Virus record (IMG/VR): IMGVR_UViG_3300049489_000151
Coordinates: 1 to 53,248 of that record
Source: a virus
Lineage: Duplodnaviria; Caudoviricetes
Strand: one strand, 5' to 3'
DNA: 53,248 nt
Shown: in pieces, positions 1 through 53,248 of the stretch
Layout of the letters: every line of letters starts with the position of its first letter
Numbering within the stretch: the stretch's first letter is position 1
Notes under the pieces: model-generated
Seen by the model: the letters and a program-made list of their open reading frames with translations, nothing else
Database searches by the model: none
Told to the model about the DNA's origin: nothing
Translations under genes and position numbers: made by a program

Positions 1-49
1 TGATGAGCCTTGTGGCCCGGTAATCAGCCGGATTGGATCAGGGGTCCCC

Positions 50-124
50 TGGTACCCCCGGTGGGAATCGAACCCACGTCAGCTGGTTAAGAGCCAGCTG
101 CTACAACCACTCAGCTACGGAGGC
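50..124 (-). tRNA. tRNA-Lys(CUU), CCA encoded
   Basis: Cloverleaf on minus strand; T-loop TTCGATT; anticodon loop CTCTTAA; ends ACCA. Confidence 0.93.
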
Positions 125-205
125 ATGTGGGAGAGTTACGGTCCCCCCGCCGCCACACAAGCCGGTACCAGCTTGCACGGTGGAGACCAGAAGTCTCCAT
201 CTCAG

Positions 206-288
206 TCCTGCGGGAGCGAATCGAACACTCATTGCCATAACGACGGCTGTTTTACAGACAGCTTCCAGGACCACCCAGAATCCGCAGG
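206..288 (-). tRNA. tRNA-Tyr(GUA)
   Basis: Acceptor CCTGCGG/CCGCAGG; anticodon loop CTGTAAA; long variable arm; imperfect T-stem. Confidence 0.85.
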
Positions 289-359
289 TTGAGAAGGGCT
301 GCAGTCACCTGCTTTGGATAGGGTGCCCTTCATACCCCACCTGGCTTTAGGGACCAGAG

Positions 360-438
360 CGGAAGGTGGAGGAATCGAACCCCCGCCCAAAGACGTAGCT
401 AGCTAGCAACCAGCTTGTGCGCCATGCACACACCTTCC
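360..438 (-). tRNA. tRNA-Ser(GCU)
   Basis: Acceptor GGAAGGT/ACCTTCC; loop TTGCTAG; G73; extended variable region. Confidence 0.85.
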
Positions 439-589
439 ATTTACCCCTTACGGGATCTAATGACGTTCTGCCCCCCAGATCTGGGGGCGAACTTCACTGT
501 TGACTCGTACTTCTTGTATTTCTTGATGGTGGGGTGCGTCTTGTAGACCTTGCCCCCCATTGCTGTACCTACGTGTCCTTTGTTCATAG

Positions 590-661
590 TACCCCCACGG
601 AGAGTCGAACTCCGTCCCAGAGCTTGAAAGGCTCTTATCCTAACCGATAGACGATGGGGGC
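590..661 (-). tRNA. tRNA-Glu(UUC)
   Basis: Anticodon arm AGAGC-CTTTCAA-GCTCT; T-loop TTCGACT. Confidence 0.92.
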
Positions 662-881
662 ATGCAGCTTGGCCAACCACCAGTTCAATACACCGGCAGT
701 AACGTTGTCGAGAAATAGCTCTACTGACGCTAGCTGGCTTGACGAGCGCTGTGACCCGATCCTTCCGGTGGAGGGGGCGGATGGCCCCCGCATGCTTGGC
801 CCTGTCGTCCCTGCTGTAAGTGAGGGACTGTCTACCTGAGACTTCGCTCCTTGGAATATGCCCTGGATGGCGTGGTCTTTG

Positions 882-955
882 CGCTCCCACGGGGAATTGA
901 ACCCACGTCTACATCCTTGACAGGGATGCGTGCTAAACCTTCACACTCTGAGAGC
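882..955 (-). tRNA. tRNA-Asp(GUC)
   Basis: Anticodon arm CATCC-CTGTCAA-GGATG; G73. Confidence 0.88.
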
Positions 956-1052
956 ATGTCTCCCGTTTCGAGACCACGGTGGGAGTGACCGAGTCGCTAC
1001 AACAGAGCAGCAGCACAGCATTACCTGTTGGCCCCTGGTGTCCATCTCTTAG

Positions 1053-1124
1053 AGGATCGTGTGGGAATTGAACCCACGTAGCAGCTTTTGCAGAGCTGTG
1101 CCTGAGCCACTCGGCCAACGATCC
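1053..1124 (-). tRNA. tRNA-Cys(GCA)
   Basis: Anticodon arm CAGCT-CTGCAAA-AGCTG; U73. Confidence 0.93.
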
Positions 1125-1209
1125 ATGAATGCCCCATTTACCAATTCTTGACGTAGCCATCTGCTTACCCGGCGACATCACCAGGTGGATTGGAGGTGGG
1201 GCCCTCCTG

Positions 1210-1284
1210 TGGTGGTTCCCTGCGGGTTCGAACCGCATCCTTGAGGATTTCAAGCTCATGTGCTTCCAGTTACACCTGAGAACC
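1210..1284 (-). tRNA. tRNA-Phe(GAA), CCA encoded
   Basis: Loop TTGAAAT; T-arm TGCGG-TTCGAAC-CCGCA; ends ACCA. Confidence 0.85.
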
Positions 1285-1289
1285 ATAGC

Positions 1290-1363
1290 GACCAGCGCTC
1301 TGCCGTTAAGCTACTCCCCCGCTTGCGTCGGGGGAGGCGGGATTCGAACCCGCACCTCTGATC
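1290..1363 (-). ncRNA. Circularly permuted tRNA-like RNA 1 (YrlA-type topology)
   Basis: Order on minus strand: GATCAG, T-arm GCGGG-TTCGAAT-CCCGC, acceptor hairpin CTCCCCCG-ACGCAAG-CGGGGGAG, TA, D-arm GCTT-AACGGCA-GAGC, CTGGTC. Confidence 0.82.
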
Positions 1364-1366
1364 TCG

Positions 1367-1437
1367 TCGGGGTGGGGAGAATCGAACTCCCATCCCGTGG
1401 TCCCAAACCACGTGTTATTCCATTTCACTACACCCCG
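1367..1437 (-). tRNA. tRNA-Pro(UGG)
   Basis: CGGGGTG acceptor; anticodon arm CGTGG-TTTGGGA-CCACG. Confidence 0.93.
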
Positions 1438-1516
1438 TAGTGGCTGGTTGTTTTACCGGCACAACCAGCAAAGCCTTTTAGGCGGACCCCTCAAATGTGC
1501 ACTATCGGGACCCGTG

Positions 1517-1589
1517 TGGAGTACCTGGGAGTCGAACCCAGATCTACTGATTGCAAGTCAGTCGTGTTAGCCACTGTCACCAGTACCCC
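1517..1589 (-). tRNA. tRNA-Ala(UGC)
   Basis: G3:U70 pair; loop CTTGCAA. Confidence 0.93.
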
Positions 1590-1593
1590 ATGC

Positions 1594-1667
1594 CCCAATA
1601 GCTCTGCCGTTGAGCTTACCTCGCCCCTTCCGGGACTGGGGGAGGATTCGAACCTCCATCCATTGGG
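1594..1667 (-). ncRNA. Circularly permuted tRNA-like RNA 2 (YrlA-type topology)
   Basis: CCCAAT, T-arm GGAGG-TTCGAAT-CCTCC, imperfect acceptor hairpin capped by GGAA, D-arm GCTC-AACGGCA-GAGC, ATTGGG. Confidence 0.78.
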
Positions 1668-1671
1668 TTAG

Positions 1672-1743
1672 TGCGTGTGACAGGATTCGAACCTGCATCA
1701 CAAAGGGTGTAAACCTTCCGCTCAGCCGTTGAGCTACACACGC
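1672..1743 (-). tRNA. tRNA-Val(UAC)
   Basis: GCGTGTG acceptor; TAGCTCAACGG D-arm; loop TTTACAC. Confidence 0.92.
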
Positions 1744-1866
1744 ATGTGACAGAGTCTCGCAGGAGAGGCGAAAGACGACGACGTCTTATATAGATTGGAC
1801 TGCATCACCGAACTACACGCACACCCGAAAGGAATCCGAAGGGGGCGCTCTGTCATGTGTAGTTTA

Positions 1867-1938
1867 TGGTGCCCCCGGAAAGAGTCGAACTCTCTGCTCA
1901 AGGTTCGTAGCCTCGATACCCAATCCCTGGGCGGGGGC
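1867..1938 (-). tRNA. tRNA-Arg(ACG), CCA encoded, atypical D-arm
   Basis: GCCCCCG/CGGGGGC acceptor; loop CTACGAA. Confidence 0.85.
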
Positions 1939-1946
1939 ATGTTGAG

Positions 1947-2021
1947 TGCTTCTCGTGGGATTCGAACCCACACTGACTGCGTTTTGAATGCAGTTCCTCT
2001 GCCTAGTTGGGATAGAGAAGC
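1947..2021 (-). tRNA. tRNA-Leu(CAA), short variable loop
   Basis: GCTTCTC/GAGAAGC acceptor; loop TTCAAAA. Confidence 0.85.
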
Positions 2022-2027
2022 ATGAAG

Positions 2028-2101
2028 TGCCCCCCCTGGGATTCGAACCCAGACTGCCGTGGGCCTAAACCACGTGCCTCCTGCCTTTGGGCTAGAGGGG
2101 C
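2028..2101 (-). tRNA. tRNA-Leu(UAG), short variable loop
   Basis: Anticodon arm CGTGG-TTTAGGC-CCACG. Confidence 0.88.
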
Positions 2102-2130
2102 AAAGACCCCCGGCCGGAAAGACCGGGGGC
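2102..2130 (-). terminator. GC-rich hairpin, possible terminator or processing stem
   Basis: Minus strand GCCCCCGGTC-TTTCC-GGCCGGGGGT followed by CTTT. Confidence 0.4.
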
Positions 2131-2235
2131 ATCCCATGTTGACGCTTCACCAAGGTTGCGACCCTTAGTGCTCAACTAGCCGAACCCGTGACCCGTAGGT
2201 CACGTGAACGACACATCCCTAGGGGGAGGGACCGG

Positions 2236-2308
2236 TGCGCCCACTGGGATTCGAACCCAGACTGAGCAGGGTTTAAACCCGCTGCCTCTACCGTTGGACT
2301 ATGGGCGC
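2236..2308 (-). tRNA. tRNA-Leu(UAA), short variable loop
   Basis: GCGCCCA/TGGGCGC acceptor; loop TTTAAAC. Confidence 0.88.
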
Positions 2309-2314
2309 ATGTCA

Positions 2315-2385
2315 TGGTCCCGGCACGAGGTTTCGAACCTCGCTGGAATCCGTATGAGAGATACGTGGTCACCAGACCTACCGGG
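2315..2385 (-). tRNA. tRNA-CAU (Met or Ile2), CCA encoded, compact D-arm
   Basis: Loop CTCATAC; T-arm CGAGG-TTCGAAA-CCTCG; ends ACCA. Confidence 0.78.
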
Positions 2386-2556
2386 TTATTGCCAGGCTTT
2401 GAGTAGCTAACTCTTCGTGAGGAGGACTAGCTAAGTCCCCTGGCTGCCTCACACACGAACCTTCCCCTTAACCGTGCTGGGTACCCGACACTCGTCTGCC
2501 GGGTGGGCCTGACTACTTAGTCCCAGTCAGGATTGGACTCTGGTAGCTAACCCAGA

Positions 2557-2647
2557 TGGAGGCGGGGGCTGGAATCGAACCAGCGTGTCCTAACGGACCT
2601 GAGGCTTATGAGACCTAGGAGGGAGCACCAACGCCCTTCGTCCCCGA
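2557..2647 (-). tRNA. Atypical tRNA-CAU with long variable arm and long D-stem
   Basis: Loop CTCATAA; variable arm GTCC-GTTA-GGAC; T-arm GCTGG-TTCGATT-CCAGC; ends TCCA. Confidence 0.72.
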
Positions 2648-2650
2648 CAT

Positions 2651-2826
2651 GAGTTTTGAGAGCTACAAGAGGCGCTAACGTGCGCAAACTCGCTGACTTG
2701 TCGCCGCTTGAAAGGCAGCCGCTGGGCCAAACAGCTTTACCCCACTCATCTCAGGCGGGGTCGGGGAGTTGAACCCCAGTGTCATGCTAATTGATGCACC
2801 ATTTCCTTGGCGCTCTCAGCACACTC
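2651..2826 (-). ncRNA. Circularly permuted tRNA-Glu(UUC)-like RNA closed by a long irregular helix
   Basis: T-arm TGGGG-TTCAACT-CCCCG, acceptor hairpin ACCCCGC/GTGGGGT, D-arm GCTG-TTTGGCC-CAGC, anticodon arm GCTGC-CTTTCAA-GCGGC; flanks pair (TGAGAGC/GCTCTCA, CAAGG/TCTTG, GGTGC/GCGCC, TGAC/GTCA). Confidence 0.75.
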
Positions 2827-2844
2827 CCGACGTAATGAGCGTCG

Positions 2845-3324
2845 TCACCTCAATAGGTGCGGAGCGTATGTACGCAGTATCGTTTCGGCGTACTCGATCT
2901 TGTCTTCGACTCGCTGTCCTCTGGGCTGCCAACGAGACCACAGCTCTAGGTTCTCAATGCGGTTGTCATTCCTTATACCGTTTTTGTGATGTACTGACTC
3001 GTGCTCGGTAAGGGGGCGACCTAGGTACTGCTCCATCATCCAACGATGTTGGGATACCGTTCTCTTCCTCCAGTTGGCTACTAGGTAGCCGTCTTTGGAC
3101 ACGTACCAAGACGGTTCAGAGGGGACCCTACATGCGGAGCATTGAGAGCTTGTCTTTAGCTTAGGAGTTCCGCAGGTGCAGGTGTCTTTGCGTAGGTGGT
3201 AGTTCTGCTTTCTTCTAGTCGTCCAACAGTCTTTGCACGTACTTGCAAGCCCGTTCTTCTTTCTCGGGTCTTTCCAGAAGTCTTCTTCTGGTTTATCGGT
3301 CAGGCAGTTCTTACAAGTCGTCAT
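2845..3324 (-). CDS. HNH homing endonuclease with N-terminal Cys zinc motifs
   Basis: HRWMMEQYLGRPL...VHHKNGIRNDNRIENLEL; free-standing within the tRNA array. Confidence 0.92.
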   Translation of the reverse strand: MTTCKNCLTDKPEEDFWKDPRKKNGLASTCKDCWTTRRKQNYHLRKDTCTCGTPKLKTSSQCSACRVPSEPSWYVSKDGYLVANWRKRTVSQHRWMMEQYLGRPLTEHESVHHKNGIRNDNRIENLELWSRWQPRGQRVEDKIEYAETILRTYAPHLLR

Positions 3325-3357
3325 GGAGACGAGTGTAACACTTTCCAAGCCAATACG

Positions 3358-3425
3358 CACCGGTGTCAGGACTCGAACCCGAGTTCATGGTTTTGGAGAC
3401 CAATCAGCTTCCTAAGCGCACCGGT
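3358..3425 (-). tRNA. tRNA-Trp(CCA), short D-arm
   Basis: ACCGGTG/CACCGGT acceptor; loop CTCCAAA. Confidence 0.85.
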
Positions 3426-3574
3426 ATGTACTAGAGGTTCACGTTCTTGCCTCTAGTGCCAGACATTGCGACCTGGTCTCCTGGTTAGGGAGAGGTAGCC
3501 TGGCTATTTTACATGCCTTCACCACACGTAAGGTACGAACCACCCCCGAAGGGGCCGGGTGTCAATCGTAGTCG

Positions 3575-3655
3575 AGGAGGGTGGAGGAGTCGAACCCCTA
3601 CCGTTAGGTACCCTAGGGTTCAAACCTAGTTGCTCACCTCTGAGCGGCACCCTCC
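3575..3655 (-). tRNA. tRNA-Ser(UGA)
   Basis: GGAGGGT/ACCCTCC acceptor; CTAGG-TTTGAAC-CCTAG; long variable arm. Confidence 0.88.
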
Positions 3656-3677
3656 GTGCATTTCATTTACTTTGTAC

Positions 3678-3706
3678 ACAGTAACAGAGTGAGTTACTAT
3701 GTGCAA
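3678..3706 (-). promoter_or_regulatory. SigA-like promoter of the tRNA array, with a palindrome in the spacer
   Basis: TTGCAC-N17-TACTGT with TGn extension; AGTAAC-N7-GTTACT inverted repeat overlaps it. Confidence 0.7.
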
Positions 3707-3750
3707 CCCTTTCTTGCACTTTCCTGAAAGATGGCCATCTACCAGGCGTT

Positions 3751-3948
3751 TCAGTCGTCAATGACCCCTAGATTCGTAGACCAGTCCTCTGCATCGGCCC
3801 CCAACTCGTTCACGATGTCGTACATAGCTCTCTGGTCAATGAGCCTTACGATGTCATCGATCGGCAGCGGTTGTAAGTGGTTGATGGTGATGACGATGTT
3901 CGTCTGGTTCTTCGATGTCTTGGCGACGGTGGGGGAGATGGTGAGCAT
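3751..3948 (-). CDS. Hypothetical protein
   Basis: ORF coupled to upstream gene by TGATG overlap. Confidence 0.6.
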   Translation of the reverse strand: MLTISPTVAKTSKNQTNIVITINHLQPLPIDDIVRLIDQRAMYDIVNELGADAEDWSTNLGVIDD

Positions 3949-4169
3949 CAGTTGACCCTCGGCTTTCCGAACTCTGGTTCCAATACGTTGTGTTGGGGGG
4001 CGCCCCACTCGGCCTCGTACCAAGACATGGTACGACCTTGAGAGCCACAGTTATTGCAGTACCCGGTAGTACTGGAGCTGCCCCAGGTTAGCGAGTGGCA
4101 CTTTACTTCGTAGTTGCAGACACAACAACGAAGTACCCCTTCTACGCCCCAGTACTCGCTGTACGTCAT
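3948..4169 (-). CDS. Small zinc-ribbon protein
   Basis: CCVC...CNNC; ATGA overlap with upstream gene. Confidence 0.6.
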   Translation of the reverse strand: MTYSEYWGVEGVLRCCVCNYEVKCHSLTWGSSSTTGYCNNCGSQGRTMSWYEAEWGAPQHNVLEPEFGKPRVN

Positions 4170-4339
4170 TTCAATCTCCCGTCGAAGTTCCGCTGAGCCT
4201 CGTGGGTGCGTTCCAACACTGGACGTTCCCACTCGTCGGAGGATGGGCCCCCGAATCTCTTGGGCGGCACCGACTTGGCTTTGAGTACGTTTCCGTCCCT
4301 AAAGGCTTGCTTGTCCTGATCTGACCACTTGTTCTTCAC
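4166..4339 (-). CDS. Hypothetical protein
   Basis: GTG start overlapping upstream stop; KWSDQDKQAFRDGNVLKA. Confidence 0.55.
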   Translation of the reverse strand: MKNKWSDQDKQAFRDGNVLKAKSVPPKRFGGPSSDEWERPVLERTHEAQRNFDGRLK

Positions 4340-4635
4340 AGCTTGTCCCCAAAGTATCGCTTGAGATCCTTGTTGTACATGAAGTACAAAGGAGACATGA
4401 GCAGAGCCCACAGCCACAAGACAATGGCGATAGCTTGTCCGAAGCCTGGAGCTGGCCAAGTGACAAAGAGAATGCTTCCCAGCACGGACAGGGTCACGCA
4501 AATTGCCCCCGTGCGGTCACGGTAGTTGCGCAGGTGACGATACCACTGGTCCTCTGTCTGGAGATGACTTGTCCCTAGCCATCGGCTAGGTGTTGGGAGC
4601 GGTCTGCCTGTCGTGGAGTCATAGTACTGTGCCAT
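4336..4635 (-). CDS. Two-TM membrane protein, probably leaderless
   Basis: Two hydrophobic helices; ATG 7 nt downstream of a -10 box. Confidence 0.65.
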   Translation of the reverse strand: MAQYYDSTTGRPLPTPSRWLGTSHLQTEDQWYRHLRNYRDRTGAICVTLSVLGSILFVTWPAPGFGQAIAIVLWLWALLMSPLYFMYNKDLKRYFGDKL

Positions 4636-4642
4636 AGGCAGC

Positions 4643-4672
4643 ACTGTACTCCACTACGGTAGCAATTGTCAA
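4643..4672 (-). promoter_or_regulatory. SigA-like promoter
   Basis: TTGACA-N18-TACAGT. Confidence 0.7.
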
Positions 4673-5740
4673 TCAAAAGTCTTCATCGAAGGACACGTCG
4701 CCAGAGATACCTGTTTGATAGTTAGATACGGTGCGTTCGAAGAAGTTGCTGAGGCTCTGCACGTCTTGGAGTTCCATGAAGTCAAATGGGTTCTTTGACC
4801 CGAACTGTGCTTCCAGACCCAACTGCTCACAACGCTGGTCGGCAACTGCTTCCAGATAGGTACGCATATCAGCAACGCTCATGCCGTTGACACCGTCTCC
4901 CAGCACGTCACGTGCGAACTGGTATTCGACCTCAACAGCTTCCCACAGCATCTGTCTGATGTCATTGTTCAACTGCTCATCGAACAGCTCTGGCTCTTCC
5001 TTCTTGACCACGTTGATCACTTCGAAGGCAAAGTTCATGTGCATGGACTCGTCCCTGAACACCCAGTTCGTGCCGTCAGCCAGCCCCGGCAGCAGCCCCT
5101 TGGAGCGCAGGAAGTACACGTAGGCGAACGCCCCGTAGAAGAACAGCCCTTCGATGCACGTGGCGAAGCAGATCAGGTTGAGTAGGAACTGACGTCGCTC
5201 GTCTTGGTTCTTCAAGTCGGTGATCCCGTGGATCTGGTCCATCCACTTGTAAGCGAAGTCTGCCTTCATCTTTACAGACGGGATGTTGTCCACGGCAGCG
5301 AACGCTGCTTCACGCTCTGACTCGTCTGGGATGTAGCTGTCCAGTAGCGTGAGGTAGAACTGTATGTGGAGGGCCTCTTCGTAGAGCTGTCTGCTCAGGT
5401 ACATCCGTGCCTCGGGGGCGTTGATGTGCTGATACAGGTTGAGCACGAGGTTGTTCGACACGATCGTGTCGCCGGTGGCGAAGAACGCCACGAGACGTGA
5501 CACCATGTGCTTCTCAGCCGGTGTCAGCTTTAAGTCCAAGTGGTTGAGGTCAAGCTGGAAGTTGATCTCGTCAACCGTCCACGTGTTCTTGATGGCGTTG
5601 AGGTACATCTCGTAGAACTGTGGGTACCGCATCGGCCTTAGGGTCAGGTCGTAGCCTGGGTCGAGGATGTTAGCAAAGACGTGCTCAGCGTGCTGTGACT
5701 CCGTCACTTCCTCTTCAATGAGGGCGAGCACGGCGCTCAC
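4673..5740 (-). CDS. nrdB: Ribonucleotide-diphosphate reductase beta subunit (class I)
   Basis: FFATGD, EEALHIQFY (radical Tyr), IEGLFFYGAF, RDESMH di-metal motifs, NFFER near C-terminus. Confidence 0.96.
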   Translation of the reverse strand: MSAVLALIEEEVTESQHAEHVFANILDPGYDLTLRPMRYPQFYEMYLNAIKNTWTVDEINFQLDLNHLDLKLTPAEKHMVSRLVAFFATGDTIVSNNLVLNLYQHINAPEARMYLSRQLYEEALHIQFYLTLLDSYIPDESEREAAFAAVDNIPSVKMKADFAYKWMDQIHGITDLKNQDERRQFLLNLICFATCIEGLFFYGAFAYVYFLRSKGLLPGLADGTNWVFRDESMHMNFAFEVINVVKKEEPELFDEQLNNDIRQMLWEAVEVEYQFARDVLGDGVNGMSVADMRTYLEAVADQRCEQLGLEAQFGSKNPFDFMELQDVQSLSNFFERTVSNYQTGISGDVSFDEDF

Positions 5741-5844
5741 TGACAGGACTCGCAGTAGTCTGGGTTCGACAAGTCACAGCTTGCCACCACCTCTGCCTCT
5801 GCGTCGTCTCCCCAGTCGATCGTGTCTTCAAACTCATCTTCCAT
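5737..5844 (-). CDS. 35-aa acidic peptide resembling the NrdA C-terminal redox tail (55 aa if started at 5904)
   Basis: Manual translation MEDEFEDTIDWGDDAEAEVVASCDLSNPDYCESCQ*; stop overlaps nrdB GTG (GTGA). Confidence 0.8.
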   Translation of the reverse strand: MEDEFEDTIDWGDDAEAEVVASCDLSNPDYCESCQ

Positions 5845-5984
5845 GGTGTCACAAGCCTTTCGGTACTCCGCATGCGGGCCTTCCGCACGGGGTGAAGATA
5901 CCATCTTACTCGTCCCCTCTCCAAGTCCTATTGCTGCCTCTCACCGTAATGAGGTAAGATTTACCTCATGGCGCTGAACCCACA

Positions 5985-6383
5985 CTACGACGACTGACGT
6001 GGGGCTCTGGCCTTGCGGCCAGCGGACGTGTTGTCTACATAGTTCGTAGGGATGTACACGGGGGTGCCTGTGTCCCTCTCAATGGCAGCGGCAGCGGCTA
6101 CTCGGTGGTGGCCTTCGGACTGCACCTTCCTCACAGACTTGCCGTTGGGGGCGTCCTCCAGGATGATGGTGGGAGGAGAGTCTGTGTCCTGCTGGTAGCC
6201 ATAGCGCTCAATGGAGCTGCGGACGCCTGTACCGTGGCCCCCCGTGTTTGGGGAAGAAGCCCTGGCTTCCTTCTCAGACCACAAGGTGGAGATCGGCCCA
6301 TCAGTAGAGTGGGTCACCTGAGACTGCCACTCTTGGCCAGTCATGAACAGCTTGAACTGGTTGGGGTCGCTCTTAATGGCCAT
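5985..6383 (-). CDS. ParB/Srx-like N-terminal domain protein (paralog 1)
   Basis: QFKLFMTGQE...SIERYG...EGHHRVAAA. Confidence 0.75.
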   Translation of the reverse strand: MAIKSDPNQFKLFMTGQEWQSQVTHSTDGPISTLWSEKEARASSPNTGGHGTGVRSSIERYGYQQDTDSPPTIILEDAPNGKSVRKVQSEGHHRVAAAAAIERDTGTPVYIPTNYVDNTSAGRKARAPRQSS

Positions 6384-6397
6384 ACCCCTACATGATA

Positions 6398-6607
6398 TCA
6401 GTCCCAACCACACCCATGGTCCAGACACCGCTCGTTGTACTCGGCGTCATTCCTGATGCTGGCGGCTGTCCACTTGATGGCCTTGTCGAAGTCACCATCG
6501 GCCATCTTGATGAACGTGTTGAACTTGGACTTGGCTCGGGGGGCCATAAGGCTCGCCCCCTCTGCCTCCAGTGCTACTGACAGTTGGTGCTCAGTATGGG
6601 TAGTCAC
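6398..6607 (-). CDS. Hypothetical protein
   Basis: ORF with AGGAG RBS. Confidence 0.65.
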   Translation of the reverse strand: MTTHTEHQLSVALEAEGASLMAPRAKSKFNTFIKMADGDFDKAIKWTAASIRNDAEYNERCLDHGCGWD

Positions 6608-7005
6608 ATTACACTCCTTCGTAGTTCGGATAGATCGATTTCAATGTTGAGAGAGTTGCCAAGCCAGTACTCGATATGGGACATGATTTCAGGACCGGCA
6701 TACTCTCCTTCTAAGACACGTGACGTGATGTGCTCTTTTGTGATGGGCTCTTTTGCTGTATCAAGTTTAGGGTGCCTACGCCACAGTAAGTCCCATACTT
6801 CTTCGCTATCGCCAAACCGTTGTACTGGTATAGATGTCATCCTACCGTTCTTGAAGAAGCCAAACCTGATCGACAGCTCAGGTGCCCGCATCTCGAACAC
6901 TATCTTGTCGATTACAGGTATAGGTGTGTACCCACATCCGACGAAGCACAGGTCGGCTACAGGTAGGTCGGCTATCTCTATCGGATCTGGCACGTAGTGA
7001 ATCAC
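6604..7005 (-). CDS. Hypothetical protein with N-terminal VPDP motif
   Basis: GTG start overlapping HNH stop; GGAGG RBS; begins IHYVPDP. Confidence 0.7.
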   Translation of the reverse strand: MIHYVPDPIEIADLPVADLCFVGCGYTPIPVIDKIVFEMRAPELSIRFGFFKNGRMTSIPVQRFGDSEEVWDLLWRRHPKLDTAKEPITKEHITSRVLEGEYAGPEIMSHIEYWLGNSLNIEIDLSELRRSVM

Positions 7006-7472
7006 AGCTTGCCCTCCTTGATGAGGCGCTTGACAATCTCCTTGCGCTCCTTGCGGAGCTTCTTCTTCATCTTGCGTCGTGAGTAGTTGTTGACGAACAC
7101 AAGGGTCGTAGGGGACCCTACGTTGTCGTTTAAGCGACCTGGGGGCGTGTAGGGTAGCCCTAGGGCCAAGATTGGCATACCGGCCTCCTGAGGGGTCATG
7201 TTGGCCTTCCGCTGGTTGCACTTGAGGCACGCCGACACAAGGTTGGCCTTCTTGGAAGGGTGGCCCCCACGAGAAGTAGGAATGACATGGTCGATGGTCA
7301 ATTCGTCCCCACCTGACTTACCGCAGAACCTACAGCGGTAGCCGTCTCTTCTGAGTATCTGCTTCTTGAGTGCTACCTTCATGTCTGTCCCGTGTCTTGT
7401 GGGGGTCGCCCCCAGTACGGCTGTTACCATAGCAGCTACTACTAGGGCTGTAAACACCGCCAACGGCCTCAT
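7002..7472 (-). CDS. HNH endonuclease (McrA-like)
   Basis: RDGYRCRFCG...TIDHVIPTSRGG...NLVSACLKCN; start uncertain. Confidence 0.92.
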   Translation of the reverse strand: MRPLAVFTALVVAAMVTAVLGATPTRHGTDMKVALKKQILRRDGYRCRFCGKSGGDELTIDHVIPTSRGGHPSKKANLVSACLKCNQRKANMTPQEAGMPILALGLPYTPPGRLNDNVGSPTTLVFVNNYSRRKMKKKLRKERKEIVKRLIKEGKL

Positions 7473-8104
7473 GGCCTCAAGTTGTGCTCTAGGTCCTCTA
7501 TGCGGTCGTCAAGACCTTTGATGATGGACCCGAACGCAACTAGTGCCTTCCGCTGAGCCTCTTCGGCGTCGTCCCCGCTATCCATGGCCATATCTAACCT
7601 GTTTGAAAGGTCCTGCAGTTTGTGTGCCAGGTCGGCCACCTGTAGCACCAGGGCGTCGTAGTCGTCAGAAGTGCTGAATGCTGGGGTCTGTCGAAACGGT
7701 ATGCTGGGCGTTGACATTACATATCTTCCTATAGGTACTGTGCCCAAAGGCACTCTGGGCTTTACAAGATAGTTGGCCGTTGATCGTAGCACGACGGGCA
7801 GCCTGTCGATGCGCTTCTGTTGCTTCTTGAACTCAGCCATATCCTTTAAGTACTCAGAGTACTCGGGGTGGCTACTCAGAAGGTCATACTCCCACTTGAA
7901 ATTGGGGTCTAGCCCGTACAGGATTGGATACTTCTCTCCCTTCTTCCTGAGCTTGTCAACGGCGTGCTTAGCCCCCGACTTGGTACGGTGCGTTACTTTG
8001 GGCTTCCCGTAAGGCCTATCATGACTAAACCCCAGACTCTCCCCCACGTACTGGTGGATGGAAGAGTCATTCTTGTGCACTTGGAGCAGTAGGTACTTAC
8101 TCAT
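7469..8104 (-). CDS. Hypothetical protein, C-terminal coiled coil
   Basis: Long ORF in coupled operon. Confidence 0.7.
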   Translation of the reverse strand: MSKYLLLQVHKNDSSIHQYVGESLGFSHDRPYGKPKVTHRTKSGAKHAVDKLRKKGEKYPILYGLDPNFKWEYDLLSSHPEYSEYLKDMAEFKKQQKRIDRLPVVLRSTANYLVKPRVPLGTVPIGRYVMSTPSIPFRQTPAFSTSDDYDALVLQVADLAHKLQDLSNRLDMAMDSGDDAEEAQRKALVAFGSIIKGLDDRIEDLEHNLRP

Positions 8105-8508
8105 GGCTCTATACCGTACCACTCAAGGTCGGTGACTCTCTTAGAGAGTCTCTTGTTCTGATCCACCAGTGCCACTACGAGCGCCTCAAGGGTCTTGAGC
8201 TGCGTAAGGATTGATGTATCTCTATCCTCTAACACCTTACTGAAGGTGTATACCTTATTTCCAAGGTCGGAAACCATACGCTCTAACTTATGCATGCTCT
8301 CCTGTGTAGGTGGTAGGCCTTGGCTGTACACCCCACCACCACCTCCAGCGCTCCCAAGCCGATATGGCGAATACCCCGACTCTGGCGTAGCAGCTGTCGT
8401 CTTCATCAGACGAGACCTCATTAGCTGCTTCTCGTCGTACGCACTTTGGCTGGGTGAAGAGAAGACCATGTCTTCAATGTCTTTGTTAGTTGGGGTTTCT
8501 GGCGGCAT
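8101..8508 (-). CDS. Hypothetical protein, C-terminal coiled coil
   Basis: ORF with heptad-like C-terminus. Confidence 0.65.
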   Translation of the reverse strand: MPPETPTNKDIEDMVFSSPSQSAYDEKQLMRSRLMKTTAATPESGYSPYRLGSAGGGGGVYSQGLPPTQESMHKLERMVSDLGNKVYTFSKVLEDRDTSILTQLKTLEALVVALVDQNKRLSKRVTDLEWYGIEP

Positions 8509-8581
8509 GGCGAGCACCTTACTCCCATGGAGCAGCTCGTGTCAACCCACGGGCCCGAGAAGTTCTCCCAGAAATAGCAGC

Positions 8582-8995
8582 TCAATCGTACGACTTGTAC
8601 GCACGGTCCCCTGTCGGGTCCTTTTGCTGGTCCACATCGCCCCTGAACGGCGCTGAGAAGTTGGCGTCCTTGCCATCCCAGTGGGATACCGGTATCAAGC
8701 GGTCTGGGTCAATGGAGGACTGCACTGAGAGCCTGTGGTGTCCGTTGATGAACTCTGAGCCCCCATCGGAACGGCGACCGTGCTCAATGGCTACTGGGTG
8801 CTTCACACCATCTCTGGCGATGGAGTCGTACATCCCTGACTGCTTGGAGTTCATCAACTTGAAGCCTGGTCCTTTGGGCTGTTCGTGGGGCAGGCCCCCC
8901 ATGTTGGGGCCGAAGTCACCATAGGCAGAGACAGACTCACCAATCTCACGAGGAGTCATGAACATCTTGAGCTGCTCGCCCTTTTCCCCGAGCAT
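8582..8995 (-). CDS. ParB/Srx-like domain protein (paralog 2)
   Basis: QLKMFMTPRE...YDSIARDGVKHPV...NGHHRL. Confidence 0.8.
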   Translation of the reverse strand: MLGEKGEQLKMFMTPREIGESVSAYGDFGPNMGGLPHEQPKGPGFKLMNSKQSGMYDSIARDGVKHPVAIEHGRRSDGGSEFINGHHRLSVQSSIDPDRLIPVSHWDGKDANFSAPFRGDVDQQKDPTGDRAYKSYD

Positions 8996-9153
8996 TAGTA
9001 TCCGTTCTGACCGTCTGGACGATGGGCACGCTCCAAGGCACGCTCAGTCCAGCCAGGCTGGATCTTGTCCATCTCCTCGCCAGTCAGGCGCTTTGGGCGA
9101 AGCTGGCCCCCCTCGTTGGGTGGTGGTGTAGTGAACTGAGGTCCTAGATCCAT
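8995..9153 (-). CDS. Small hypothetical protein (MDLGPQF...)
   Basis: TAATG coupling to downstream gene. Confidence 0.55.
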   Translation of the reverse strand: MDLGPQFTTPPPNEGGQLRPKRLTGEEMDKIQPGWTERALERAHRPDGQNGY

Positions 9154-9163
9154 ACCCACTATC

Positions 9164-9454
9164 TTAGCGCACACTCTTTCTGGCTCGGCGCAAGTACTGC
9201 TCTTCTGACGCTTTGTCCCCCTCTTTCTTGAAGACCCACCAACGCTTCCCACGTGGGTCCTCTAGACCGTAGCAAGGTTTGCCCCTGTCCTCTTCGACTA
9301 CTGAGTAGTTGTCTTCCTTAAAGTGGGGCGGAGGGTACTCTCCTACGTAGTAGACCGTGTAAGGCTCCACAGGATTACTGAATATCTCTAGGTCGAGCAC
9401 GTCCCCCACCGCCATGGAGTAGTCCAAGGGTAGGGGGTCTGGCACGTAGATCAT
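9164..9454 (-). CDS. Hypothetical protein with N-terminal VPDP motif
   Basis: Begins MIYVPDP; AGGAG RBS; ATGA overlap. Confidence 0.7.
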   Translation of the reverse strand: MIYVPDPLPLDYSMAVGDVLDLEIFSNPVEPYTVYYVGEYPPPHFKEDNYSVVEEDRGKPCYGLEDPRGKRWWVFKKEGDKASEEQYLRRARKSVR

Positions 9455-9726
9455 GTCCACTCCTGTTTCGACCAGCTCAGATCGATCCCAAGCGTTTTCT
9501 TGAAAGCCCGAAGAATGGCCTCGTGAATCACATCGATATGCTGGTCGTCCAGCCTTCTGGGAAGTCTCTTCGGCTCAGCGTCTGGGTCGTCGTTGGTGAA
9601 GTCGTAGAACCAATGCGGGCCGAACACGCCCCCCTCTCCTTCACTATTCAACTCATAGTCATGATGTTCCCTTGTCCGCTTGGGACGTATGTCGTAGAGG
9701 TACCAATGACCATTCCAGCCGCTCAT
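9451..9726 (-). CDS. Hypothetical protein
   Basis: GGAGG RBS; ATGA overlap. Confidence 0.7.
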   Translation of the reverse strand: MSGWNGHWYLYDIRPKRTREHHDYELNSEGEGGVFGPHWFYDFTNDDPDAEPKRLPRRLDDQHIDVIHEAILRAFKKTLGIDLSWSKQEWT

Positions 9727-10028
9727 TCCTTCCTCCTCTGTACATACCCTTCACCCTCTACCCACTGGTACTCAACGGTGATGACGTTGACGTACTTGGT
9801 CTTGAGAATGGCCTCTACTGCTGGCTGCAACTCCCCGAAGGTGACATCTGCAGGGAGTGGCTGCATGACAGGCTCTAGGATCTGCCCCAAACCCTTCTCG
9901 TTAGCAGATTGGGCGCACAGTCCATGGTTACGCCCCCCATCACTGTACAAGGTAATGATGTCATCCACCTTCTCAGGACTGGTCTTGCTACAAAAGAAGT
10001 CTGTTGCGTACTTCCATGCGTCATTCAT
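9723..10028 (-). CDS. Hypothetical protein
   Basis: AAGGAG RBS; ATGA overlap. Confidence 0.65.
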   Translation of the reverse strand: MNDAWKYATDFFCSKTSPEKVDDIITLYSDGGRNHGLCAQSANEKGLGQILEPVMQPLPADVTFGELQPAVEAILKTKYVNVITVEYQWVEGEGYVQRRKE

Positions 10029-10315
10029 GACTGCTCCTTGGGCCGTGTGATTGTGCGCTGGATGAGCCGGTACTCGTACTTGCCCCCCGGTACCTTGGTG
10101 CACGAGATCTTGTACCCATGCTTCCTGCGAAGGTCACGCACACGGCTCGTACCGGCCGTACCGAACCGGCCCGTAGTCAAGTCGTCCGTAGTCAACGGGC
10201 CCTCCCTCAGCGCTTCCAGCACTTCTCGCTCCTTGTTGGCCTGGTCGTCCTGTTCTTCTGGTGACATCCCTGGGTGCATGGCGGGCACTCTAGTACGTCC
10301 CTCTGTTCCTGTCAA
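10025..10315 (-). CDS. Winged helix-turn-helix protein
   Basis: VLEALREGPLTTDDL...SRVRDLRRKHGYKI. Confidence 0.7.
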   Translation of the reverse strand: MTGTEGRTRVPAMHPGMSPEEQDDQANKEREVLEALREGPLTTDDLTTGRFGTAGTSRVRDLRRKHGYKISCTKVPGGKYEYRLIQRTITRPKEQS

Positions 10316-10727
10316 CCTTTAACCGATTGACTCCGTTATCAGCGATGCACTTCCAGATGTCCTCTGTCGTCCACCTGGTAGCGCGCTCTTTCCCATCGGT
10401 ACTGTAACTACGTAGTGTCAACCGTAGGTCGGGGAAGACTTGCAGAAGCGCACTCGCCACGTACGCCACAGCCAGGGCGTATCCATACCCTTTGGTCAGT
10501 TCCGGGTTCAGGGGGCCCAGATCCTTTCCAGATGCGCTGGTGAGCCAGAACACGAACTGTCTCACTACGTCTTCGTTCTGGGGGTCGATCTGCTGCATAG
10601 ACAAAACTGTCTCGCCCTGGCTGGTGAAGTCGATCGTGGTGGCCACTCGCATATTGGGGAGCATAGTGTGCCTATCGATTCGTGTCAACCATCGGGGGGC
10701 CATTTTCAGAATGGGCCTATAGAGCAA
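10290..10727 (-). CDS. Hypothetical protein (start uncertain)
   Basis: First ORF of the leftward unit. Confidence 0.55.
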   Translation of the reverse strand: MLYRPILKMAPRWLTRIDRHTMLPNMRVATTIDFTSQGETVLSMQQIDPQNEDVVRQFVFWLTSASGKDLGPLNPELTKGYGYALAVAYVASALLQVFPDLRLTLRSYSTDGKERATRWTTEDIWKCIADNGVNRLKVDRNRGTY

Positions 10728-10817
10728 GGTGGAGTTGCTCTCGGCTCTGAATACCTACCCCCTCACTCTCCGTGGCATCCGACTTAAGGGAGGGGGGTCT
10801 AATCTCACGCTGAGTGA

Positions 10818-11247
10818 TGTGACGTTTGCCACAGCAATACCAGAACTGGAGTTCCTGTGACGTTTGTCATAGCTGTGGATAACTGCTGTGACGTTTGTCA
10901 TAGTTGTGTGGTTATCCACACACTGTGGACAGTTATCCCACTATGAGTGGTGATATGGGGATATGACTACTCACAGTGGTCACTGTGACGTTTGCCACAC
11001 GCGCCCATTGCCCCCTATATGGCCATATGCGCCATTTGCCCCCCATTACGCACCAACCATGCCAACCCCCCTGTGGATTACGTCTTCTAGCCCCTGTGTA
11101 TAACTCATTCTCATTGGGGGCGAGGCCCCCAAACCCTTATGCCATATGGGCCCCCCACTGGTAATGAGACTCAATGAGAATAGAACTGAGAATAGACGTT
11201 ATCCACAGGAGTCGTAGGGGGCCATATCATCTGTGCCAAACGTCACA
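10818..11247. repeat. Five copies of 16-mer TGTGACGTTTG(C/T/G)CA(C/T)A
   Basis: 10818-10833, 10856-10871, 10887-10902, 10984-10999, and inverted 11232-11247; resembles the CRP box TGTGA-N6-TCACA. Confidence 0.9.
10874..11207. promoter_or_regulatory. DnaA-box cluster (origin-like region)
   Basis: TGTGGATAA 10874, TTATCCACA 10912 and 11199, TGTGTATAA 11095; near-matches at 10924 and 11072; sits at a divergent strand switch. Confidence 0.75.
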
Positions 11248-11672
11248 GCCCTAGTGTTGGCCCTACTGTGCGTGAGGGGTTGACCACTTGGCGTAAGCGG
11301 GTAGGAAACGGAGGTGTTGCACCCATTGTGTCAGTTGCTACCGAGGAGACGCAGGTGTTGTGACCCATGGGATATCAATTCACCCACCATCGGAGAGCTG
11401 GGAGCAGGCATGTAGATCCGAGCCTGGATCTCGTCGTGCTCACCACCAGAAGCAGGTCTGTTCCTACATCTCTTGTCTCTCTCTCTACTGTGTTGTCATC
11501 CCCGTGGGGGGCGAGGTTGGGGGCGCCCTGTCATCGCAGAATCACGTGAGCAGGCCCCAGGAGAGCCCAGGAGGCTCGCAGGCGGATACAGAGCTATGAC
11601 GGGCTTAGAAACGTGGAGATCGCCATACATGGGTACGAACATTACAGTTTGGTTACATCTCCCTGTATGACG

Positions 11673-11700
11673 TTGTCTGCCCGTTGGGGGCCAGTATGGT
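11673..11700 (+). promoter_or_regulatory. Candidate promoter of the rightward early-like unit
   Basis: TTGTCT-N16-TATGGT immediately upstream of a GC hairpin. Confidence 0.45.
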
Positions 11701-11703
11701 TCC

Positions 11704-12114
11704 TCTTGCCGCCCCGCATATCGGGCGGCGAGGGAGAATCCCCTCCGCACTACCGGCGCAGACGTTGCGCTTGCGGACATGGGAGCCAAGTCACCCGAAA
11801 GGGGGCGATCGTCCCGTCGAGACTCAGGGGGACCGCTGGCACGCTGTAGGGCGTGGGCCAGTCTTCCTGAGATCCAGCACGCTTATCACGTCGCTCGGGG
11901 GGAGATCCGAGAGCATCTAGTCCTAGTCCACTGGGAGCAGGCTCCGGGAGCACACAAGGTTGCTCAGTCGTTTCATCCTTCTCACCCGCAAGGGTTCGGC
12001 ACTGGCGTCCGTACAGCAACCTCCCGTGATTGGGTTGTGCTCGCTCTCATCCACTCTGAACACGCCCCTCGCAGGCCCTAGTAGAGAGTGGATGGGGGCG
12101 AGGACAATCCGGTC
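11704..12114 (+). ncRNA. About 410-nt structured leader or ncRNA ending in a 30-bp hairpin
   Basis: Successive hairpins with GAAA/GCAA loops; 12028-12057 pairs with 12085-12114 with several G-U pairs and one mismatch. Confidence 0.55.
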
Positions 12115-12138
12115 CACACTGAACATTGGAGACACACA

Positions 12139-12357
12139 ATGAGCATTGACCTGGTAATCAAGGCCGAGACCGAGGGACTCGACACCGAGGAAGAGGTGAT
12201 CGAGCTGGCCATATTCGTACTCGATACCAAGCTGTATCGCTCCCAGGGGTCATGGGGGCGATTCCTTGCCAACCTGCAAGAGACGGACTTGTGGGCAGCA
12301 GTTGAGGCCCACTACGGCGTGACGACTCCTGCCATGGACGACAACCCGATCAGCTGA
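12139..12357 (+). CDS. Small phage protein (SQGSWGR motif)
   Basis: RBS TTGGAG; leader ACATTGGAGACACACAATG is identical to that of the gene at 13186. Confidence 0.8.
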   Translation: MSIDLVIKAETEGLDTEEEVIELAIFVLDTKLYRSQGSWGRFLANLQETDLWAAVEAHYGVTTPAMDDNPIS

Positions 12358-12360
12358 ACA

Positions 12361-12421
12361 TGCCGAAACCCCTTCGGGGGTCGGTGGGGGGTGCTTCCCC
12401 CACCCTGACGATGGCAGGCAC
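12361..12421 (+). ncRNA. Type II hammerhead ribozyme 1 (cleavage predicted after C12382)
   Basis: TGCC-GAAA-CCCC(TTCG)GGGG-TC-GGTGGGGG(GTGCTT)CCCCCACC-CTGACGA-T-GGCA; 3' tail AGGCAC pairs with loop I. Confidence 0.93.
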
Positions 12422-12448
12422 CACGACACAAGCAAGGGAGACATCACC

Positions 12449-12757
12449 ATGCGTTCCACCACCTACTCACAGCGACTCGACAAGAACGACAAGCGTCCTG
12501 ACCTCACAGTGCAGACCTCACAGGGTCTCGACAACGACATGGTCATCGTCACGGTTGGTCCCATTGGGGGCCCGTTCCAGACGGTGTACCTCTCGCCCGC
12601 CCAGGCACGTGCCCAGGGTGCGGCCATGATCGAAATGGCCGACGAGGTGGAGCCTCGCCAGCAAACGTGCCCCACTTGCGGCCACGTCGCAGATCACAAC
12701 GGGTGGTTCTGCGGTAACGGTTCCTTCCACACTCTCGACAAGGAAGTGCAGTCATGA
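12449..12757 (+). CDS. Hypothetical protein with C-terminal CxxC motif
   Basis: AAGGGAG RBS. Confidence 0.8.
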   Translation: MRSTTYSQRLDKNDKRPDLTVQTSQGLDNDMVIVTVGPIGGPFQTVYLSPAQARAQGAAMIEMADEVEPRQQTCPTCGHVADHNGWFCGNGSFHTLDKEVQS

Positions 12758-13101
12758 GCGACCGAGGAGACTTCGAACAGCGGTCACGTGTCCTGAGCGC
12801 CACGTACGACTTCGTGGACTGGATCAACAGTCTGGGCCACCTTTCACGCCTGTCAGGGGGGGCCACTATCCCGAACGGCTACCACTACAGCGTGGACACT
12901 CCTGGCAAGAGGTTCGTCCGCATCGTGATGCACACGCCTTCCCGCAGCGTCCACGCCTTCGTGGACCTCACCACGGGTGACCTCCTCAAGGCTGCAGGCT
13001 GGAAGGAACCGGCCAAGGGTGCCCGTGGTAACCTCCTGACCGGTCAGGACGAGGTGCGCCAGCGCTTCGACTGGAGTGGTCACTACTTATACAAGCGATG
13101 A
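12754..13101 (+). CDS. Conserved phage hypothetical protein
   Basis: RFVRIV...SVHAFVDLTTGDLLKAAGWKEPAKGARGN. Confidence 0.8.
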   Translation: MSDRGDFEQRSRVLSATYDFVDWINSLGHLSRLSGGATIPNGYHYSVDTPGKRFVRIVMHTPSRSVHAFVDLTTGDLLKAAGWKEPAKGARGNLLTGQDEVRQRFDWSGHYLYKR

Positions 13102-13161
13102 GCCGAAACGCCCGCAAGGGCGTCCACCAGGAATGATCTCCTGGTGCTGACGAGGCAGATC
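13102..13161 (+). ncRNA. Type II hammerhead ribozyme 2 (cleavage predicted after C13124)
   Basis: GCC-GAAA-CGCCC(GCAA)GGGCG-TC-CACCAGGA(ATGATC)TCCTGGTG-CTGACGA-GGC; tail GATC pairs with loop I. Confidence 0.94.
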
Positions 13162-13185
13162 CCGACATCACATTGGAGACACACA

Positions 13186-13827
13186 ATGGCCAGCGAGAAG
13201 CAGATTGGCTTCATCACGAAGCTCATCAATCAGAAATACGTACCGGAGCAGGCAGGCCCCATGCTGGAGGCAATGCCCTGGGATCAACTCGACAATCGAC
13301 AGGCGTCGGCAGTCATTGAGAAGCTGATGAAACAGGCTGACCTCCCAGACCCGGCAGTGCCCGACGTGGTCTCTGCTGAGGCTCGCCACGGCGTCAATAG
13401 CTCGCAGGGAGCATGCGCCACGTGTGGCCACGTAGTAGCTGCTAACGCAGGATACTACTACGGGCCATTCCCCACGGGGAGCCGGTGGCAGACTCACCAC
13501 CGAGTCGGTGAGTGCAGCACCGAGCCCGCCCCCACGCCGGTCACGGTGGAAGAGGGTTGGTACGTGGTGGGAGATACGATCTTTCAGGTGTACACAACCC
13601 GCAACGGTCGGCTCGCTGGTAAGCGAGCCGATGAGCACACGGGCAAGATGGTCTACGCACCTGGGGCTGTCACCACCGCATCCACGGGCACCAAGCTCAC
13701 CGTGGCGGAAGCAGCAGCGTTCGGCCACCGCACCGGTCGTTGCCTCATCTGCTCACGTGAGCTGACCGACCCCGTGAGCATTGAGCAAGGCATCGGCCCC
13801 GTGTGTATCACGAAGATCGGAGCCTGA
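13186..13827 (+). CDS. DUF6011-like domain protein
   Basis: N-terminal ASEKQIGFI; C-terminal CLICSRELTDPVSIEQGIGPVC. Confidence 0.82.
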   Translation: MASEKQIGFITKLINQKYVPEQAGPMLEAMPWDQLDNRQASAVIEKLMKQADLPDPAVPDVVSAEARHGVNSSQGACATCGHVVAANAGYYYGPFPTGSRWQTHHRVGECSTEPAPTPVTVEEGWYVVGDTIFQVYTTRNGRLAGKRADEHTGKMVYAPGAVTTASTGTKLTVAEAAAFGHRTGRCLICSRELTDPVSIEQGIGPVCITKIGA

Positions 13828-13829
13828 CC

Positions 13830-13991
13830 ATGATGGAGCACTTCACAGCTATCAAGAGCGCCATCATCCTGGGGCTGGATGTGGAGGCCGACGACCCCGC
13901 CATGAGAGACTTCCTCCCTCCCCTGACGCCCGATCAGATCGACTGGCTGGCTTCATGGTTGGTTTCGGAAGGTATCGGTAAGCGAAAGTGA
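13830..13991 (+). CDS. Small hypothetical protein
   Basis: GGAG RBS; stop abuts hammerhead 3. Confidence 0.65.
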   Translation: MMEHFTAIKSAIILGLDVEADDPAMRDFLPPLTPDQIDWLASWLVSEGIGKRK

Positions 13992-14056
13992 GTCGAAACG
14001 GGGCTTGTGCCCCGTCGTTGTAGTGTGAGAGACTACGGCCTGACGAGACATCTCAT
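13992..14056 (+). ncRNA. Type II hammerhead ribozyme 3 (cleavage predicted after C14016)
   Basis: GTC-GAAA-CGGGGC(TTGT)GCCCCG-TC-GTTGTAGT(GTGAGAG)ACTACGGC-CTGACGA-GAC; tail TCTCAT pairs with loop I GTGAGA. Confidence 0.94.
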
Positions 14057-14081
14057 CCACCCTTCACCATCGGAGACAGAC

Positions 14082-15617
14082 ATGGCGAATCCACTTGACG
14101 ACCTTCTGGGGGGCATCGTTGCGCCCTCAATAATCCACCCGCAGGACCAGCTCCTGCCGGTCACACGGGTGCCCCTGGCCCTACCTCTCTACGACTTCCA
14201 AGAGGAGGCCGTTGACCACGCTCTTCGTGGCTCCAGCATGTGTAAAGGCACTCCCGGCACGGCCGTGAGTGTGACATCGTTCGGCCCCGGCCATTCGTAC
14301 GTGGCACTCGACATGGGCCTGGGTAAGACTCCGGTGGGCATTACGCTCGCAGCGTCGGCCGCAGCTGTTCGTGACACTCCGGTGCTGGTGGTCGTTCCCC
14401 CTTCGCTCCGCTTCAATTGGCGACGAGAGTTCGCCAAGTTCGCCCCTACACTCTCAGTAGAGACCCTGGAGGGGGCCACGTGCCCCAACCTTGAGACGTG
14501 GGTAGCTCCTGAGGTGGACGTACTTCTCATGGGAGACTCGCAGCTCGCAGGATGGCACGAGGCCCTGACCGGCAAGGTGCGGGACTTCATCGTGGACGAA
14601 GCTCACAGGCTCAAGAACAAGAGTGGGCGCACCAAGGCCATGCTGGCGATCAGTGAGGCGTGCGACGGGCTCCGAGTGCTCATGAGTGGCACACCGATCC
14701 CCAACGGTCGCCATACCGAGCTTGACATGCAGCTCAACATCCTGGGCCCCGCTGCATGGCGGGACATCGGGGGCAAGGGCAAGTTCTACACTCATTACGC
14801 ACCGATCGTGGACTCTCGCTACGGGTCACGGTCATCACAGAATGGTGACGAGCTTCACCGTGACCTCACCCGCACGTTCTTCTTCCGCCGTCGTCGTGAC
14901 GAGGTGCTGGAGATGCCCGCCAAGGGGCGCACGGCGATCAGCATCGAAGCTGAGGGCAAGCCGAAGCGTGACTACGTGCGAGCAGAGGATGACCTCATCC
15001 AGTGGCTCGCTGAGGAGGGCCTGAACTTCAAGGGGGCGCAGCGTGCTGAGGCTCTCGTGCGGCTCACCACCCTCCGCAAGCTGGCCGGTGCCAGCAAGGT
15101 CAAGGGCATCGTGGAGCACGTCAAGGAGATCCTGGACAACGCTCCTGGAGGTGTGTTCGTGGTCGCTGAGCACAAGGACACAATCGACCAGATCATGGCA
15201 GGGCTGGCCAAGTACAACCCTGTAGCCGTGCGAGGTGGCATGACCGACAAGCAGAAGCAGATGAACGTCGATGACTTCTGCGACGGTACGTCACGAGTGA
15301 TGGTCGGCCAGATCGTGGCCGCTGGCGTGGGGCTCACGCTCCACGGTGGTGGGCTCAATCACCGAGTGGTCATCGCTCAGCTCCCCTGGACTCCTGCTGA
15401 CCTTCGGCAAGCCGAGGATCGTCTCCACCGCATCGGGCAGACGCACGACGTCGAAGTGGAGGTGTGCATGGCGAGCATCGATGGTCGGTGGACGATCGAT
15501 GAGCGACTGTGGGGGCAGCTCGAATCCAAGGCGTTCGCTGCCGGTGAAATCACCGATGGTGAGGGCGAGGTACTGCTGGAGGAGATTGTCGGGGGCGTTC
15601 TCGACAGCTACCGATGA
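14082..15617 (+). CDS. SNF2-family (SMARCAL1-like) helicase
   Basis: DMGLGKT, DEAH, SGTP, GVGLTL, QAEDRLHRIGQ. Confidence 0.93.
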   Translation: MANPLDDLLGGIVAPSIIHPQDQLLPVTRVPLALPLYDFQEEAVDHALRGSSMCKGTPGTAVSVTSFGPGHSYVALDMGLGKTPVGITLAASAAAVRDTPVLVVVPPSLRFNWRREFAKFAPTLSVETLEGATCPNLETWVAPEVDVLLMGDSQLAGWHEALTGKVRDFIVDEAHRLKNKSGRTKAMLAISEACDGLRVLMSGTPIPNGRHTELDMQLNILGPAAWRDIGGKGKFYTHYAPIVDSRYGSRSSQNGDELHRDLTRTFFFRRRRDEVLEMPAKGRTAISIEAEGKPKRDYVRAEDDLIQWLAEEGLNFKGAQRAEALVRLTTLRKLAGASKVKGIVEHVKEILDNAPGGVFVVAEHKDTIDQIMAGLAKYNPVAVRGGMTDKQKQMNVDDFCDGTSRVMVGQIVAAGVGLTLHGGGLNHRVVIAQLPWTPADLRQAEDRLHRIGQTHDVEVEVCMASIDGRWTIDERLWGQLESKAFAAGEITDGEGEVLLEEIVGGVLDSYR

Positions 15618-15622
15618 GTAAC

Positions 15623-15658
15623 ACAGGAGGGTGTCACGACTCTGTGACACCCTCCTGT
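15623..15658 (+). terminator. 15-bp perfect intergenic hairpin
   Basis: ACAGGAGGGTGTCAC-GACTCT-GTGACACCCTCCTGT. Confidence 0.6.
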
Positions 15659-15696
15659 TAGGGTGCTAACCAACCGAACGAGACAAGGAGTCAGAC

Positions 15697-16071
15697 ATGA
15701 AGATCACACAGTACGAGGGGGGAATCCCCTACCAGACAGAAGTACCGGACCCCAACCCTGCCACGCTGGCATCGTTCGAACGGTTCCTGGATACTATTCC
15801 CTGCTCATGCAGAGGAGAGGCCCACGATGAGTGCAGGCGTTGCGCAGAGTGCGATGAGCAAGGTGCCATGAACGACGTGGTGGACGACCCGGACGGGGGA
15901 GTCATGTGGCTCTGTGATGACTGCTACGAGGCAGCAGTCATAGCTGAGGAGGACGAATACAACCGCCAACGTGCTGAGTACGAAGCACTCGACATCGATG
16001 CCATCCGTGAGGACCACGAAGCCATGAAGTTCGACGCCTGGTGGCAAGAGCAGAAGGAGAACCGATCATGA
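15697..16071 (+). CDS. Cys-rich acidic hypothetical protein
   Basis: AAGGAG RBS; several CxxC motifs. Confidence 0.75.
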   Translation: MKITQYEGGIPYQTEVPDPNPATLASFERFLDTIPCSCRGEAHDECRRCAECDEQGAMNDVVDDPDGGVMWLCDDCYEAAVIAEEDEYNRQRAEYEALDIDAIREDHEAMKFDAWWQEQKENRS

Positions 16072-16280
16072 GCGGCAGCACCGACAACGAGTGGTGGTGG
16101 ATGATACCAATCATGCTCGTCATCGTAATCGTAACCCTCATTCTGGGGGCTACGGGTGTCATCGGCCCTATGTACGAGGAGTGCGAAGAGTACGGCACCG
16201 TGCTGGTCACGGTGGACGGAGATCAACGGTGCGTCCCCTGGGAACAAGCACCTGACCTGCAAGACTTCCCCCAACCCTGA
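16068..16280 (+). CDS. Small membrane protein
   Basis: One TM helix; ATGA overlap. Confidence 0.7.
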   Translation: MSGSTDNEWWWMIPIMLVIVIVTLILGATGVIGPMYEECEEYGTVLVTVDGDQRCVPWEQAPDLQDFPQP

Positions 16281-16324
16281 CCAATCCATTGACAACCATT
16301 CGACACAAGGAGTAGAAAGACATC

Positions 16325-18352
16325 ATGAAGACACGTACCCAGACCCGCAACGTAACTACCCACGGCTTGGGCGACATCACGTCGTTCAGCATCGCCACGA
16401 ACGGCAAGGCCTTCCGGTCGCTGATCGACTCGGTGTACACCGACAAGGTCACCACTCCCATTCGTGAGCTGATGACCAACGCCTTCGACTCGCACTCTGC
16501 TGCTGGTAAGGGGGACGAGCCATTCACAGTGTTTGTCCCCACCGGTCGTGACCTGCGGTTCGCAGTGAGAGACTACGGCACTGGCATGGACCACGATACG
16601 GTGACCAACCTCTACACCACGCTCTTCGCTTCCTCCAAGGAGGATACGAACGACGAGGTGGGCCAGCTTGGTCTTGGTTCCAAGAGCCCGTTCGCTTACA
16701 CCGACACGTTCACCGTGACGGCGTTCGATGGTGCTAGCAAGAGGGTCTACACGGCCTTCATGGCATCGGACCTGCCCCAGCTTGCACTGCTCCATGAGGG
16801 AGAGAGCACCGAGCCTCAGGGCATCCTGGTGGAGTTCCCGGTCAAGTACCAGGACGTGGGAGACTTTCAGAAGAAGGTGGGCTTCGTGGCACTCGGGTTC
16901 GATGTCAAGCCTGTCATCTCTGGAGGGTCTATCGACATCGCCCGACCGCTGTCCAGTGGGGACGGCTGGAAGCTGTACAAGGCTGGCTATCACGGTAGCT
17001 CTCCATTCCGGGGGCAGGAGGTGTACGTGCGCCAGGGGTGCGTCATCTACCCGGTCCCCAGTCGTGCAGCGATCGACTTCCCCATCGACTACGACACTGC
17101 GGTCGTCATCGACGTGCCGATTGGCACGGCTGAGGTGACCCTCTCTCGTGAGGCACTCCAGTGGGACGACGTGACCCGTGAGGGTGTCGTCTCGTACGCA
17201 GACAAGGCGTGGAAGGACGCATGCAAGTCCCACCAGGAAGCGTACGACGCTCTCCCACGTCTCGTGGACAAGCTGCGGTACCGCAACAAGAACATCCCTC
17301 GCAATTGGTGGGGGCACATGAAGATCTCCCAGCAGAGCGGCATCAGCCTGCTCGGTGACATCGGCGGTGAGGATCTCAAGAAGGCTGTCGCCGCAGCGGT
17401 CCCCGGCACCATGGCTCTACTGGCCACTCCCACCACCAGCTACGGTGTCAAGACATCGGTGTGCTACTACCAGGACGTGAACGAGCTGGGCAGTGTGAGC
17501 GTGGTGCTCATGGACGACTCGACACCTCGCCGGGTATCACGTGTTCGTCAGTGGGGGCGTTCTGGGGGCGCTGGTAGCTCTCGATACACCAGCAGCAAGT
17601 ACCTGTACCTCCCTGTCGAAGGACAGGCCAAGGCCAAGGCACGTATCCAAGAGGTGTGGGGGCTCAAGGATGAGCAATTCATCCCCGTGTCTGATCTCCC
17701 AGACATCGACCGTGAGGTGGCCGCCAAGATCAACCCAACCGCCAAGACCGTACTGCAGGAGCTGCAAGACAAGCTGGACGACGGTGCGATCTGGGTGGGT
17801 ACACACTCACGGCGTCATGAGTACCTGACGCTGACCAACGCTCTGAGCGACCCTACGAGTCGTAGGGGATGGGAGACCTACATCACCAAGTTGGAAGATG
17901 CGTTCCCCTATCTCTACTCCAGGGTGACGGGGGGAGAGGAGGTGCTGTACCTCAGCCGTGCCCAGCGGGAGACTCTCACGGTCAATGCGGACCGTGAGCT
18001 GTCGAACGTCATGAGTGGGTACATCAAGACTCACGTCCAGGAATACATCGATATCTACACTGCCAACGAGGTCAGGTCCTCAGTGTCCTCTATCATCCGC
18101 TACGAAGCTCGTAGCGCAGTGCTCCAGGCTCTCAATCTCACAGTAACGGGAAGTGTGGGTAACCTGGGGCACGAGCTGGTACGTGGGGCAAACCTGCTCG
18201 GTATCGACACATCGGTAGACCAGGACAAGGTGCAGGGGGCAATCGACCTGGTGCGCAAGACCTTCCCGCTCCTCTTCCCGCTTGACGGGCCAGAGATGCT
18301 GGAGTACATTCAGAAGCAAGCAGCAACACTCAACCAAGGAGATCAGTCATGA
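16325..18352 (+). CDS. rIIA: rIIA-like protein (GHKL ATPase N-terminal domain)
   Basis: IRELMTNAFDSH, VRDYGTGM, GQLGLGSKSPFAY; adjacent to rIIB-like gene. Confidence 0.88.
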   Translation: MKTRTQTRNVTTHGLGDITSFSIATNGKAFRSLIDSVYTDKVTTPIRELMTNAFDSHSAAGKGDEPFTVFVPTGRDLRFAVRDYGTGMDHDTVTNLYTTLFASSKEDTNDEVGQLGLGSKSPFAYTDTFTVTAFDGASKRVYTAFMASDLPQLALLHEGESTEPQGILVEFPVKYQDVGDFQKKVGFVALGFDVKPVISGGSIDIARPLSSGDGWKLYKAGYHGSSPFRGQEVYVRQGCVIYPVPSRAAIDFPIDYDTAVVIDVPIGTAEVTLSREALQWDDVTREGVVSYADKAWKDACKSHQEAYDALPRLVDKLRYRNKNIPRNWWGHMKISQQSGISLLGDIGGEDLKKAVAAAVPGTMALLATPTTSYGVKTSVCYYQDVNELGSVSVVLMDDSTPRRVSRVRQWGRSGGAGSSRYTSSKYLYLPVEGQAKAKARIQEVWGLKDEQFIPVSDLPDIDREVAAKINPTAKTVLQELQDKLDDGAIWVGTHSRRHEYLTLTNALSDPTSRRGWETYITKLEDAFPYLYSRVTGGEEVLYLSRAQRETLTVNADRELSNVMSGYIKTHVQEYIDIYTANEVRSSVSSIIRYEARSAVLQALNLTVTGSVGNLGHELVRGANLLGIDTSVDQDKVQGAIDLVRKTFPLLFPLDGPEMLEYIQKQAATLNQGDQS

Positions 18353-19299
18353 GCAGCTACCCGTACATCATCAGTGAGAATAGTCTCACTGTCTTCCTCC
18401 AGGGCGAGGCGTTCACCGTGGACGCCACCGCCCCCAACTACCAGGCCATCGAATCGGCCTTGGCAGACGGGGTCATGGATGAAGACTATCTGCGGAGCCT
18501 CTTCGGCGGCTACGACACCAGTGCAGCGATGCTCTTCGATGACTCCGCCAACAACGGACTGGTCAAGGTCACTCGCAACGGTGTGACCTACGCCGGTCAT
18601 GTGGTCAACAGTGTGCTGGCTGACCGCATGGTGGACATCGCTGATAAAGGGCTCCCTTTGGAGCCGTGGGTCAACTTCCTCAACAAGGTCATGGCCAACC
18701 CTGAGCCATTCGCTCAGGAGGAGCTGTACCTGTGGCTGGCCAAGAGTGACCTGCCCATCACCGATGACGGTGACTTCCTGGCGTACAAGAAGGTCAACGA
18801 CGACTTCACCGACATCTACTCGGGGACGATCGACAACAGCCCCGGCCAGACTGTGGTCATGCCGGGTGGCCGGTCGGAGGTTGACAACGACCGTGACAAT
18901 CTCTGCTCCATCGGTCTTCATTTCTGCTCCAAGAGCTATCTGCCACAGTTCGGCAGGCAGGACGGTGACCGGGTGGTGCTGGTCAAGGTCAACCCGACCG
19001 ACGTGGTGTCGATCCCAGCCGACTACCAGAACGCCAAGGGGCGCACGTGGAAGTACGAGGTGGTCCAGGAGATCACCGGCCTCGACCCGCACGAGATCAA
19101 CCTGCCCCCGGTGGTCCACGTCGAAGACAGCGACATCTACACCGACTTCGTCTGGTCCCCAGAGGATGACGACTGGGACGACGACTTCGATGACGACTGG
19201 GACGCCCTCATCGATGAGGACGACAACCCGTGGTCGGCACCGGCTCCCCAGCAGGTCAAGGGTTTCTGGAAGACCATCTGGCAGAAAGTGACCGCATGA
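18349..19299 (+). CDS. rIIB: rIIB-like protein
   Basis: LPITDDGDFLAYKKV, CSIGLHFCS, VKVNPTDVVSIPADY. Confidence 0.92.
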   Translation: MSSYPYIISENSLTVFLQGEAFTVDATAPNYQAIESALADGVMDEDYLRSLFGGYDTSAAMLFDDSANNGLVKVTRNGVTYAGHVVNSVLADRMVDIADKGLPLEPWVNFLNKVMANPEPFAQEELYLWLAKSDLPITDDGDFLAYKKVNDDFTDIYSGTIDNSPGQTVVMPGGRSEVDNDRDNLCSIGLHFCSKSYLPQFGRQDGDRVVLVKVNPTDVVSIPADYQNAKGRTWKYEVVQEITGLDPHEINLPPVVHVEDSDIYTDFVWSPEDDDWDDDFDDDWDALIDEDDNPWSAPAPQQVKGFWKTIWQKVTA

Positions 19300-19312
19300 C
19301 AGGAGGTGACAC

Positions 19313-19423
19313 ATGCAGGAAGCAATCCGGTTCAACAGCCGTGAGGTAACCATTCGGTTCTTCACCGTTGGGGTCCACGAGATGGACCTCAAAGACATCC
19401 TTGACGCCCTCAAGAGGCGCTGA
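19313..19423 (+). CDS. 36-aa hypothetical protein
   Basis: AGGAGG RBS; MQEAIRFNSREVTIRFF. Confidence 0.55.
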   Translation: MQEAIRFNSREVTIRFFTVGVHEMDLKDILDALKRR

Positions 19424-19430
19424 GAGGGGT

Positions 19431-19462
19431 AAGAGGGAGGGGTATCAATACCCCTCCCTCTT
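19431..19462 (+). terminator. 14-bp hairpin
   Basis: AAGAGGGAGGGGTA-TCAA-TACCCCTCCCTCTT. Confidence 0.55.
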
Positions 19463-19500
19463 TCCATGTACGCTCGCACCCAACAGAAAGGAGGCCCCCA

Positions 19501-19758
19501 ATGCCAGAGCTAACAGAAGCAGAACGAACCATGATTGCAGCGCTAGCCCAAGTGGTCATCGTAGACAGGTTGAAGCGTGCCGTGGAAGTTGGCACCACGT
19601 CGAAGGGGCGTATCATCTGCGAGTTCGTAGGTGAGCCATCCGAAGCCGAGAAGAAGTGGGAAGAGATCAGGGCTAGGTTCGCCCCTCCCCCTTCGGTTAT
19701 CAAGGGGGGGCCACACAAGGCCCCCGTCACGCACGAAGAGGCATGGAAGGAAGACTGA
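19501..19758 (+). CDS. Hypothetical protein
   Basis: AAAGGAGG RBS. Confidence 0.7.
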   Translation: MPELTEAERTMIAALAQVVIVDRLKRAVEVGTTSKGRIICEFVGEPSEAEKKWEEIRARFAPPPSVIKGGPHKAPVTHEEAWKED

Positions 19759-19760
19759 CC

Positions 19761-20222
19761 GTGAGACAGAGCTACGAGTTCCGCACTGAGATCTCAAACA
19801 TGCTGCACAGGAAGGAGAAGATCCAAGCCGTCAAGTCAGTCAAAGACTTCTATGGCATCGGCCTCATGGAGGCCAAGGACCTGGTGGACAGTATCAGCAC
19901 CAGCCAGGTGTATAACAACCTCTGCTACGACGTTGACACCACGTTCGACCTGTACGAGGCTGGCTGTGCTTTCAGCAGCAAGCCGACAAGCGACCGCAAG
20001 ACCGGGGATGTCGAGAAGCTGGCAGAAACGCTGGCTGCCATGGTGTGGGCCAAACTGGAAGACAAGATCGACCAAGCCTTTACAGAACCGTTGGCGTGGG
20101 ATATCCAACAGCTACGCAACGACCTCACTCTCATCTCCAACCAACTCTACGACACCGACGCCAGAGTGTTAGAGGTTCGCAAGGACATCGCTGTCACTCG
20201 GCAACAGATCAGGATGAAATGA
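19761..20222 (+). CDS. Ribosomal protein L7/L12 C-terminal-like domain plus coiled coil
   Basis: KIQAVKSVKDFYGIGLMEAKDLVD resembles the KIxVIKxVRxxTGLGLKEAKDLVE motif. Confidence 0.75.
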   Translation: MRQSYEFRTEISNMLHRKEKIQAVKSVKDFYGIGLMEAKDLVDSISTSQVYNNLCYDVDTTFDLYEAGCAFSSKPTSDRKTGDVEKLAETLAAMVWAKLEDKIDQAFTEPLAWDIQQLRNDLTLISNQLYDTDARVLEVRKDIAVTRQQIRMK

Positions 20223-20353
20223 TGGACAACGACATCTCACTCGACACCAACGAGACCAACTGGCTCGTCAACTTCACGCTCTCCGTCATTGCGGGGGGCG
20301 TGCTACTCACAGTGACTTCGGTCACAGCCGCACTATATGTCTTGCTTTCGTAG
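20219..20353 (+). CDS. Small membrane peptide
   Basis: ATGA overlap; hydrophobic C-terminal half. Confidence 0.5.
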   Translation: MMDNDISLDTNETNWLVNFTLSVIAGGVLLTVTSVTAALYVLLS

Positions 20354-20370
20354 AATCCATACCCTACTAT
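20342..20370 (+). promoter_or_regulatory. SigA-like promoter
   Basis: TTGCTT-N17-TACTAT upstream of the AAA gene. Confidence 0.6.
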
Positions 20371-20410
20371 GACCCAGTACCCGCAAACACACGCCCAAGG
20401 AGCACACAAC

Positions 20411-21751
20411 ATGGTTGCCACCAAGTCACTCAACGCAGGAACTCCCGTCACGGTCTCGGCCGGTCCCCTGGAGGGGGCGACGGGGTTCGTCGTCAACCCG
20501 ATCGCCGTACCAGACGGTGAGATCAATGCACGAAAGGTTCTCGTGAACCTGGATGGGGACGACGTGTACATTCTCCCCCGCATGCTGGACTTCGACTTCG
20601 CCCAGAAGTCAGATGCTCCTGTCACGGTGGCGCAGGTCGCCGCCAAGGTTTCCCACCACCGTTCACAAGAGGAGAGCACCATGATCACCGACCCCATGGA
20701 CCCAGCACTCGACCAGTTCCGACCCAACTCCAACATCGTTCGTGAGTACGTCTCTCGCATCGTGTGCAAGGGGGACAACTTCAAGGGCTACCGTGACACC
20801 GACTACTTCCTCCACCTGAGGGACATGCGGGACAGCAACGGCTACAGCCCGAACATCGCCCTGGTGGGGGACACTCAGTCGGGCAAGACCATGCTGGTCA
20901 ACGTGCTGGCAGTGCTGGCAGCCGAGCGTGACGGACACCCGAAGCCGTACCCCGTGTTCACGATCAACGGCTCGTCTGGTATCTCGTCGTTCGACCTCTA
21001 CGGCATGACCACTGCAGTCCGTGAGGATGGCCAGGAGGTGCTGGTCTGGATGGATGGCATCGTGCACATGGCAGCCGCTTGCGGTGGCATCCTCTACCTG
21101 GACGAGTGGAACGCCGTTCCCCCATCGCAGGCAGTCGCCATCCACCCGCTGCTGGACGATCGTCGCCAGTTCACCAACACCCAGAAGGCGGTCCCCAACG
21201 GTCACGGTGGGTACAACCCGGAAGTGGTCAAGGCCAACACCAACATGTGGGTCATCTCTACGGTGAACCCTGGCTACAAGGGGACGCAGCTGGTCGCAGA
21301 GGCCACCAGCAACCGCTTCCGTTGGGTGCCGTGGAACTACGACCCGAAGACTGAGCGCAAGCTGGTCAAGAGCAAGGGTGTGCTGGGATTCGGCAACGCT
21401 CTTCGTGACCTCTACGCCGGTCACGAGATCACGGTCCCGGTTGGTACCTCGGCGCTCGTCCGGTTCGCTCAGGACGCAGCACACCTCGGTGTGGAGGCTG
21501 CTCTCAGCAACTTCGTGGGTATGTTCCCCCCTCGGGAGCAGAGCGTGGTGCAGGCAGTGTTCACGTCGGACAACTTCGACGTGACGATCGCCAAGGAATA
21601 CCCCAACCCCACGTTCCAGCGCACCGGTGATGAGATCATCGAAGATGCCACCCCCGCAGAGGTGGAGCCGGAGGACAACGACCCCCACGTGTCAGACGTT
21701 GATCAGGCAGTCGAAGACGCTCTCCAGAGCCTCCTCAACGGCAACAGCTGA
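20411..21751 (+). CDS. MoxR/CobS-like AAA+ ATPase
   Basis: Walker A GDTQSGKT, Walker B LYLDE, sensor NPGY, NRF arginine finger. Confidence 0.9.
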   Translation: MVATKSLNAGTPVTVSAGPLEGATGFVVNPIAVPDGEINARKVLVNLDGDDVYILPRMLDFDFAQKSDAPVTVAQVAAKVSHHRSQEESTMITDPMDPALDQFRPNSNIVREYVSRIVCKGDNFKGYRDTDYFLHLRDMRDSNGYSPNIALVGDTQSGKTMLVNVLAVLAAERDGHPKPYPVFTINGSSGISSFDLYGMTTAVREDGQEVLVWMDGIVHMAAACGGILYLDEWNAVPPSQAVAIHPLLDDRRQFTNTQKAVPNGHGGYNPEVVKANTNMWVISTVNPGYKGTQLVAEATSNRFRWVPWNYDPKTERKLVKSKGVLGFGNALRDLYAGHEITVPVGTSALVRFAQDAAHLGVEAALSNFVGMFPPREQSVVQAVFTSDNFDVTIAKEYPNPTFQRTGDEIIEDATPAEVEPEDNDPHVSDVDQAVEDALQSLLNGNS

Positions 21752-21758
21752 CCACCAT

Positions 21759-21798
21759 GGTGTCACAACAGTACTGGTGACGGTACTGTTGTGACACC
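21759..21798 (+). terminator. 18-bp intergenic hairpin
   Basis: GGTGTCACAACAGTACTG-GTGA-CGGTACTGTTGTGACACC followed by TTT. Confidence 0.6.
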
Positions 21799-21849
21799 TT
21801 TCTCATTCACCCCCTTGACATTCCATTTCAACTAAGGAAGACTGACATC

Positions 21850-23931
21850 ATGGCATCAGGACAGAAGACCTACATCGAAAAGCAAGCAGAGCAAGCCAAC
21901 CGTGAGCGGGCAGCTAAGGCTGCAGCCCTCAAGAAGGCGGCAGACGCCGACGTGCTGCAACGAATCAAGACCGCACGCAACCGTGCTGCGCAGGAACGCA
22001 CTGTCGATTCCGCCAAGATCCAGGAGCGGTTCGCTAGTCGTGCAGTGTCACGCATCGGCAAGGACTTCAACGGTCTCATCAAGAGCCGTCGTATCCACGC
22101 TGCTGGTCGTGACGCCATCCATTGGGGGCGCAAAGGTGCTACACCTTTGGGTCGTGCACGTGTCGAGCTGGAGCGTCACGCTCTTCGCCAGGCCAACGGA
22201 GATACACCGGAGCTGCGTGCGTACACAGACTTCTCGACAGCTTACTGCTTCGTCAACGCTGACAAGGTGCCCAAGTACACGCAGCGTGAGGATGTCAAGC
22301 GATGGGTGGCCCGCATCAGGGGGGCCATGTACCACGAGCTGGGGCACATGCAGTTCTCCATTCCGTCCCGCATGGTCATCGAACGTGCTGACTTCACCCT
22401 GGACGAGGTCAAGGCCATACAGCCTGATCTCAAGCTGATCACTGAGAAGATGGTGACCAACTCGTGGAAGGGCTCCATGAAGGTCATGCACGACAACTTC
22501 GGTGAGGTACACCAGGCATGGAACATGCTTGAGGACCAGCGCATGGAGACGGCGGTTGTGCGTGACTACCCGTACGCCCCCAACTACCTGACCCCTCTGA
22601 TCACCAAGCTGATCATTCTCGACAGCCCCAATAGGGAGCTGAGCTGGACCCTCATCGGGGGTCGTAAGTACCTTCCTGTAGAGATCCGTGACGCCTCTCG
22701 TGACCGCTTCAACGAGTGGTTCGACACCCAGGCCCAAGACGTCAAGGATCTGCTCCACACCGACCCCACGGTGACACCAGCCGACCAGTGGTTGGAGATC
22801 GTGGACTCGTACAAGCAGGCGACCACCTGCGTGGACATGTTCGTCGCCATGTGTGCTGCACAGCTATGGTTGGAGCAGCTCAACCTGCCGTCGAGCGACG
22901 ACTCGCACGACAGCGCTCAGTACGAGCCCATGGACGCAGCGGAGATGGGCCGTCGTGAGAAGGGTGGTGCTACTGCCCCTGGACAGGAGCGTTCCAACGT
23001 GCGAGCTAGCGGCGGAGATGACGATGGAGACGGTGAGGGAGAGGAGGGTGGAGACGGCAAGTCCACCACCTCATCCAAGAGCGCCAGTAACGACAAGGCA
23101 CCGGAGACTTTCGGTACTCTGGAAGAGATCGCTACGGAAGTGCTGGATGACGCCCTGAACGATCTCCCAGCCGACAGCACCATCGGTGAGTCGCTGCGTG
23201 AGGCTGAGGGGGACGGACTGCTCCCCTACGACCGTCAGACAGAGGATCTCCCCAGCGAATGGGTGGACAAGGCCAACACGGTCTCTGTGGGCATTGAGAG
23301 GGCGCTGCAAGCGTTCGTAACCGCCAACGAGCCCATCTGGAAGGCACGCCAGCAGGTCGGTGTTCTTGACCCCCTGGCGTACCGCACACGAGAGACAGGG
23401 GCCATCGATTACCGCAGGTTCTTGGACGACAGTGGTCGTGAGGGTATGGACGTTCACGTGTCCATGCTCTGTGACAACAGCGGTTCGATGGGTGGCAGCA
23501 TGGGGGCGCTCTCCGCAGCGCTCTTGGCCATGGCTACGGCTTGTGAGCGAGTAGGGGCAGGGTACGACATTGTGCTCTGGTCCACCGAGTACTACCGTGT
23601 CGAAGAGCCGACCGTTCCAACGCTGTACCCCCACCTTGGGGGTACGGAAGTGGTGCCAGCCCTTGAGGATCTCAAGAACGCACCCGTTGGGCAGCACGTC
23701 AAGAACCATCTGGTGCTGCTGTTCACGGACGGAGCGTGGTACGATCACCCAGATCTGACCAAGTACCGTGAGAATGACATGCACATCAACCGCAAGTTCG
23801 TCCTTGCTAAGTACGGATCGGCTGGCTCTGCTGACTACGGAGCTGATAAGGTCGTACAGCTAACCGACATCCTTGATTTCCCCCAGCTACTGGAAGCTGG
23901 ACTCAGGGAACTGGCCGGTGGAAGGAACTGA
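21850..23931 (+). CDS. CobT-like VWA domain protein with HExxH motif
   Basis: YHELGH, NMLEDQRME, acidic linker, MIDAS DNSGSM...GGT...FTDG. Confidence 0.88.
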   Translation: MASGQKTYIEKQAEQANRERAAKAAALKKAADADVLQRIKTARNRAAQERTVDSAKIQERFASRAVSRIGKDFNGLIKSRRIHAAGRDAIHWGRKGATPLGRARVELERHALRQANGDTPELRAYTDFSTAYCFVNADKVPKYTQREDVKRWVARIRGAMYHELGHMQFSIPSRMVIERADFTLDEVKAIQPDLKLITEKMVTNSWKGSMKVMHDNFGEVHQAWNMLEDQRMETAVVRDYPYAPNYLTPLITKLIILDSPNRELSWTLIGGRKYLPVEIRDASRDRFNEWFDTQAQDVKDLLHTDPTVTPADQWLEIVDSYKQATTCVDMFVAMCAAQLWLEQLNLPSSDDSHDSAQYEPMDAAEMGRREKGGATAPGQERSNVRASGGDDDGDGEGEEGGDGKSTTSSKSASNDKAPETFGTLEEIATEVLDDALNDLPADSTIGESLREAEGDGLLPYDRQTEDLPSEWVDKANTVSVGIERALQAFVTANEPIWKARQQVGVLDPLAYRTRETGAIDYRRFLDDSGREGMDVHVSMLCDNSGSMGGSMGALSAALLAMATACERVGAGYDIVLWSTEYYRVEEPTVPTLYPHLGGTEVVPALEDLKNAPVGQHVKNHLVLLFTDGAWYDHPDLTKYRENDMHINRKFVLAKYGSAGSADYGADKVVQLTDILDFPQLLEAGLRELAGGRN

Positions 23932-24134
23932 TGGACAACTACTCATACGAATGCCCTAGGTGTGGAACATCAGTGGGGGCCAACGTGGTCCCCATTGGTG
24001 GTCCCCCTACATGTTCAAACTACAGCGGACACCACAGCAAGAAGTCGTTTGACATGGTGTACGTGCCTAGCAAGAGCAAGAAGGAAGAACCCAACCCATA
24101 CCCCAAGAGCAAGAAGAAAGTCATCTACACATGA
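23931..24134 (+). CDS. Small zinc-ribbon protein
   Basis: YECPRCG...PTCSN...H. Confidence 0.65.
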   Translation: MDNYSYECPRCGTSVGANVVPIGGPPTCSNYSGHHSKKSFDMVYVPSKSKKEEPNPYPKSKKKVIYT

Positions 24135-24523
24135 GAGCACGACCAGAAGAAGTAGCAAACTACATCGACAACATCATGAAAGCAGTGGGGTCAATGCGTC
24201 AAGGGGACGTGCTGAGCCTGGCCATGGAGGTTGCTATCCACTTAGCAACCGACGACCTTCGTCAGCACGTCCAATTGACCCCAACGACGGTCCACGAGCA
24301 GCGGCTGGACTCTCCATCGATCAAAGCCTTGGCTAAGGCTCTTCATGACGTGGGTATCGCTACCCCCGGACTGGGGAGTACCGAGACCCCGCCGTATAGT
24401 GATGAGGACGTAGAGGCCCTCCTGAATGATCTAGGCATCGGATACGACGATGGCCCCATTCCGTACACCACAGTCTTCATGGACGATGATGAAGAGCTGC
24501 ACTTCCCCATGAAGGATGACTGA
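24131..24523 (+). CDS. Hypothetical protein
   Basis: Coupled ORF. Confidence 0.7.
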   Translation: MRARPEEVANYIDNIMKAVGSMRQGDVLSLAMEVAIHLATDDLRQHVQLTPTTVHEQRLDSPSIKALAKALHDVGIATPGLGSTETPPYSDEDVEALLNDLGIGYDDGPIPYTTVFMDDDEELHFPMKDD

Positions 24524-24864
24524 TGCCCACCATGAGGAAAGAACCGAACCTGGCTGTCACTCTGGTGACAGCGGAGAGGGACTACAAGGTCCCCCCGTGT
24601 AGGAACCCAGTCAAGCCACGAGTAGATCTGCCAGAGCTATTTACTGACCAGGACCCGTCATGGAGAGCAGAAGCAGCGTGCGTTGGGAGCACACTGAACT
24701 TCCTGCCCAACTGGGCGAACACCAGCATGATCAACGCCTGTAAGAAGGTGTGTGCTACCTGTCCAGTTACAGAAGAATGTCTCCAGATGGCTCTGGAGAC
24801 GGAAGACAAGTTCTCTATATGCGGTGGTTACACCTATAAGGAACGGCTGGCTCTCAAGCGCTAA
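24523..24864 (+). CDS. whiB: WhiB-family transcription factor
   Basis: WRAEAAC...CKKVCATCPVTEECL...ICGGYTYKER. Confidence 0.9.
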   Translation: MPTMRKEPNLAVTLVTAERDYKVPPCRNPVKPRVDLPELFTDQDPSWRAEAACVGSTLNFLPNWANTSMINACKKVCATCPVTEECLQMALETEDKFSICGGYTYKERLALKR

Positions 24865-25063
24865 CCAAAGAGCCCCTGCGCCTCCACGAATGCTTAAACT
24901 CCTCAATGAGACGCAAGTCCCAGATAGGAGTGGCAGCCAAGAGGCACAGGGGCTGGGGGAAGTCTCCTCGTTTGCGTAGCGAGTAGATCTGTTGGGGCGA
25001 GCACCCCAACGCTTCGGCTACTTCGGAGGTCCCTCCGAGACAGTCAGTGGGTATCATAGTCAA
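24854..25063 (-). CDS. AlpA/excisionase-like HTH protein
   Basis: GTSEVAEALGCSPQQI...DFPQP...PIWD. Confidence 0.8.
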   Translation of the reverse strand: MTMIPTDCLGGTSEVAEALGCSPQQIYSLRKRGDFPQPLCLLAATPIWDLRLIEEFKHSWRRRGSLVSA

Positions 25064-25422
25064 GACCTGTATGTCTTTCTGAGTCGTAGGCTTACTGCTT
25101 TGAGGTCTTCCTTGACGTATTGAATGCCCAACGGTGTCCGTGTATTAGGTTCTGGAAGAACTGCCAGGTGTTCAGGGCTAAGTCCAAGCGTGGGCTCCTT
25201 GCGGATTCCCTTGTTCCGTTCACGTGGTGTCCAGCCTCCCCACATGCCGTACTCTTCGTCCCTGCCTTCCTCTGCGCACTCTTCCAAGAGGGGGCAGAGG
25301 AAGCACACGGCCTTGGCAACAGCATAGTAATCGGACTCTTTGCCATCACGCTCATCTGCAAACGGTGGGTACCAGAAGTCTGAGTGGTAGTCCTTGCAGA
25401 GTGCCTTAGCCCTGTCCATCAT
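25060..25422 (-). CDS. whiB: WhiB-family transcription factor
   Basis: ALC...AKAVCFLCPLLEEC...YGMWGGWTPRER. Confidence 0.93.
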   Translation of the reverse strand: MMDRAKALCKDYHSDFWYPPFADERDGKESDYYAVAKAVCFLCPLLEECAEEGRDEEYGMWGGWTPRERNKGIRKEPTLGLSPEHLAVLPEPNTRTPLGIQYVKEDLKAVSLRLRKTYRS

Positions 25423-26000
25423 CCAACCTTCAACTGGAAGTCACGCCAGAGGGAGTGGAACATGCCCTGGAACATGTCTAGGGCTTGGACAGGGGTAAGT
25501 GACCCACCGGGGGACGGTCGCTCAGATCGCTCCATCTTGTAAACGGCGTAGTCAGCCTCCTTGACCAGTGCCCAGTCCTCTTCCCAAGAGCTGTCCACGA
25601 ACAGGTCAAAAGCGTTCATGATGGAGATGTTGAGACTGTCTTCGAAGTCGATGACTGACTCACCACCCTCCTTGAATTGGAGAGTGTGCTTGAGGGGGCG
25701 AGTGATATCACCAATGAACGCTTCTGTAGCATCATGCAACAGACCCATAAGGACTACACGGGTGGACGCCCCCTCCTTTCGAAGCCAGTCTGCTACACGG
25801 ACGCTGTGCTCAGCTACTGAGTAGAAGTTGACGTGCCCCCCGAACCTACAGATGTTGCTCAGTGACTTACCAATGACGTCAATGTCGAACACCCACGTGG
25901 AGGGGTCGAACACGTCGAACGGGGTGTTGTCCCAGATGACGATGGAGGTGTTACCTTTGTTCTTGTCCAGTTCGATAGAGACTGCCTCAGCAGGGCTCAT
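25419..26000 (-). CDS. HD-domain phosphohydrolase (YfdR-like)
   Basis: LSNICRFGGH, YSVAEHS, LLHDATEAFIGDI. Confidence 0.9.
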   Translation of the reverse strand: MSPAEAVSIELDKNKGNTSIVIWDNTPFDVFDPSTWVFDIDVIGKSLSNICRFGGHVNFYSVAEHSVRVADWLRKEGASTRVVLMGLLHDATEAFIGDITRPLKHTLQFKEGGESVIDFEDSLNISIMNAFDLFVDSSWEEDWALVKEADYAVYKMERSERPSPGGSLTPVQALDMFQGMFHSLWRDFQLKVG

Positions 26001-26434
26001 GACTGATGACCGTTCATGAAGACATCAACACACTCAGCGCCGCAAGCTGCGTACCCAGCGGTGTCAATCCAATGGTCTTCCTTAGTCGGAGACCACGACA
26101 GCCTGCTGATCTTAAGTAGGTTCATCATGATGGCTACGTCCCAGGTGTCGATGAGGTCTTCTAGAGCCCACCTAAGAGACGGGTCTAGGTCATCGATGTT
26201 GCCCCCCATCTTACGGGATAGGACACCCATCAAGTGGGTGTTCCAGTACTTAGCGGTGCGCTTGAAGTCTTCTGTAGGGTCACCGTACGATACGTTACGG
26301 TCCCCATTGACCAAAGAGTCTGCGCTAGTCAGTACCCTCTCTCTGACGTTGTCTCTTTTAGAGACGAGCTTCTGCTCTGCTTGTGCTTCTTTCTTAACAA
26401 GTGTGCTGTAGTCGTTTGCTGCTGACATTACCAT
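25997..26434 (-). CDS. DUF6378-like protein
   Basis: DRNVSYGDP..DF...VAIMMNLLKISR...HWIDTAGYAAC. Confidence 0.85.
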   Translation of the reverse strand: MVMSAANDYSTLVKKEAQAEQKLVSKRDNVRERVLTSADSLVNGDRNVSYGDPTEDFKRTAKYWNTHLMGVLSRKMGGNIDDLDPSLRWALEDLIDTWDVAIMMNLLKISRLSWSPTKEDHWIDTAGYAACGAECVDVFMNGHQS

Positions 26435-27909
26435 TACTTCTCCTCTACTACTTCGGCATCAACAATGTCACTAGTCATAGATGACATAATCTCAGCTGCC
26501 GAGTTGCTACTGATGGGTTGCGATAGTTCACGTGCCTTTTCTCCAGCACCCTTACCAAAGATACGGGAGAGTACACCTGCACTACCTCTTGCTTCCATCT
26601 CCACACGTAGAACATCACGTGTATCGGAGATGTCTTTGAATCGTCCAATCATATTGATAAGGCGATCCATTTCCTTGGAAAGCTGAGGGTCCATGCCCTG
26701 TCCTTCCAGTTCTTCCGCAAACGCAGCGAACATGACTCTGCTGCTTTGCATCTCTAACATGGCACGAATGAGCGCCATGAGCTGATCCTTGGTCTTGAGT
26801 TCCACGGGGATCTCGTACGCACATTCTGCTCCCCCCCTCATTGCAGGGCAACGGGGGGCAAGGTAGCAATTATCACAGTTACGCAGTTTGCCACCCTTGT
26901 AGACGACATTGGTGGACCTCTTTGGGTCCACTTCTATGCCGTCATCAGGGTTTTCAGGGTGGGTGTCCCCCTTTGTGACTACCTGTTCGATACCTATAAC
27001 CGGTAGCAATCGAACCTCATCAGAATTGCGAGGCTCAGGGGTGGTGATAGCAATAGCTGCACTACTGTTTTGAGAGTTAGAGCTTCTAGCCGTATTGTCA
27101 AGGTAGTTGCTACCTTGAGCCTCTGACGGCACTTCTTGCTCGTCGTCTAGGTACGAATCTGGCGCTTGCTGAGGGTCATAGGCAGTCTCTGGTGATGTTC
27201 CGTAGTTGCTCATTTCCCATTCAAGCCAAGAGCGGATAGCCAGTTTTGACACTTCATCGATGTTGTCTTCCATGACCTCATCGTAATCAACACCCATGCG
27301 AGCAATAGCTGCTCTGTTAGAGCGTCTAGCGCTCTCTTTCTGTTGCGCTGGGTACCTTCGAAGGCCGTGCCCATCCCATATCTGGGTCTCTCCGTAGCGG
27401 ACGACAGATGTCCATGATGAGACGATAACGATGTCCCAATCCACAGCTTCGATCATGTCAGTCTTACTGGTTAGCCCTATAAGGGTGCTGCCCCAGCGCT
27501 GCTGTAGCTGCTTAATACGTGGGATAGTTGTCTTGTTTAATGCCTTGTCTGATATGGCGACACGGCCCACCTTTTCACATAAATAAGCGAGCCGTTCTAG
27601 GTCTTCTCCGTCGTTCCAGACTGGTACGTACTTCTCACCGATCCAGTCGCCGTTGTATCCGGGCATACCAATGATCAGCTCTAGGCTATCAAGATGCTCA
27701 CGAACGAACGTGTCGAACCTATCAGTGTCTTCGTCAGTCTCTGACGTGTACAAGTACAGTAGAGCATCTTGGAACTTCTCTTTGAGATCCAACTCTTTAC
27801 GCTTAGGAATGGATAGCTGCGTCAGGTTGACACCAATACGTCGTACACCGTTCGACAACAGAACTGAGCGATAAGAGCCTCGTTCTCCTCCACTCAACAC
27901 AATCCTCAT
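26434..27909 (-). CDS. Large hypothetical protein with a Cys cluster
   Basis: 491-aa ORF; CDNCYLAPRC...EC; N-terminal part weakly suggests a TGT-like barrel. Confidence 0.8.
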   Translation of the reverse strand: MRIVLSGGERGSYRSVLLSNGVRRIGVNLTQLSIPKRKELDLKEKFQDALLYLYTSETDEDTDRFDTFVREHLDSLELIIGMPGYNGDWIGEKYVPVWNDGEDLERLAYLCEKVGRVAISDKALNKTTIPRIKQLQQRWGSTLIGLTSKTDMIEAVDWDIVIVSSWTSVVRYGETQIWDGHGLRRYPAQQKESARRSNRAAIARMGVDYDEVMEDNIDEVSKLAIRSWLEWEMSNYGTSPETAYDPQQAPDSYLDDEQEVPSEAQGSNYLDNTARSSNSQNSSAAIAITTPEPRNSDEVRLLPVIGIEQVVTKGDTHPENPDDGIEVDPKRSTNVVYKGGKLRNCDNCYLAPRCPAMRGGAECAYEIPVELKTKDQLMALIRAMLEMQSSRVMFAAFAEELEGQGMDPQLSKEMDRLINMIGRFKDISDTRDVLRVEMEARGSAGVLSRIFGKGAGEKARELSQPISSNSAAEIMSSMTSDIVDAEVVEEK

Positions 27910-28394
27910 GACAGCGGCTGCTCCATCTCATTCCACGTCTTACGGTTGCGTAGCTCATCCTGGCGCTCGATCTCTGATACCAGCTCTCCCCATGGTTGGA
28001 TGTCACGGGGGGCGACCCACTCGGGGCGAATGATGTACGGATTAGCCACCATAAGCGTCGGAATGCCCTTCTCCAGCGTCCTAGCACATGTCCTTGGATC
28101 ATTGTCCACGTACCAGTTTGTGCGCCCCAGAGAGGCACTGAGCTGGTGTACACGATCAGCTTTGAGTACTGGGTCCTTGGTGTCCAAGATCTCGTACTGG
28201 AAGGCCTTGAAGCCCTCACGAATCAGCCACGTCTCAAGATGCTCAGGCTTGTCTGCCTCATCCACGATAAGGAAGAGGCGCCCCATTAGCTCACGGTGGA
28301 ACATAGTCCACAGGGCTCGCCCCTCTGGGTCTGGGATACGGTGGGCTACGGTGTCAGCCGGTCGGGCGATTACGTTGAAGTTGAAGAACATCAT
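27906..28394 (-). CDS. HAD-like fold hypothetical protein
   Basis: FNFNVIA...YVDNDP. Confidence 0.6.
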   Translation of the reverse strand: MMFFNFNVIARPADTVAHRIPDPEGRALWTMFHRELMGRLFLIVDEADKPEHLETWLIREGFKAFQYEILDTKDPVLKADRVHQLSASLGRTNWYVDNDPRTCARTLEKGIPTLMVANPYIIRPEWVAPRDIQPWGELVSEIERQDELRNRKTWNEMEQPLS

Positions 28395-28645
28395 TAGTCA
28401 GTCACCAGCTTCGCCCAGGCCCCCCTAGTGGACATATAAAGCTCCTCTGAGCAGCGCCAGCATGGCCCATGGTGGTCGTTGACCTGCATACACCACACGT
28501 CATTGTGATTACTGTTAGCGCAAGCATGGGCGTCTACGAGCACATAGCTGCCACGTAGCTCCAAAGGCTCAGTGAGCTTGACCAGCTTTCCTCTTACTAC
28601 CGATTGAAAGCTGGGGCAGACTACATCGGGCAGATCGTAGATCAC
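28394..28645 (-). CDS. Cys/His-rich hypothetical protein
   Basis: GTGA overlap; HAC...WC...HHGPCWRC. Confidence 0.5.
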   Translation of the reverse strand: MIYDLPDVVCPSFQSVVRGKLVKLTEPLELRGSYVLVDAHACANSNHNDVWCMQVNDHHGPCWRCSEELYMSTRGAWAKLVTD

Positions 28646-29109
28646 TTGTACAGCCCAGCCTCCATACGCATGACTGTAGCTACGTGTGTAGCCACCGGGC
28701 AGAAGTAGCAAAGGTATTGCTTGTCCTCCTTAGCCTTGCCGACAGTCACACCAATAGCACGGTTGTCCTGGCACCAGTCGATACAGCCCCCCTTGGGACG
28801 ACCATGAAGGTTGAAGCAGCGCATGGCGTCTTCCTTGTAGTTCTCACGGTTATCACGCAGAAAGCGCTCTAGCTCGTCGTCGTGGACAGCCTTAGCAAGC
28901 TGGTCGGGATCGATGAGGTCTAGCTCCCTGTCAGGGATATCAGCGAGGATAGAGGGGTGAAGGTTGGGGTCGCTACCGTACCTACGTAGGTGAGCGTCCA
29001 CAGCATCCTGCAGCGCGTAGTCGTACTTAGCCTCTAGATCAGCGTCCCGGTTATAGTCGGGAAGACGATCGACGGTCTTACAGCGGTTGCATATCAAAAG
29101 TCTAGCCAT
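28642..29109 (-). CDS. Cys-rich hypothetical protein
   Basis: AGGAG RBS; CNRC...YLCYFCP. Confidence 0.8.
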   Translation of the reverse strand: MARLLICNRCKTVDRLPDYNRDADLEAKYDYALQDAVDAHLRRYGSDPNLHPSILADIPDRELDLIDPDQLAKAVHDDELERFLRDNRENYKEDAMRCFNLHGRPKGGCIDWCQDNRAIGVTVGKAKEDKQYLCYFCPVATHVATVMRMEAGLYK

Positions 29110-29137
29110 ATGGTGCTCCTAGTGTGTTTGCGGGTAT

Positions 29138-29368
29138 TCAGTATGCTCGCTGGCCTGAACGCTTGACCCCGTTGAGGTTGTACACCCTGCTAGACACCTC
29201 AGGAACATAGCCGTCACCATCATAGTTACCGTGCTGTTCGTTGTTCCAGTACTGGGCGTCTGGCACCTCGGGGGCACCTCCACGATCGGGGGTGCGCTTA
29301 ATGACAATGCCGTCCGTAAGACCTTCCTTGAGGTCTACGTTCAATGAGCGTGATTCGTTAACAGCCAT
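29138..29368 (-). CDS. Hypothetical protein (MAVNESRSLN...)
   Basis: ORF with AGGA RBS. Confidence 0.65.
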   Translation of the reverse strand: MAVNESRSLNVDLKEGLTDGIVIKRTPDRGGAPEVPDAQYWNNEQHGNYDGDGYVPEVSSRVYNLNGVKRSGQRAY

Positions 29369-29421
29369 GTGTATATCCTACCATTCTAGAGGTTTGTGGG
29401 GGCGTGACGCAAGCGTCACTG

Positions 29422-30108
29422 TCAGTATTTCGACCAATCTATGCCGCTGAGGGTCTCATCCTGCTTGCCTGAGCGCCTCTGTATGCGTGTCTGAGGCCTC
29501 TGAGTGGGTTCAGCGGGGGCAGATGGCCCAGGACCCAAAGCAAGCGGCTCAGGGCGCTTGTAGGTGGCCTGAATGGGCTCTGAGCGCTGCACCCCTGCGG
29601 GACCAGCACTGAGAGCGTCCTGGGCAGAGATAGCTTCTGGCCCACGATACATGCGGGGGCGAGGTGCTGGAAGGTTGTCGTTCAATGCGGGCTGGTACCC
29701 AGCACGAGAAGGGAGAGGACCGGCGCTACCGGAAGACGGACGGCTACGGGCAGCTATCTTGTCAAACCATTCTCGACCGGTAGTCTCATGCCGTAGGAAC
29801 TCCCCAGTGGGGCCATCTGAGGCACGTAAGTGGTCAGCAGGGGAGCCCAAGCTGCTGTGGGGGTGGACGTGCTCCTCTACGATCTCCTCCACCCCACGCT
29901 CCACAGCCATGGCACCAGCAAAGCGCTGAGCTGTGCGGGAAACACCCTGTAGGAGGCCGGAAGCCTCTGGGTAGTTGTCCACAATGGGGGCGTAGCTGCG
30001 GTTAGAAGCAGTATGAAACTGGGGGGGCTGTGTGTTGTCTGGCTTGCCGTAGACCAGGCCTACCGTAGGTCCGTTTTGTGCGGGGGGTACCTTCACATAG
30101 TCTCTCAT
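29422..30108 (-). CDS. Pro-rich hypothetical protein
   Basis: Long ORF; ATGA overlap. Confidence 0.65.
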   Translation of the reverse strand: MRDYVKVPPAQNGPTVGLVYGKPDNTQPPQFHTASNRSYAPIVDNYPEASGLLQGVSRTAQRFAGAMAVERGVEEIVEEHVHPHSSLGSPADHLRASDGPTGEFLRHETTGREWFDKIAARSRPSSGSAGPLPSRAGYQPALNDNLPAPRPRMYRGPEAISAQDALSAGPAGVQRSEPIQATYKRPEPLALGPGPSAPAEPTQRPQTRIQRRSGKQDETLSGIDWSKY

Positions 30109-30437
30109 GACCACATAGCTCCCATGCTGTAACGGCTACCGGCCTGGGTGCCATCATCAGCAAGCATGCTCTTCTGAGCTGGCATGCCAGATACCCAAGA
30201 GCGGTAGCTCGGAGTCTGACGGTCAATGTTCATGACCTCTTGGATGGTCCACTCCTGCTTGGAGAAGCCCAGACGCTCTGGAAACGGGTTCTGCACACCG
30301 GCTACAGGACGCATGTTGCGGATCTCGTCATCAGTACCAGCAGTAGCCCTCATCAGGGCGTCGTCTACTAGGTACTCAGTGCGAGACTGCCAGGGCTTGG
30401 GGGCCCTTCTCGTAGGATTAGCATCTGATAGGTTCAT
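30105..30437 (-). CDS. Hypothetical protein
   Basis: AAGGA RBS; KPWQSRTEYLVD. Confidence 0.7.
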   Translation of the reverse strand: MNLSDANPTRRAPKPWQSRTEYLVDDALMRATAGTDDEIRNMRPVAGVQNPFPERLGFSKQEWTIQEVMNIDRQTPSYRSWVSGMPAQKSMLADDGTQAGSRYSMGAMWS

Positions 30438-30452
30438 ATCCTTATCAGTCTA

Positions 30453-30935
30453 TCAGTACTGGGGTCCACGATAGTAAGCCCCGGTGTTCTTGGTGAACTC
30501 TCCCATATCCTTCATAGCAGCACGTCTTACATCCGGTTCGAAGGTATCAGAGCCACGAACATCAGTGTGAACGACAGGTAGGAACTGGTCTTTCTTGTTA
30601 AGCCCAGCATCGAAGTCAGCAGCAGCTGCTCGATGGTGACCCTGGCCCATCATGAGGTCGTTGTCCCCGTGAATGAGCTGTACTGGGTTCAACACGCCCT
30701 TCTCCTGCACAGAGGAGAACACTCCTGACCCGTGTTGACCCTCTTGGCGGGGGCGCATAGAGTCAGTCAGCTTGATATCAAACACCTCTTCAACCGAGTT
30801 GAATGGTAAGTCAGCAGTAGCGGTAAGGCTGTCACGTAGCTCCTGAGCAGGCATAAACATGGGCAGCTGAACGGGCTTGCTCATATCGTCTGCAGACAGT
30901 GTGAACTGGCCCCCCTTGGGCTTTAAAGTTCCCAC
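30453..30935 (-). CDS. ParB/Srx-like domain protein (paralog 3)
   Basis: QLPMFMPAQEL...SVQEKGVLNPV...QGHHRAAAA. Confidence 0.8.
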   Translation of the reverse strand: MGTLKPKGGQFTLSADDMSKPVQLPMFMPAQELRDSLTATADLPFNSVEEVFDIKLTDSMRPRQEGQHGSGVFSSVQEKGVLNPVQLIHGDNDLMMGQGHHRAAAADFDAGLNKKDQFLPVVHTDVRGSDTFEPDVRRAAMKDMGEFTKNTGAYYRGPQY

Positions 30936-31345
30936 GTCTGCACTCCCTTGGCTGCTGCGAGCTTCTTTCTAGTCTGGTGGGACACGTTGTCGCTATGAGC
31001 GTCTGAGTGGGACACAGGAACCTCCAGGCCCAAGTCGGCTGCTGCTGCTAGCCGGTGGTGCCCATCGTGTAGGCGTAGGCCGTCGTGGCGATCCTCACTG
31101 CCCTTGAAGTCGCCGTGGCGCACCTCCAGTGGCTCTCCCTGGTAGCCACGGCTGGCCAGGGAGTCGTAGACACCGGCACCTCGGCCCCCGTTGTCCACCT
31201 TCTCCTTGGACTCAGTCAGCTTGCGGTCCCACATCTGAGGCAAGTCCTCTTGGTGGTCGGTGTCGTACGACAGACCGATACGACCCTTAAGCTCTCTAGC
31301 TGGCATCAGCATTTGGAGCTGCTCTCCCTTATCGCCCTTCATCAT
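30923..31345 (-). CDS. ParB/Srx-like domain protein (paralog 4)
   Basis: QLQMLMPAREL...YDSLASRG...DGHHRLAAA. Confidence 0.82.
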   Translation of the reverse strand: MMKGDKGEQLQMLMPARELKGRIGLSYDTDHQEDLPQMWDRKLTESKEKVDNGGRGAGVYDSLASRGYQGEPLEVRHGDFKGSEDRHDGLRLHDGHHRLAAAADLGLEVPVSHSDAHSDNVSHQTRKKLAAAKGVQTWEL

Positions 31346-32094
31346 CTGTAACCAAACCCTGCTTTGCGATTTGAATCAGATCTGGCGTCTGATAGGTCGT
31401 TGTGGTGCAGTACCGGAATGGGCTGGTCGGGGGCGATGTCTAGGGCAGCGGCGACCCGGTGGTGCCCCCCAACGACCTCTGGCTTGCCAGATGATCCGAA
31501 CTGGGAGCCCAGGTGGACTGGGAACTGCACTCCTTCTTCTCGGATAGAGTCGTAGAGCGTGCTGCTGTTCTCCTTATTGAAGTTGTATTCAGCCTGCTTG
31601 ATACCTTTGTATTCGTCACGGTCGTCGTACAAGTCGTCGTAATTGGTACCGGTGTAGTCCTCGCTCTTTGGGTAGCTAGCACGGGCTGCCAGCGAGCCGG
31701 TGTTGTTGAAGTAGTCTTTTGAGCCTGTGCTTTCATCCAATCCACGAGCGTCGTTGTACTCAGACGTGGTCATCTGGGATTCATATAGCTTGCGGTCCCA
31801 CACGTCCTGGTCTGACTCCGTACCGGAATGGTAGAAGTACGGCCTGCCCTTGTGTTCCTCGGTGTTCAGGGGCCGCATACCGCCGTCACGGTTGAATCGC
31901 CTAGGGGTGTTAGTGCCTCCCTGGGTGTTGCGGGGGCGCGCAGTGAACTCACCCCATGGGTTGTCTGTCTGGCCCCCACGGTTGTCATCCCACCTACGGT
32001 CCTCACGGTCACCGTCCAGAGGCTGGTACTGTTCGGTGATCTCCCGTGGGGTCATGAACATCTGTAGCTGCTGAGTCTTACCTGACTTAATCAC
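31342..32094 (-). CDS. ParB/Srx-like domain protein (paralog 5)
   Basis: QLQMFMTPREI...YDSIREEGVQFPV...GGHHRVAAA. Confidence 0.82.
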   Translation of the reverse strand: MIKSGKTQQLQMFMTPREITEQYQPLDGDREDRRWDDNRGGQTDNPWGEFTARPRNTQGGTNTPRRFNRDGGMRPLNTEEHKGRPYFYHSGTESDQDVWDRKLYESQMTTSEYNDARGLDESTGSKDYFNNTGSLAARASYPKSEDYTGTNYDDLYDDRDEYKGIKQAEYNFNKENSSTLYDSIREEGVQFPVHLGSQFGSSGKPEVVGGHHRVAAALDIAPDQPIPVLHHNDLSDARSDSNRKAGFGYR

Positions 32095-32594
32095 TTGTAC
32101 CTCGGTAGCAGGCTCTTGAGCATAGACTGACGCTGATAGTCAATGATCTCTTGCTGGGGGCGCTCTAGGGTGCTAGGAGTACCACGTGGGCCAGCCTTAC
32201 CGTCGTTGGTAAGGCGCACAGGCTCGGCCCCCACGGGGGCGTAGCGCTCAGTACCTGCCATCTGGCGCTCTAAGCCGGTGTTGAGATTGAACTCATCCGG
32301 CCAGAGGTAGTCGCCTGGGTTGATACGCTCGCCTTTGTGAACACCACGAGAGTAGCTACGGTGGTTCTGGCGGTGGACAGAGTCAAGCAGCTTGTCAGAC
32401 CGCCTAGTGGTAGCTGGCTCGGTGCCTAGGTAACCATCAGGGTGCTGAACGTCAGGGGACGAGCCCCAAGCAGCTAGCCTGCGGTCCTTGAGGTCTCTGA
32501 AAGCGGGAGTAGGGCCAAGAAGGTTCTGAGACTGGGCGTCGTGGACCCCAGTACCCTGCCAGTCTGTGAATGACTGCTGGTGGTTACCACTCAT
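32091..32594 (-). CDS. Conserved phage hypothetical protein
   Basis: HPDGYLGT...YSRGVHKGERI. Confidence 0.75.
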   Translation of the reverse strand: MSGNHQQSFTDWQGTGVHDAQSQNLLGPTPAFRDLKDRRLAAWGSSPDVQHPDGYLGTEPATTRRSDKLLDSVHRQNHRSYSRGVHKGERINPGDYLWPDEFNLNTGLERQMAGTERYAPVGAEPVRLTNDGKAGPRGTPSTLERPQQEIIDYQRQSMLKSLLPRYK

Positions 32595-32758
32595 GATCGG
32601 ATACTCCCAGTAGCCTCAGTAAATGCGATGAGACTTCCACCACGGCCCCCACCAAGATTAGAAACAGGGCGCACACCACTAGCAGAGCTAGCTTTATCCT
32701 GCTGCTCCTGTCGCTTGCGTTCTGCCATCCATGCTGGAGTGCGATAAACCATTGGCAT
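32591..32758 (-). CDS. 55-aa hypothetical protein
   Basis: MPMVYRTPAWMAERKRQ...; ATGA overlap with next gene. Confidence 0.5.
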   Translation of the reverse strand: MPMVYRTPAWMAERKRQEQQDKASSASGVRPVSNLGGGRGGSLIAFTEATGSIRS

Positions 32759-32761
32759 TCG

Positions 32762-32917
32762 TCAGTCCCATCCTGGTATCCACGGTCGGCGGTGCTTCTC
32801 AGTCTTAGCGTCTTCGTCAACGAACTCACGGTATCTGGAAGGTACCTTGGCAAGGAACTCATCCTCGACCAGGTCGTCAGGGTCAACGAGGGTAAATAGG
32901 TCTGGATGAAGTTCCAC
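32762..32917 (-). CDS. 51-aa acidic hypothetical protein
   Basis: GTG start; ELHPDLFTLVDPDDLVEDEF...WD. Confidence 0.5.
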   Translation of the reverse strand: MELHPDLFTLVDPDDLVEDEFLAKVPSRYREFVDEDAKTEKHRRPWIPGWD

Positions 32918-32932
32918 TCACCCATCTTACCA

Positions 32933-33217
32933 TCACTTGCGAATGACAGGCTTGAAAGACATAGCAGAAATGGTGTCCCCGCTATCCCCTTCAATGTCAT
33001 CGAATCCTGGCATGAAGAGAAGGTCGATACCACGGGGGGCGACGAACCCACGAGCGATAGCTAGAGCCTTGCACGCCTGGTTGACGGCATTGGCCCCGAT
33101 CGCACGGATCTTGGGGGCCTCACCACGGATGACCGCACGAGCGATGATGCTCCCTACGGACTGTGGATTGCTGGTTCCAGACACCTTAATCAGGTCATCG
33201 GCTAGTTCTTCGGACAT
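32933..33217 (-). CDS. spoVS: Stage V sporulation protein S family (Alba-like fold)
   Basis: IKVSGTSNPQSV...AIGANAVNQACKALAIARGFVAPRGIDL..PGF. Confidence 0.92.
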   Translation of the reverse strand: MSEELADDLIKVSGTSNPQSVGSIIARAVIRGEAPKIRAIGANAVNQACKALAIARGFVAPRGIDLLFMPGFDDIEGDSGDTISAMSFKPVIRK

Positions 33218-33369
33218 GGGTTACTCCTAATAGACGGGTTGTTTACAACCCCTCTATTCTAACCTATGTATGCAGTGGCCAGAGGAGGAATCGAACCCCC
33301 AAGCGTTACTCAGGTCATTAGCTAGTGTCGTGCCTACCGGTTAAGACCGAGGAACTAGCAGGATATGCC

Positions 33370-33666
33370 CTACCTAAGACGCACACCCACCGGGCTGGCC
33401 GGGTGTTTGTATTTCATATGCGAAACCAAGGCATCCTTGGCTTGTTTCCGTGTAAGAAGAGGGTTGTGACTTAGCCACACAGAAGGACCGGTACGCCCCT
33501 TCTTAAGGTGGTGTTTCTTGGTTACTTTCCGCTTACCTTCGCACCCGCACACAGGACATCGGTACTGCCATTGCTTTCGGGACATAGGGATCTTGAAGAT
33601 GGGGTTCTGTCTAGCATTAGGTGACTCTGGCTCCACGTCAACGGGGTCAGGAACCTGCAGAGTCAC
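33370..33666 (-). CDS. Zinc-finger protein with N-terminal VPDP motif
   Basis: TLQVPDP; CPVC...HMKYKH. Confidence 0.65.
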   Translation of the reverse strand: MTLQVPDPVDVEPESPNARQNPIFKIPMSRKQWQYRCPVCGCEGKRKVTKKHHLKKGRTGPSVWLSHNPLLTRKQAKDALVSHMKYKHPASPVGVRLR

Positions 33667-34085
33667 GAGTACCCAGCCTCCTTGAGGAGGGTTACGAACT
33701 CACCGAAGGTCATGAGTACGTACTGTTCCCCCATGCGGGTAAACCCAAAGCCAGGGCGCTTAAACACGACGGCAGGAACAGCGGGAGCCCCAACCTCCCA
33801 CTCTTCCGTTTCACTATTGTAGCTGTGGGGGCGAACTTCATCCTGAAACGCTTGCTCTTCTGCCCCTTTCAACCACTCAGACAGCTTGAACGTCTTGGCG
33901 TTCTTGTTCTGAATGATGACCTGTCTACGCCCCCGGTCGAAGCCGTTGTCGATGCCGTTGATATCACCGGTGTCGTACTTGCCCTTGGTAGCGGGGCGGT
34001 ACACGTTTCGGAACCCACGCCCACGTAGGTACTTGATAGTGGCCGTCTCAAAGGCGGTGCCTCTGGCTTTGTTGCGGTTACTCAC
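33663..34085 (-). CDS. Holliday junction resolvase (Hjc-like PD-(D/E)XK)
   Basis: NKARGTAFE...GDI...IIQNKN. Confidence 0.82.
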   Translation of the reverse strand: MSNRNKARGTAFETATIKYLRGRGFRNVYRPATKGKYDTGDINGIDNGFDRGRRQVIIQNKNAKTFKLSEWLKGAEEQAFQDEVRPHSYNSETEEWEVGAPAVPAVVFKRPGFGFTRMGEQYVLMTFGEFVTLLKEAGYS

Positions 34086-34660
34086 AACCTAGGAGCCCCA
34101 GAAACAGCAGCCTCAACAATAGAGATGACGTCAAGCTGAGACAGTTCTACTTCTGACGGTACGGCCTCAGGAGTTACGACTGGTGATACCGCTGAGGATG
34201 CCACGGTGACGGGGGAACCGACTGGGTAGCCGCATGGTGTGCCCCCCACAGAATGGGAGCCAATCGATCCAGGCTCCGTACGAGTGTTATACGTGACGAA
34301 CTCTCCTTGCGGAATAGGAGTGTTAGGGTTGTCGTCAATCCAGCATTCATGCGAGGCCATCCATGCGTCCCCTGCTGCTTTCAGCTCAGCTGCGGTCTGT
34401 ACGGTTGAGTCGTACATGACAATGGGAGCGCCCTGGAATGTCCACGACGGATCTGGTGTCCAACCTGTAGGCATACACACTTCGATAGGTGCGCCCTGGT
34501 AGTCGCCCAAGTAGCAATTAGTCGGGTCCGGTTCAACCGGGGGGCACAGTTCCAGGGGCGCCCCTTGGTAGTCCACTGTCGTGCACTCCTCGGCGTTCCC
34601 GACGCTCGGTACGGCGATAGCCGCAGCGAGCAGAGTAATGGCAGCAATTAGTGTCTTCAT
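34082..34660 (-). CDS. Secreted protein with three (Y/F)QGAP repeats
   Basis: Signal peptide MKTLIAAITLLAAAIA; YQGAPLE, YQGAPIE, FQGAPIV. Confidence 0.8.
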   Translation of the reverse strand: MKTLIAAITLLAAAIAVPSVGNAEECTTVDYQGAPLELCPPVEPDPTNCYLGDYQGAPIEVCMPTGWTPDPSWTFQGAPIVMYDSTVQTAAELKAAGDAWMASHECWIDDNPNTPIPQGEFVTYNTRTEPGSIGSHSVGGTPCGYPVGSPVTVASSAVSPVVTPEAVPSEVELSQLDVISIVEAAVSGAPRL

Positions 34661-34823
34661 GGTGTGTCTCCTTGTGGGTTTGTGGTGGCTTGCTTCATTA
34701 GCTCGTACAAGGATATACCACCCTGCACGGTAAACAACAGCTGGGCATTATGGAACACAAGCAACTGATCCCCATCCCCTTGGGGGACGACGAAGATGCT
34801 TTCAGCGTTACGCTTCTTGAGTT

Positions 34824-34952
34824 TCATAGCGCCTCAGCTCCTCTGCTTGTCGTTCTACCTTGATGATCATACGCATCAGGCGCTCCTGGGCGGGCCGGTA
34901 GAGTCTCCGGTACGTGGACCGTAACGGGAAGAGGGTCAGGTACGACTATCAT
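34824..34952 (-). CDS. 42-aa peptide with N-terminal VPDP motif
   Basis: [10 protein letters not shown]...; ATGA overlaps at both ends. Confidence 0.5.
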
Positions 34953-35374
34953 GTCTTAGTCCTAATCCATCTAGATATTGTGGCCTGAGGAAACCCAACG
35001 GCGTCACCTATCTCAGCCTGGGTACAACCCACAGCGTATAGGGCAGCTACTAGAGCCACTAGCTCAGGGGTAGACGTTTTCCAAGCAGCTCTCCCCTTGC
35101 CATCCCTGTCGGCTACGTTGTCTTGAGGAGTGCCTAGGAACAGGTGAGATGGCTCTACGCAGGGTGGGTTGTCGCACGTATGACACACCATGAGGCCGTC
35201 TGGTATAGGGCCGAATGACTCGGCCCAAGCCCACCGGCTAGCTACATAATACTTGGTGCCGTCTACCCTACGGACACACTTGCCGTAACCCTCTGGAAAG
35301 CGTGCTCCCCCCCACTCAAGACACCCGGTAGGCGTACGAGTAAGGGGGACGGTGCGAGGTGCCATAGCGATCAC
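34949..35374 (-). CDS. HNH endonuclease with C-terminal HTH
   Basis: CLEW...GYG...[24 protein letters not shown]. Confidence 0.92.
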
Positions 35375-35661
35375 TTAGCCGTGAACGGCCATTCTGTAAT
35401 AGTTCCATTTTGAAGCAGGATGTACATTCCAAGGATAAAGCCCTCAAGCATGAGGATCAGCTCGGTTAGCTGCTCTGACTCCAGTTCCTTCCAGGAGCCG
35501 GTCATCCTGTCTCTGTCGAACGAGGGGCACATCTCTGCGAATGCGTAGCGATCCTCATTGGACATGCCTAGCTCCTTAGCCACAGACATGGCTCGGAGGA
35601 ATTGTGCATGCCTATCAACTGGCGGCTCTTGGGGGGCCCCCCTGGTCACGGTGCGAGTCAC
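35371..35661 (-). CDS. Hypothetical protein
   Basis: GTGA overlap; AAGGAG RBS. Confidence 0.6.
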
Positions 35662-35852
35662 TGCAACTGCTCCTTGGCTTGCTTTACGACGCCTTCCAGA
35701 GCCTCCTGGACTGTCGAGGCGTAGTGGATAAGAGCCTGCTTGTCTAGACGGGCATCCCATGCCTCCGCCTCCACGTTGCCGTCCATGTCGGAGCCCACTA
35801 CCCAGTCGTAGTTGTTCCTGTCTAGCCAAGCGACCATCTCTTGAATGTCCAT
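35658..35852 (-). CDS. Hypothetical protein
   Basis: GGAGGAG RBS; MDIQEMVAW. Confidence 0.65.
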   Translation of the reverse strand: MDIQEMVAWLDRNNYDWVVGSDMDGNVEAEAWDARLDKQALIHYASTVQEALEGVVKQAKEQLQ

Positions 35853-36076
35853 CAGGACTCCTCCAGTGGGTCTCCGTGCATGTCTACCTCTACGTAGGTA
35901 ACAGTGACCTTGTAGGCTCTTGCTTCCTTGCCTCCGCACTGGCGCATGGCCTGCTTGGCAGAGCCGTAGAAGACCCCCTGGTTGGGGTACGCAAACTGAT
36001 CTGAGTACCAGCTGGAGGACGACGGGTACTGGCCGACGAACCCTTCGGTGATTGGCTTGGGTGAATGTTGACTCAT
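35852..36076 (-). CDS. Hypothetical protein
   Basis: Coupled ORF. Confidence 0.6.
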   Translation of the reverse strand: MSQHSPKPITEGFVGQYPSSSSWYSDQFAYPNQGVFYGSAKQAMRQCGGKEARAYKVTVTYVEVDMHGDPLEES

Positions 36077-36981
36077 GCGGTGAACCCTACACTGACTGGC
36101 GAGTCAAAGCAAGTGCTTTTATAGGAACAGAACACGCAAGGCATCTTGCTCTTCATGGCGTTGTCGATCCTGGGGGGCAGGGTGCCAGCGTCCAGGTGGT
36201 CAATGAGGTCGTCAGCCTTGTCCAGCATCTCATCTACGATGAGGGGGTCGAACTTGATCTGGAACTCCTTGACCTCTTGGGTGGGCTTCCACTCGTAGAT
36301 CACCACGGCGTCGTGGATACCGGTGCAGTGCATGTACAGGTTGATCTGACGGAGGTGTGTAGTGAGGGGGCGCTTGATGCGCTTCCACAGTTCGTCCAGG
36401 TCAGCAGATCCGTTCTCGTACAGCTCGTACATCTTGGGGGCGTCCCATCGAATGGTACCTAGGCCCACGCTCTTGATCTCAATGAGAGCCTTGCCACGGT
36501 CATCGATGATCATGCCGTCTGCATGACCGATGATGCGGTGCTCCTTATCCTCCACTGCTACCTCTGCGTAGCGGATGAGGTGGCCGTCAGCCTCGCACTC
36601 TGGGCATATAACGGGAGACGAGTCAGACCACCACTTGTGGTGACAGATGAGGCACTTCCAATTGCCAGCGAGGATGCCAGCACGCCTCATCCAGTTCTGC
36701 CACTTGTCGTGGATGTTGTTCCCCTCGGCCAAGATGTTGATACGACGGAGGTTGAGGTTCTCAGGGTTGGACTCGGAGTAGTCATTGATCTTGTACCACG
36801 TCTGTCTGATACACCACTTATCCTTGGACATCTCCGATGGATGTAAGTGCTCGGTGTCACGGTGGCTGTTGTGGAGGATCATGTCTTCACGCATGGTCTC
36901 CTCAATGGGGCCGAGCACACGACGGTTCTGCCCCTTGAGATTAGACTTGTACGACTGCTCGTACCACTTGGGGGCGCTCAC
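36073..36981 (-). CDS. Cas4-like PD-(D/E)XK exonuclease
   Basis: HPSEM..C, GHADG, IEIKS, QINLYM, C-terminal CxxC...C. Confidence 0.88.
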   Translation of the reverse strand: MSAPKWYEQSYKSNLKGQNRRVLGPIEETMREDMILHNSHRDTEHLHPSEMSKDKWCIRQTWYKINDYSESNPENLNLRRINILAEGNNIHDKWQNWMRRAGILAGNWKCLICHHKWWSDSSPVICPECEADGHLIRYAEVAVEDKEHRIIGHADGMIIDDRGKALIEIKSVGLGTIRWDAPKMYELYENGSADLDELWKRIKRPLTTHLRQINLYMHCTGIHDAVVIYEWKPTQEVKEFQIKFDPLIVDEMLDKADDLIDHLDAGTLPPRIDNAMKSKMPCVFCSYKSTCFDSPVSVGFTA

Positions 36982-37178
36982 TTAAGACTCCCAGTCTTGA
37001 TGAAGTGCTGCTGCCACTCCACCAGGGAGGGCCCCAACAGCAGGTGCCGCACCTTCTCGTAGTCTTCCATAGTCATACGAGCAACGATGTCAGCAGCCCG
37101 ATCTGGGGTGAGTTTGGTGACCTTCACCTCGTCAATCAATTCAGTCAATGGTTGGGGGTCTGGTACTTCGTGAATCAT
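36978..37178 (-). CDS. Small protein with N-terminal VPDP motif
   Basis: MIHEVPDP; GGGAG RBS; ATGA overlap. Confidence 0.65.
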   Translation of the reverse strand: MIHEVPDPQPLTELIDEVKVTKLTPDRAADIVARMTMEDYEKVRHLLLGPSLVEWQQHFIKTGSLK

Positions 37179-37393
37179 GCGTACTCCCAGGTTCCGTCAG
37201 GATTGATGACAACCATTGTGCTGATACCACCCGGCTGGTAGTCCACGTCAGGGTAGAGGTGTAGCTGCACCTTCTGAGGTGTTATGAACCACCTACGGAA
37301 GGTGTCCTGCTTCTTTAGGTCCACCATGGTCAGCAGCTCTTGGAGGGTGTAGTCGGTGGGCGGGTTGTCGGTCTTCTTGTTCTTTCGTTTCAT
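37175..37393 (-). CDS. Hypothetical protein
   Basis: Coupled ORF. Confidence 0.6.
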   Translation of the reverse strand: MKRKNKKTDNPPTDYTLQELLTMVDLKKQDTFRRWFITPQKVQLHLYPDVDYQPGGISTMVVINPDGTWEYA

Positions 37394-37710
37394 TCTATGC
37401 CTGCTATCTCTAGGAAGTCGTCTTCGTTTAGTGTGACGTAGCGTCTGCCGTTGATATCAACTTGCCATACGGGGATACGACCCTCTAGCACAGCACGCTT
37501 GGTCAGGTCTTGCATGTCCTTGTCTTTGACGCTGAATGACTTGGCGTTGGGGAGCGTCTTGGCCTTGTTCTCAATGAGGAAGTCATGTGCACGTACGTCA
37601 GCCTTCCTGACCCACCCGGCACCTGACATGGCGTTACGAGATCCTTTGTAGGTGTCAGCCGTGCGCTTCTCTTGCCGGTCGGATACCTTCTGAACTGCGG
37701 TCCTACTCAT
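37390..37710 (-). CDS. PD-(D/E)XK nuclease, resolvase-like
   Basis: QEKR...SGAG..KADV...LIENK. Confidence 0.8.
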   Translation of the reverse strand: MSRTAVQKVSDRQEKRTADTYKGSRNAMSGAGWVRKADVRAHDFLIENKAKTLPNAKSFSVKDKDMQDLTKRAVLEGRIPVWQVDINGRRYVTLNEDDFLEIAGIE

Positions 37711-37711
37711 A

Positions 37712-38008
37712 TCAGAGTCGTCCCCAGTCTTCGTTCCTCATCATCTCCATGATCCCAGCTTCCGTATTCTGGATGTAGTCATTCATGGCGTTCCTCATCA
37801 TCTCCATGATCTCAGCTTCCGTATTCTGGATGTAGTCATTCATGTGCATCAAGTTGTACGAGTACTTGCAGCAGCCGTCGTTCATGTAGAAGTCGGGGCC
37901 CCCACATCCGGGACATAGATCCTCTGGGGAGGGTTCTTCGTAGACCTCTAAGATCGGGTCACCTGGGTCGTCAACCAGGTCAACCTCTGGGTCAGGGACG
38001 ATGATCAT
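37712..38008 (-). CDS. Hypothetical protein with N-terminal VPDP motif and internal duplication
   Basis: MIIVPDP; CPGC; duplicated MNDYIQNTEAxIMEMMRN. Confidence 0.65.
   Translation of the reverse strand: MIIVPDPEVDLVDDPGDPILEVYEEPSPEDLCPGCGGPDFYMNDGCCKYSYNLMHMNDYIQNTEAEIMEMMRNAMNDYIQNTEAGIMEMMRNEDWGRL
37732..37844. repeat. 57-bp-period in-frame tandem duplication (2 copies)
   Basis: CGTTCCTCATCATCTCCATGATC(C/T)CAGCTTCCGTATTCTGGATGTAGTCATTCATG x2. Confidence 0.95.
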
Positions 38009-38375
38009 GGTCAAGCTCAATGCCAGCAGCAGCCAGATGAGCCTCCACAGCAGCGAACACGATGTCCCTAGTGCCCTCTAGATCTCCTAAGTGGTCGTAG
38101 GCAAGGTAAGGGTCTCCTGGGGAGGGAGGAGACAGGGGGCCACCGGTAACTGGCCGAGTACGCTTATGGGCTGGAACTGTGCCACCACCAAGGCGAATAG
38201 CGGGGAGGTGCTGGTCTGCCCAGGACTCTTTGCCAGCAAGGATCTCGTCGGAGCGCTGTGCCCACACAAAAGCGGCGAGCTGCAGTGCTGACATATCTCC
38301 AGCGTGTACGGCAGTAGCCATGTATTCCAAGGCCAGCACGCACTGGGTGTAAGGGTCTGGGCGCATGGAAGTCAT
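37992..38375 (-). CDS. Hypothetical protein
   Basis: ATGA overlap with recA stop. Confidence 0.65.
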   Translation of the reverse strand: MTSMRPDPYTQCVLALEYMATAVHAGDMSALQLAAFVWAQRSDEILAGKESWADQHLPAIRLGGGTVPAHKRTRPVTGGPLSPPSPGDPYLAYDHLGDLEGTRDIVFAAVEAHLAAAGIELDHDHRP

Positions 38376-39460
38376 GCTACTTCGGTTTCGACTGCGCTGT
38401 CAAGTTCTTCTTCCACGCCTATCTGCAGACCGAACGAAGGGGGCCCCCCACCCAGGACAGCGTCCATGGCAGCAGTTCGAAGCTCGTCCTGCAGATCAAG
38501 GTCGGCACGAACGTCATCAAAGATAGGAGCCTTACCGTTCCACTTGTAATCACCGTACGAGTACCAAGCACCCTTGCGATCAATGACACCAATAGCCAGA
38601 CACACGTAGACAATGTCCTTGACAAGGTCAAAGTCGCCAGCCTGGAAGCCGTTACCATCAGCAAAGTACACGTCAACCGTGGCCACTTGCTGTGGTCGGT
38701 AGGTCTTGTTCTTCATGACACGACACTTGATGGACTGACCGATGCGATCTTCAATCTTGCTACCATCTGTCAACCACTCGTCCCTGCGAACTTCCATACG
38801 AGTGAAGAAGTAGTAGTTCTTCGCCTTGCCACCGGGAGTTGTGCGGGGGTCTCCATAGGTAACGCCGATCTGGTCACGCCACTGGTTGATAGCGATCATG
38901 GTGCAGGTGCGCTCGTCCTCAGTAAGGGACCGGCGCTGGGCCTTGGCACACTTCTTGAAGAAACGAGAGAGGATCTGTGCCCCCGTAGCAACGGAAGCCT
39001 CATCCATCTTCTTGCTCACCTCGGTAGAGGTGACTAGAGCTGGGAGTGAGTCGATGATCAAGCAGTCTACTGCTCGCTGCTCAATAGCCTTGAGAGCTAG
39101 CTCCAGAGCGGGCTCCATCTCGTTGGTCTCCAACACCCAGAGACGATCCAGGTCTACACCAAACGACGCAGCGTAGGAAGGAACGTACTCCTCTGCTGCG
39201 ATCCACATGCACGTCCAGTCGGGGTCCAAAGACTGGTTGGCAGCTACAGTGCGGTAGCACAGAGCAGTCTTACCAGACGACTCTTCTCCAACGACCTCAT
39301 TCCACTGGTTAGCTGCCCAGCCACCACCCAGAGCTAGGTCGTAAGCGAGGATACCGGTAGTGGTGCGGGGAATCTCTTGGCGGGCGGCGCTGCCCTTGAG
39401 CAGTACTTCTGTGCCGAACTTCTTGTTGATCTCTGCTGCTAGAACGTCTAGTGTTGACAT
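38372..39460 (-). CDS. recA: RecA recombinase
   Basis: GEESSGKT, IIDSLPAL, INQWR, TTPGGKA, VMKNK. Confidence 0.96.
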   Translation of the reverse strand: MSTLDVLAAEINKKFGTEVLLKGSAARQEIPRTTTGILAYDLALGGGWAANQWNEVVGEESSGKTALCYRTVAANQSLDPDWTCMWIAAEEYVPSYAASFGVDLDRLWVLETNEMEPALELALKAIEQRAVDCLIIDSLPALVTSTEVSKKMDEASVATGAQILSRFFKKCAKAQRRSLTEDERTCTMIAINQWRDQIGVTYGDPRTTPGGKAKNYYFFTRMEVRRDEWLTDGSKIEDRIGQSIKCRVMKNKTYRPQQVATVDVYFADGNGFQAGDFDLVKDIVYVCLAIGVIDRKGAWYSYGDYKWNGKAPIFDDVRADLDLQDELRTAAMDAVLGGGPPSFGLQIGVEEELDSAVETEVA

Positions 39461-39492
39461 GTCTTCTTCTTTGTCTTAGGTGTTTGGTTTGA

Positions 39493-39879
39493 TTAGGAAG
39501 TAGCCCAGGTGGACTGGTCTGCTTGAGCAAACCGTCCATTCCACCCGCATTCAAAGCACTTGGGGCTGGGTGACACCATAGTGCCGTCGTTCTTCATGAT
39601 GGCCTGTCCAGCCTGAGAGAACAGGTTACCGCTACCACAGTTAGGGCAGCGACGATCACCGTCCGTCCTCCTAGCGTCACCACCCTTGGAAGAATTGCTA
39701 CTAAGGAATGCAGAAAGGTTAGGTGGAGGTGGTTCTTGTACTGTAGTTGCAGCGGGTGGGGGAGTCGATGGATAGGGCTGCGGAGCGGGGGTGGAGGGAA
39801 CTGCTTGGGGGCCTACCGAGATCCCACGTGCAGGGGGGGTAGTTACCCCCAGACGCCTTGCGTACCAGTCACTGCTCAT
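39493..39879 (-). CDS. Pro-rich protein with C-terminal zinc ribbon
   Basis: SDWYARRLG; CPNCGSGN...CFECG. Confidence 0.75.
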   Translation of the reverse strand: MSSDWYARRLGVTTPPARGISVGPQAVPSTPAPQPYPSTPPPAATTVQEPPPPNLSAFLSSNSSKGGDARRTDGDRRCPNCGSGNLFSQAGQAIMKNDGTMVSPSPKCFECGWNGRFAQADQSTWATS

Positions 39880-40465
39880 CGTCAGACTCCTCCACAGGAG
39901 CAGGTGCGGGGTCGTCGTCGTGCATAGGATCGGGTCCCATAGTTGGAGGGGGCCAAGCGGCGGCAGGCTCAGCAACCATGCGGTTGTCCTGGAGTAGGAC
40001 CTCGTACTCAGCCATGGTGTCTGCGTAGTTATCTGGAGCCTTGATAGGGAGCATTGTCTTTGGGTTGACGTGCACCTCTTCGATCTCTACAGCGTCTAGG
40101 TCGTTGATGGTGATGAGACCAGAGCGATGGAGCGCCTGCAACGCCGCAATCGTGAACGTCATGAGGGTAGCCTGGTGCTGGAGCTTGAACATGTCGGGAA
40201 ACTCGTGACCAACCATCTTCTCCATGGCCCCAACGAACCACTCAGTCTGCTGCTCTACCTGCTCCCCTACACCAAGTACCCTGAGCTTAGCCCAGCTACG
40301 CATAACGTTCTTTGTCTCGGAGAACCGAACGTCCTTGCCAGTGGGAACGAACCCAGCGCTCTCAGCGATCTCCTGCCCGTTCATGGGGTCAAGAGATAGC
40401 AGAAACATACGCTCTTCGTTCTTGAGGCGGTCAATTGTCATGATGTCATCCTTACTTAGCGTCAT
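39869..40465 (-). CDS. Hypothetical protein
   Basis: ORF between polA and the zinc-ribbon gene. Confidence 0.7.
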   Translation of the reverse strand: MTLSKDDIMTIDRLKNEERMFLLSLDPMNGQEIAESAGFVPTGKDVRFSETKNVMRSWAKLRVLGVGEQVEQQTEWFVGAMEKMVGHEFPDMFKLQHQATLMTFTIAALQALHRSGLITINDLDAVEIEEVHVNPKTMLPIKAPDNYADTMAEYEVLLQDNRMVAEPAAAWPPPTMGPDPMHDDDPAPAPVEESDDEQ

Positions 40466-42539
40466 ACCAAGACCCTGCTGAATCGGCGTTGACTTCGATA
40501 GGTATACCCATGATAACAGCTCCATTTCCCATAGCGTTCGCTAGCTCTGACTTCCAGAGTGGTGCATCTTCTGCTGGCACGGATATTACCAGCTCGTCGT
40601 GCACTTGCACAAGCATCTTGCAAGATGGGTACGGCAGCATCTTGTGTACCTTGACCATGGCTGCCTTACAGATCTCTGACGCAGTGCCCTGTACTACGTG
40701 GTTGACCGCCTGCCTCTCGGCTCGGTACACATCGTAGATGTTAGAAGATTGCAGCTCCGGTAGCCTACGACGACGACCTCCTAGAGTCTCTGAGTACCCA
40801 AGGCGGTGAGCAGATTTAGCTACCTCCTTCTTCCAAGCAGTGAGCTGCGAGAAGGTGGAGTCGTACCCTTCGATGACGCTCTCAGCGTGCGCTAATGGGA
40901 TGCCTGCCTTCTCTGCGAGCAGCTTAGCGGTGCCCCCGTACCCGATGAGGAAGTTAGGCATCTTCCCGTAGAGCTGTCGTTCATCTGGGGTGATGTCTTC
41001 GGGGGCCTTGCTGAGGATGGCAGCTGCCGTAGCTGTGTGCAGGTCGTACTGATTCTCAATGAAGATCTGGGACATGGCGGGGTCCTCAGAGAACATGCAC
41101 ATGACTCGCAGTTCGATCTGTGAGTAGTCAGCTACGATGAGTAGGTCGGACGGCTCTGCCACGAACAAGCTACGCACCTTGCCATCACGAGGGATGTTCT
41201 GGAGGTTGGGGTTGCTGGAAGACAACCTTCCAGTTGCAGCCCGGTGTAGGTGGAACTGTGGGTGCAGCCTACTCTTGTTCAGCTGGGGGCGGAGTCCGTC
41301 AACGTACGTGGACTTCATCTTCTTGACCTCCTGCCAACGGAGCATCAGACCAATCAGTGGGTGCTCACCCTTCAACTTCTCCAGTACGGAAGAGTCAGTA
41401 GATGGCTCACCTCCTGGTGTCTTCTTGGTTGGCTTGAGCCCCAGACCTCCCTCGCTCTTCTTGTTGAAGAGCAGGGCACGCTTGTCCACAGTGGAGTCAG
41501 GGTTAAACCCCAAAGGGGCACCCTCATTAGCCATGTCGAGAAGGATCTGGTTCAGCTCCAGCTCCAGCTCCTGGCCTAGCTTCTTCATAGCACGCTGGTT
41601 GACCTGGATGCCGTTCATCTCCATCTGTGCGAGCACAGGGAGCGTGGCCTGGTCAGCAAACGTAGCCTTGAGCAGCTTGGGAACACGACTGATCTTGCGC
41701 CAGAGACGACGGTACATCATCCACGTCCATCGAACGTCAAGGTGTACGTACTCACACGCCAGGCTGAACGGCTCGTAGTTGATGGTCTTGCCCAGCTTGC
41801 CGTGCCTGTGGTATGGGTCGTACTTGTCGAACTCATGAGCGATGATCCCCTGGAGGGAGTACTTCATGAGGTTCTCGTCCATAATGTGCTCAAGGAGCTG
41901 GGTATCTACATATGAACCCTTGGGTAGGCCCCCCAAGTACTTAGCAATCGACTTGCAGTCAAACTTGATGTTGTGTCCGATCTTGACGATCGTCTCGTCC
42001 AAGAAGATAGGTCCTAGTACTTCAAACACCTGTTCCTGAGTGAGCTGAGAGGGAGGGGGAGCAAACACAGGGGGGACGAAGTACTTAGCCTTAGCCATGG
42101 ACTCGTTGCCGTTAGCTAGGATCTTACGGTAGCCCTCGGGGGGCGTAGTGCTACCGTCTCCTATCTCTGCTGGTAGGAGCATCTCACCATTGAGATGCCC
42201 CATTGGTATAGCCCATGACATGTGGTCAACAGCGATGCCTATCCAGAACACCTCGTTACGTAGGGTGTCCACCGCCAGCTCGTCTGTCCAGCGGTCTTCG
42301 ATCGCCTTACGTGAGCGCTCTACAACCTGCGGGTTGTGGGACTTGAGGGTGGCTTTCTTCTCTTCCCACTCCTCATCGATCATGTCAAGCACGTCGCTAT
42401 GTCGTGAGATGTGCCCACGTGTCTCGACGTCGAACACAAACTCACCTGAGTTACGGATAGCTTCGGCTACCTCTTGTAGACCTTCTAGTGTGACGACACA
42501 CGGGGTCGAGAGACCCCGTGTGCCTGCGTAGCTTGTCAC
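40452..42539 (-). CDS. polA: Family A DNA polymerase (3'-5' exo plus polymerase, no 5' nuclease domain)
   Basis: FDVET, GHNIKFD, TGRLSSSNPNLQNIP, ADYSQIELR, QVHDEL. Confidence 0.96.
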   Translation of the reverse strand: MTSYAGTRGLSTPCVVTLEGLQEVAEAIRNSGEFVFDVETRGHISRHSDVLDMIDEEWEEKKATLKSHNPQVVERSRKAIEDRWTDELAVDTLRNEVFWIGIAVDHMSWAIPMGHLNGEMLLPAEIGDGSTTPPEGYRKILANGNESMAKAKYFVPPVFAPPPSQLTQEQVFEVLGPIFLDETIVKIGHNIKFDCKSIAKYLGGLPKGSYVDTQLLEHIMDENLMKYSLQGIIAHEFDKYDPYHRHGKLGKTINYEPFSLACEYVHLDVRWTWMMYRRLWRKISRVPKLLKATFADQATLPVLAQMEMNGIQVNQRAMKKLGQELELELNQILLDMANEGAPLGFNPDSTVDKRALLFNKKSEGGLGLKPTKKTPGGEPSTDSSVLEKLKGEHPLIGLMLRWQEVKKMKSTYVDGLRPQLNKSRLHPQFHLHRAATGRLSSSNPNLQNIPRDGKVRSLFVAEPSDLLIVADYSQIELRVMCMFSEDPAMSQIFIENQYDLHTATAAAILSKAPEDITPDERQLYGKMPNFLIGYGGTAKLLAEKAGIPLAHAESVIEGYDSTFSQLTAWKKEVAKSAHRLGYSETLGGRRRRLPELQSSNIYDVYRAERQAVNHVVQGTASEICKAAMVKVHKMLPYPSCKMLVQVHDELVISVPAEDAPLWKSELANAMGNGAVIMGIPIEVNADSAGSWYDAK

Positions 42540-42549
42540 TCAGTTGACC

Positions 42550-43236
42550 TCAGGAAAGGTCTTCTGCTGCAACGTCCACCAGCGTCTTGCGCTGAGGGAT
42601 GGGGACGATGCTCTCGTCGTACAGCTTGCCCATCAGGTCACGCATCTCGTCCTCATCGATGGGGGCCATGCGATAGTCCTCTGCGAGGTCACGCTCACGC
42701 ACCATGTTGAAGTTGGTCTGGGACGACGTGCCGGTACCAGAGCGAGAGACCGCCCAGTAGTGCTTGTCGATGGGGCCAGTGGTCTGGTTGATGTGGAAGT
42801 TCTTGAGCTGGTCCATGACACGGACGCCAGCCTCCAAGGACTTGATGATGGGCTCACCAGCGCTGTCAAGCAGCGCCACGTTGAACGCAAACCGAGCCTG
42901 CGGGCGGTCCCCAGCCTGGCAAAGCGGGCAGCCCTTAGGGTCCAGCTTGTCGATGCAGGTAAAGGACTTCTGGCCCTGGCGCTCAATCCAGTGAACGTGG
43001 AACGAGGTGTAAGGCTCTGACTCCAGGAACTTGATGACCTGGATGTCGTTGCTGATCTTGAGCCGGTCAGCAAACGGAGAGTCCTTCTGGCGTGTCTCCT
43101 CTGCGTTACCCCAGCCACGGCGAATAGCCTTACGGCTGATCTGTCTGGCAGCGGGGGCCGACTCCTCTACTTCGGGAGCCTCTTCGGCTGCGTCCTTGGT
43201 GAGTGTGTCGGTGTCTTCGTAGTCGTACTTACCCAT
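42550..43236 (-). CDS. Putative single-stranded DNA-binding protein (gp32-like)
   Basis: IKFL...HWI...TC...CPLC; position next to the polymerase. Confidence 0.65.
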   Translation of the reverse strand: MGKYDYEDTDTLTKDAAEEAPEVEESAPAARQISRKAIRRGWGNAEETRQKDSPFADRLKISNDIQVIKFLESEPYTSFHVHWIERQGQKSFTCIDKLDPKGCPLCQAGDRPQARFAFNVALLDSAGEPIIKSLEAGVRVMDQLKNFHINQTTGPIDKHYWAVSRSGTGTSSQTNFNMVRERDLAEDYRMAPIDEDEMRDLMGKLYDESIVPIPQRKTLVDVAAEDLS

Positions 43237-43280
43237 GGGGTGGTACCTATCTTTCTTTGTCTTGTCTTGGATGGAGTGTC

Positions 43281-43745
43281 TTAGTCTTGAGGGTAATTCT
43301 GCATGTGACGGCGGAAACCGTCCCAGTCTCCCGCTGTGTAGTCCCGTAAACAGAACCGCTCAGCGGCAGCTACTAAGTATAGCACCTGCTCACGGCTGTA
43401 AAGCCGTTTACCCTTAGCAGGTTTCCCAGGGATCTGCTCCCCAGATGGTTTGGGAGTACGGTACTTGGGGGCGGGTAGCCACCCTTTCGACTCCCAGGAT
43501 CTTAAGGTGATAGCACTTCGGCCTACTGCCTTGGCGACCTCACCGATGGTATAGAACTCACGAGTCTTTCCCCCGATAGCCCAAGTCGTAGACTTTAGCT
43601 CATTGATGTCGAACCCGTCAACCTTCTCTGGCTTATTACCAGCATTCTTGAGAGGCTTCTTACCGGGAACAGTTGGAGCATCATCAGTAGGAGGAGCAGG
43701 CTTGTCAAACTTCGACAGGATGTCGTCCCAGTTCTGCTTAGCCAT
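43281..43745 (-). CDS. MerR-like HTH protein
   Basis: FYTIGEVAKAVGRSAITLRSWE...RLYS. Confidence 0.85.
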   Translation of the reverse strand: MAKQNWDDILSKFDKPAPPTDDAPTVPGKKPLKNAGNKPEKVDGFDINELKSTTWAIGGKTREFYTIGEVAKAVGRSAITLRSWESKGWLPAPKYRTPKPSGEQIPGKPAKGKRLYSREQVLYLVAAAERFCLRDYTAGDWDGFRRHMQNYPQD

Positions 43746-43886
43746 TGCGCTCCTCTATCAGAAGTCCAAGCCAACCAGTGGCTGCTAGCCACCCAAACGT
43801 AGCCGATAGATTACCTGTGGTAACGGCGGTGATGGCATTAAGCACTGAGACAAACAATACGATGTAGAAGAACCAGTTGGGTAGCA

Positions 43887-44555
43887 TCACGCCACCGGTT
43901 CGTTCTCGTAGTAGGGCTCGTCCAACGGGTCGAGTTGGCCACCCTTACCAAGCAGCGTGATGAGATCCTGTGCCTGTGCGTAGGCATCTGACAGGGGATG
44001 GTGCGGGTGACGGGGCCGGTGGGCTCGTAAGTGGTTAGCGTGCCAGTCAGAACTAGATGCGGCCCCGAACGCCATGCTCCTCAAGCACAGGGTGCGATAG
44101 TGAAACGGGTTGGGGACACCGGAGCGATTGAACATGTCCAACGTCCAAGCAAAGTCAAAGCTGACCGGGTTAGCTACGAAGATACGATCTTCCCAACCGG
44201 AGCCATACTGAGAGACCCACGCCTCAAAGCGCTCAGCCACCAAGGGTAGTCCGTAGCGTGACAGATGCCTGTCTGCGTAGGCCTCCCCCGCTACGAATGG
44301 GTCGATGGCTTCGACTCCTTTCCAGAACTTAAGGGTAGAGTTTGGCAGAAGTGCTTGAATGATGGGGTCACTAGGTGGAAGCTGCCACAAAGTGGGAAGG
44401 GGGGGCGTCCTGACACGTTCATAGAACGTGTCAACGATCCAGCCGTCATAGGATACTGCGACGGCCCCAATACTGAGCAAGTGGGAGTGCGAGTCACCGG
44501 GCACTAGACCGGAAGTCTCTACGTCTACTGAGAAGTAGGTTAGGTCAGTACTCAA
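43887..44555 (-). CDS. DEDDh 3'-5' exonuclease
   Basis: SVDVETSG, SFDF, HHPLSDA. Confidence 0.85.
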   Translation of the reverse strand: MSTDLTYFSVDVETSGLVPGDSHSHLLSIGAVAVSYDGWIVDTFYERVRTPPLPTLWQLPPSDPIIQALLPNSTLKFWKGVEAIDPFVAGEAYADRHLSRYGLPLVAERFEAWVSQYGSGWEDRIFVANPVSFDFAWTLDMFNRSGVPNPFHYRTLCLRSMAFGAASSSDWHANHLRAHRPRHPHHPLSDAYAQAQDLITLLGKGGQLDPLDEPYYENEPVA

Positions 44556-44997
44556 CTTGCTCCTCCTGTGTTACTTTGACAGCCCAACTTGTAGAGACAT
44601 CAAAGAAGTCTTCGATGGTGGGCCCCCCTTCTTCTGCGTGCTCAAACATGTAGCCAGAGAATGAGTCTTCTGTTAGCTCTCTGTGCTCGGGGACCATGGT
44701 AGTACCCTTCTCCCAAGCATCAGCATCCCTGGACTTGAGGTACTCCTCTGCCCTCTCTGAGTTGAAGCGCACAGTCTTGCGAGCTTCGTGCTTGATCATG
44801 TAGTCGTGGCCAGGTAGCCACACGTGACCGTTCTCGTCACGCTGACCAAAGTCTTCCAACATGCTCTTGATCATCTGCTTGAGCTGCTCTTCACGCTCTT
44901 GCGAAGTCTTCGTCATGTGCTTCTGGTCTGTGAACGACTTGGCTATGCGATCCAGCCTATCTGGATCGACACCCTCCGGTTCAGGTACTTCGTACAT
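44545..44997 (-). CDS. Hypothetical protein (begins MYEVPEP)
   Basis: Coiled-coil N-terminal half. Confidence 0.7.
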   Translation of the reverse strand: MYEVPEPEGVDPDRLDRIAKSFTDQKHMTKTSQEREEQLKQMIKSMLEDFGQRDENGHVWLPGHDYMIKHEARKTVRFNSERAEEYLKSRDADAWEKGTTMVPEHRELTEDSFSGYMFEHAEEGGPTIEDFFDVSTSWAVKVTQEEQVEY

Positions 44998-45004
44998 CCG
45001 TGTA

Positions 45005-45568
45005 TCACTCTTCACCGGTGCTGAACTCAGCGGTGGGGGCACCAGTCAGCACGACTTGCTTGGAGGTGGCGTCCCACTCGGCTGGACCTGCCAGTGTGGA
45101 AACAAAGCCCTCCCAGTAGCTGGCGTATCCCTTTCCGTCCTCATCCACACAGATGACAGTGGTACCGGTAGTGTCAGCGGTGTAGAGACCGTTGGCCTCC
45201 AGCTGTGGCAGGGTGATGGTCCCCTCGTGCTTCGTGATGATCTTCTGAGGGTTGGTGAGCTGCCACGAGCCTGGAATGGGGAACCCAATCGAAGGACACT
45301 GGTGGATCGGGTCAGTGACCCCCTGGTTGAAGAAGAACGACGTCGTGACGGTGGCATTCGCCTGCGCCGTCTGGATGTCAATCATGTTCTGACGAAGCTG
45401 TGACGAGTTGAACACGGGAACCGGCTGGGACTGGAGGTACTGGTCGAGCTGGTCGTCCCCAACCTGCTCCTCCTTTTCCGTCCCACCACCCCCACTCTCC
45501 ACCCCACAGGCAGAGAGGGCGAGGATGGCAGCGACGGCAGCAGCGGTGATCTTGGTAGCGGTTCTCAT
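45005..45568 (-). CDS. Lipoprotein
   Basis: Signal peptide with lipobox LSAC. Confidence 0.85.
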   Translation of the reverse strand: MRTATKITAAAVAAILALSACGVESGGGGTEKEEQVGDDQLDQYLQSQPVPVFNSSQLRQNMIDIQTAQANATVTTSFFFNQGVTDPIHQCPSIGFPIPGSWQLTNPQKIITKHEGTITLPQLEANGLYTADTTGTTVICVDEDGKGYASYWEGFVSTLAGPAEWDATSKQVVLTGAPTAEFSTGEE

Positions 45569-45888
45569 GAGCAGTTCTCCTGTACGAATTGTTGTGCGTT
45601 GAATGGTAGTTGAATGGTATCGGTCAGCTTGGCTGCCGAATCGCAGATGCCATCGATGATGGCAACTCTCTGGTTGGCCGGGATGTTACCCTCTGCCTCA
45701 CCGATGTCGTCCAAGATCTGCTCCACGAGGGCGTTCTGACGCCCGTAAGTGTCTTGCAGAATCTGAGCGTTGCGGTTGGTGCTGTACTCCTTGATGGCAA
45801 AGCCGAGGAAGAACAGTCCTACCACTATCGACAGGACTAGCAAGACGGAGAGGATGATCCCCGCAGTGGTTGCGAATAGCCGTTTCAT
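45565..45888 (-). CDS. Membrane-anchored protein
   Basis: N-terminal TM helix; AAGGAG RBS. Confidence 0.75.
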   Translation of the reverse strand: MKRLFATTAGIILSVLLVLSIVVGLFFLGFAIKEYSTNRNAQILQDTYGRQNALVEQILDDIGEAEGNIPANQRVAIIDGICDSAAKLTDTIQLPFNAQQFVQENCS

Positions 45889-45926
45889 AACGTGGTTGTT
45901 CTCCTTGGTAGAGGGTTGATGGGGGC

Positions 45927-45956
45927 ACCTTAGCAGCACCGTATGGAAGAAGTCAA
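45927..45956 (-). promoter_or_regulatory. SigA-like promoter
   Basis: TTGACT-N18-TAAGGT with TGn extension. Confidence 0.55.
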
Positions 45957-45957
45957 G

Positions 45958-47502
45958 TCAAACTTGAGATTCCTGGAGGAATGTTGTGAGAGTGGAGACG
46001 TCGATCTCCATGCCCCGCTCCTGGTCGTGGTGCTGCCCATCAATGAACGCCTCATTGGTCTTCTTTTTTAACTGCAGCATCTCGTACTGTCTCTCCTCTA
46101 GAGAGCCCGCCATCACAAAGGAGGTAATGGTGACGTGCGGAAACTCGGATGAGAGACGAATGATACGGGCTTCACGCTGTTCCAGTTTACCGCTAGACCA
46201 GGGTAAGTCATACGAGATGAGGTAGTTGGCCACCGGAAGGTCAACTCCGTATCCACCGGCATCCGACGACAAGAAGACCTTGACGTGGGGGTCGGTACTG
46301 AACTTCTCTTTAGCGTTGTTCTTCTCGGCATCGCTCATTCCTCCCATGAATAGTACGCTGGATATTCCCATTGCGGACAGGTTTGCTTTGATAGTACGAA
46401 GGTTGTCCTTGAAGAATGAGAACAGAACAACCTTGTTCTCCTCACTCTCGCTGAGGACCTCTTGGATGTAGTCAAGGCACACGTCCAGCTTGGGGGTGGC
46501 GTCTACCCCAGTCATCCAGCCAGCCTTGACGATCTCAGATGCGTACTGAGACCCAGATGTCACACGTGGGTTGTCGTAGTCAGCAGCTGAGTTCTTAACC
46601 AACGACGGGTTGTCACACAGCATACGGAGAGCAGTCATACGGGTCATGATCTGACCTTGTGCCTCGCCCCCCTCGTTGCTGTTGTAATGAGCCCAAAGGT
46701 TAAAGCCAGACCCACCCTCTTTGATAGCCTCGTAGAGCTTAGCGAGGAGGTCCTGTGAGATCTTACGGTACACAGCAGCACCCTTGGGGTCGAAGGGGAC
46801 GGGGATGACCTGGTGGATGATGTCAGGGAGCTGGTCCTTGATGTCGTCACGAGTCTTGCGGATCATACAGTCCTGCATGCTACGGTGCATGACGTCCAGG
46901 TTTCTGTAGCGGGTGGCCTTGCCCCAGTTGTCACGGATGATGAACGTCGTGTCGAAACGCTTGAAGTCACCGAGCACCGACTTGTCTACGAACTCCATGA
47001 TAGAGAACAGCTCCTCGGGGCGATTCTCAATGGGCTGTCCGGTGAGAGCAAAGCGGTAGGGTATGGCCTTACCAATCTTCTTGATGAGACGTGACCTCTT
47101 GGCTATTCGGTTCTTGATGATGGTGGCCTCGTCTACCACGATGCACTGGAAGCTCCCCATGAGAGTGTGGTCGTTGAGTAGAGTCTCTGCGTTGACGATC
47201 ACGTACTTGTGGAGTGATGCCATGCGCCACTGACGCTGGCGCTGTGCCTTGGTACCACTGATGACAATGGCACGTGCGTCGGTGAACTTCTTGATCTCCT
47301 TGAGCCACTGGTACTTGAGGGAGGCGGGGACGACCACGAGACAGCGGTCTACCTCTCCCATGTCGTCCAGCTCCTCCACTGCAGCCAGTGCTGTGGGAGT
47401 CTTACCTGCACCCATGACCATACCCAGGAGCATCTGCCCCCGGTCTACCATCTTCTCGACAGCTTCGGCCTGGTAGTCGTACAAGGTACCTTTGAACGTC
47501 AC
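45958..47502 (-). CDS. SNF2-family helicase
   Basis: MGAGKT, VVDEAT, LTGQP, GGYGVDL, QREARIIR. Confidence 0.92.
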   Translation of the reverse strand: MTFKGTLYDYQAEAVEKMVDRGQMLLGMVMGAGKTPTALAAVEELDDMGEVDRCLVVVPASLKYQWLKEIKKFTDARAIVISGTKAQRQRQWRMASLHKYVIVNAETLLNDHTLMGSFQCIVVDEATIIKNRIAKRSRLIKKIGKAIPYRFALTGQPIENRPEELFSIMEFVDKSVLGDFKRFDTTFIIRDNWGKATRYRNLDVMHRSMQDCMIRKTRDDIKDQLPDIIHQVIPVPFDPKGAAVYRKISQDLLAKLYEAIKEGGSGFNLWAHYNSNEGGEAQGQIMTRMTALRMLCDNPSLVKNSAADYDNPRVTSGSQYASEIVKAGWMTGVDATPKLDVCLDYIQEVLSESEENKVVLFSFFKDNLRTIKANLSAMGISSVLFMGGMSDAEKNNAKEKFSTDPHVKVFLSSDAGGYGVDLPVANYLISYDLPWSSGKLEQREARIIRLSSEFPHVTITSFVMAGSLEERQYEMLQLKKKTNEAFIDGQHHDQERGMEIDVSTLTTFLQESQV

Positions 47503-47647
47503 GAGACAGGCTCTTCCACGTGCACTAGATCCGCTGCCCACGAACGGTGGCGGGGGCATACAAGGTACACTACCTCACCGTCGTCATAAGAGTACGCAGG
47601 CTCCAACAGGCAGTCTGGGTAGTCGCAATCTACGGTGTCTTTGACTC

Positions 47648-48586
47648 TCATGGTGTCACTTTCAGTCTGGCTAGTCCGTCGAGGATCTCTGCGTCGGTCA
47701 TGTCTCCCATGTCCTTGACGCTGAGACCATCATAGTTCCAGAACCTAACACCTTTACGGAAGGATGGCAACTGCCTATGCTGAGTGTGCTTCTTGGACCC
47801 CCTGCCCACCAGGCGGTTGGTCTCTCTGATACCCTCGTGGTCATTGTCCAGTGCCAACACCAGGCGGTCGAAGCGGTCCACCAAGAGGTTGATCTGCAGC
47901 TGACTCATGTCAGCACCGAAGCTGGCTACCGCTGAGTACTCATCTCCCTTGTAGACAGTGTGGAACCTGGCTACGTCGAAGGGGGACTCTAGCAGAATGG
48001 CAGTGGGGGCCGACGCACGTTCGATACCGAACAGAGTAGAGCCCTTGTGCATACCAGATGGCTTGTTGAGTACTAAGCCTACCTTCTTCTCTTGCCAGCC
48101 CAGTAGTACTCCTTTGGGGGAGATGACAGGGAGAACAGACGTTCGATCAACTTGGTTCCACTTGATGCCAAACCGCTTGGCGATATCGGCTGTTATCATG
48201 CGACGGTCGAGTATGGCCTGGGGTAGCTGTTCGAACGACACGTACAGCGCCCAGTCGGCGTCGGGCTCAAGCTGGTCGTCCTCGTACTCCTCGGTGCGGA
48301 GCCTTTCGATACCTTTAGATGCAAGGTACCGCTGGACGGTGGCTACATGTTGTGTGTCCCCGGTCAGCTGGGACACAAGATACGGGAGGTTACCTCTGGC
48401 TCCGCACGTGAAGCAGTGCCATAGCCCAGTATCGATGTTCATGTACCAGGAGTGTCGTGAAGACTCACGCCCCTTGTAAAGGTGGTGCACCGGGCACCGG
48501 GCGTTGATCTCGTCCCCGGTCTGCTTATGGACGTCCACGCCCATATCTTCCAGCACCTCAATGATGTCGTCGCTCTTGCTAGTCAT
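47648..48586 (-). CDS. DNA primase (zinc finger plus Toprim)
   Basis: CPVH...WHCFTCG; LLES..D; ALDND. Confidence 0.9.
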   Translation of the reverse strand: MTSKSDDIIEVLEDMGVDVHKQTGDEINARCPVHHLYKGRESSRHSWYMNIDTGLWHCFTCGARGNLPYLVSQLTGDTQHVATVQRYLASKGIERLRTEEYEDDQLEPDADWALYVSFEQLPQAILDRRMITADIAKRFGIKWNQVDRTSVLPVISPKGVLLGWQEKKVGLVLNKPSGMHKGSTLFGIERASAPTAILLESPFDVARFHTVYKGDEYSAVASFGADMSQLQINLLVDRFDRLVLALDNDHEGIRETNRLVGRGSKKHTQHRQLPSFRKGVRFWNYDGLSVKDMGDMTDAEILDGLARLKVTP

Positions 48587-49835
48587 AGCTTGGGTTGCTC
48601 TCGTCGTCACTCTCGTGTACTTCTTCGAACTCCATGGTAGACCAGTCCCATTTCACGTGCACTGGCTGGTTGGCACCAACCGTACGACCCTCCACCACCC
48701 TGATGATCGACTGATTATCGATGTCAGGGTTGCGCTCCACGCCGAGCAAGAGGTCAGCGTCCTGTGCCCACGATGAGGTGTAGCCGAGAGAGTCAGAGGT
48801 GACCTCACGGGTACGGGAGTTACGCAGCTTGCTGGGAAGCACCTGTGTGCTGCCTACCACTGGGATGTCGTTGTGCTGTGCCATCCTCTTGCTGCCACGA
48901 GTGAGATTGGTGAGTGCCTGGGGGGACCCTCTGTCTTCCCCTTCCTCATCGTCCATCATGTACATACCGTCGATGAACACCACGTCAGGCTTGTGCTCCT
49001 GAATGAGTCCGTCCACGGCGGAGAGGGTGGTCATCCGTGAGGAGTCTTCGGACATGATGAACTCGTGCTGGTTCTTGAGTAGGTTCATGTGCGCCTTGAT
49101 CCTCTGCATCTCATCGTTACTCAGGTTCCCAGACAGGATGTTGTCATAGGGGACGTGCGCACGGAGAGCGTCGAACCTGGCCTGCTGTTCCTCGTTGCTC
49201 ATCTCAAACGAGAGGAACAGGGGGCGGAGGCCGTGGGCGTGGGCAGCCATGGCCATGATGAGCATGAAGAGGCTCTTTCCTCTCTTGGGCTCACCTGCTA
49301 GGACGATGAACTGCTGGGGACGAAGTCCGTGGGTGATACGATCCAGACCGTAGAACCCAGTCGGGATACCTCTGATGGCGTTGGGCATTGTTCTCATCTC
49401 CTCGTACCTGTTGTAGCGCTCTTCCCACGTCTGCGTGATATCCACGTCACGGAGACGGCTCGTCTCAATGGTGGCCTTGCGGAGCCCTGCGTGCAGGATC
49501 TCAGTGGCCTTGTCAATGTCATCCTTCTCCAGGAGAGCTACAGCATCTGCCACTGCGTCGGTAACCTCCCGCTGACGGTAGCTGTCCATCAGTTCACGAG
49601 CCAGACCGTTCATCGTCTCGGAGCTGACGTCCGGTAGTGACACGTCGCTGTATCTCTTGAGGAAAGCACGCTCGGATGGAGTCTGCCCGGACTGACGGTA
49701 CTCCGTCAGCATCCACTCGTAGATCTTCTCCCACTCACCTGTGAAATGCGTGGGGCGCAAGCCGTGGCGGATTGCTTCTTCTAGTGAGCGGTCTTCGATG
49801 GATCGTGCGATGACCAGTGCTTCTACGCTGGCCAC
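48579..49835 (-). CDS. dnaB: DnaB-like replicative helicase
   Basis: IPTGF, GEPKRGKS, SFEMS, FIDG, QDAD. Confidence 0.93.
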   Translation of the reverse strand: MASVEALVIARSIEDRSLEEAIRHGLRPTHFTGEWEKIYEWMLTEYRQSGQTPSERAFLKRYSDVSLPDVSSETMNGLARELMDSYRQREVTDAVADAVALLEKDDIDKATEILHAGLRKATIETSRLRDVDITQTWEERYNRYEEMRTMPNAIRGIPTGFYGLDRITHGLRPQQFIVLAGEPKRGKSLFMLIMAMAAHAHGLRPLFLSFEMSNEEQQARFDALRAHVPYDNILSGNLSNDEMQRIKAHMNLLKNQHEFIMSEDSSRMTTLSAVDGLIQEHKPDVVFIDGMYMMDDEEGEDRGSPQALTNLTRGSKRMAQHNDIPVVGSTQVLPSKLRNSRTREVTSDSLGYTSSWAQDADLLLGVERNPDIDNQSIIRVVEGRTVGANQPVHVKWDWSTMEFEEVHESDDESNPSYD

Positions 49836-50273
49836 TCAGAACCCCCACGTCTGTGTCGGAAGTACCACGGTGGCACGCACGCCGAAGTACTGAGCGTCGT
49901 GCTCAGAGGTGGTGTAGAACTGGTGGATGTCCCTGTCGAACTTAATGATCTCAGCTAGATCCATGTAGTCGTAGGCTGGGTGCACCGTGCAGATAGCTCC
50001 ACGCCTGGCCAGGAACGCTTCGATGTCATCAAGAAGCTCCTCCTCCATGTAGGTGTACACCTCCACACGCACCTGCAGCTTGGTGGTGAGATGGATGAGC
50101 GCTTTCATGGGCATCTCGTTCACCTGCCAGCGGCGTGCTGTCCTGATACTTTTGCGACGGCGTGGGAATATCCCACGCTTCTCCTCTTCTTCCTCGGGGA
50201 CAGTCACAAGCAGCCCTTCGAACATGCACCCAAGAGTGAGCACAGTGTCAGCTGCAATGTCGTTATCTTCCAT
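49836..50273 (-). CDS. Hypothetical protein
   Basis: GGAG RBS; lies between dnaC-like and dnaB genes. Confidence 0.7.
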   Translation of the reverse strand: MEDNDIAADTVLTLGCMFEGLLVTVPEEEEEKRGIFPRRRKSIRTARRWQVNEMPMKALIHLTTKLQVRVEVYTYMEEELLDDIEAFLARRGAICTVHPAYDYMDLAEIIKFDRDIHQFYTTSEHDAQYFGVRATVVLPTQTWGF

Positions 50274-50841
50274 GATAGATCTCCGTGTACTCGTTGAGGG
50301 GGCCAGCCACTCGCTGGCCGTACTTTGTGATGATGTCCGTCGAGGGGATATCAGATGTAATGATGGTGCTAAGTCCCATCTCAAAGCGGCGACGAATCAA
50401 ACTACCCAGTTCGTGGCGAGCAAACTCAGTCAAGCGCTCCTGTCCCACACCGTCAAGGATGACGATATCAAACACCCCCTTGATGTACTTGACCAGATGG
50501 GGGGAGGACCACATCTCTGGCAGGTCCCCTGAGTTGTCGAACGTGTCCTTGATCATCTCCACGTACTCGTCAGCAGACACGAAGCGAGCAGATAGCTGGT
50601 GCCTACGCACCGCCTCCATGGCAGTCTTGACAGCTAGCGTGGTCTTCCCAGTGCCTGACTTGCCAACGATGAAGTAGTTGCCTCCCTCTTCGAAAGGGAA
50701 AGTGGCTGTGTGGGGGTCCTCTACGTAGCGCTTGGGGGCCTTGATGAAATACTCTCTGTGCTCTGGGGGCCTGTTCCTCCACCACTTAGCACTCTGCCAG
50801 GTGGTTGGCATGATGGGGGGCGTCACAGAAGGAACGCCCAT
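50263..50841 (-). CDS. DnaC/IstB-like helicase loader ATPase
   Basis: GKSGTGKT, VILDGVG.E, STIITSD. Confidence 0.88.
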   Translation of the reverse strand: MGVPSVTPPIMPTTWQSAKWWRNRPPEHREYFIKAPKRYVEDPHTATFPFEEGGNYFIVGKSGTGKTTLAVKTAMEAVRRHQLSARFVSADEYVEMIKDTFDNSGDLPEMWSSPHLVKYIKGVFDIVILDGVGQERLTEFARHELGSLIRRRFEMGLSTIITSDIPSTDIITKYGQRVAGPLNEYTEIYHGR

Positions 50842-51041
50842 GCTACGGCAGAGATGAGCGCAAGAAGCGCAACAAACTCAGCTACGGCAAGAAGGGACTC
50901 CTTGATGACGAACCTGATCATAGCTTTGTCACCACCCATACAACGAACGCCAGTACTAACAGGGAGGTGACGCCGACTACTCCCAAGGCAATCTGCTCAG
51001 CCACCTCTCCTGCTGCTGTTTCTACGGCTACTAACATGTGA

Positions 51042-51845
51042 TTATGCTCCTTGTGCAATGGCGATGGCATCGGACAACGATGCCTGTTTGGTCCTTGCCT
51101 TACCACGCTTCATGATCTCGGCAGGGACAGTGGGCACTAGTTCTAGCAGACGGGTTGACTGTGTGTCAACTGTCTTCCAGTTCCAGTGAAGCTGCTCCGT
51201 GAACTCACGGATAGCGTCGGTCGGGTCCTCGTGAAGGGTGAGGATGTCAGCAACCACCTCTGGGTAGCTATACAAGGCGTCAAGTCCTTCGATCATGACA
51301 AGCCTCTTGTAGTCAGCTGCCACGACATCGTCCCAAGGAAGGTCGTCACGGGGGGCGAAGCTGTCAGCTATCCACTGCAACACAGAGTTGGAGGTCTTGA
51401 CAAACGTTCCTGCTAGTAGCTGCCTTTGAAAGGCCTTATTGCAGAACGGAAGAACGGGAGTACCAGAACGTTGAGCGGCTGGGGTGTCCCAATAGCGGTC
51501 GATCATACGTTCCAGGTCCGACATCTCGTAACCACTCTCCAGCAGTTTGCTGAACTGCCGACCAAGGATGGAGCGGTGGGTGTCATCCATGATAGAGCAC
51601 ATGGTCTGCTTGTGGTGGACTCGAAAGAGCCAGATCAAGTGCTCCACGGGGTGACGTGGATTGGGGGACCAGCCTGGACCATTCGTGGCCTTGCCTCCCT
51701 TCGTTACGTACCCAGCGGTAGAGTTGCCGATCAGCCACTCCAGGTCAGGGTTCTCCTTGGTCGTGTTCTCGTCTGGGTCTGCGCCTAGTGTCACCATGGG
51801 ATCATCCACCCTATCACGTTGTGCCGGTCTACTGATTACTCTCAT
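51042..51845 (-). CDS. Hypothetical protein (possible replication-associated)
   Basis: GAGGAG RBS; upstream of the helicase loader. Confidence 0.7.
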   Translation of the reverse strand: MRVISRPAQRDRVDDPMVTLGADPDENTTKENPDLEWLIGNSTAGYVTKGGKATNGPGWSPNPRHPVEHLIWLFRVHHKQTMCSIMDDTHRSILGRQFSKLLESGYEMSDLERMIDRYWDTPAAQRSGTPVLPFCNKAFQRQLLAGTFVKTSNSVLQWIADSFAPRDDLPWDDVVAADYKRLVMIEGLDALYSYPEVVADILTLHEDPTDAIREFTEQLHWNWKTVDTQSTRLLELVPTVPAEIMKRGKARTKQASLSDAIAIAQGA

Positions 51846-52186
51846 ACTCTCCTCGTACGGTATTCCCACTCGACCTCCGCCATGCGTTGGCCGGTCTCGT
51901 CATCGGTCCACTCCTTGACGTGGCCCCTCTTCTCAGTGATGGTCATACCGAGGTAGGGGGACGACTTCGAAAGAGTGGGGCCGGTGAATATACCACGGTC
52001 GTTGTTGTATGTGTGGTGATAAGTGGGATACGTGTCCTCTTTTACTGAGTGCTCCACCCAGTAGGTAGTCCACTCTCGTGGTTCGAACCAGTCGATGATA
52101 CGGTAACTGGGAGCTGTGACGTGGTGAGTGACCCCCTCCTCTAGGGGGCCTGCGACCAGGGGCTCATCGAAGATGATCTTCTTCAT
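51842..52186 (-). CDS. Hypothetical protein
   Basis: ATGA overlaps. Confidence 0.6.
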   Translation of the reverse strand: MKKIIFDEPLVAGPLEEGVTHHVTAPSYRIIDWFEPREWTTYWVEHSVKEDTYPTYHHTYNNDRGIFTGPTLSKSSPYLGMTITEKRGHVKEWTDDETGQRMAEVEWEYRTRRV

Positions 52187-52665
52187 GACGCCATCTTGAC
52201 GAGCACGGCCCACATGCCGGGACGGGCGTCGGGTGGGAGAGTGATGGATTCTCGGGCTTCCAGTCCGTCCCAGAGCCAAGTGCGAACAACGCTTCCGCCC
52301 AGACCTGATTGGACGTTGTACGTGACGACTCGCCCAGGGATGTCCTTGCTGCCCGCTTCCTCCACGATCGGCAGTACCATGCCGGGGACGACCGAGACAC
52401 GGTGAGTGATCGGAACGAATGGAAGATTGAACGCATCGGCCAGTTCAGCGTTAAATGGTTCCACTTCCACGGTGAACGTGTGTCGGCCGTCGATGCAGTC
52501 GGTGCAGTCGCCCTCTGGTTCAGCGAGGTCAAGGTCGCCGCCGCAGGTGTCGCACGGGCGGTCGAGAGCCATCCACCACGGCCAGCCACCCATCTTGGCG
52601 TGGTTGGCCAGCACGCACCACGCTGTGCCGTCGTCATTCAGTTGGAACGATGTCGCCGGTATCAT
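52183..52665 (-). CDS. Hypothetical protein with CxxC..CxxC motif
   Basis: AAGGAGG RBS; CDTC...CTDC. Confidence 0.7.
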   Translation of the reverse strand: MIPATSFQLNDDGTAWCVLANHAKMGGWPWWMALDRPCDTCGGDLDLAEPEGDCTDCIDGRHTFTVEVEPFNAELADAFNLPFVPITHRVSVVPGMVLPIVEEAGSKDIPGRVVTYNVQSGLGGSVVRTWLWDGLEARESITLPPDARPGMWAVLVKMAS

Positions 52666-52994
52666 AGCACTACCTCCTTGTAGGCACCCCAGGACTGGCA
52701 GTCCCAGCCGGTGTAGTCACAGCCACCAACGATCACAATGATGCGTCCACTGGCTAGAGTTACCTTCCAGTGCCAGTCACGCTCATCGTTGGTACCAATC
52801 TGGAGGCACTCAACGTCAGAGAAGTTGGCGAACATCAACTCATCGATGTTGTAGGCGATGCAGGTGGCAAGGTCGTAACCCTCCTCGCCAGGAAAGGTCC
52901 GCTCTAGGAACGCCCCCCAGTCGTAGCTGTTGGTCCACTTCTGGTCCACGTCCAGTCCTTCTAGGCGTACGATCTTGTTGATGTCCTTGCTCAT
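52662..52994 (-). CDS. Hypothetical protein (GGCDYTGWDC motif)
   Basis: ORF with conserved-looking C-terminal motif. Confidence 0.65.
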   Translation of the reverse strand: MSKDINKIVRLEGLDVDQKWTNSYDWGAFLERTFPGEEGYDLATCIAYNIDELMFANFSDVECLQIGTNDERDWHWKVTLASGRIIVIVGGCDYTGWDCQSWGAYKEVVL

Positions 52995-53248
52995 GGGGAC
53001 GAACCCTACAGCATGAAGAGAAGGGACGCAAGTGGTTGTGACCATGGTCACAACAAGGGTCCTCACAGAGACATAGGTCTCGCCAGACTTCGGACACTCG
53101 GACTCGCTCCGCTCGTCCTGTTTCTCTTGGTGGGTTACCAGTCTTTGAGAGCTGGTACTTGTAGTTGAACCATTGTTCGTTTGGTAGTTCTAAACCCCAT
53201 GAGTGTCCTCACGTCCGTCTATTCTAGTAGCGTTGTCAAGTGCCCTGG

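Follow-up and report, generated by a model that had tools for sequence, protein, structure and literature searches.

Stand-alone permuted tRNA-like elements within a phage tRNA array, and their likeness to the tRNA-like module of YrlA RNAs

Y RNAs are defined by the protein Ro60, and we know of no partner for their tRNA-like module. In the YrlA family this module consists of a T arm placed 5' of a D arm, with a closed acceptor hairpin, a helix in the place of the anticodon stem, conserved elbow bases and no anticodon loop. Further marks of the family are a Ro60-binding helix built from long paired 5' and 3' ends with a conserved motif close to the 5' end, a same-strand Ro60 (TROVE) gene no more than about 4 kb away, and tRNA-type modifications, with TruB and DusA as the enzymes. 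Several other RNAs, including the tRNA domain of tmRNA, the 3' tRNA-like structures of plant viruses and mascRNA, mimic the L shape of tRNA via contact between the D loop and the T loop.

The YrlA family has been proposed to derive, possibly, from dimeric tRNA transcripts (10.1101/312249), and YrlA relatives have been described that adjoin tRNA genes and occur in phages (PMC4201824, 10.1101/312249). As set out in PMC4201824, the survey of these relatives covered only TROVE-encoding genomes, accepted only matches within 4 kb of Ro60, and discarded overlaps with tandem tRNAs. The same paper describes a YrlA of M. smegmatis with a 7-bp acceptor, which RNase P cuts and which gains CCA, and which keeps a Ro60-binding stem that is bound by Rsr. 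Permuted tRNA genes form a second group for comparison: those of Cyanidioschyzon merolae and of a few other algae and archaea place the 3' half first and link the acceptor ends by a short intervening sequence, and they give decoding tRNAs via a circular intermediate, with a splicing endonuclease and a ligase acting at a bulge-helix-bulge (in part from 10.1101/312249).

Here, we describe two tRNA-like elements from a phage tRNA array. The window, meaning the whole stretch of DNA that was analysed, is an IMG/VR virus record of 53,248 bp that is rated about 57% complete. Its left 3.7 kb (positions 1-3656, minus strand) is a tRNA array with 13 tRNAs called by ARAGORN, all on the minus strand, plus additional ones recognized with Rfam; phage replication genes (RNR small chain, SNF2 helicases and a family A DNA polymerase) lie outside it. 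By DNA polymerase, the closest isolates are Streptomyces phages at 31% identity, which is too distant for host assignment. Neither a sigma-70-like promoter on either strand nor a minus-strand terminator-like site was found in 1-4000, which argues, if weakly, for reading the array as one transcript; probably, a single transcription unit covers it and continues beyond the left end of the record.

The element of main interest, copy B, occupies 1594-1667 on the minus strand as a stand-alone permuted tRNA-like structure. Read 5' to 3' on that strand, it opens with one strand of a 6-bp closing stem (1667-1662, CCCAAT, paired with 1599-1594, ATTGGG) and a 4-nt variable region (1661-1658), followed by a T arm (1657-1641) in which a 5-bp stem carries a canonical T loop of 7 nt. 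The T stem is stacked directly upon by an acceptor-type hairpin (1640-1619) of nine stacked positions, two of them adjacent internal mismatches, which is capped by GGAA (1631-1628). A 3-nt linker (1618-1616) leads into the D arm (1615-1601), whose 7-nt loop carries two G's, and a single nucleotide at 1600 precedes the return strand of the closing stem. The order is thus closing-stem strand, T arm, capped acceptor hairpin and D arm, and the anticodon loop is absent. The minimum free energy (MFE) fold is this same four-helix permuted cloverleaf, at -30.2 kcal/mol (z = -2.09; 6 of 200 shuffles are as stable).

Copy B is flanked by two intact tRNA genes. Upstream in the direction of transcription lies tRNA-Val (TAC; 1672-1743, minus strand; 64.9 bits against Rfam tRNA), whose discriminator at 1672 is separated from copy B by the 4-nt spacer 1671-1668; downstream, another 4 nt (1593-1590) lead to position +1, at 1589, of tRNA-Ala (TGC; 1517-1589, minus strand; 55.9 bits). 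ARAGORN calls both. A preliminary description, made from the letters of the sequence, had placed a permuted, anticodon-less tRNA mimic here between these two tRNAs; the fold, ARAGORN and Rfam bear out its nature and position, and its coordinates, motifs, GGAA tetraloop and two acceptor mismatches all proved correct when the sequence was read again.

A sister element, copy A, lies at 1290-1363 (minus strand) and folds into the same cloverleaf at -34.0 kcal/mol (z = -2.38; 2 of 200 shuffles are as stable). Its closing stem pairs 1363-1358 with 1295-1290, and its T arm (1353-1337) is followed by an acceptor hairpin (1336-1314) with a perfect 7-bp helix, two further pairs around a one-base bulge and a GCAA cap (1326-1323), and then by the D arm (1311-1297). 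The two copies have the T loop and the D arm in common and differ in their closing, T and acceptor stems, in keeping with the preliminary description. Copy A also sits tightly between tRNAs: tRNA-Pro (TGG; 1367-1437, minus strand) is 3 nt upstream (spacer 1366-1364), and a tRNA with an anticodon loop read as GAA (1213-1284, minus strand; 44.6 bits against Rfam tRNA and missed by ARAGORN) is 5 nt downstream (spacer 1289-1285). Near-identical DNA in isolated phages was found neither for 1-4000 of the window by megablast nor for copy A by blastn.

Several other features of the window deserve mention in their own right. ARAGORN also missed a long-arm tRNA at 206-289 (minus strand), with a loop read as anticodon GTA and a score of 42.4 bits against the Rfam tRNA-Sec model, below its cut-off. 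Bacterial tRNA-Leu normally has a long variable arm; the three tRNAs with Leu anticodons CAA, TAG and TAA (1946-2021, 2027-2101 and 2234-2308, minus strand) are only 75-76 nt long and therefore lack one. The array also holds an HNH endonuclease open reading frame (2845-3360, minus strand; Pfam HNH_3, E = 1.7e-10). Farther along the window, two type II hammerhead ribozymes lie about 740 nt apart on the plus strand (12361-12423 and 13101-13164), with scores of 39.8 and 56.3 bits that both exceed the Rfam gathering score of 37.

How do these elements compare with the known families? Of the Rfam families, only YrlA (RF02553) aligns on the T-arm side as well as on the D-arm side. Searched alone, copy B scores 15.5 bits over model positions 23-85, which is the tRNA-like module; a 'full-length' alignment of copy B at 23.9 bits extends into the flanking tRNAs and is not meaningful. 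Copy A scores 28 bits over positions 30-81 of 114, again the tRNA-like module only, and its T stem is that of the YrlA consensus. Both values are far under the gathering cut-off of 69 bits. The folds, the Rfam alignments and RNAalifold nevertheless agree that the YrlA-type module, with its T arm, closed acceptor hairpin and D arm, is present, and the copies have in common with YrlA the order of the arms, the missing anticodon loop, the helix that replaces the anticodon stem and the conserved elbow bases. In addition, the T arm of copy A, like that of the M. smegmatis YrlA, bears a stacked acceptor-type helix of 7 bp, so that the M. smegmatis RNA provides a precedent for opening by RNase P (PMC4201824); copy B differs from it in its two acceptor mismatches.

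The differences from YrlA are equally clear. The copies are embedded in a tRNA array and lack the Ro60-binding module, the extended 5'/3' helix and a Ro60 gene within reach. The closing helix is 6 (to 7) bp, and since intact tRNAs begin 3-5 nt away on both sides there is no room for a Ro60-binding stem. We rejected the classification of copies A and B as YrlA, because the score, the Ro60-binding stem and the Ro60 neighbour, three tested defining features of the family, all fail. Matches to the Rfam models of tmRNA, permuted tmRNA and mascRNA score 11-15 bits and are restricted to the T arm or to a portion of the acceptor, and the copies differ from the tmRNA domain, plant-virus 3' structures and mascRNA in having a sealed acceptor, where those RNAs keep an open and usually CCA-ended one. 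A canonical tRNA was likewise rejected: ARAGORN calls none, and the Rfam tRNA model (RF00005) matches at half length only, with 21.7 bits over the 3' half in copy B and 11.2 bits in copy A. We found no description in the literature of stand-alone or array-embedded permuted tRNA mimics in phages, and the list of 22 phages in PMC4201824 might include some; the array-embedded position of the copies is the place that the survey in that paper discarded or did not examine.

Relatives were sought by scanning viral and metagenome contigs with a pattern that combines the T loop and the D arm shared by the two copies. The viral scan gave 27 stretches, comprising 12 permuted elements and 15 plain tRNA junctions, and the metagenome scan gave at least 120. 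Taken with the two window copies, these make at least 149 matches, and the matches listed comprise 37 clear permuted elements, 15 ambiguous cases and 97 ordinary tRNA-tRNA junctions. Because the patterns were derived from these two parts of the window copies, the invariance of the T loop and the D arm (D stem) among these relatives is partly built in, and only element E2 of contig L255 and some second copies were found independently of the pattern. A structure-only scanner recovered 43 distinct elements, among them some second copies that lack the search pattern. Our own model, R1, scores copy A at 71.8 bits and copy B, a member of its training set, at 62.8 bits; it also scores ordinary tRNA-tRNA junctions, at up to about 59 bits, and all of its matches were therefore filtered with ARAGORN and our own scripts. 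A candidate shared flank, with A before and GC(U) after the element in 5 stand-alone cases, was rejected when it failed in both L255 elements, and no match came from a viral scan in which the GC flank was demanded along with the D arm of copies A and B.

Most of the clear permuted elements listed have long outer stems and conserved flanking motifs and are full Y-like RNAs, with YrlA scores of 31-44 bits. One such case is Streptomyces phage BRock, where a tRNA array is followed by Y-like RNAs and a TROVE protein (54.7 bits). The BRock record (NC_048650.1) contains at 103323-103902 an unannotated run of four Y-like RNAs, as read from the sequence, which share 5' and 3' motifs; two of the four have tRNA-like modules, and the adjacent TROVE protein is annotated only as 'RNA-binding protein'. 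In a metagenomic array of 35 tRNAs in 10 kb (contig L195), a long-stem Y-like RNA, bounded by tRNAs 30-32 nt away, and a stand-alone minimal element occur together (minus strand; reverse-complement coordinates 7630-7697, and 273-338 of contig L146).

The stand-alone form is the minority, found in four other contigs among the matches listed. In these elements the closing stem is short, and where neighbouring genes can be seen they are tRNAs at a distance of 1-7 nt. The element of L170 follows tRNA-Pro after a 3-nt spacer, as does copy A, and has two central acceptor mismatches, as does copy B; that of L146/L195 lies between tRNA-Trp and tRNA-Met and has an acceptor of about 4 bp; that of L222 directly follows tRNA-Ile and has a UUCG cap with three C-G pairs below the loop. 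L255 carries two elements, E1 and E2, in tandem 2 nt apart at 506-642 (minus strand), between a tRNA-like gene and tRNA-Asn, which match the YrlA model at 43.2 and 33.2 bits, in the module only. There are thus two copies per array in both the window and L255. A more elaborate arrangement occurs in L016 (5057-5200, minus strand), where two tRNA-like bodies are joined head to head via anticodon-type stems with 3-nt joints, and the acceptor strands are swapped such that the outer acceptor is open and the inner one capped; its 35-kb record, rated 48% complete, gave no TROVE match.

Eight elements, namely the seven stand-alone ones from five unrelated contigs and the nested one of L016, were used to analyze covariation. 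Pairing is retained in 92.2% of cells, compared with 70.0% in shuffles, and 28 cells are changed on both sides where 10.7 are expected; none of 500 shuffles reached either value. When the partner strand was slid by one to three columns, pairing fell to 52.5% or less. These results were obtained despite three sequences being out of register in the closing stem. RNAalifold independently arrived at the four helices of the cloverleaf, and 14 of their 20 pairs show compensatory changes. The preliminary description had held that a lack of homologs with compensatory changes would speak against its proposal; the same four helices, built from different sequences, in fact occur in all 8 elements. Copy B is an element that is real, structured, recurrent and covarying.

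Is it also a selected RNA? We consider that it probably is, and the argument must be made with some care. The preliminary description took the two copies with their different stems as evidence for a selected RNA family. Recurrence and covariation uphold that idea, and the bare complementarity of the stems contributes less to it than it seems to, because an origin from tandem tRNAs would supply such complementarity free. The closing stem can be judged separately, by pairing the 3' strand of the upstream anticodon stem with the 5' strand of the downstream one at tRNA-tRNA junctions. Only 12 (2.4%) of the 508 distinct neighbouring tRNA pairs from the fetched loci have at least 5 contiguous pairs of this type, and the closing stem is in this respect unlike an ordinary tRNA junction. 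All 5 of the tRNA-hugging elements that were chosen independently of the closing stem have at least 5 such contiguous pairs.

The alternative that survives best is a neutral one, in which each element is the functionless though foldable leftover of a tandem-tRNA junction, or of a Y RNA that has shed its Ro60-binding stem. The permuted order exactly matches that of a tRNA-tRNA junction, and the junction of a tandem tRNA pair would be the likely origin of the elements under our preferred reading too. In L255 E1 and E2, L288/L295 and L294, the cap loop consists of the discriminator followed by CCA, with the 3' CCA end fused directly to the 5' end, as expected from CCA-encoding tRNA genes arranged head to tail. 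Copy B, L170, L146 and L222 show eroded pairing in the acceptor, and no RNA-library contig spans either window copy. However, in the seven stand-alone cases and nested L016 the outer tRNA halves and both anticodon loops have been removed cleanly at the stem ends, with intact tRNAs remaining 1-7 nt away wherever neighbours are seen. Stable tetraloops cap stems with extra pairs in copy A (GCAA) and copy B (GGAA), and L222 has UUCG on its three C-G pairs. The array retains no parent tRNA, at least no recent one: the best local alignments of the copy halves score 15-17 over 31-34 nt and reflect the shared T-loop and D-arm motifs only, yet the bases for tertiary contacts are all intact. The paired occurrence in both the window and L255 also weighs against a relic. 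Conservation is lowest in the acceptor hairpin, which varies from about 3 to 9 pairs among stand-alone elements, and the elbow and closing stem are kept; the poor upkeep of the acceptor fits either decay or an elbow-only function. Altogether, we regard a functionless relic as unlikely, though worth keeping in mind.

Could the elements instead be bona fide Y RNAs that are bound, in spite of the missing long stem, by a Ro60 ortholog encoded in the absent 43% of the phage or by the host? YrlA is the closest family, and among 10 viral records with long-stem relatives, 6 have a TROVE match at E <= 0.001, and 5 have one above the Pfam cut-off; the four TROVE-negative records are rated 37%, 48%, 100% and 16% complete. 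When R1 was run on 5 whole records with related RNR proteins, matches appeared only in that of L030, all of them long-stem; this record has the most similar RNR found (65% identity, a value that does not establish kinship of the phages) and a weak TROVE match of 20.8 bits. Against this, tRNAs that start 3-5 nt away make a helix beyond 6-7 bp impossible at copies A and B. The upstream motif of the long-stem relatives does not occur in the array (1-3656), and when one mismatch is allowed it has 15 matches in the window, every one of them outside the array (shuffle mean 8.5). No TROVE/Ro60 gene was matched at E <= 0.1 across the 53,248 bp; since this record, at about 57% completeness, breaks off inside the array, the phage may still carry one in the part that is missing. 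The second testable record with stand-alone forms is that of L255, a 42,155-bp sequence rated 100% complete, and it also has no TROVE match. We therefore hold Ro60 binding of this kind to be improbable.

A different possibility arises from the capped acceptor itself. Because the cap loop of L255 E1 and E2, L288/L295 and L294 is a discriminator plus CCA, one cut by RNase P would be enough to give these elements a ready CCA end. A scan for CCA loops gave 131 matches in 120 loci, of which 4 have at least 6 of 7 acceptor pairs and no tRNA overlap; one of these four, L323, was judged to be an ordinary junction and set aside. A C73:G-1 pair, which is a hallmark of histidine identity, is present in copy B, L016 and L255 E1. 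Phages might thus make Ro60-independent split tRNAs, in which RNase P would open the cap and the two halves would stay paired as an anticodon-less body, either chargeable or presenting CCA. We view this as a long shot; if true, such RNAs could serve as decoys for defence toxins that attack the acceptor, or as amino-acid donors outside translation.

The permuted order, with the 3' half upstream of the 5' half and the acceptor ends joined, is also that of a permuted tRNA gene like those of Cyanidioschyzon, and processing of the neighbours as outlined below would place a 5' phosphate next to a 3' hydroxyl where the helix ends. Unlike the C. merolae-type genes, however, the copies have no bulge-helix-bulge at their termini and no anticodon loop that can be rebuilt, the joined spacers amounting to an 8-nt loop that lacks U33 in copy A, copy B and L170, and on these grounds we rejected a decoder-forming permuted gene. 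Families RtcB and RNA_ligase gave no match in the window; a search with PF09511 (RNA ligase) gave none either, and is little informative as its control also gave none anywhere. The acceptor, moreover, has mismatches or is cut short in copy B, L170, L146 and L222, and we hold it very improbable that ligation of the ends creates an anticodon loop and that RNase P and 3' trimming open the cap to yield a true decoding tRNA.

The reading that we favour, with moderate confidence, is that copies A and B represent the tRNA-like, effector-binding module of YrlA in stand-alone form, acting by themselves on a factor that binds the tRNA body. By analogy, they most likely work as that module does within YrlA. 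Each copy is a circularly permuted tRNA body, with the T arm first, the acceptor sealed by a stable tetraloop and the D arm last, in which the 6-bp helix takes the place of the anticodon arm. The element would be transcribed with the tRNA array and released by the maturation of its neighbours: in the case of copy B, 3' processing of tRNA-Val would free one side, and RNase P cleavage at the 5' end of tRNA-Ala would set the 3' end. The freed RNA, predicted to be about 82 nt long with short overhangs, would fold into an L shape through conserved U8/A14 and G18-G19/T-loop contacts. Its elbow, made up of the D loop, the T loop and the D and T stems, could then act on a factor that binds tRNA bodies, either as its ligand or as a competitor, with no tether to Ro60. 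We take the elbow to be the working surface, as proposed for YrlA, because the acceptor is the least conserved part and the elbow and closing stem are retained. Copy A, with its perfect 7-bp acceptor, may also be opened in its cap by RNase P in the manner of the M. smegmatis RNA; copy B would be a poorer candidate because of its two mismatches.

Expression data came from 4 runs, all stored as contigs, one of which, a metatranscriptome (RNA-library) run, holds this phage. Its contigs are identical to 349-527, 1741-1918, 1901-2051, 2355-2801 and further pieces of the record, and DNA carry-over may account for some of them; in this one run, no contig was seen to cross 1290-1363 or 1594-1667. A soil run contains a diverged contig over 1052-1435. 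The identical contig over 2355-2801 (minus strand) has the highest depth (29) in 1-6000, and sub-threshold tmRNA-like matches fall at 2554-2645 and 2763-2777 (minus strand); this segment may represent a stable phage RNA inside the array.

A natural stand-alone module would show that the tRNA-like module of Y RNAs has a job of its own. It is repeated in phage tRNA arrays, and one of the phage records that carry it is complete and has no Ro60 gene. The element, at about 75 nt, offers a minimal RNA bait for the discovery of partners. The elements also provide living examples for the proposed dimeric-tRNA origin of YrlA, with L016 having the look of a head-to-head dimer, and L255 and L288 carrying caps made of discriminator plus CCA. 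Since such elements are missed by tRNA finders and fall below the Rfam YrlA threshold, the tRNA arrays of phages may hold many that have gone unnoticed.

Follow-up and report, generated by a model that had tools for sequence, protein, structure and literature searches.

The locus studied here raises the question of whether three short elements lying between small, early-type genes of an uncultured phage are self-cleaving RNAs and, if they are, what their cleavage would do to the message that carries them. The window (the whole stretch of DNA that was analyzed, 53,248 nucleotides) comes from a virus record that is 57% complete and represents an apparently lytic-type freshwater phage with rIIA/rIIB, a polymerase and 13 tRNAs. 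An earlier note on this DNA had read the elements as type II hammerhead ribozymes that cut a polycistronic mRNA, and had proposed an Infernal search with the Rfam type II model as a check. Judging from the sequence, we consider it probable, at roughly 0.8, that all three elements function as cis-cleaving type II hammerheads within one + strand transcript.

Identity of the Three Elements

Searches with RF02276, the Rfam type II hammerhead model, whose curated gathering score is 37 bits, identified matches on the + strand at 13101-13164 (56.3 bits) and 12361-12423 (39.8 bits), both over the gathering score, and a full-length match (model positions 1-66) at 13991-14057 that, with 34.6 bits, was under it. 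This third match had E-values of 5.9e-6 in a 131-nt search and 5.8e-7 in a search of the phage's own genome; it did not appear in an 11-kb search. The own-genome search gave three matches among 13 scored candidates, and no other ribozyme class reached its gathering score in the whole window. Compared with the model, all copies are full length, with the core, both closed stems, a short open stem II and the 3' tail. Apart from the score of copy 3, the departure from the model is an extra U in copy 1 (U12412, between A9 and G10.1), which was absent from the earlier note.

The consensus of the hammerhead core comprises C3 U4 G5 A6 N7 G8 A9, G12 A13 A14, the A15.1-U16.1 pair and H17, which is not G. 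The consensus of RF02276 agrees with it, and the core (GAA, the A-U pair, C17 and CUGACGA) is intact in all three copies, each of which has its parts in type II order on the + strand: GAAA, closed stem III, GUC, closed stem I, CUGACGA and open stem II. The predicted cuts fall after C12382, C13124 and C14016, giving predicted 5'-OH ends at 12383, 13125 and 14017, the same positions that had been named previously. An extra base between A9 and G10.1, as in copy 1, is reported to be tolerated, and a U at this place raised the rate of a viroid hammerhead 3-4-fold (PMC3705267).

A hammerhead descriptor of our own found exactly three matches in the whole window, all on the + strand and inside 1.7 kb, versus two matches in 50 block-shuffled windows searched on both strands (~0.04 per window). 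The stems of copies 1, 2 and 3 in these matches are 4, 3 and 3 bp (stem II), 5, 6 and 7 bp (stem III) and 9, 8 and 8 bp (stem I), respectively. Eight CTGANGA words occur on the + strand between 10700 and 26500, and three of them are in a hammerhead context. The coordinates of the elements and of their neighbors are given in Table 1.

Table 1. Features of the hammerhead locus (positions in the window; cuts are predicted).
Feature	Position	Strand	Remarks
Long hairpin	12023..12120	+	Just before gene 1 leader
Gene 1	12139..12357	+	72 aa; first gene of + strand block
Hammerhead 1, type II	12361..12421	+	RF02276 39.8 bits; descriptor match; minimum-free-energy fold is the hammerhead
Hammerhead 1 stem II	12361-64 with 12413-16	+	UGCC/GGCA
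Hammerhead 1 GAAA	12365-68	+	Followed by stem III with UUCG loop
Hammerhead 1 GUC	12380-82	+	Cut after 12382
Hammerhead 1 stem I	12383-12404	+	
Hammerhead 1 CUGACGA	12405-11	+	
Hammerhead 1 pseudoknot	12391-96 with 12416-21	+	
Unit 2	12449..13101	+	Gene 2 and DUF7717 gene
Gene 2	12449-12757	+	102 aa
DUF7717 gene	12754-13101	+	115 aa; ATGA overlap with gene 2
Hammerhead 2, type II	13101..13164	+	RF02276 56.3 bits; fold kept in context; syntenic counterpart in L091/L092
Hammerhead 2 stems II and III		+	Stem II GCC/GGC; stem III with GCAA loop
Hammerhead 2 GUC	13122-24	+	Cut after 13124
Hammerhead 2 stem I	13125-46	+	
Hammerhead 2 CUGACGA	13147-53	+	
Shared translation-start leader	13170..13188	+	19 nt including GGAG and ATG; repeat search
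Unit 3	13186..13991	+	DUF6011 gene and gene 5
DUF6011 gene	13186-13827	+	213 aa
Gene 5	13830-13991	+	53 aa
Hammerhead 3, type II	13991..14057	+	RF02276 34.6 bits, under cut-off; descriptor match
Hammerhead 3 stems II and III		+	Stem II GUC/GAC; stem III with UUGU loop
Hammerhead 3 GUC	14014-16	+	Cut after 14016
Hammerhead 3 stem I	14017-39	+	Includes two U-G pairs
Hammerhead 3 CUGACGA	14040-46	+	
Hammerhead 3 pseudoknot tail	14051-56	+	
Unit 4	14082..19299	+	Helicase, possible ORF, rIIA-like, rIIB-like
SNF2-type helicase	14082-15617	+	
Possible ORF	15697-16071	+	
rIIA-like gene	16325-18352	+	
rIIB-like gene	18349-19299	+	

Stems, Pseudoknots and Predicted Folds

The three copies differ in their stems and nevertheless pair, as had been noticed earlier: of the 17 stem positions that two or more copies have in common, 12 show a difference on both sides between copies, in a core-anchored comparison of stem tables for which pairing was already required by the descriptor. 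All three of the loop I/3'-tail pseudoknots described in the earlier note were also present, with 6 bp in copy 1 (GUGCUU/AGGCAC), 5 bp in copy 2 (GAUCU/AGAUC, previously given as GATC/GATC) and 6 bp in copy 3 (GUGAGA/UCUCAU). A pseudoknot of this type, with at least 4 bp, is found in the majority of type II members (PMC3088659). When the related locus L091 was added to the three copies, the cognate loops and tails formed helices of 6, 5, 6 and 5 bp, and non-cognate combinations formed helices of at most 4 bp, with the exception of the loop of hammerhead 2 paired with the orthologous L091 tail. Between 5.7 and 10% of shuffled tails reached the length of each single pseudoknot, which makes each of them alone modestly unlikely.

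When the 3' halves of the three copies and L091 were aligned, 92.7% of cells paired versus 66.0% in shuffles, none of 500 shuffles reaching 92.7%, for a structure that was derived from those same sequences. The proportion was 38-55% when the partners in this alignment were slid, and the pseudoknot helix was 87% paired. Whole-ribozyme MAFFT alignments were structurally wrong and were replaced by the core-anchored stem tables and the 3'-half alignment. Copies 1 and 2 have the hammerhead as their minimum-free-energy fold, and copy 2 retains it in a 143-nt context. For copy 1 in a 146-nt context the lowest-energy fold swaps stems II and III for an 8-bp helix (12328-35/12411-18), and the predicted fold of copy 3 in context keeps stems I and III and lacks stem II. 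Together, the RF02276 matches (the third below the cut-off), the descriptor matches and the pseudoknots support the assignment of the three sites as genuine type II hammerheads with a loop I/3'-tail pseudoknot.

Gene Context

The stop codons upstream of the hammerheads end at 12357, 13101 and 13991, and the hammerheads begin 3, 0 and 0 nt later; hammerhead 2 shares its first base (13101) with the upstream stop codon, of which it is the last. The downstream ATGs (12449, 13186 and 14082) are 27, 24 and 25 nt past the pseudoknot tails. These open reading frame coordinates reproduce the spacing reported in the earlier note, which put each element on the coding strand, with 0-3 nt separating it from the preceding stop and 24-27 nt from the following start. 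Of 14 hammerheads in five records, 12 are directly abutted by the stop codon. The three copies inside 1.7 kb part units of one, two and two genes, with a longer unit after copy 3, within which (14082..19299) no further hammerhead cores were found. Gene 1 had no family match and no PHROG match. The 19-nt leader listed in Table 1 recurs identically at 12123-12141 and is 74% alike at 14067-14085.

The hairpin at 12023-12120 has a minimum free energy of -59.5 kcal/mol and a z-score of -5.76, with 0 of 200 shuffles as stable, and it holds the place before gene 1 that the hammerheads hold before the later units. A match of this region to MIR2950 (34.8 bits versus a cut-off of 76 bits) was rejected, as it is a long hairpin and not a microRNA.

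No sigma-70-like promoters or terminator-like sites were predicted on the + strand from 11,230 to 18,282. The sole RNA evidence is a metatranscriptome contig of 151 nt (12873-13023) that lies within a gene, has no readable strand or ends and may reflect DNA carry-over.

Conservation in Related Phages

The earlier note had proposed a check for conserved placement in related phages, and at a distance this placement was seen for one of the three copies. At the syntenic place, before the DUF6011 gene, L091/L092 carry a type II hammerhead of 43.7 bits with the same GAUC pseudoknot; their DUF6011 protein is 35% identical. In L085/L086, the closest relatives that could be used, there is a variant hammerhead at the syntenic place, with compensatory changes in stem I between the two loci, which reached only 22.6 bits with RF02276. 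The helicase gene of L091 is not preceded by a hammerhead. Because of the weak match in L085/L086 and the lack of a pre-helicase copy in L091, the middle copy is, as far as these sequences go, the only one seen to be conserved at a distance.

Based on these data, it is hardly credible that the motifs are decayed or chance look-alikes that serve as non-cleaving intergenic filler. Copy 3 is under the Rfam cut-off, copy 1 has its inserted U next to A9, and some hammerhead-like RNAs are known to be inactive (PMC3088659); against this, none of the three copies has lost a core position, the copies lie on one strand within 1.7 kb at a density far above that in the shuffled windows, their stems and pseudoknots covary, and a syntenic copy has been kept at 35% protein identity.

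Among 160 related loci (L005-L164), the descriptor matched three: L091, L092 and L156. Eighty IMG/VR records encode DUF6011 relatives; RF02276 searches of 50 of these gave none over the cut-off and two weak matches, and the other 30 were scanned at their loci with the descriptor. The closest DUF6011 relatives (P0001-P0003) have 75-89% identity. Megablast of 11500-15500 identified no cultured close relatives, and the helicase and polymerase reached at most 33% identity. An IMG/VR search with the helicase found one locus, which was 22% identical and was left out of the further comparisons.

A relative contig of 12,247 nt (X4), roughly 85% identical, had no differences listed over 12395-12443, which comprises the 3' half of hammerhead 1 and the leader, and 19 differences over the next 131 nt of the open reading frame. 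In this contig the gene 1 open reading frame has been replaced, with 216 nt exchanged for 536 other letters (joint 12145 to 12362); the left joint is 4 nt past the ATG, and the right one coincides with the first nucleotide of hammerhead 1. The contig also lacks gene 5, and here the joint falls within the GAAAC core of hammerhead 3, while the hairpin at 12023-12120 has kept its base and had its tip replaced. Two further runs (X2 and X3) gave short identical pieces only, a third (X1), which may be the source sample, was left out of the comparison, and parts of the stretch that were uncovered in any run are not evidence.

These joints bear on a reading that is compatible with self-cleavage and that we consider unlikely, namely that the hammerheads are mainly portable borders of early-gene cassettes. 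The conserved cores and leaders would provide short homologies for swapping genes in and out, as in the promoter-stem-loop cassettes of T4-type phages, and cleavage would give each incoming gene a standard, insulated message. In addition to the two joints in X4, the abutting stop codons and the occurrence of an identical 19-nt leader behind two different structured elements are consistent with such a role, as is the report by Perreault et al. that hammerheads do not always flank the same genes (PMC3088659). There is also a precedent in the PeSL cassettes of T4-type phages: these small, conserved regulatory elements lie between early genes that are non-essential, and the sites where genes have been gained, lost or replaced are marked by them (PMC2839356). 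PeSLs, however, are described as promoter-terminator DNA/RNA signals and not as ribozymes (PMC2839356), whereas recombination at hammerheads is suggested here by one relative contig. Moreover, any mosaic phage would be expected to show joints at its gene borders, since the intergenic DNA is the part that stays alignable, and the three copies share short core words only, which would be poor homology for recombination. That a hammerhead and its leader form the joints of plug-and-play early-gene cassettes, in which newcomers are recombined at or inside the core and then hairpin-capped by self-cleavage whatever lies upstream, is a tentative and rather doubtful proposal.

Known Systems and Proposed Function

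Clustered hammerheads flanking prophage genes were described and tested by Perreault et al. in 2011, who observed cleavage of three triple arrays in vitro and of one in E. coli (PMC3088659). As in those arrays, several hammerheads of the present locus fall within ~2 kb on the coding strand, separate phage genes that vary in identity, and have the type II topology with a loop I/3'-tail pseudoknot; the proposal made for them, that long phage transcripts are converted to single-gene or operon-length mRNAs, is also the same (PMC3088659). The locus has the features by which a clustered array is recognized: at least two hammerheads within a few kb, in gene orientation, intergenic and flanking short blocks of phage genes. 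Unlike the prophage arrays, it lies on a contig of an uncultured, apparently lytic-type freshwater phage, and its hammerheads flank DUF7717, DUF6011 and unknown genes. Relative to the text of that study, the abutting stop, the 19-nt leader and the gene swaps that end at a ribozyme are noted only here, and its supplementary gene maps may already show the stop and leader relations (PMC3088659).

In Desulfovibrio, in vivo cleavage has been shown for three type II hammerheads close to phage-like genes (PMC8782182). As here, the D. vulgaris hammerheads are of type II and lie beside hypothetical or phage-like genes, two of them ~300 nt apart, and their cleavage was detected both in cells (cyPhyRNA-seq) and in vitro; they differ in being on a bacterial chromosome, and a role in operon processing is outside that study as presented in its text (PMC8782182). 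A hammerhead with a crystal structure was rejected as a comparison, as its pseudoknot topology is different (PMC11300833).

We propose that a single + strand transcript would run from a divergent control region (~12,000) through the small early-type genes to the helicase and rIIA/rIIB. Each hammerhead would fold after the passage of RNA polymerase and cut behind C17 of its GUC, such that the message would be split into gene 1, genes 2-3, genes 4-5 and the helicase onward. Because the topology is type II, the upstream piece would end with the G+C-rich stem III hairpin and one C with a 2',3'-cyclic phosphate, and the downstream piece would start with a 5'-OH right at the stem I hairpin, with no overhang; after it would come the core, the tail of the pseudoknot, ~10 nt, the GGAG ribosome-binding site and the ATG. 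The pieces would be expected to part easily because stem II (3-4 bp) alone would hold them after the cut.

The early mRNA of phage T7 is polycistronic and is cut by RNase III at structured intercistronic sites, with hairpins at the new ends; this processing depends on a protein of the host and yields 5'-phosphate and 3'-OH ends. In the phage studied here, by contrast, self-cleavage of the RNA would give rise to 5'-OH and 2',3'-cyclic phosphate ends, and the parallel with T7 is an analogy of outcome, not a relationship. Cutting of a polycistronic transcript into units of one or two genes by self-cleavage is the most likely function of the predicted ribozymes, and protein-free processing of the transcript is the most reasonable reading and matches the published tests of analogous triple arrays. 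From the observed motifs, their fit to the family model, the covarying stems, the placement and the partial conservation in relatives, we infer cleavage in vivo and co-transcription of the region, and the cuts may affect stability or allow independent translation of the units.

The earlier note had further expected the 5'-OH ends to resist decay. This does not hold in general, since the 5'-OH that the glmS ribozyme generates in Bacillus subtilis is the signal for degradation by RNase J1 (PMC3328962). Because RNase J1 degrades such ends, stabilization by a 5'-OH end depends on the host.

The substrates of RtcB carry 5'-OH and 2',3'-cyclic phosphate ends, which the inter-ribozyme segments (12383-13124 and 13125-14016) would each have, and every segment has its own ribosome-binding site. 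It is conceivable, and in our view very improbable, that a host RtcB-type ligase joins these segments to give circular or spliced mRNAs. The idea was raised by Perreault et al., who sought such products and, according to their text, found none (PMC3088659). In addition, the window, from a 57% complete record, contained 0 RtcB matches, and no sequence feature that would bring the two ends of a segment together was found.

Significance

With transcript processing by self-cleavage as the preferred reading, the arrangement is one already described in 2011, and this locus is a good new example of it and not a new kind of element. It brings no new principle, and its value is that of one more well-annotated example. 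What hammerheads do in bacteria and phages has yet to be proven, fifteen years after the clusters were reported, and the locus is a clean, compact test case for this, with three divergent pseudoknotted copies, a defined 2.3-kb fragment that is expected to give four predictable pieces, and a middle copy found at the same place in phages whose neighboring protein is only 35% identical. Three small observations made here, the stop codon that abuts the ribozyme, the shared leader behind it and the gene swaps that end at it, are testable across many known arrays.

Identification of Three Type II Hammerheads

Direct reading of each of the three plus-strand elements identified, in order, a short stem II 5' strand, GAAA, a G+C-rich stem III hairpin, GUC, a stem I hairpin, CUGACGA and the stem II 3' strand. 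The stem III loops are UUCG, GCAA and UUGU in hammerheads 1, 2 and 3, respectively. Hammerhead 3 was lost to the speed filters in an 11-kb search with RF02276, the Rfam type II hammerhead model, but was recovered by a 131-nt search and by a search of the phage's own genome, in which 3 of 13 scored candidates matched. A custom descriptor that demands the core words, a stem II of 2 bp or more (with one inserted base after A9 allowed) and 4 bp or more in both stem I and stem III returned exactly the three hammerheads in the window, versus two matches in 50 block-shuffled windows (both strands). The remaining five CTGANGA words on the plus strand of 10,700-26,500 lie in coding sequence and have no hammerhead context. 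Together, the direct reading, the model matches and the descriptor bore out the proposal of the earlier note that three intergenic type II hammerheads are present.

Features of the hammerhead locus in genome order, with RF02276 scores (cut-off 37 bits)
Feature	Coordinates	Strand	Size or score	Upstream stop ends	Predicted cleavage after	Next ATG
23-nt repeats	10817-11005		4 copies
Long hairpin	12023-12120	+	-59.5 kcal/mol
Leader before gene 1	12123-12141		19 nt
Gene 1	12139-12357	+	72 aa
Hammerhead 1	12361-12423	+	39.8 bits, above cut-off	12357	C12382	12449
Gene 2		+	102 aa
DUF7717 gene		+
Hammerhead 2	13101-13164	+	56.3 bits, above cut-off	13101	C13124	13186
Leader after hammerhead 2	13170-13188		19 nt
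DUF6011 gene		+
Gene 5	13830-13991	+	53 aa
Hammerhead 3	13991-14057	+	34.6 bits, full length, below cut-off	13991	C14016	14082
Leader behind hammerhead 3	14067-14085
SNF2-type helicase gene		+
rIIA-like gene		+
rIIB-like gene		+

The sections of Perreault et al. 2011 (PMC3088659) drawn on here describe natural type II hammerheads with a loop I/3'-tail pseudoknot that matters for speed, and triple arrays, three of which cleaved in vitro and one in E. coli; circular or spliced products are reported there as not detected. Those clustered arrays are likewise type II with a loop I/3'-tail pseudoknot, as in the window. According to the cited part of the cyPhyRNA-seq study (PMC8782182), cleavage in Desulfovibrio cells occurs at three type II hammerheads close to phage-like genes. 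Judged from its sequence, the locus has the defining features of the type II hammerhead family and its clustered arrangement; activity and co-transcription are predicted.

Stem and Pseudoknot Pairing

In a core-anchored comparison, 5 of the 17 stem positions common to at least two copies were invariant, including the near-core pairs G10.1-C11.1, A15.1-U16.1 and C15.2-G16.2. The remaining 12 vary between copies on both sides; since pairing is preset by the descriptor, this count shows the divergence of the copies and is alone no proof of pairing. When the 3' halves of all three hammerheads and of a counterpart from a distant relative (L091) were aligned with MAFFT, 92.7% of cells were paired in the stem I and pseudoknot structure, which was drawn from those very sequences. 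Shuffles gave 66.0% (0 of 500 attained 92.7%) and sliding of the partners gave 38-55%.

Pairing of loop I with the sequence directly after stem II gives pseudoknots of 6, 5 and 6 bp in copies 1, 2 and 3, respectively. Non-cognate loop and tail pairings reached at most 4 bp, the sole exception being the hammerhead 2 loop with the tail of its L091 counterpart. Because 5.7-10% of shuffled tails match the observed length for each copy taken singly, support for the pseudoknots is moderate per copy and stronger for the copies jointly.

Copy 1 has an additional U (12412) between A9 and G10.1. Further type II hammerheads were observed in two complete IMG/VR phage records with a DUF6011-domain gene elsewhere (L165, 1501-1561 and 1991-2052; L166, minus strand of the locus), and in two of these three, one in each record, the extra U after A9 is also present. 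According to the cited portion of a review, a viroid hammerhead tolerated an additional base there, and a U at that position gave 3-4-fold faster cleavage (PMC3705267).

Genomic Setting

The viral record is linear, 53,248 bases long and 57% complete by CheckV, and DNA of the window was found in freshwater sediment and freshwater metagenome runs. A minus-strand block ending near 10,700 carries 13 tRNA genes and a ribonucleotide reductase small-chain gene, and is followed by a gap of ~1.4 kb with few ORFs and repeated 23-mers. These 23-nt repeats, built around GTGACGTTTG(C/T)CA and located where the two gene blocks diverge, resemble operator or origin repeats. The plus-strand block starts at 12,139, and its gene content makes the label of an "early-like" operon appear fair. 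No promoter-like or terminator-like sites were predicted on the plus strand of 11,230-18,282, which agrees with a single transcript without proving it. A 151-nt metatranscriptome contig identical to 12873-13023 offers no more than a weak hint of transcription.

The hammerheads begin 3, 0 and 0 nt downstream of the preceding stop codons, and the next ATGs, each with GGAG before it, lie 27, 24 and 25 nt past the pseudoknot tails. Across five records, 12 of 14 hammerheads start -2 to +3 nt from the stop of an upstream open frame of at least 37 codons. The leader after hammerhead 2, with its GGAG and ATG, is identical to that before gene 1, and the one behind hammerhead 3 is 74% alike. Base pairing around GGAG is possible in this leader between the ATG and a CAU upstream of it.

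The leader before gene 1 stands directly after a long hairpin (z-score -5.76; 0 of 200 shuffles equally stable), which fills the slot ahead of gene 1 that hammerheads hold ahead of the later units. This hairpin may serve at the head of the operon as an element for processing or stabilisation that depends on a protein (RNase III-type). Its only Rfam match, to a microRNA, was sub-threshold and judged spurious.

Relatives of the Locus

No close relative was found in the phage, IMG/VR or JGI metagenome collections. Two of the contigs encoding DUF6011 relatives, L091/L092 (35% protein identity), have, in this order, a DUF7717 gene, a small ORF, a type II hammerhead (43.7 bits) with the GAUC pseudoknot of copy 2, a DUF6011 gene and a helicase gene, and have no hammerhead ahead of the latter. 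In two others, L085/L086 (46% identity), the position syntenic with copy 2 is taken by a hammerhead-like variant (L086 1168-1232). It keeps GAAA, GUA or GUU, CUGACGA and a UGGC/GCCA pseudoknot, and its stem I differs between L085 and L086 by compensatory changes, but stem II is non-standard (10.1/11.1 would be U opposite U) and RF02276 gave only 22.6 bits; the element may be a variant that is still active or a copy in decay. Based on these syntenic counterparts, the middle copy is old. At the distance of these contigs the outer two hammerheads were not seen, and conserved placement was observed for the middle copy only.

Hammerheads are not general to the neighbourhoods of DUF6011 relatives: RF02276 gave no match above cut-off in 50 IMG/VR records searched of 80 found, and the descriptor matched in 3 of 160 related loci. 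One of these is L156, a metagenome contig with a DUF6011 relative of its own, where seven type II hammerheads stand in 2.6 kb (468-3083, plus strand). Five of the seven share 1-2 nt with the stop codon upstream, and the following start lies 5-12 nt past stem II. No loop I/tail pseudoknot was found in them (at most 3 bp), and Rfam finds only three, at 26-35 bits, all below cut-off.

A 12,247-nt contig from a lake-water run (X4) aligns with 12001-14231 at a likeness below 90%. In this contig the gene 1 ORF is exchanged (216 nt versus 536 other letters), with its left joint 4 nt past the ATG and its right joint on the first hammerhead 1 base. Gene 5 is missing, and the joint there falls within hammerhead 3, in its GAAAC core. 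Divergence is too great to align the DUF7717 3' end and the 5' part of hammerhead 2, but the length is unchanged (65 versus 66). No differences are listed at 12395-12443 versus 19 at 12444-12574, in a listing that leaves out positions within ~30 nt of a piece end. The base of the long hairpin is retained, and 33 nt at its tip are swapped for 66 other letters. That hammerhead and leader together form the joints of exchangeable early-gene cassettes, as this one contig and the placement statistics might suggest, we consider rather improbable.

Folding and Proposed Processing

The lowest-energy fold of copy 1 in a 146-nt context contains an 8-bp helix (12328-35/12411-18) that displaces stems II and III. 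The end of gene 1 (12328-12335) is here perfectly complementary to the stem II 3' strand and the start of the pseudoknot tail (12411-12418). This predicted helix could be a translation-sensitive competitor; it cannot be kept in the X4 relative, because gene 1 is replaced there. The lowest-energy fold of copy 3 in context lacks stem II. These two predicted folds call for caution; we speculate that the active fold could gain an advantage from folding during transcription and from ribosomes occupying the upstream ORF.

Because the topology is type II, the upstream product would end in the stem III hairpin and in C17 bearing a cyclic phosphate, the downstream one would have a 5'-OH and start flush with the stem I hairpin, and after cleavage the two would be joined by stem II alone (3-4 bp). 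The pseudoknot would be retained within the downstream product. Hairpins at RNA ends are known to slow both exonucleases and the 5'-end-dependent RNase E. The decay resistance that the earlier note expected of the downstream pieces is narrowed in one respect, as a 5'-OH alone does not protect in every host: cited work on Bacillus subtilis (PMC3328962) describes this end as the mark that exposes the glmS transcript to RNase J1. The overall reading of the earlier note appears right in kind, with the function predicted. The best-supported interpretation is that co-transcriptional self-cleavage would split one message of this phage into units of one, two, two and more genes.
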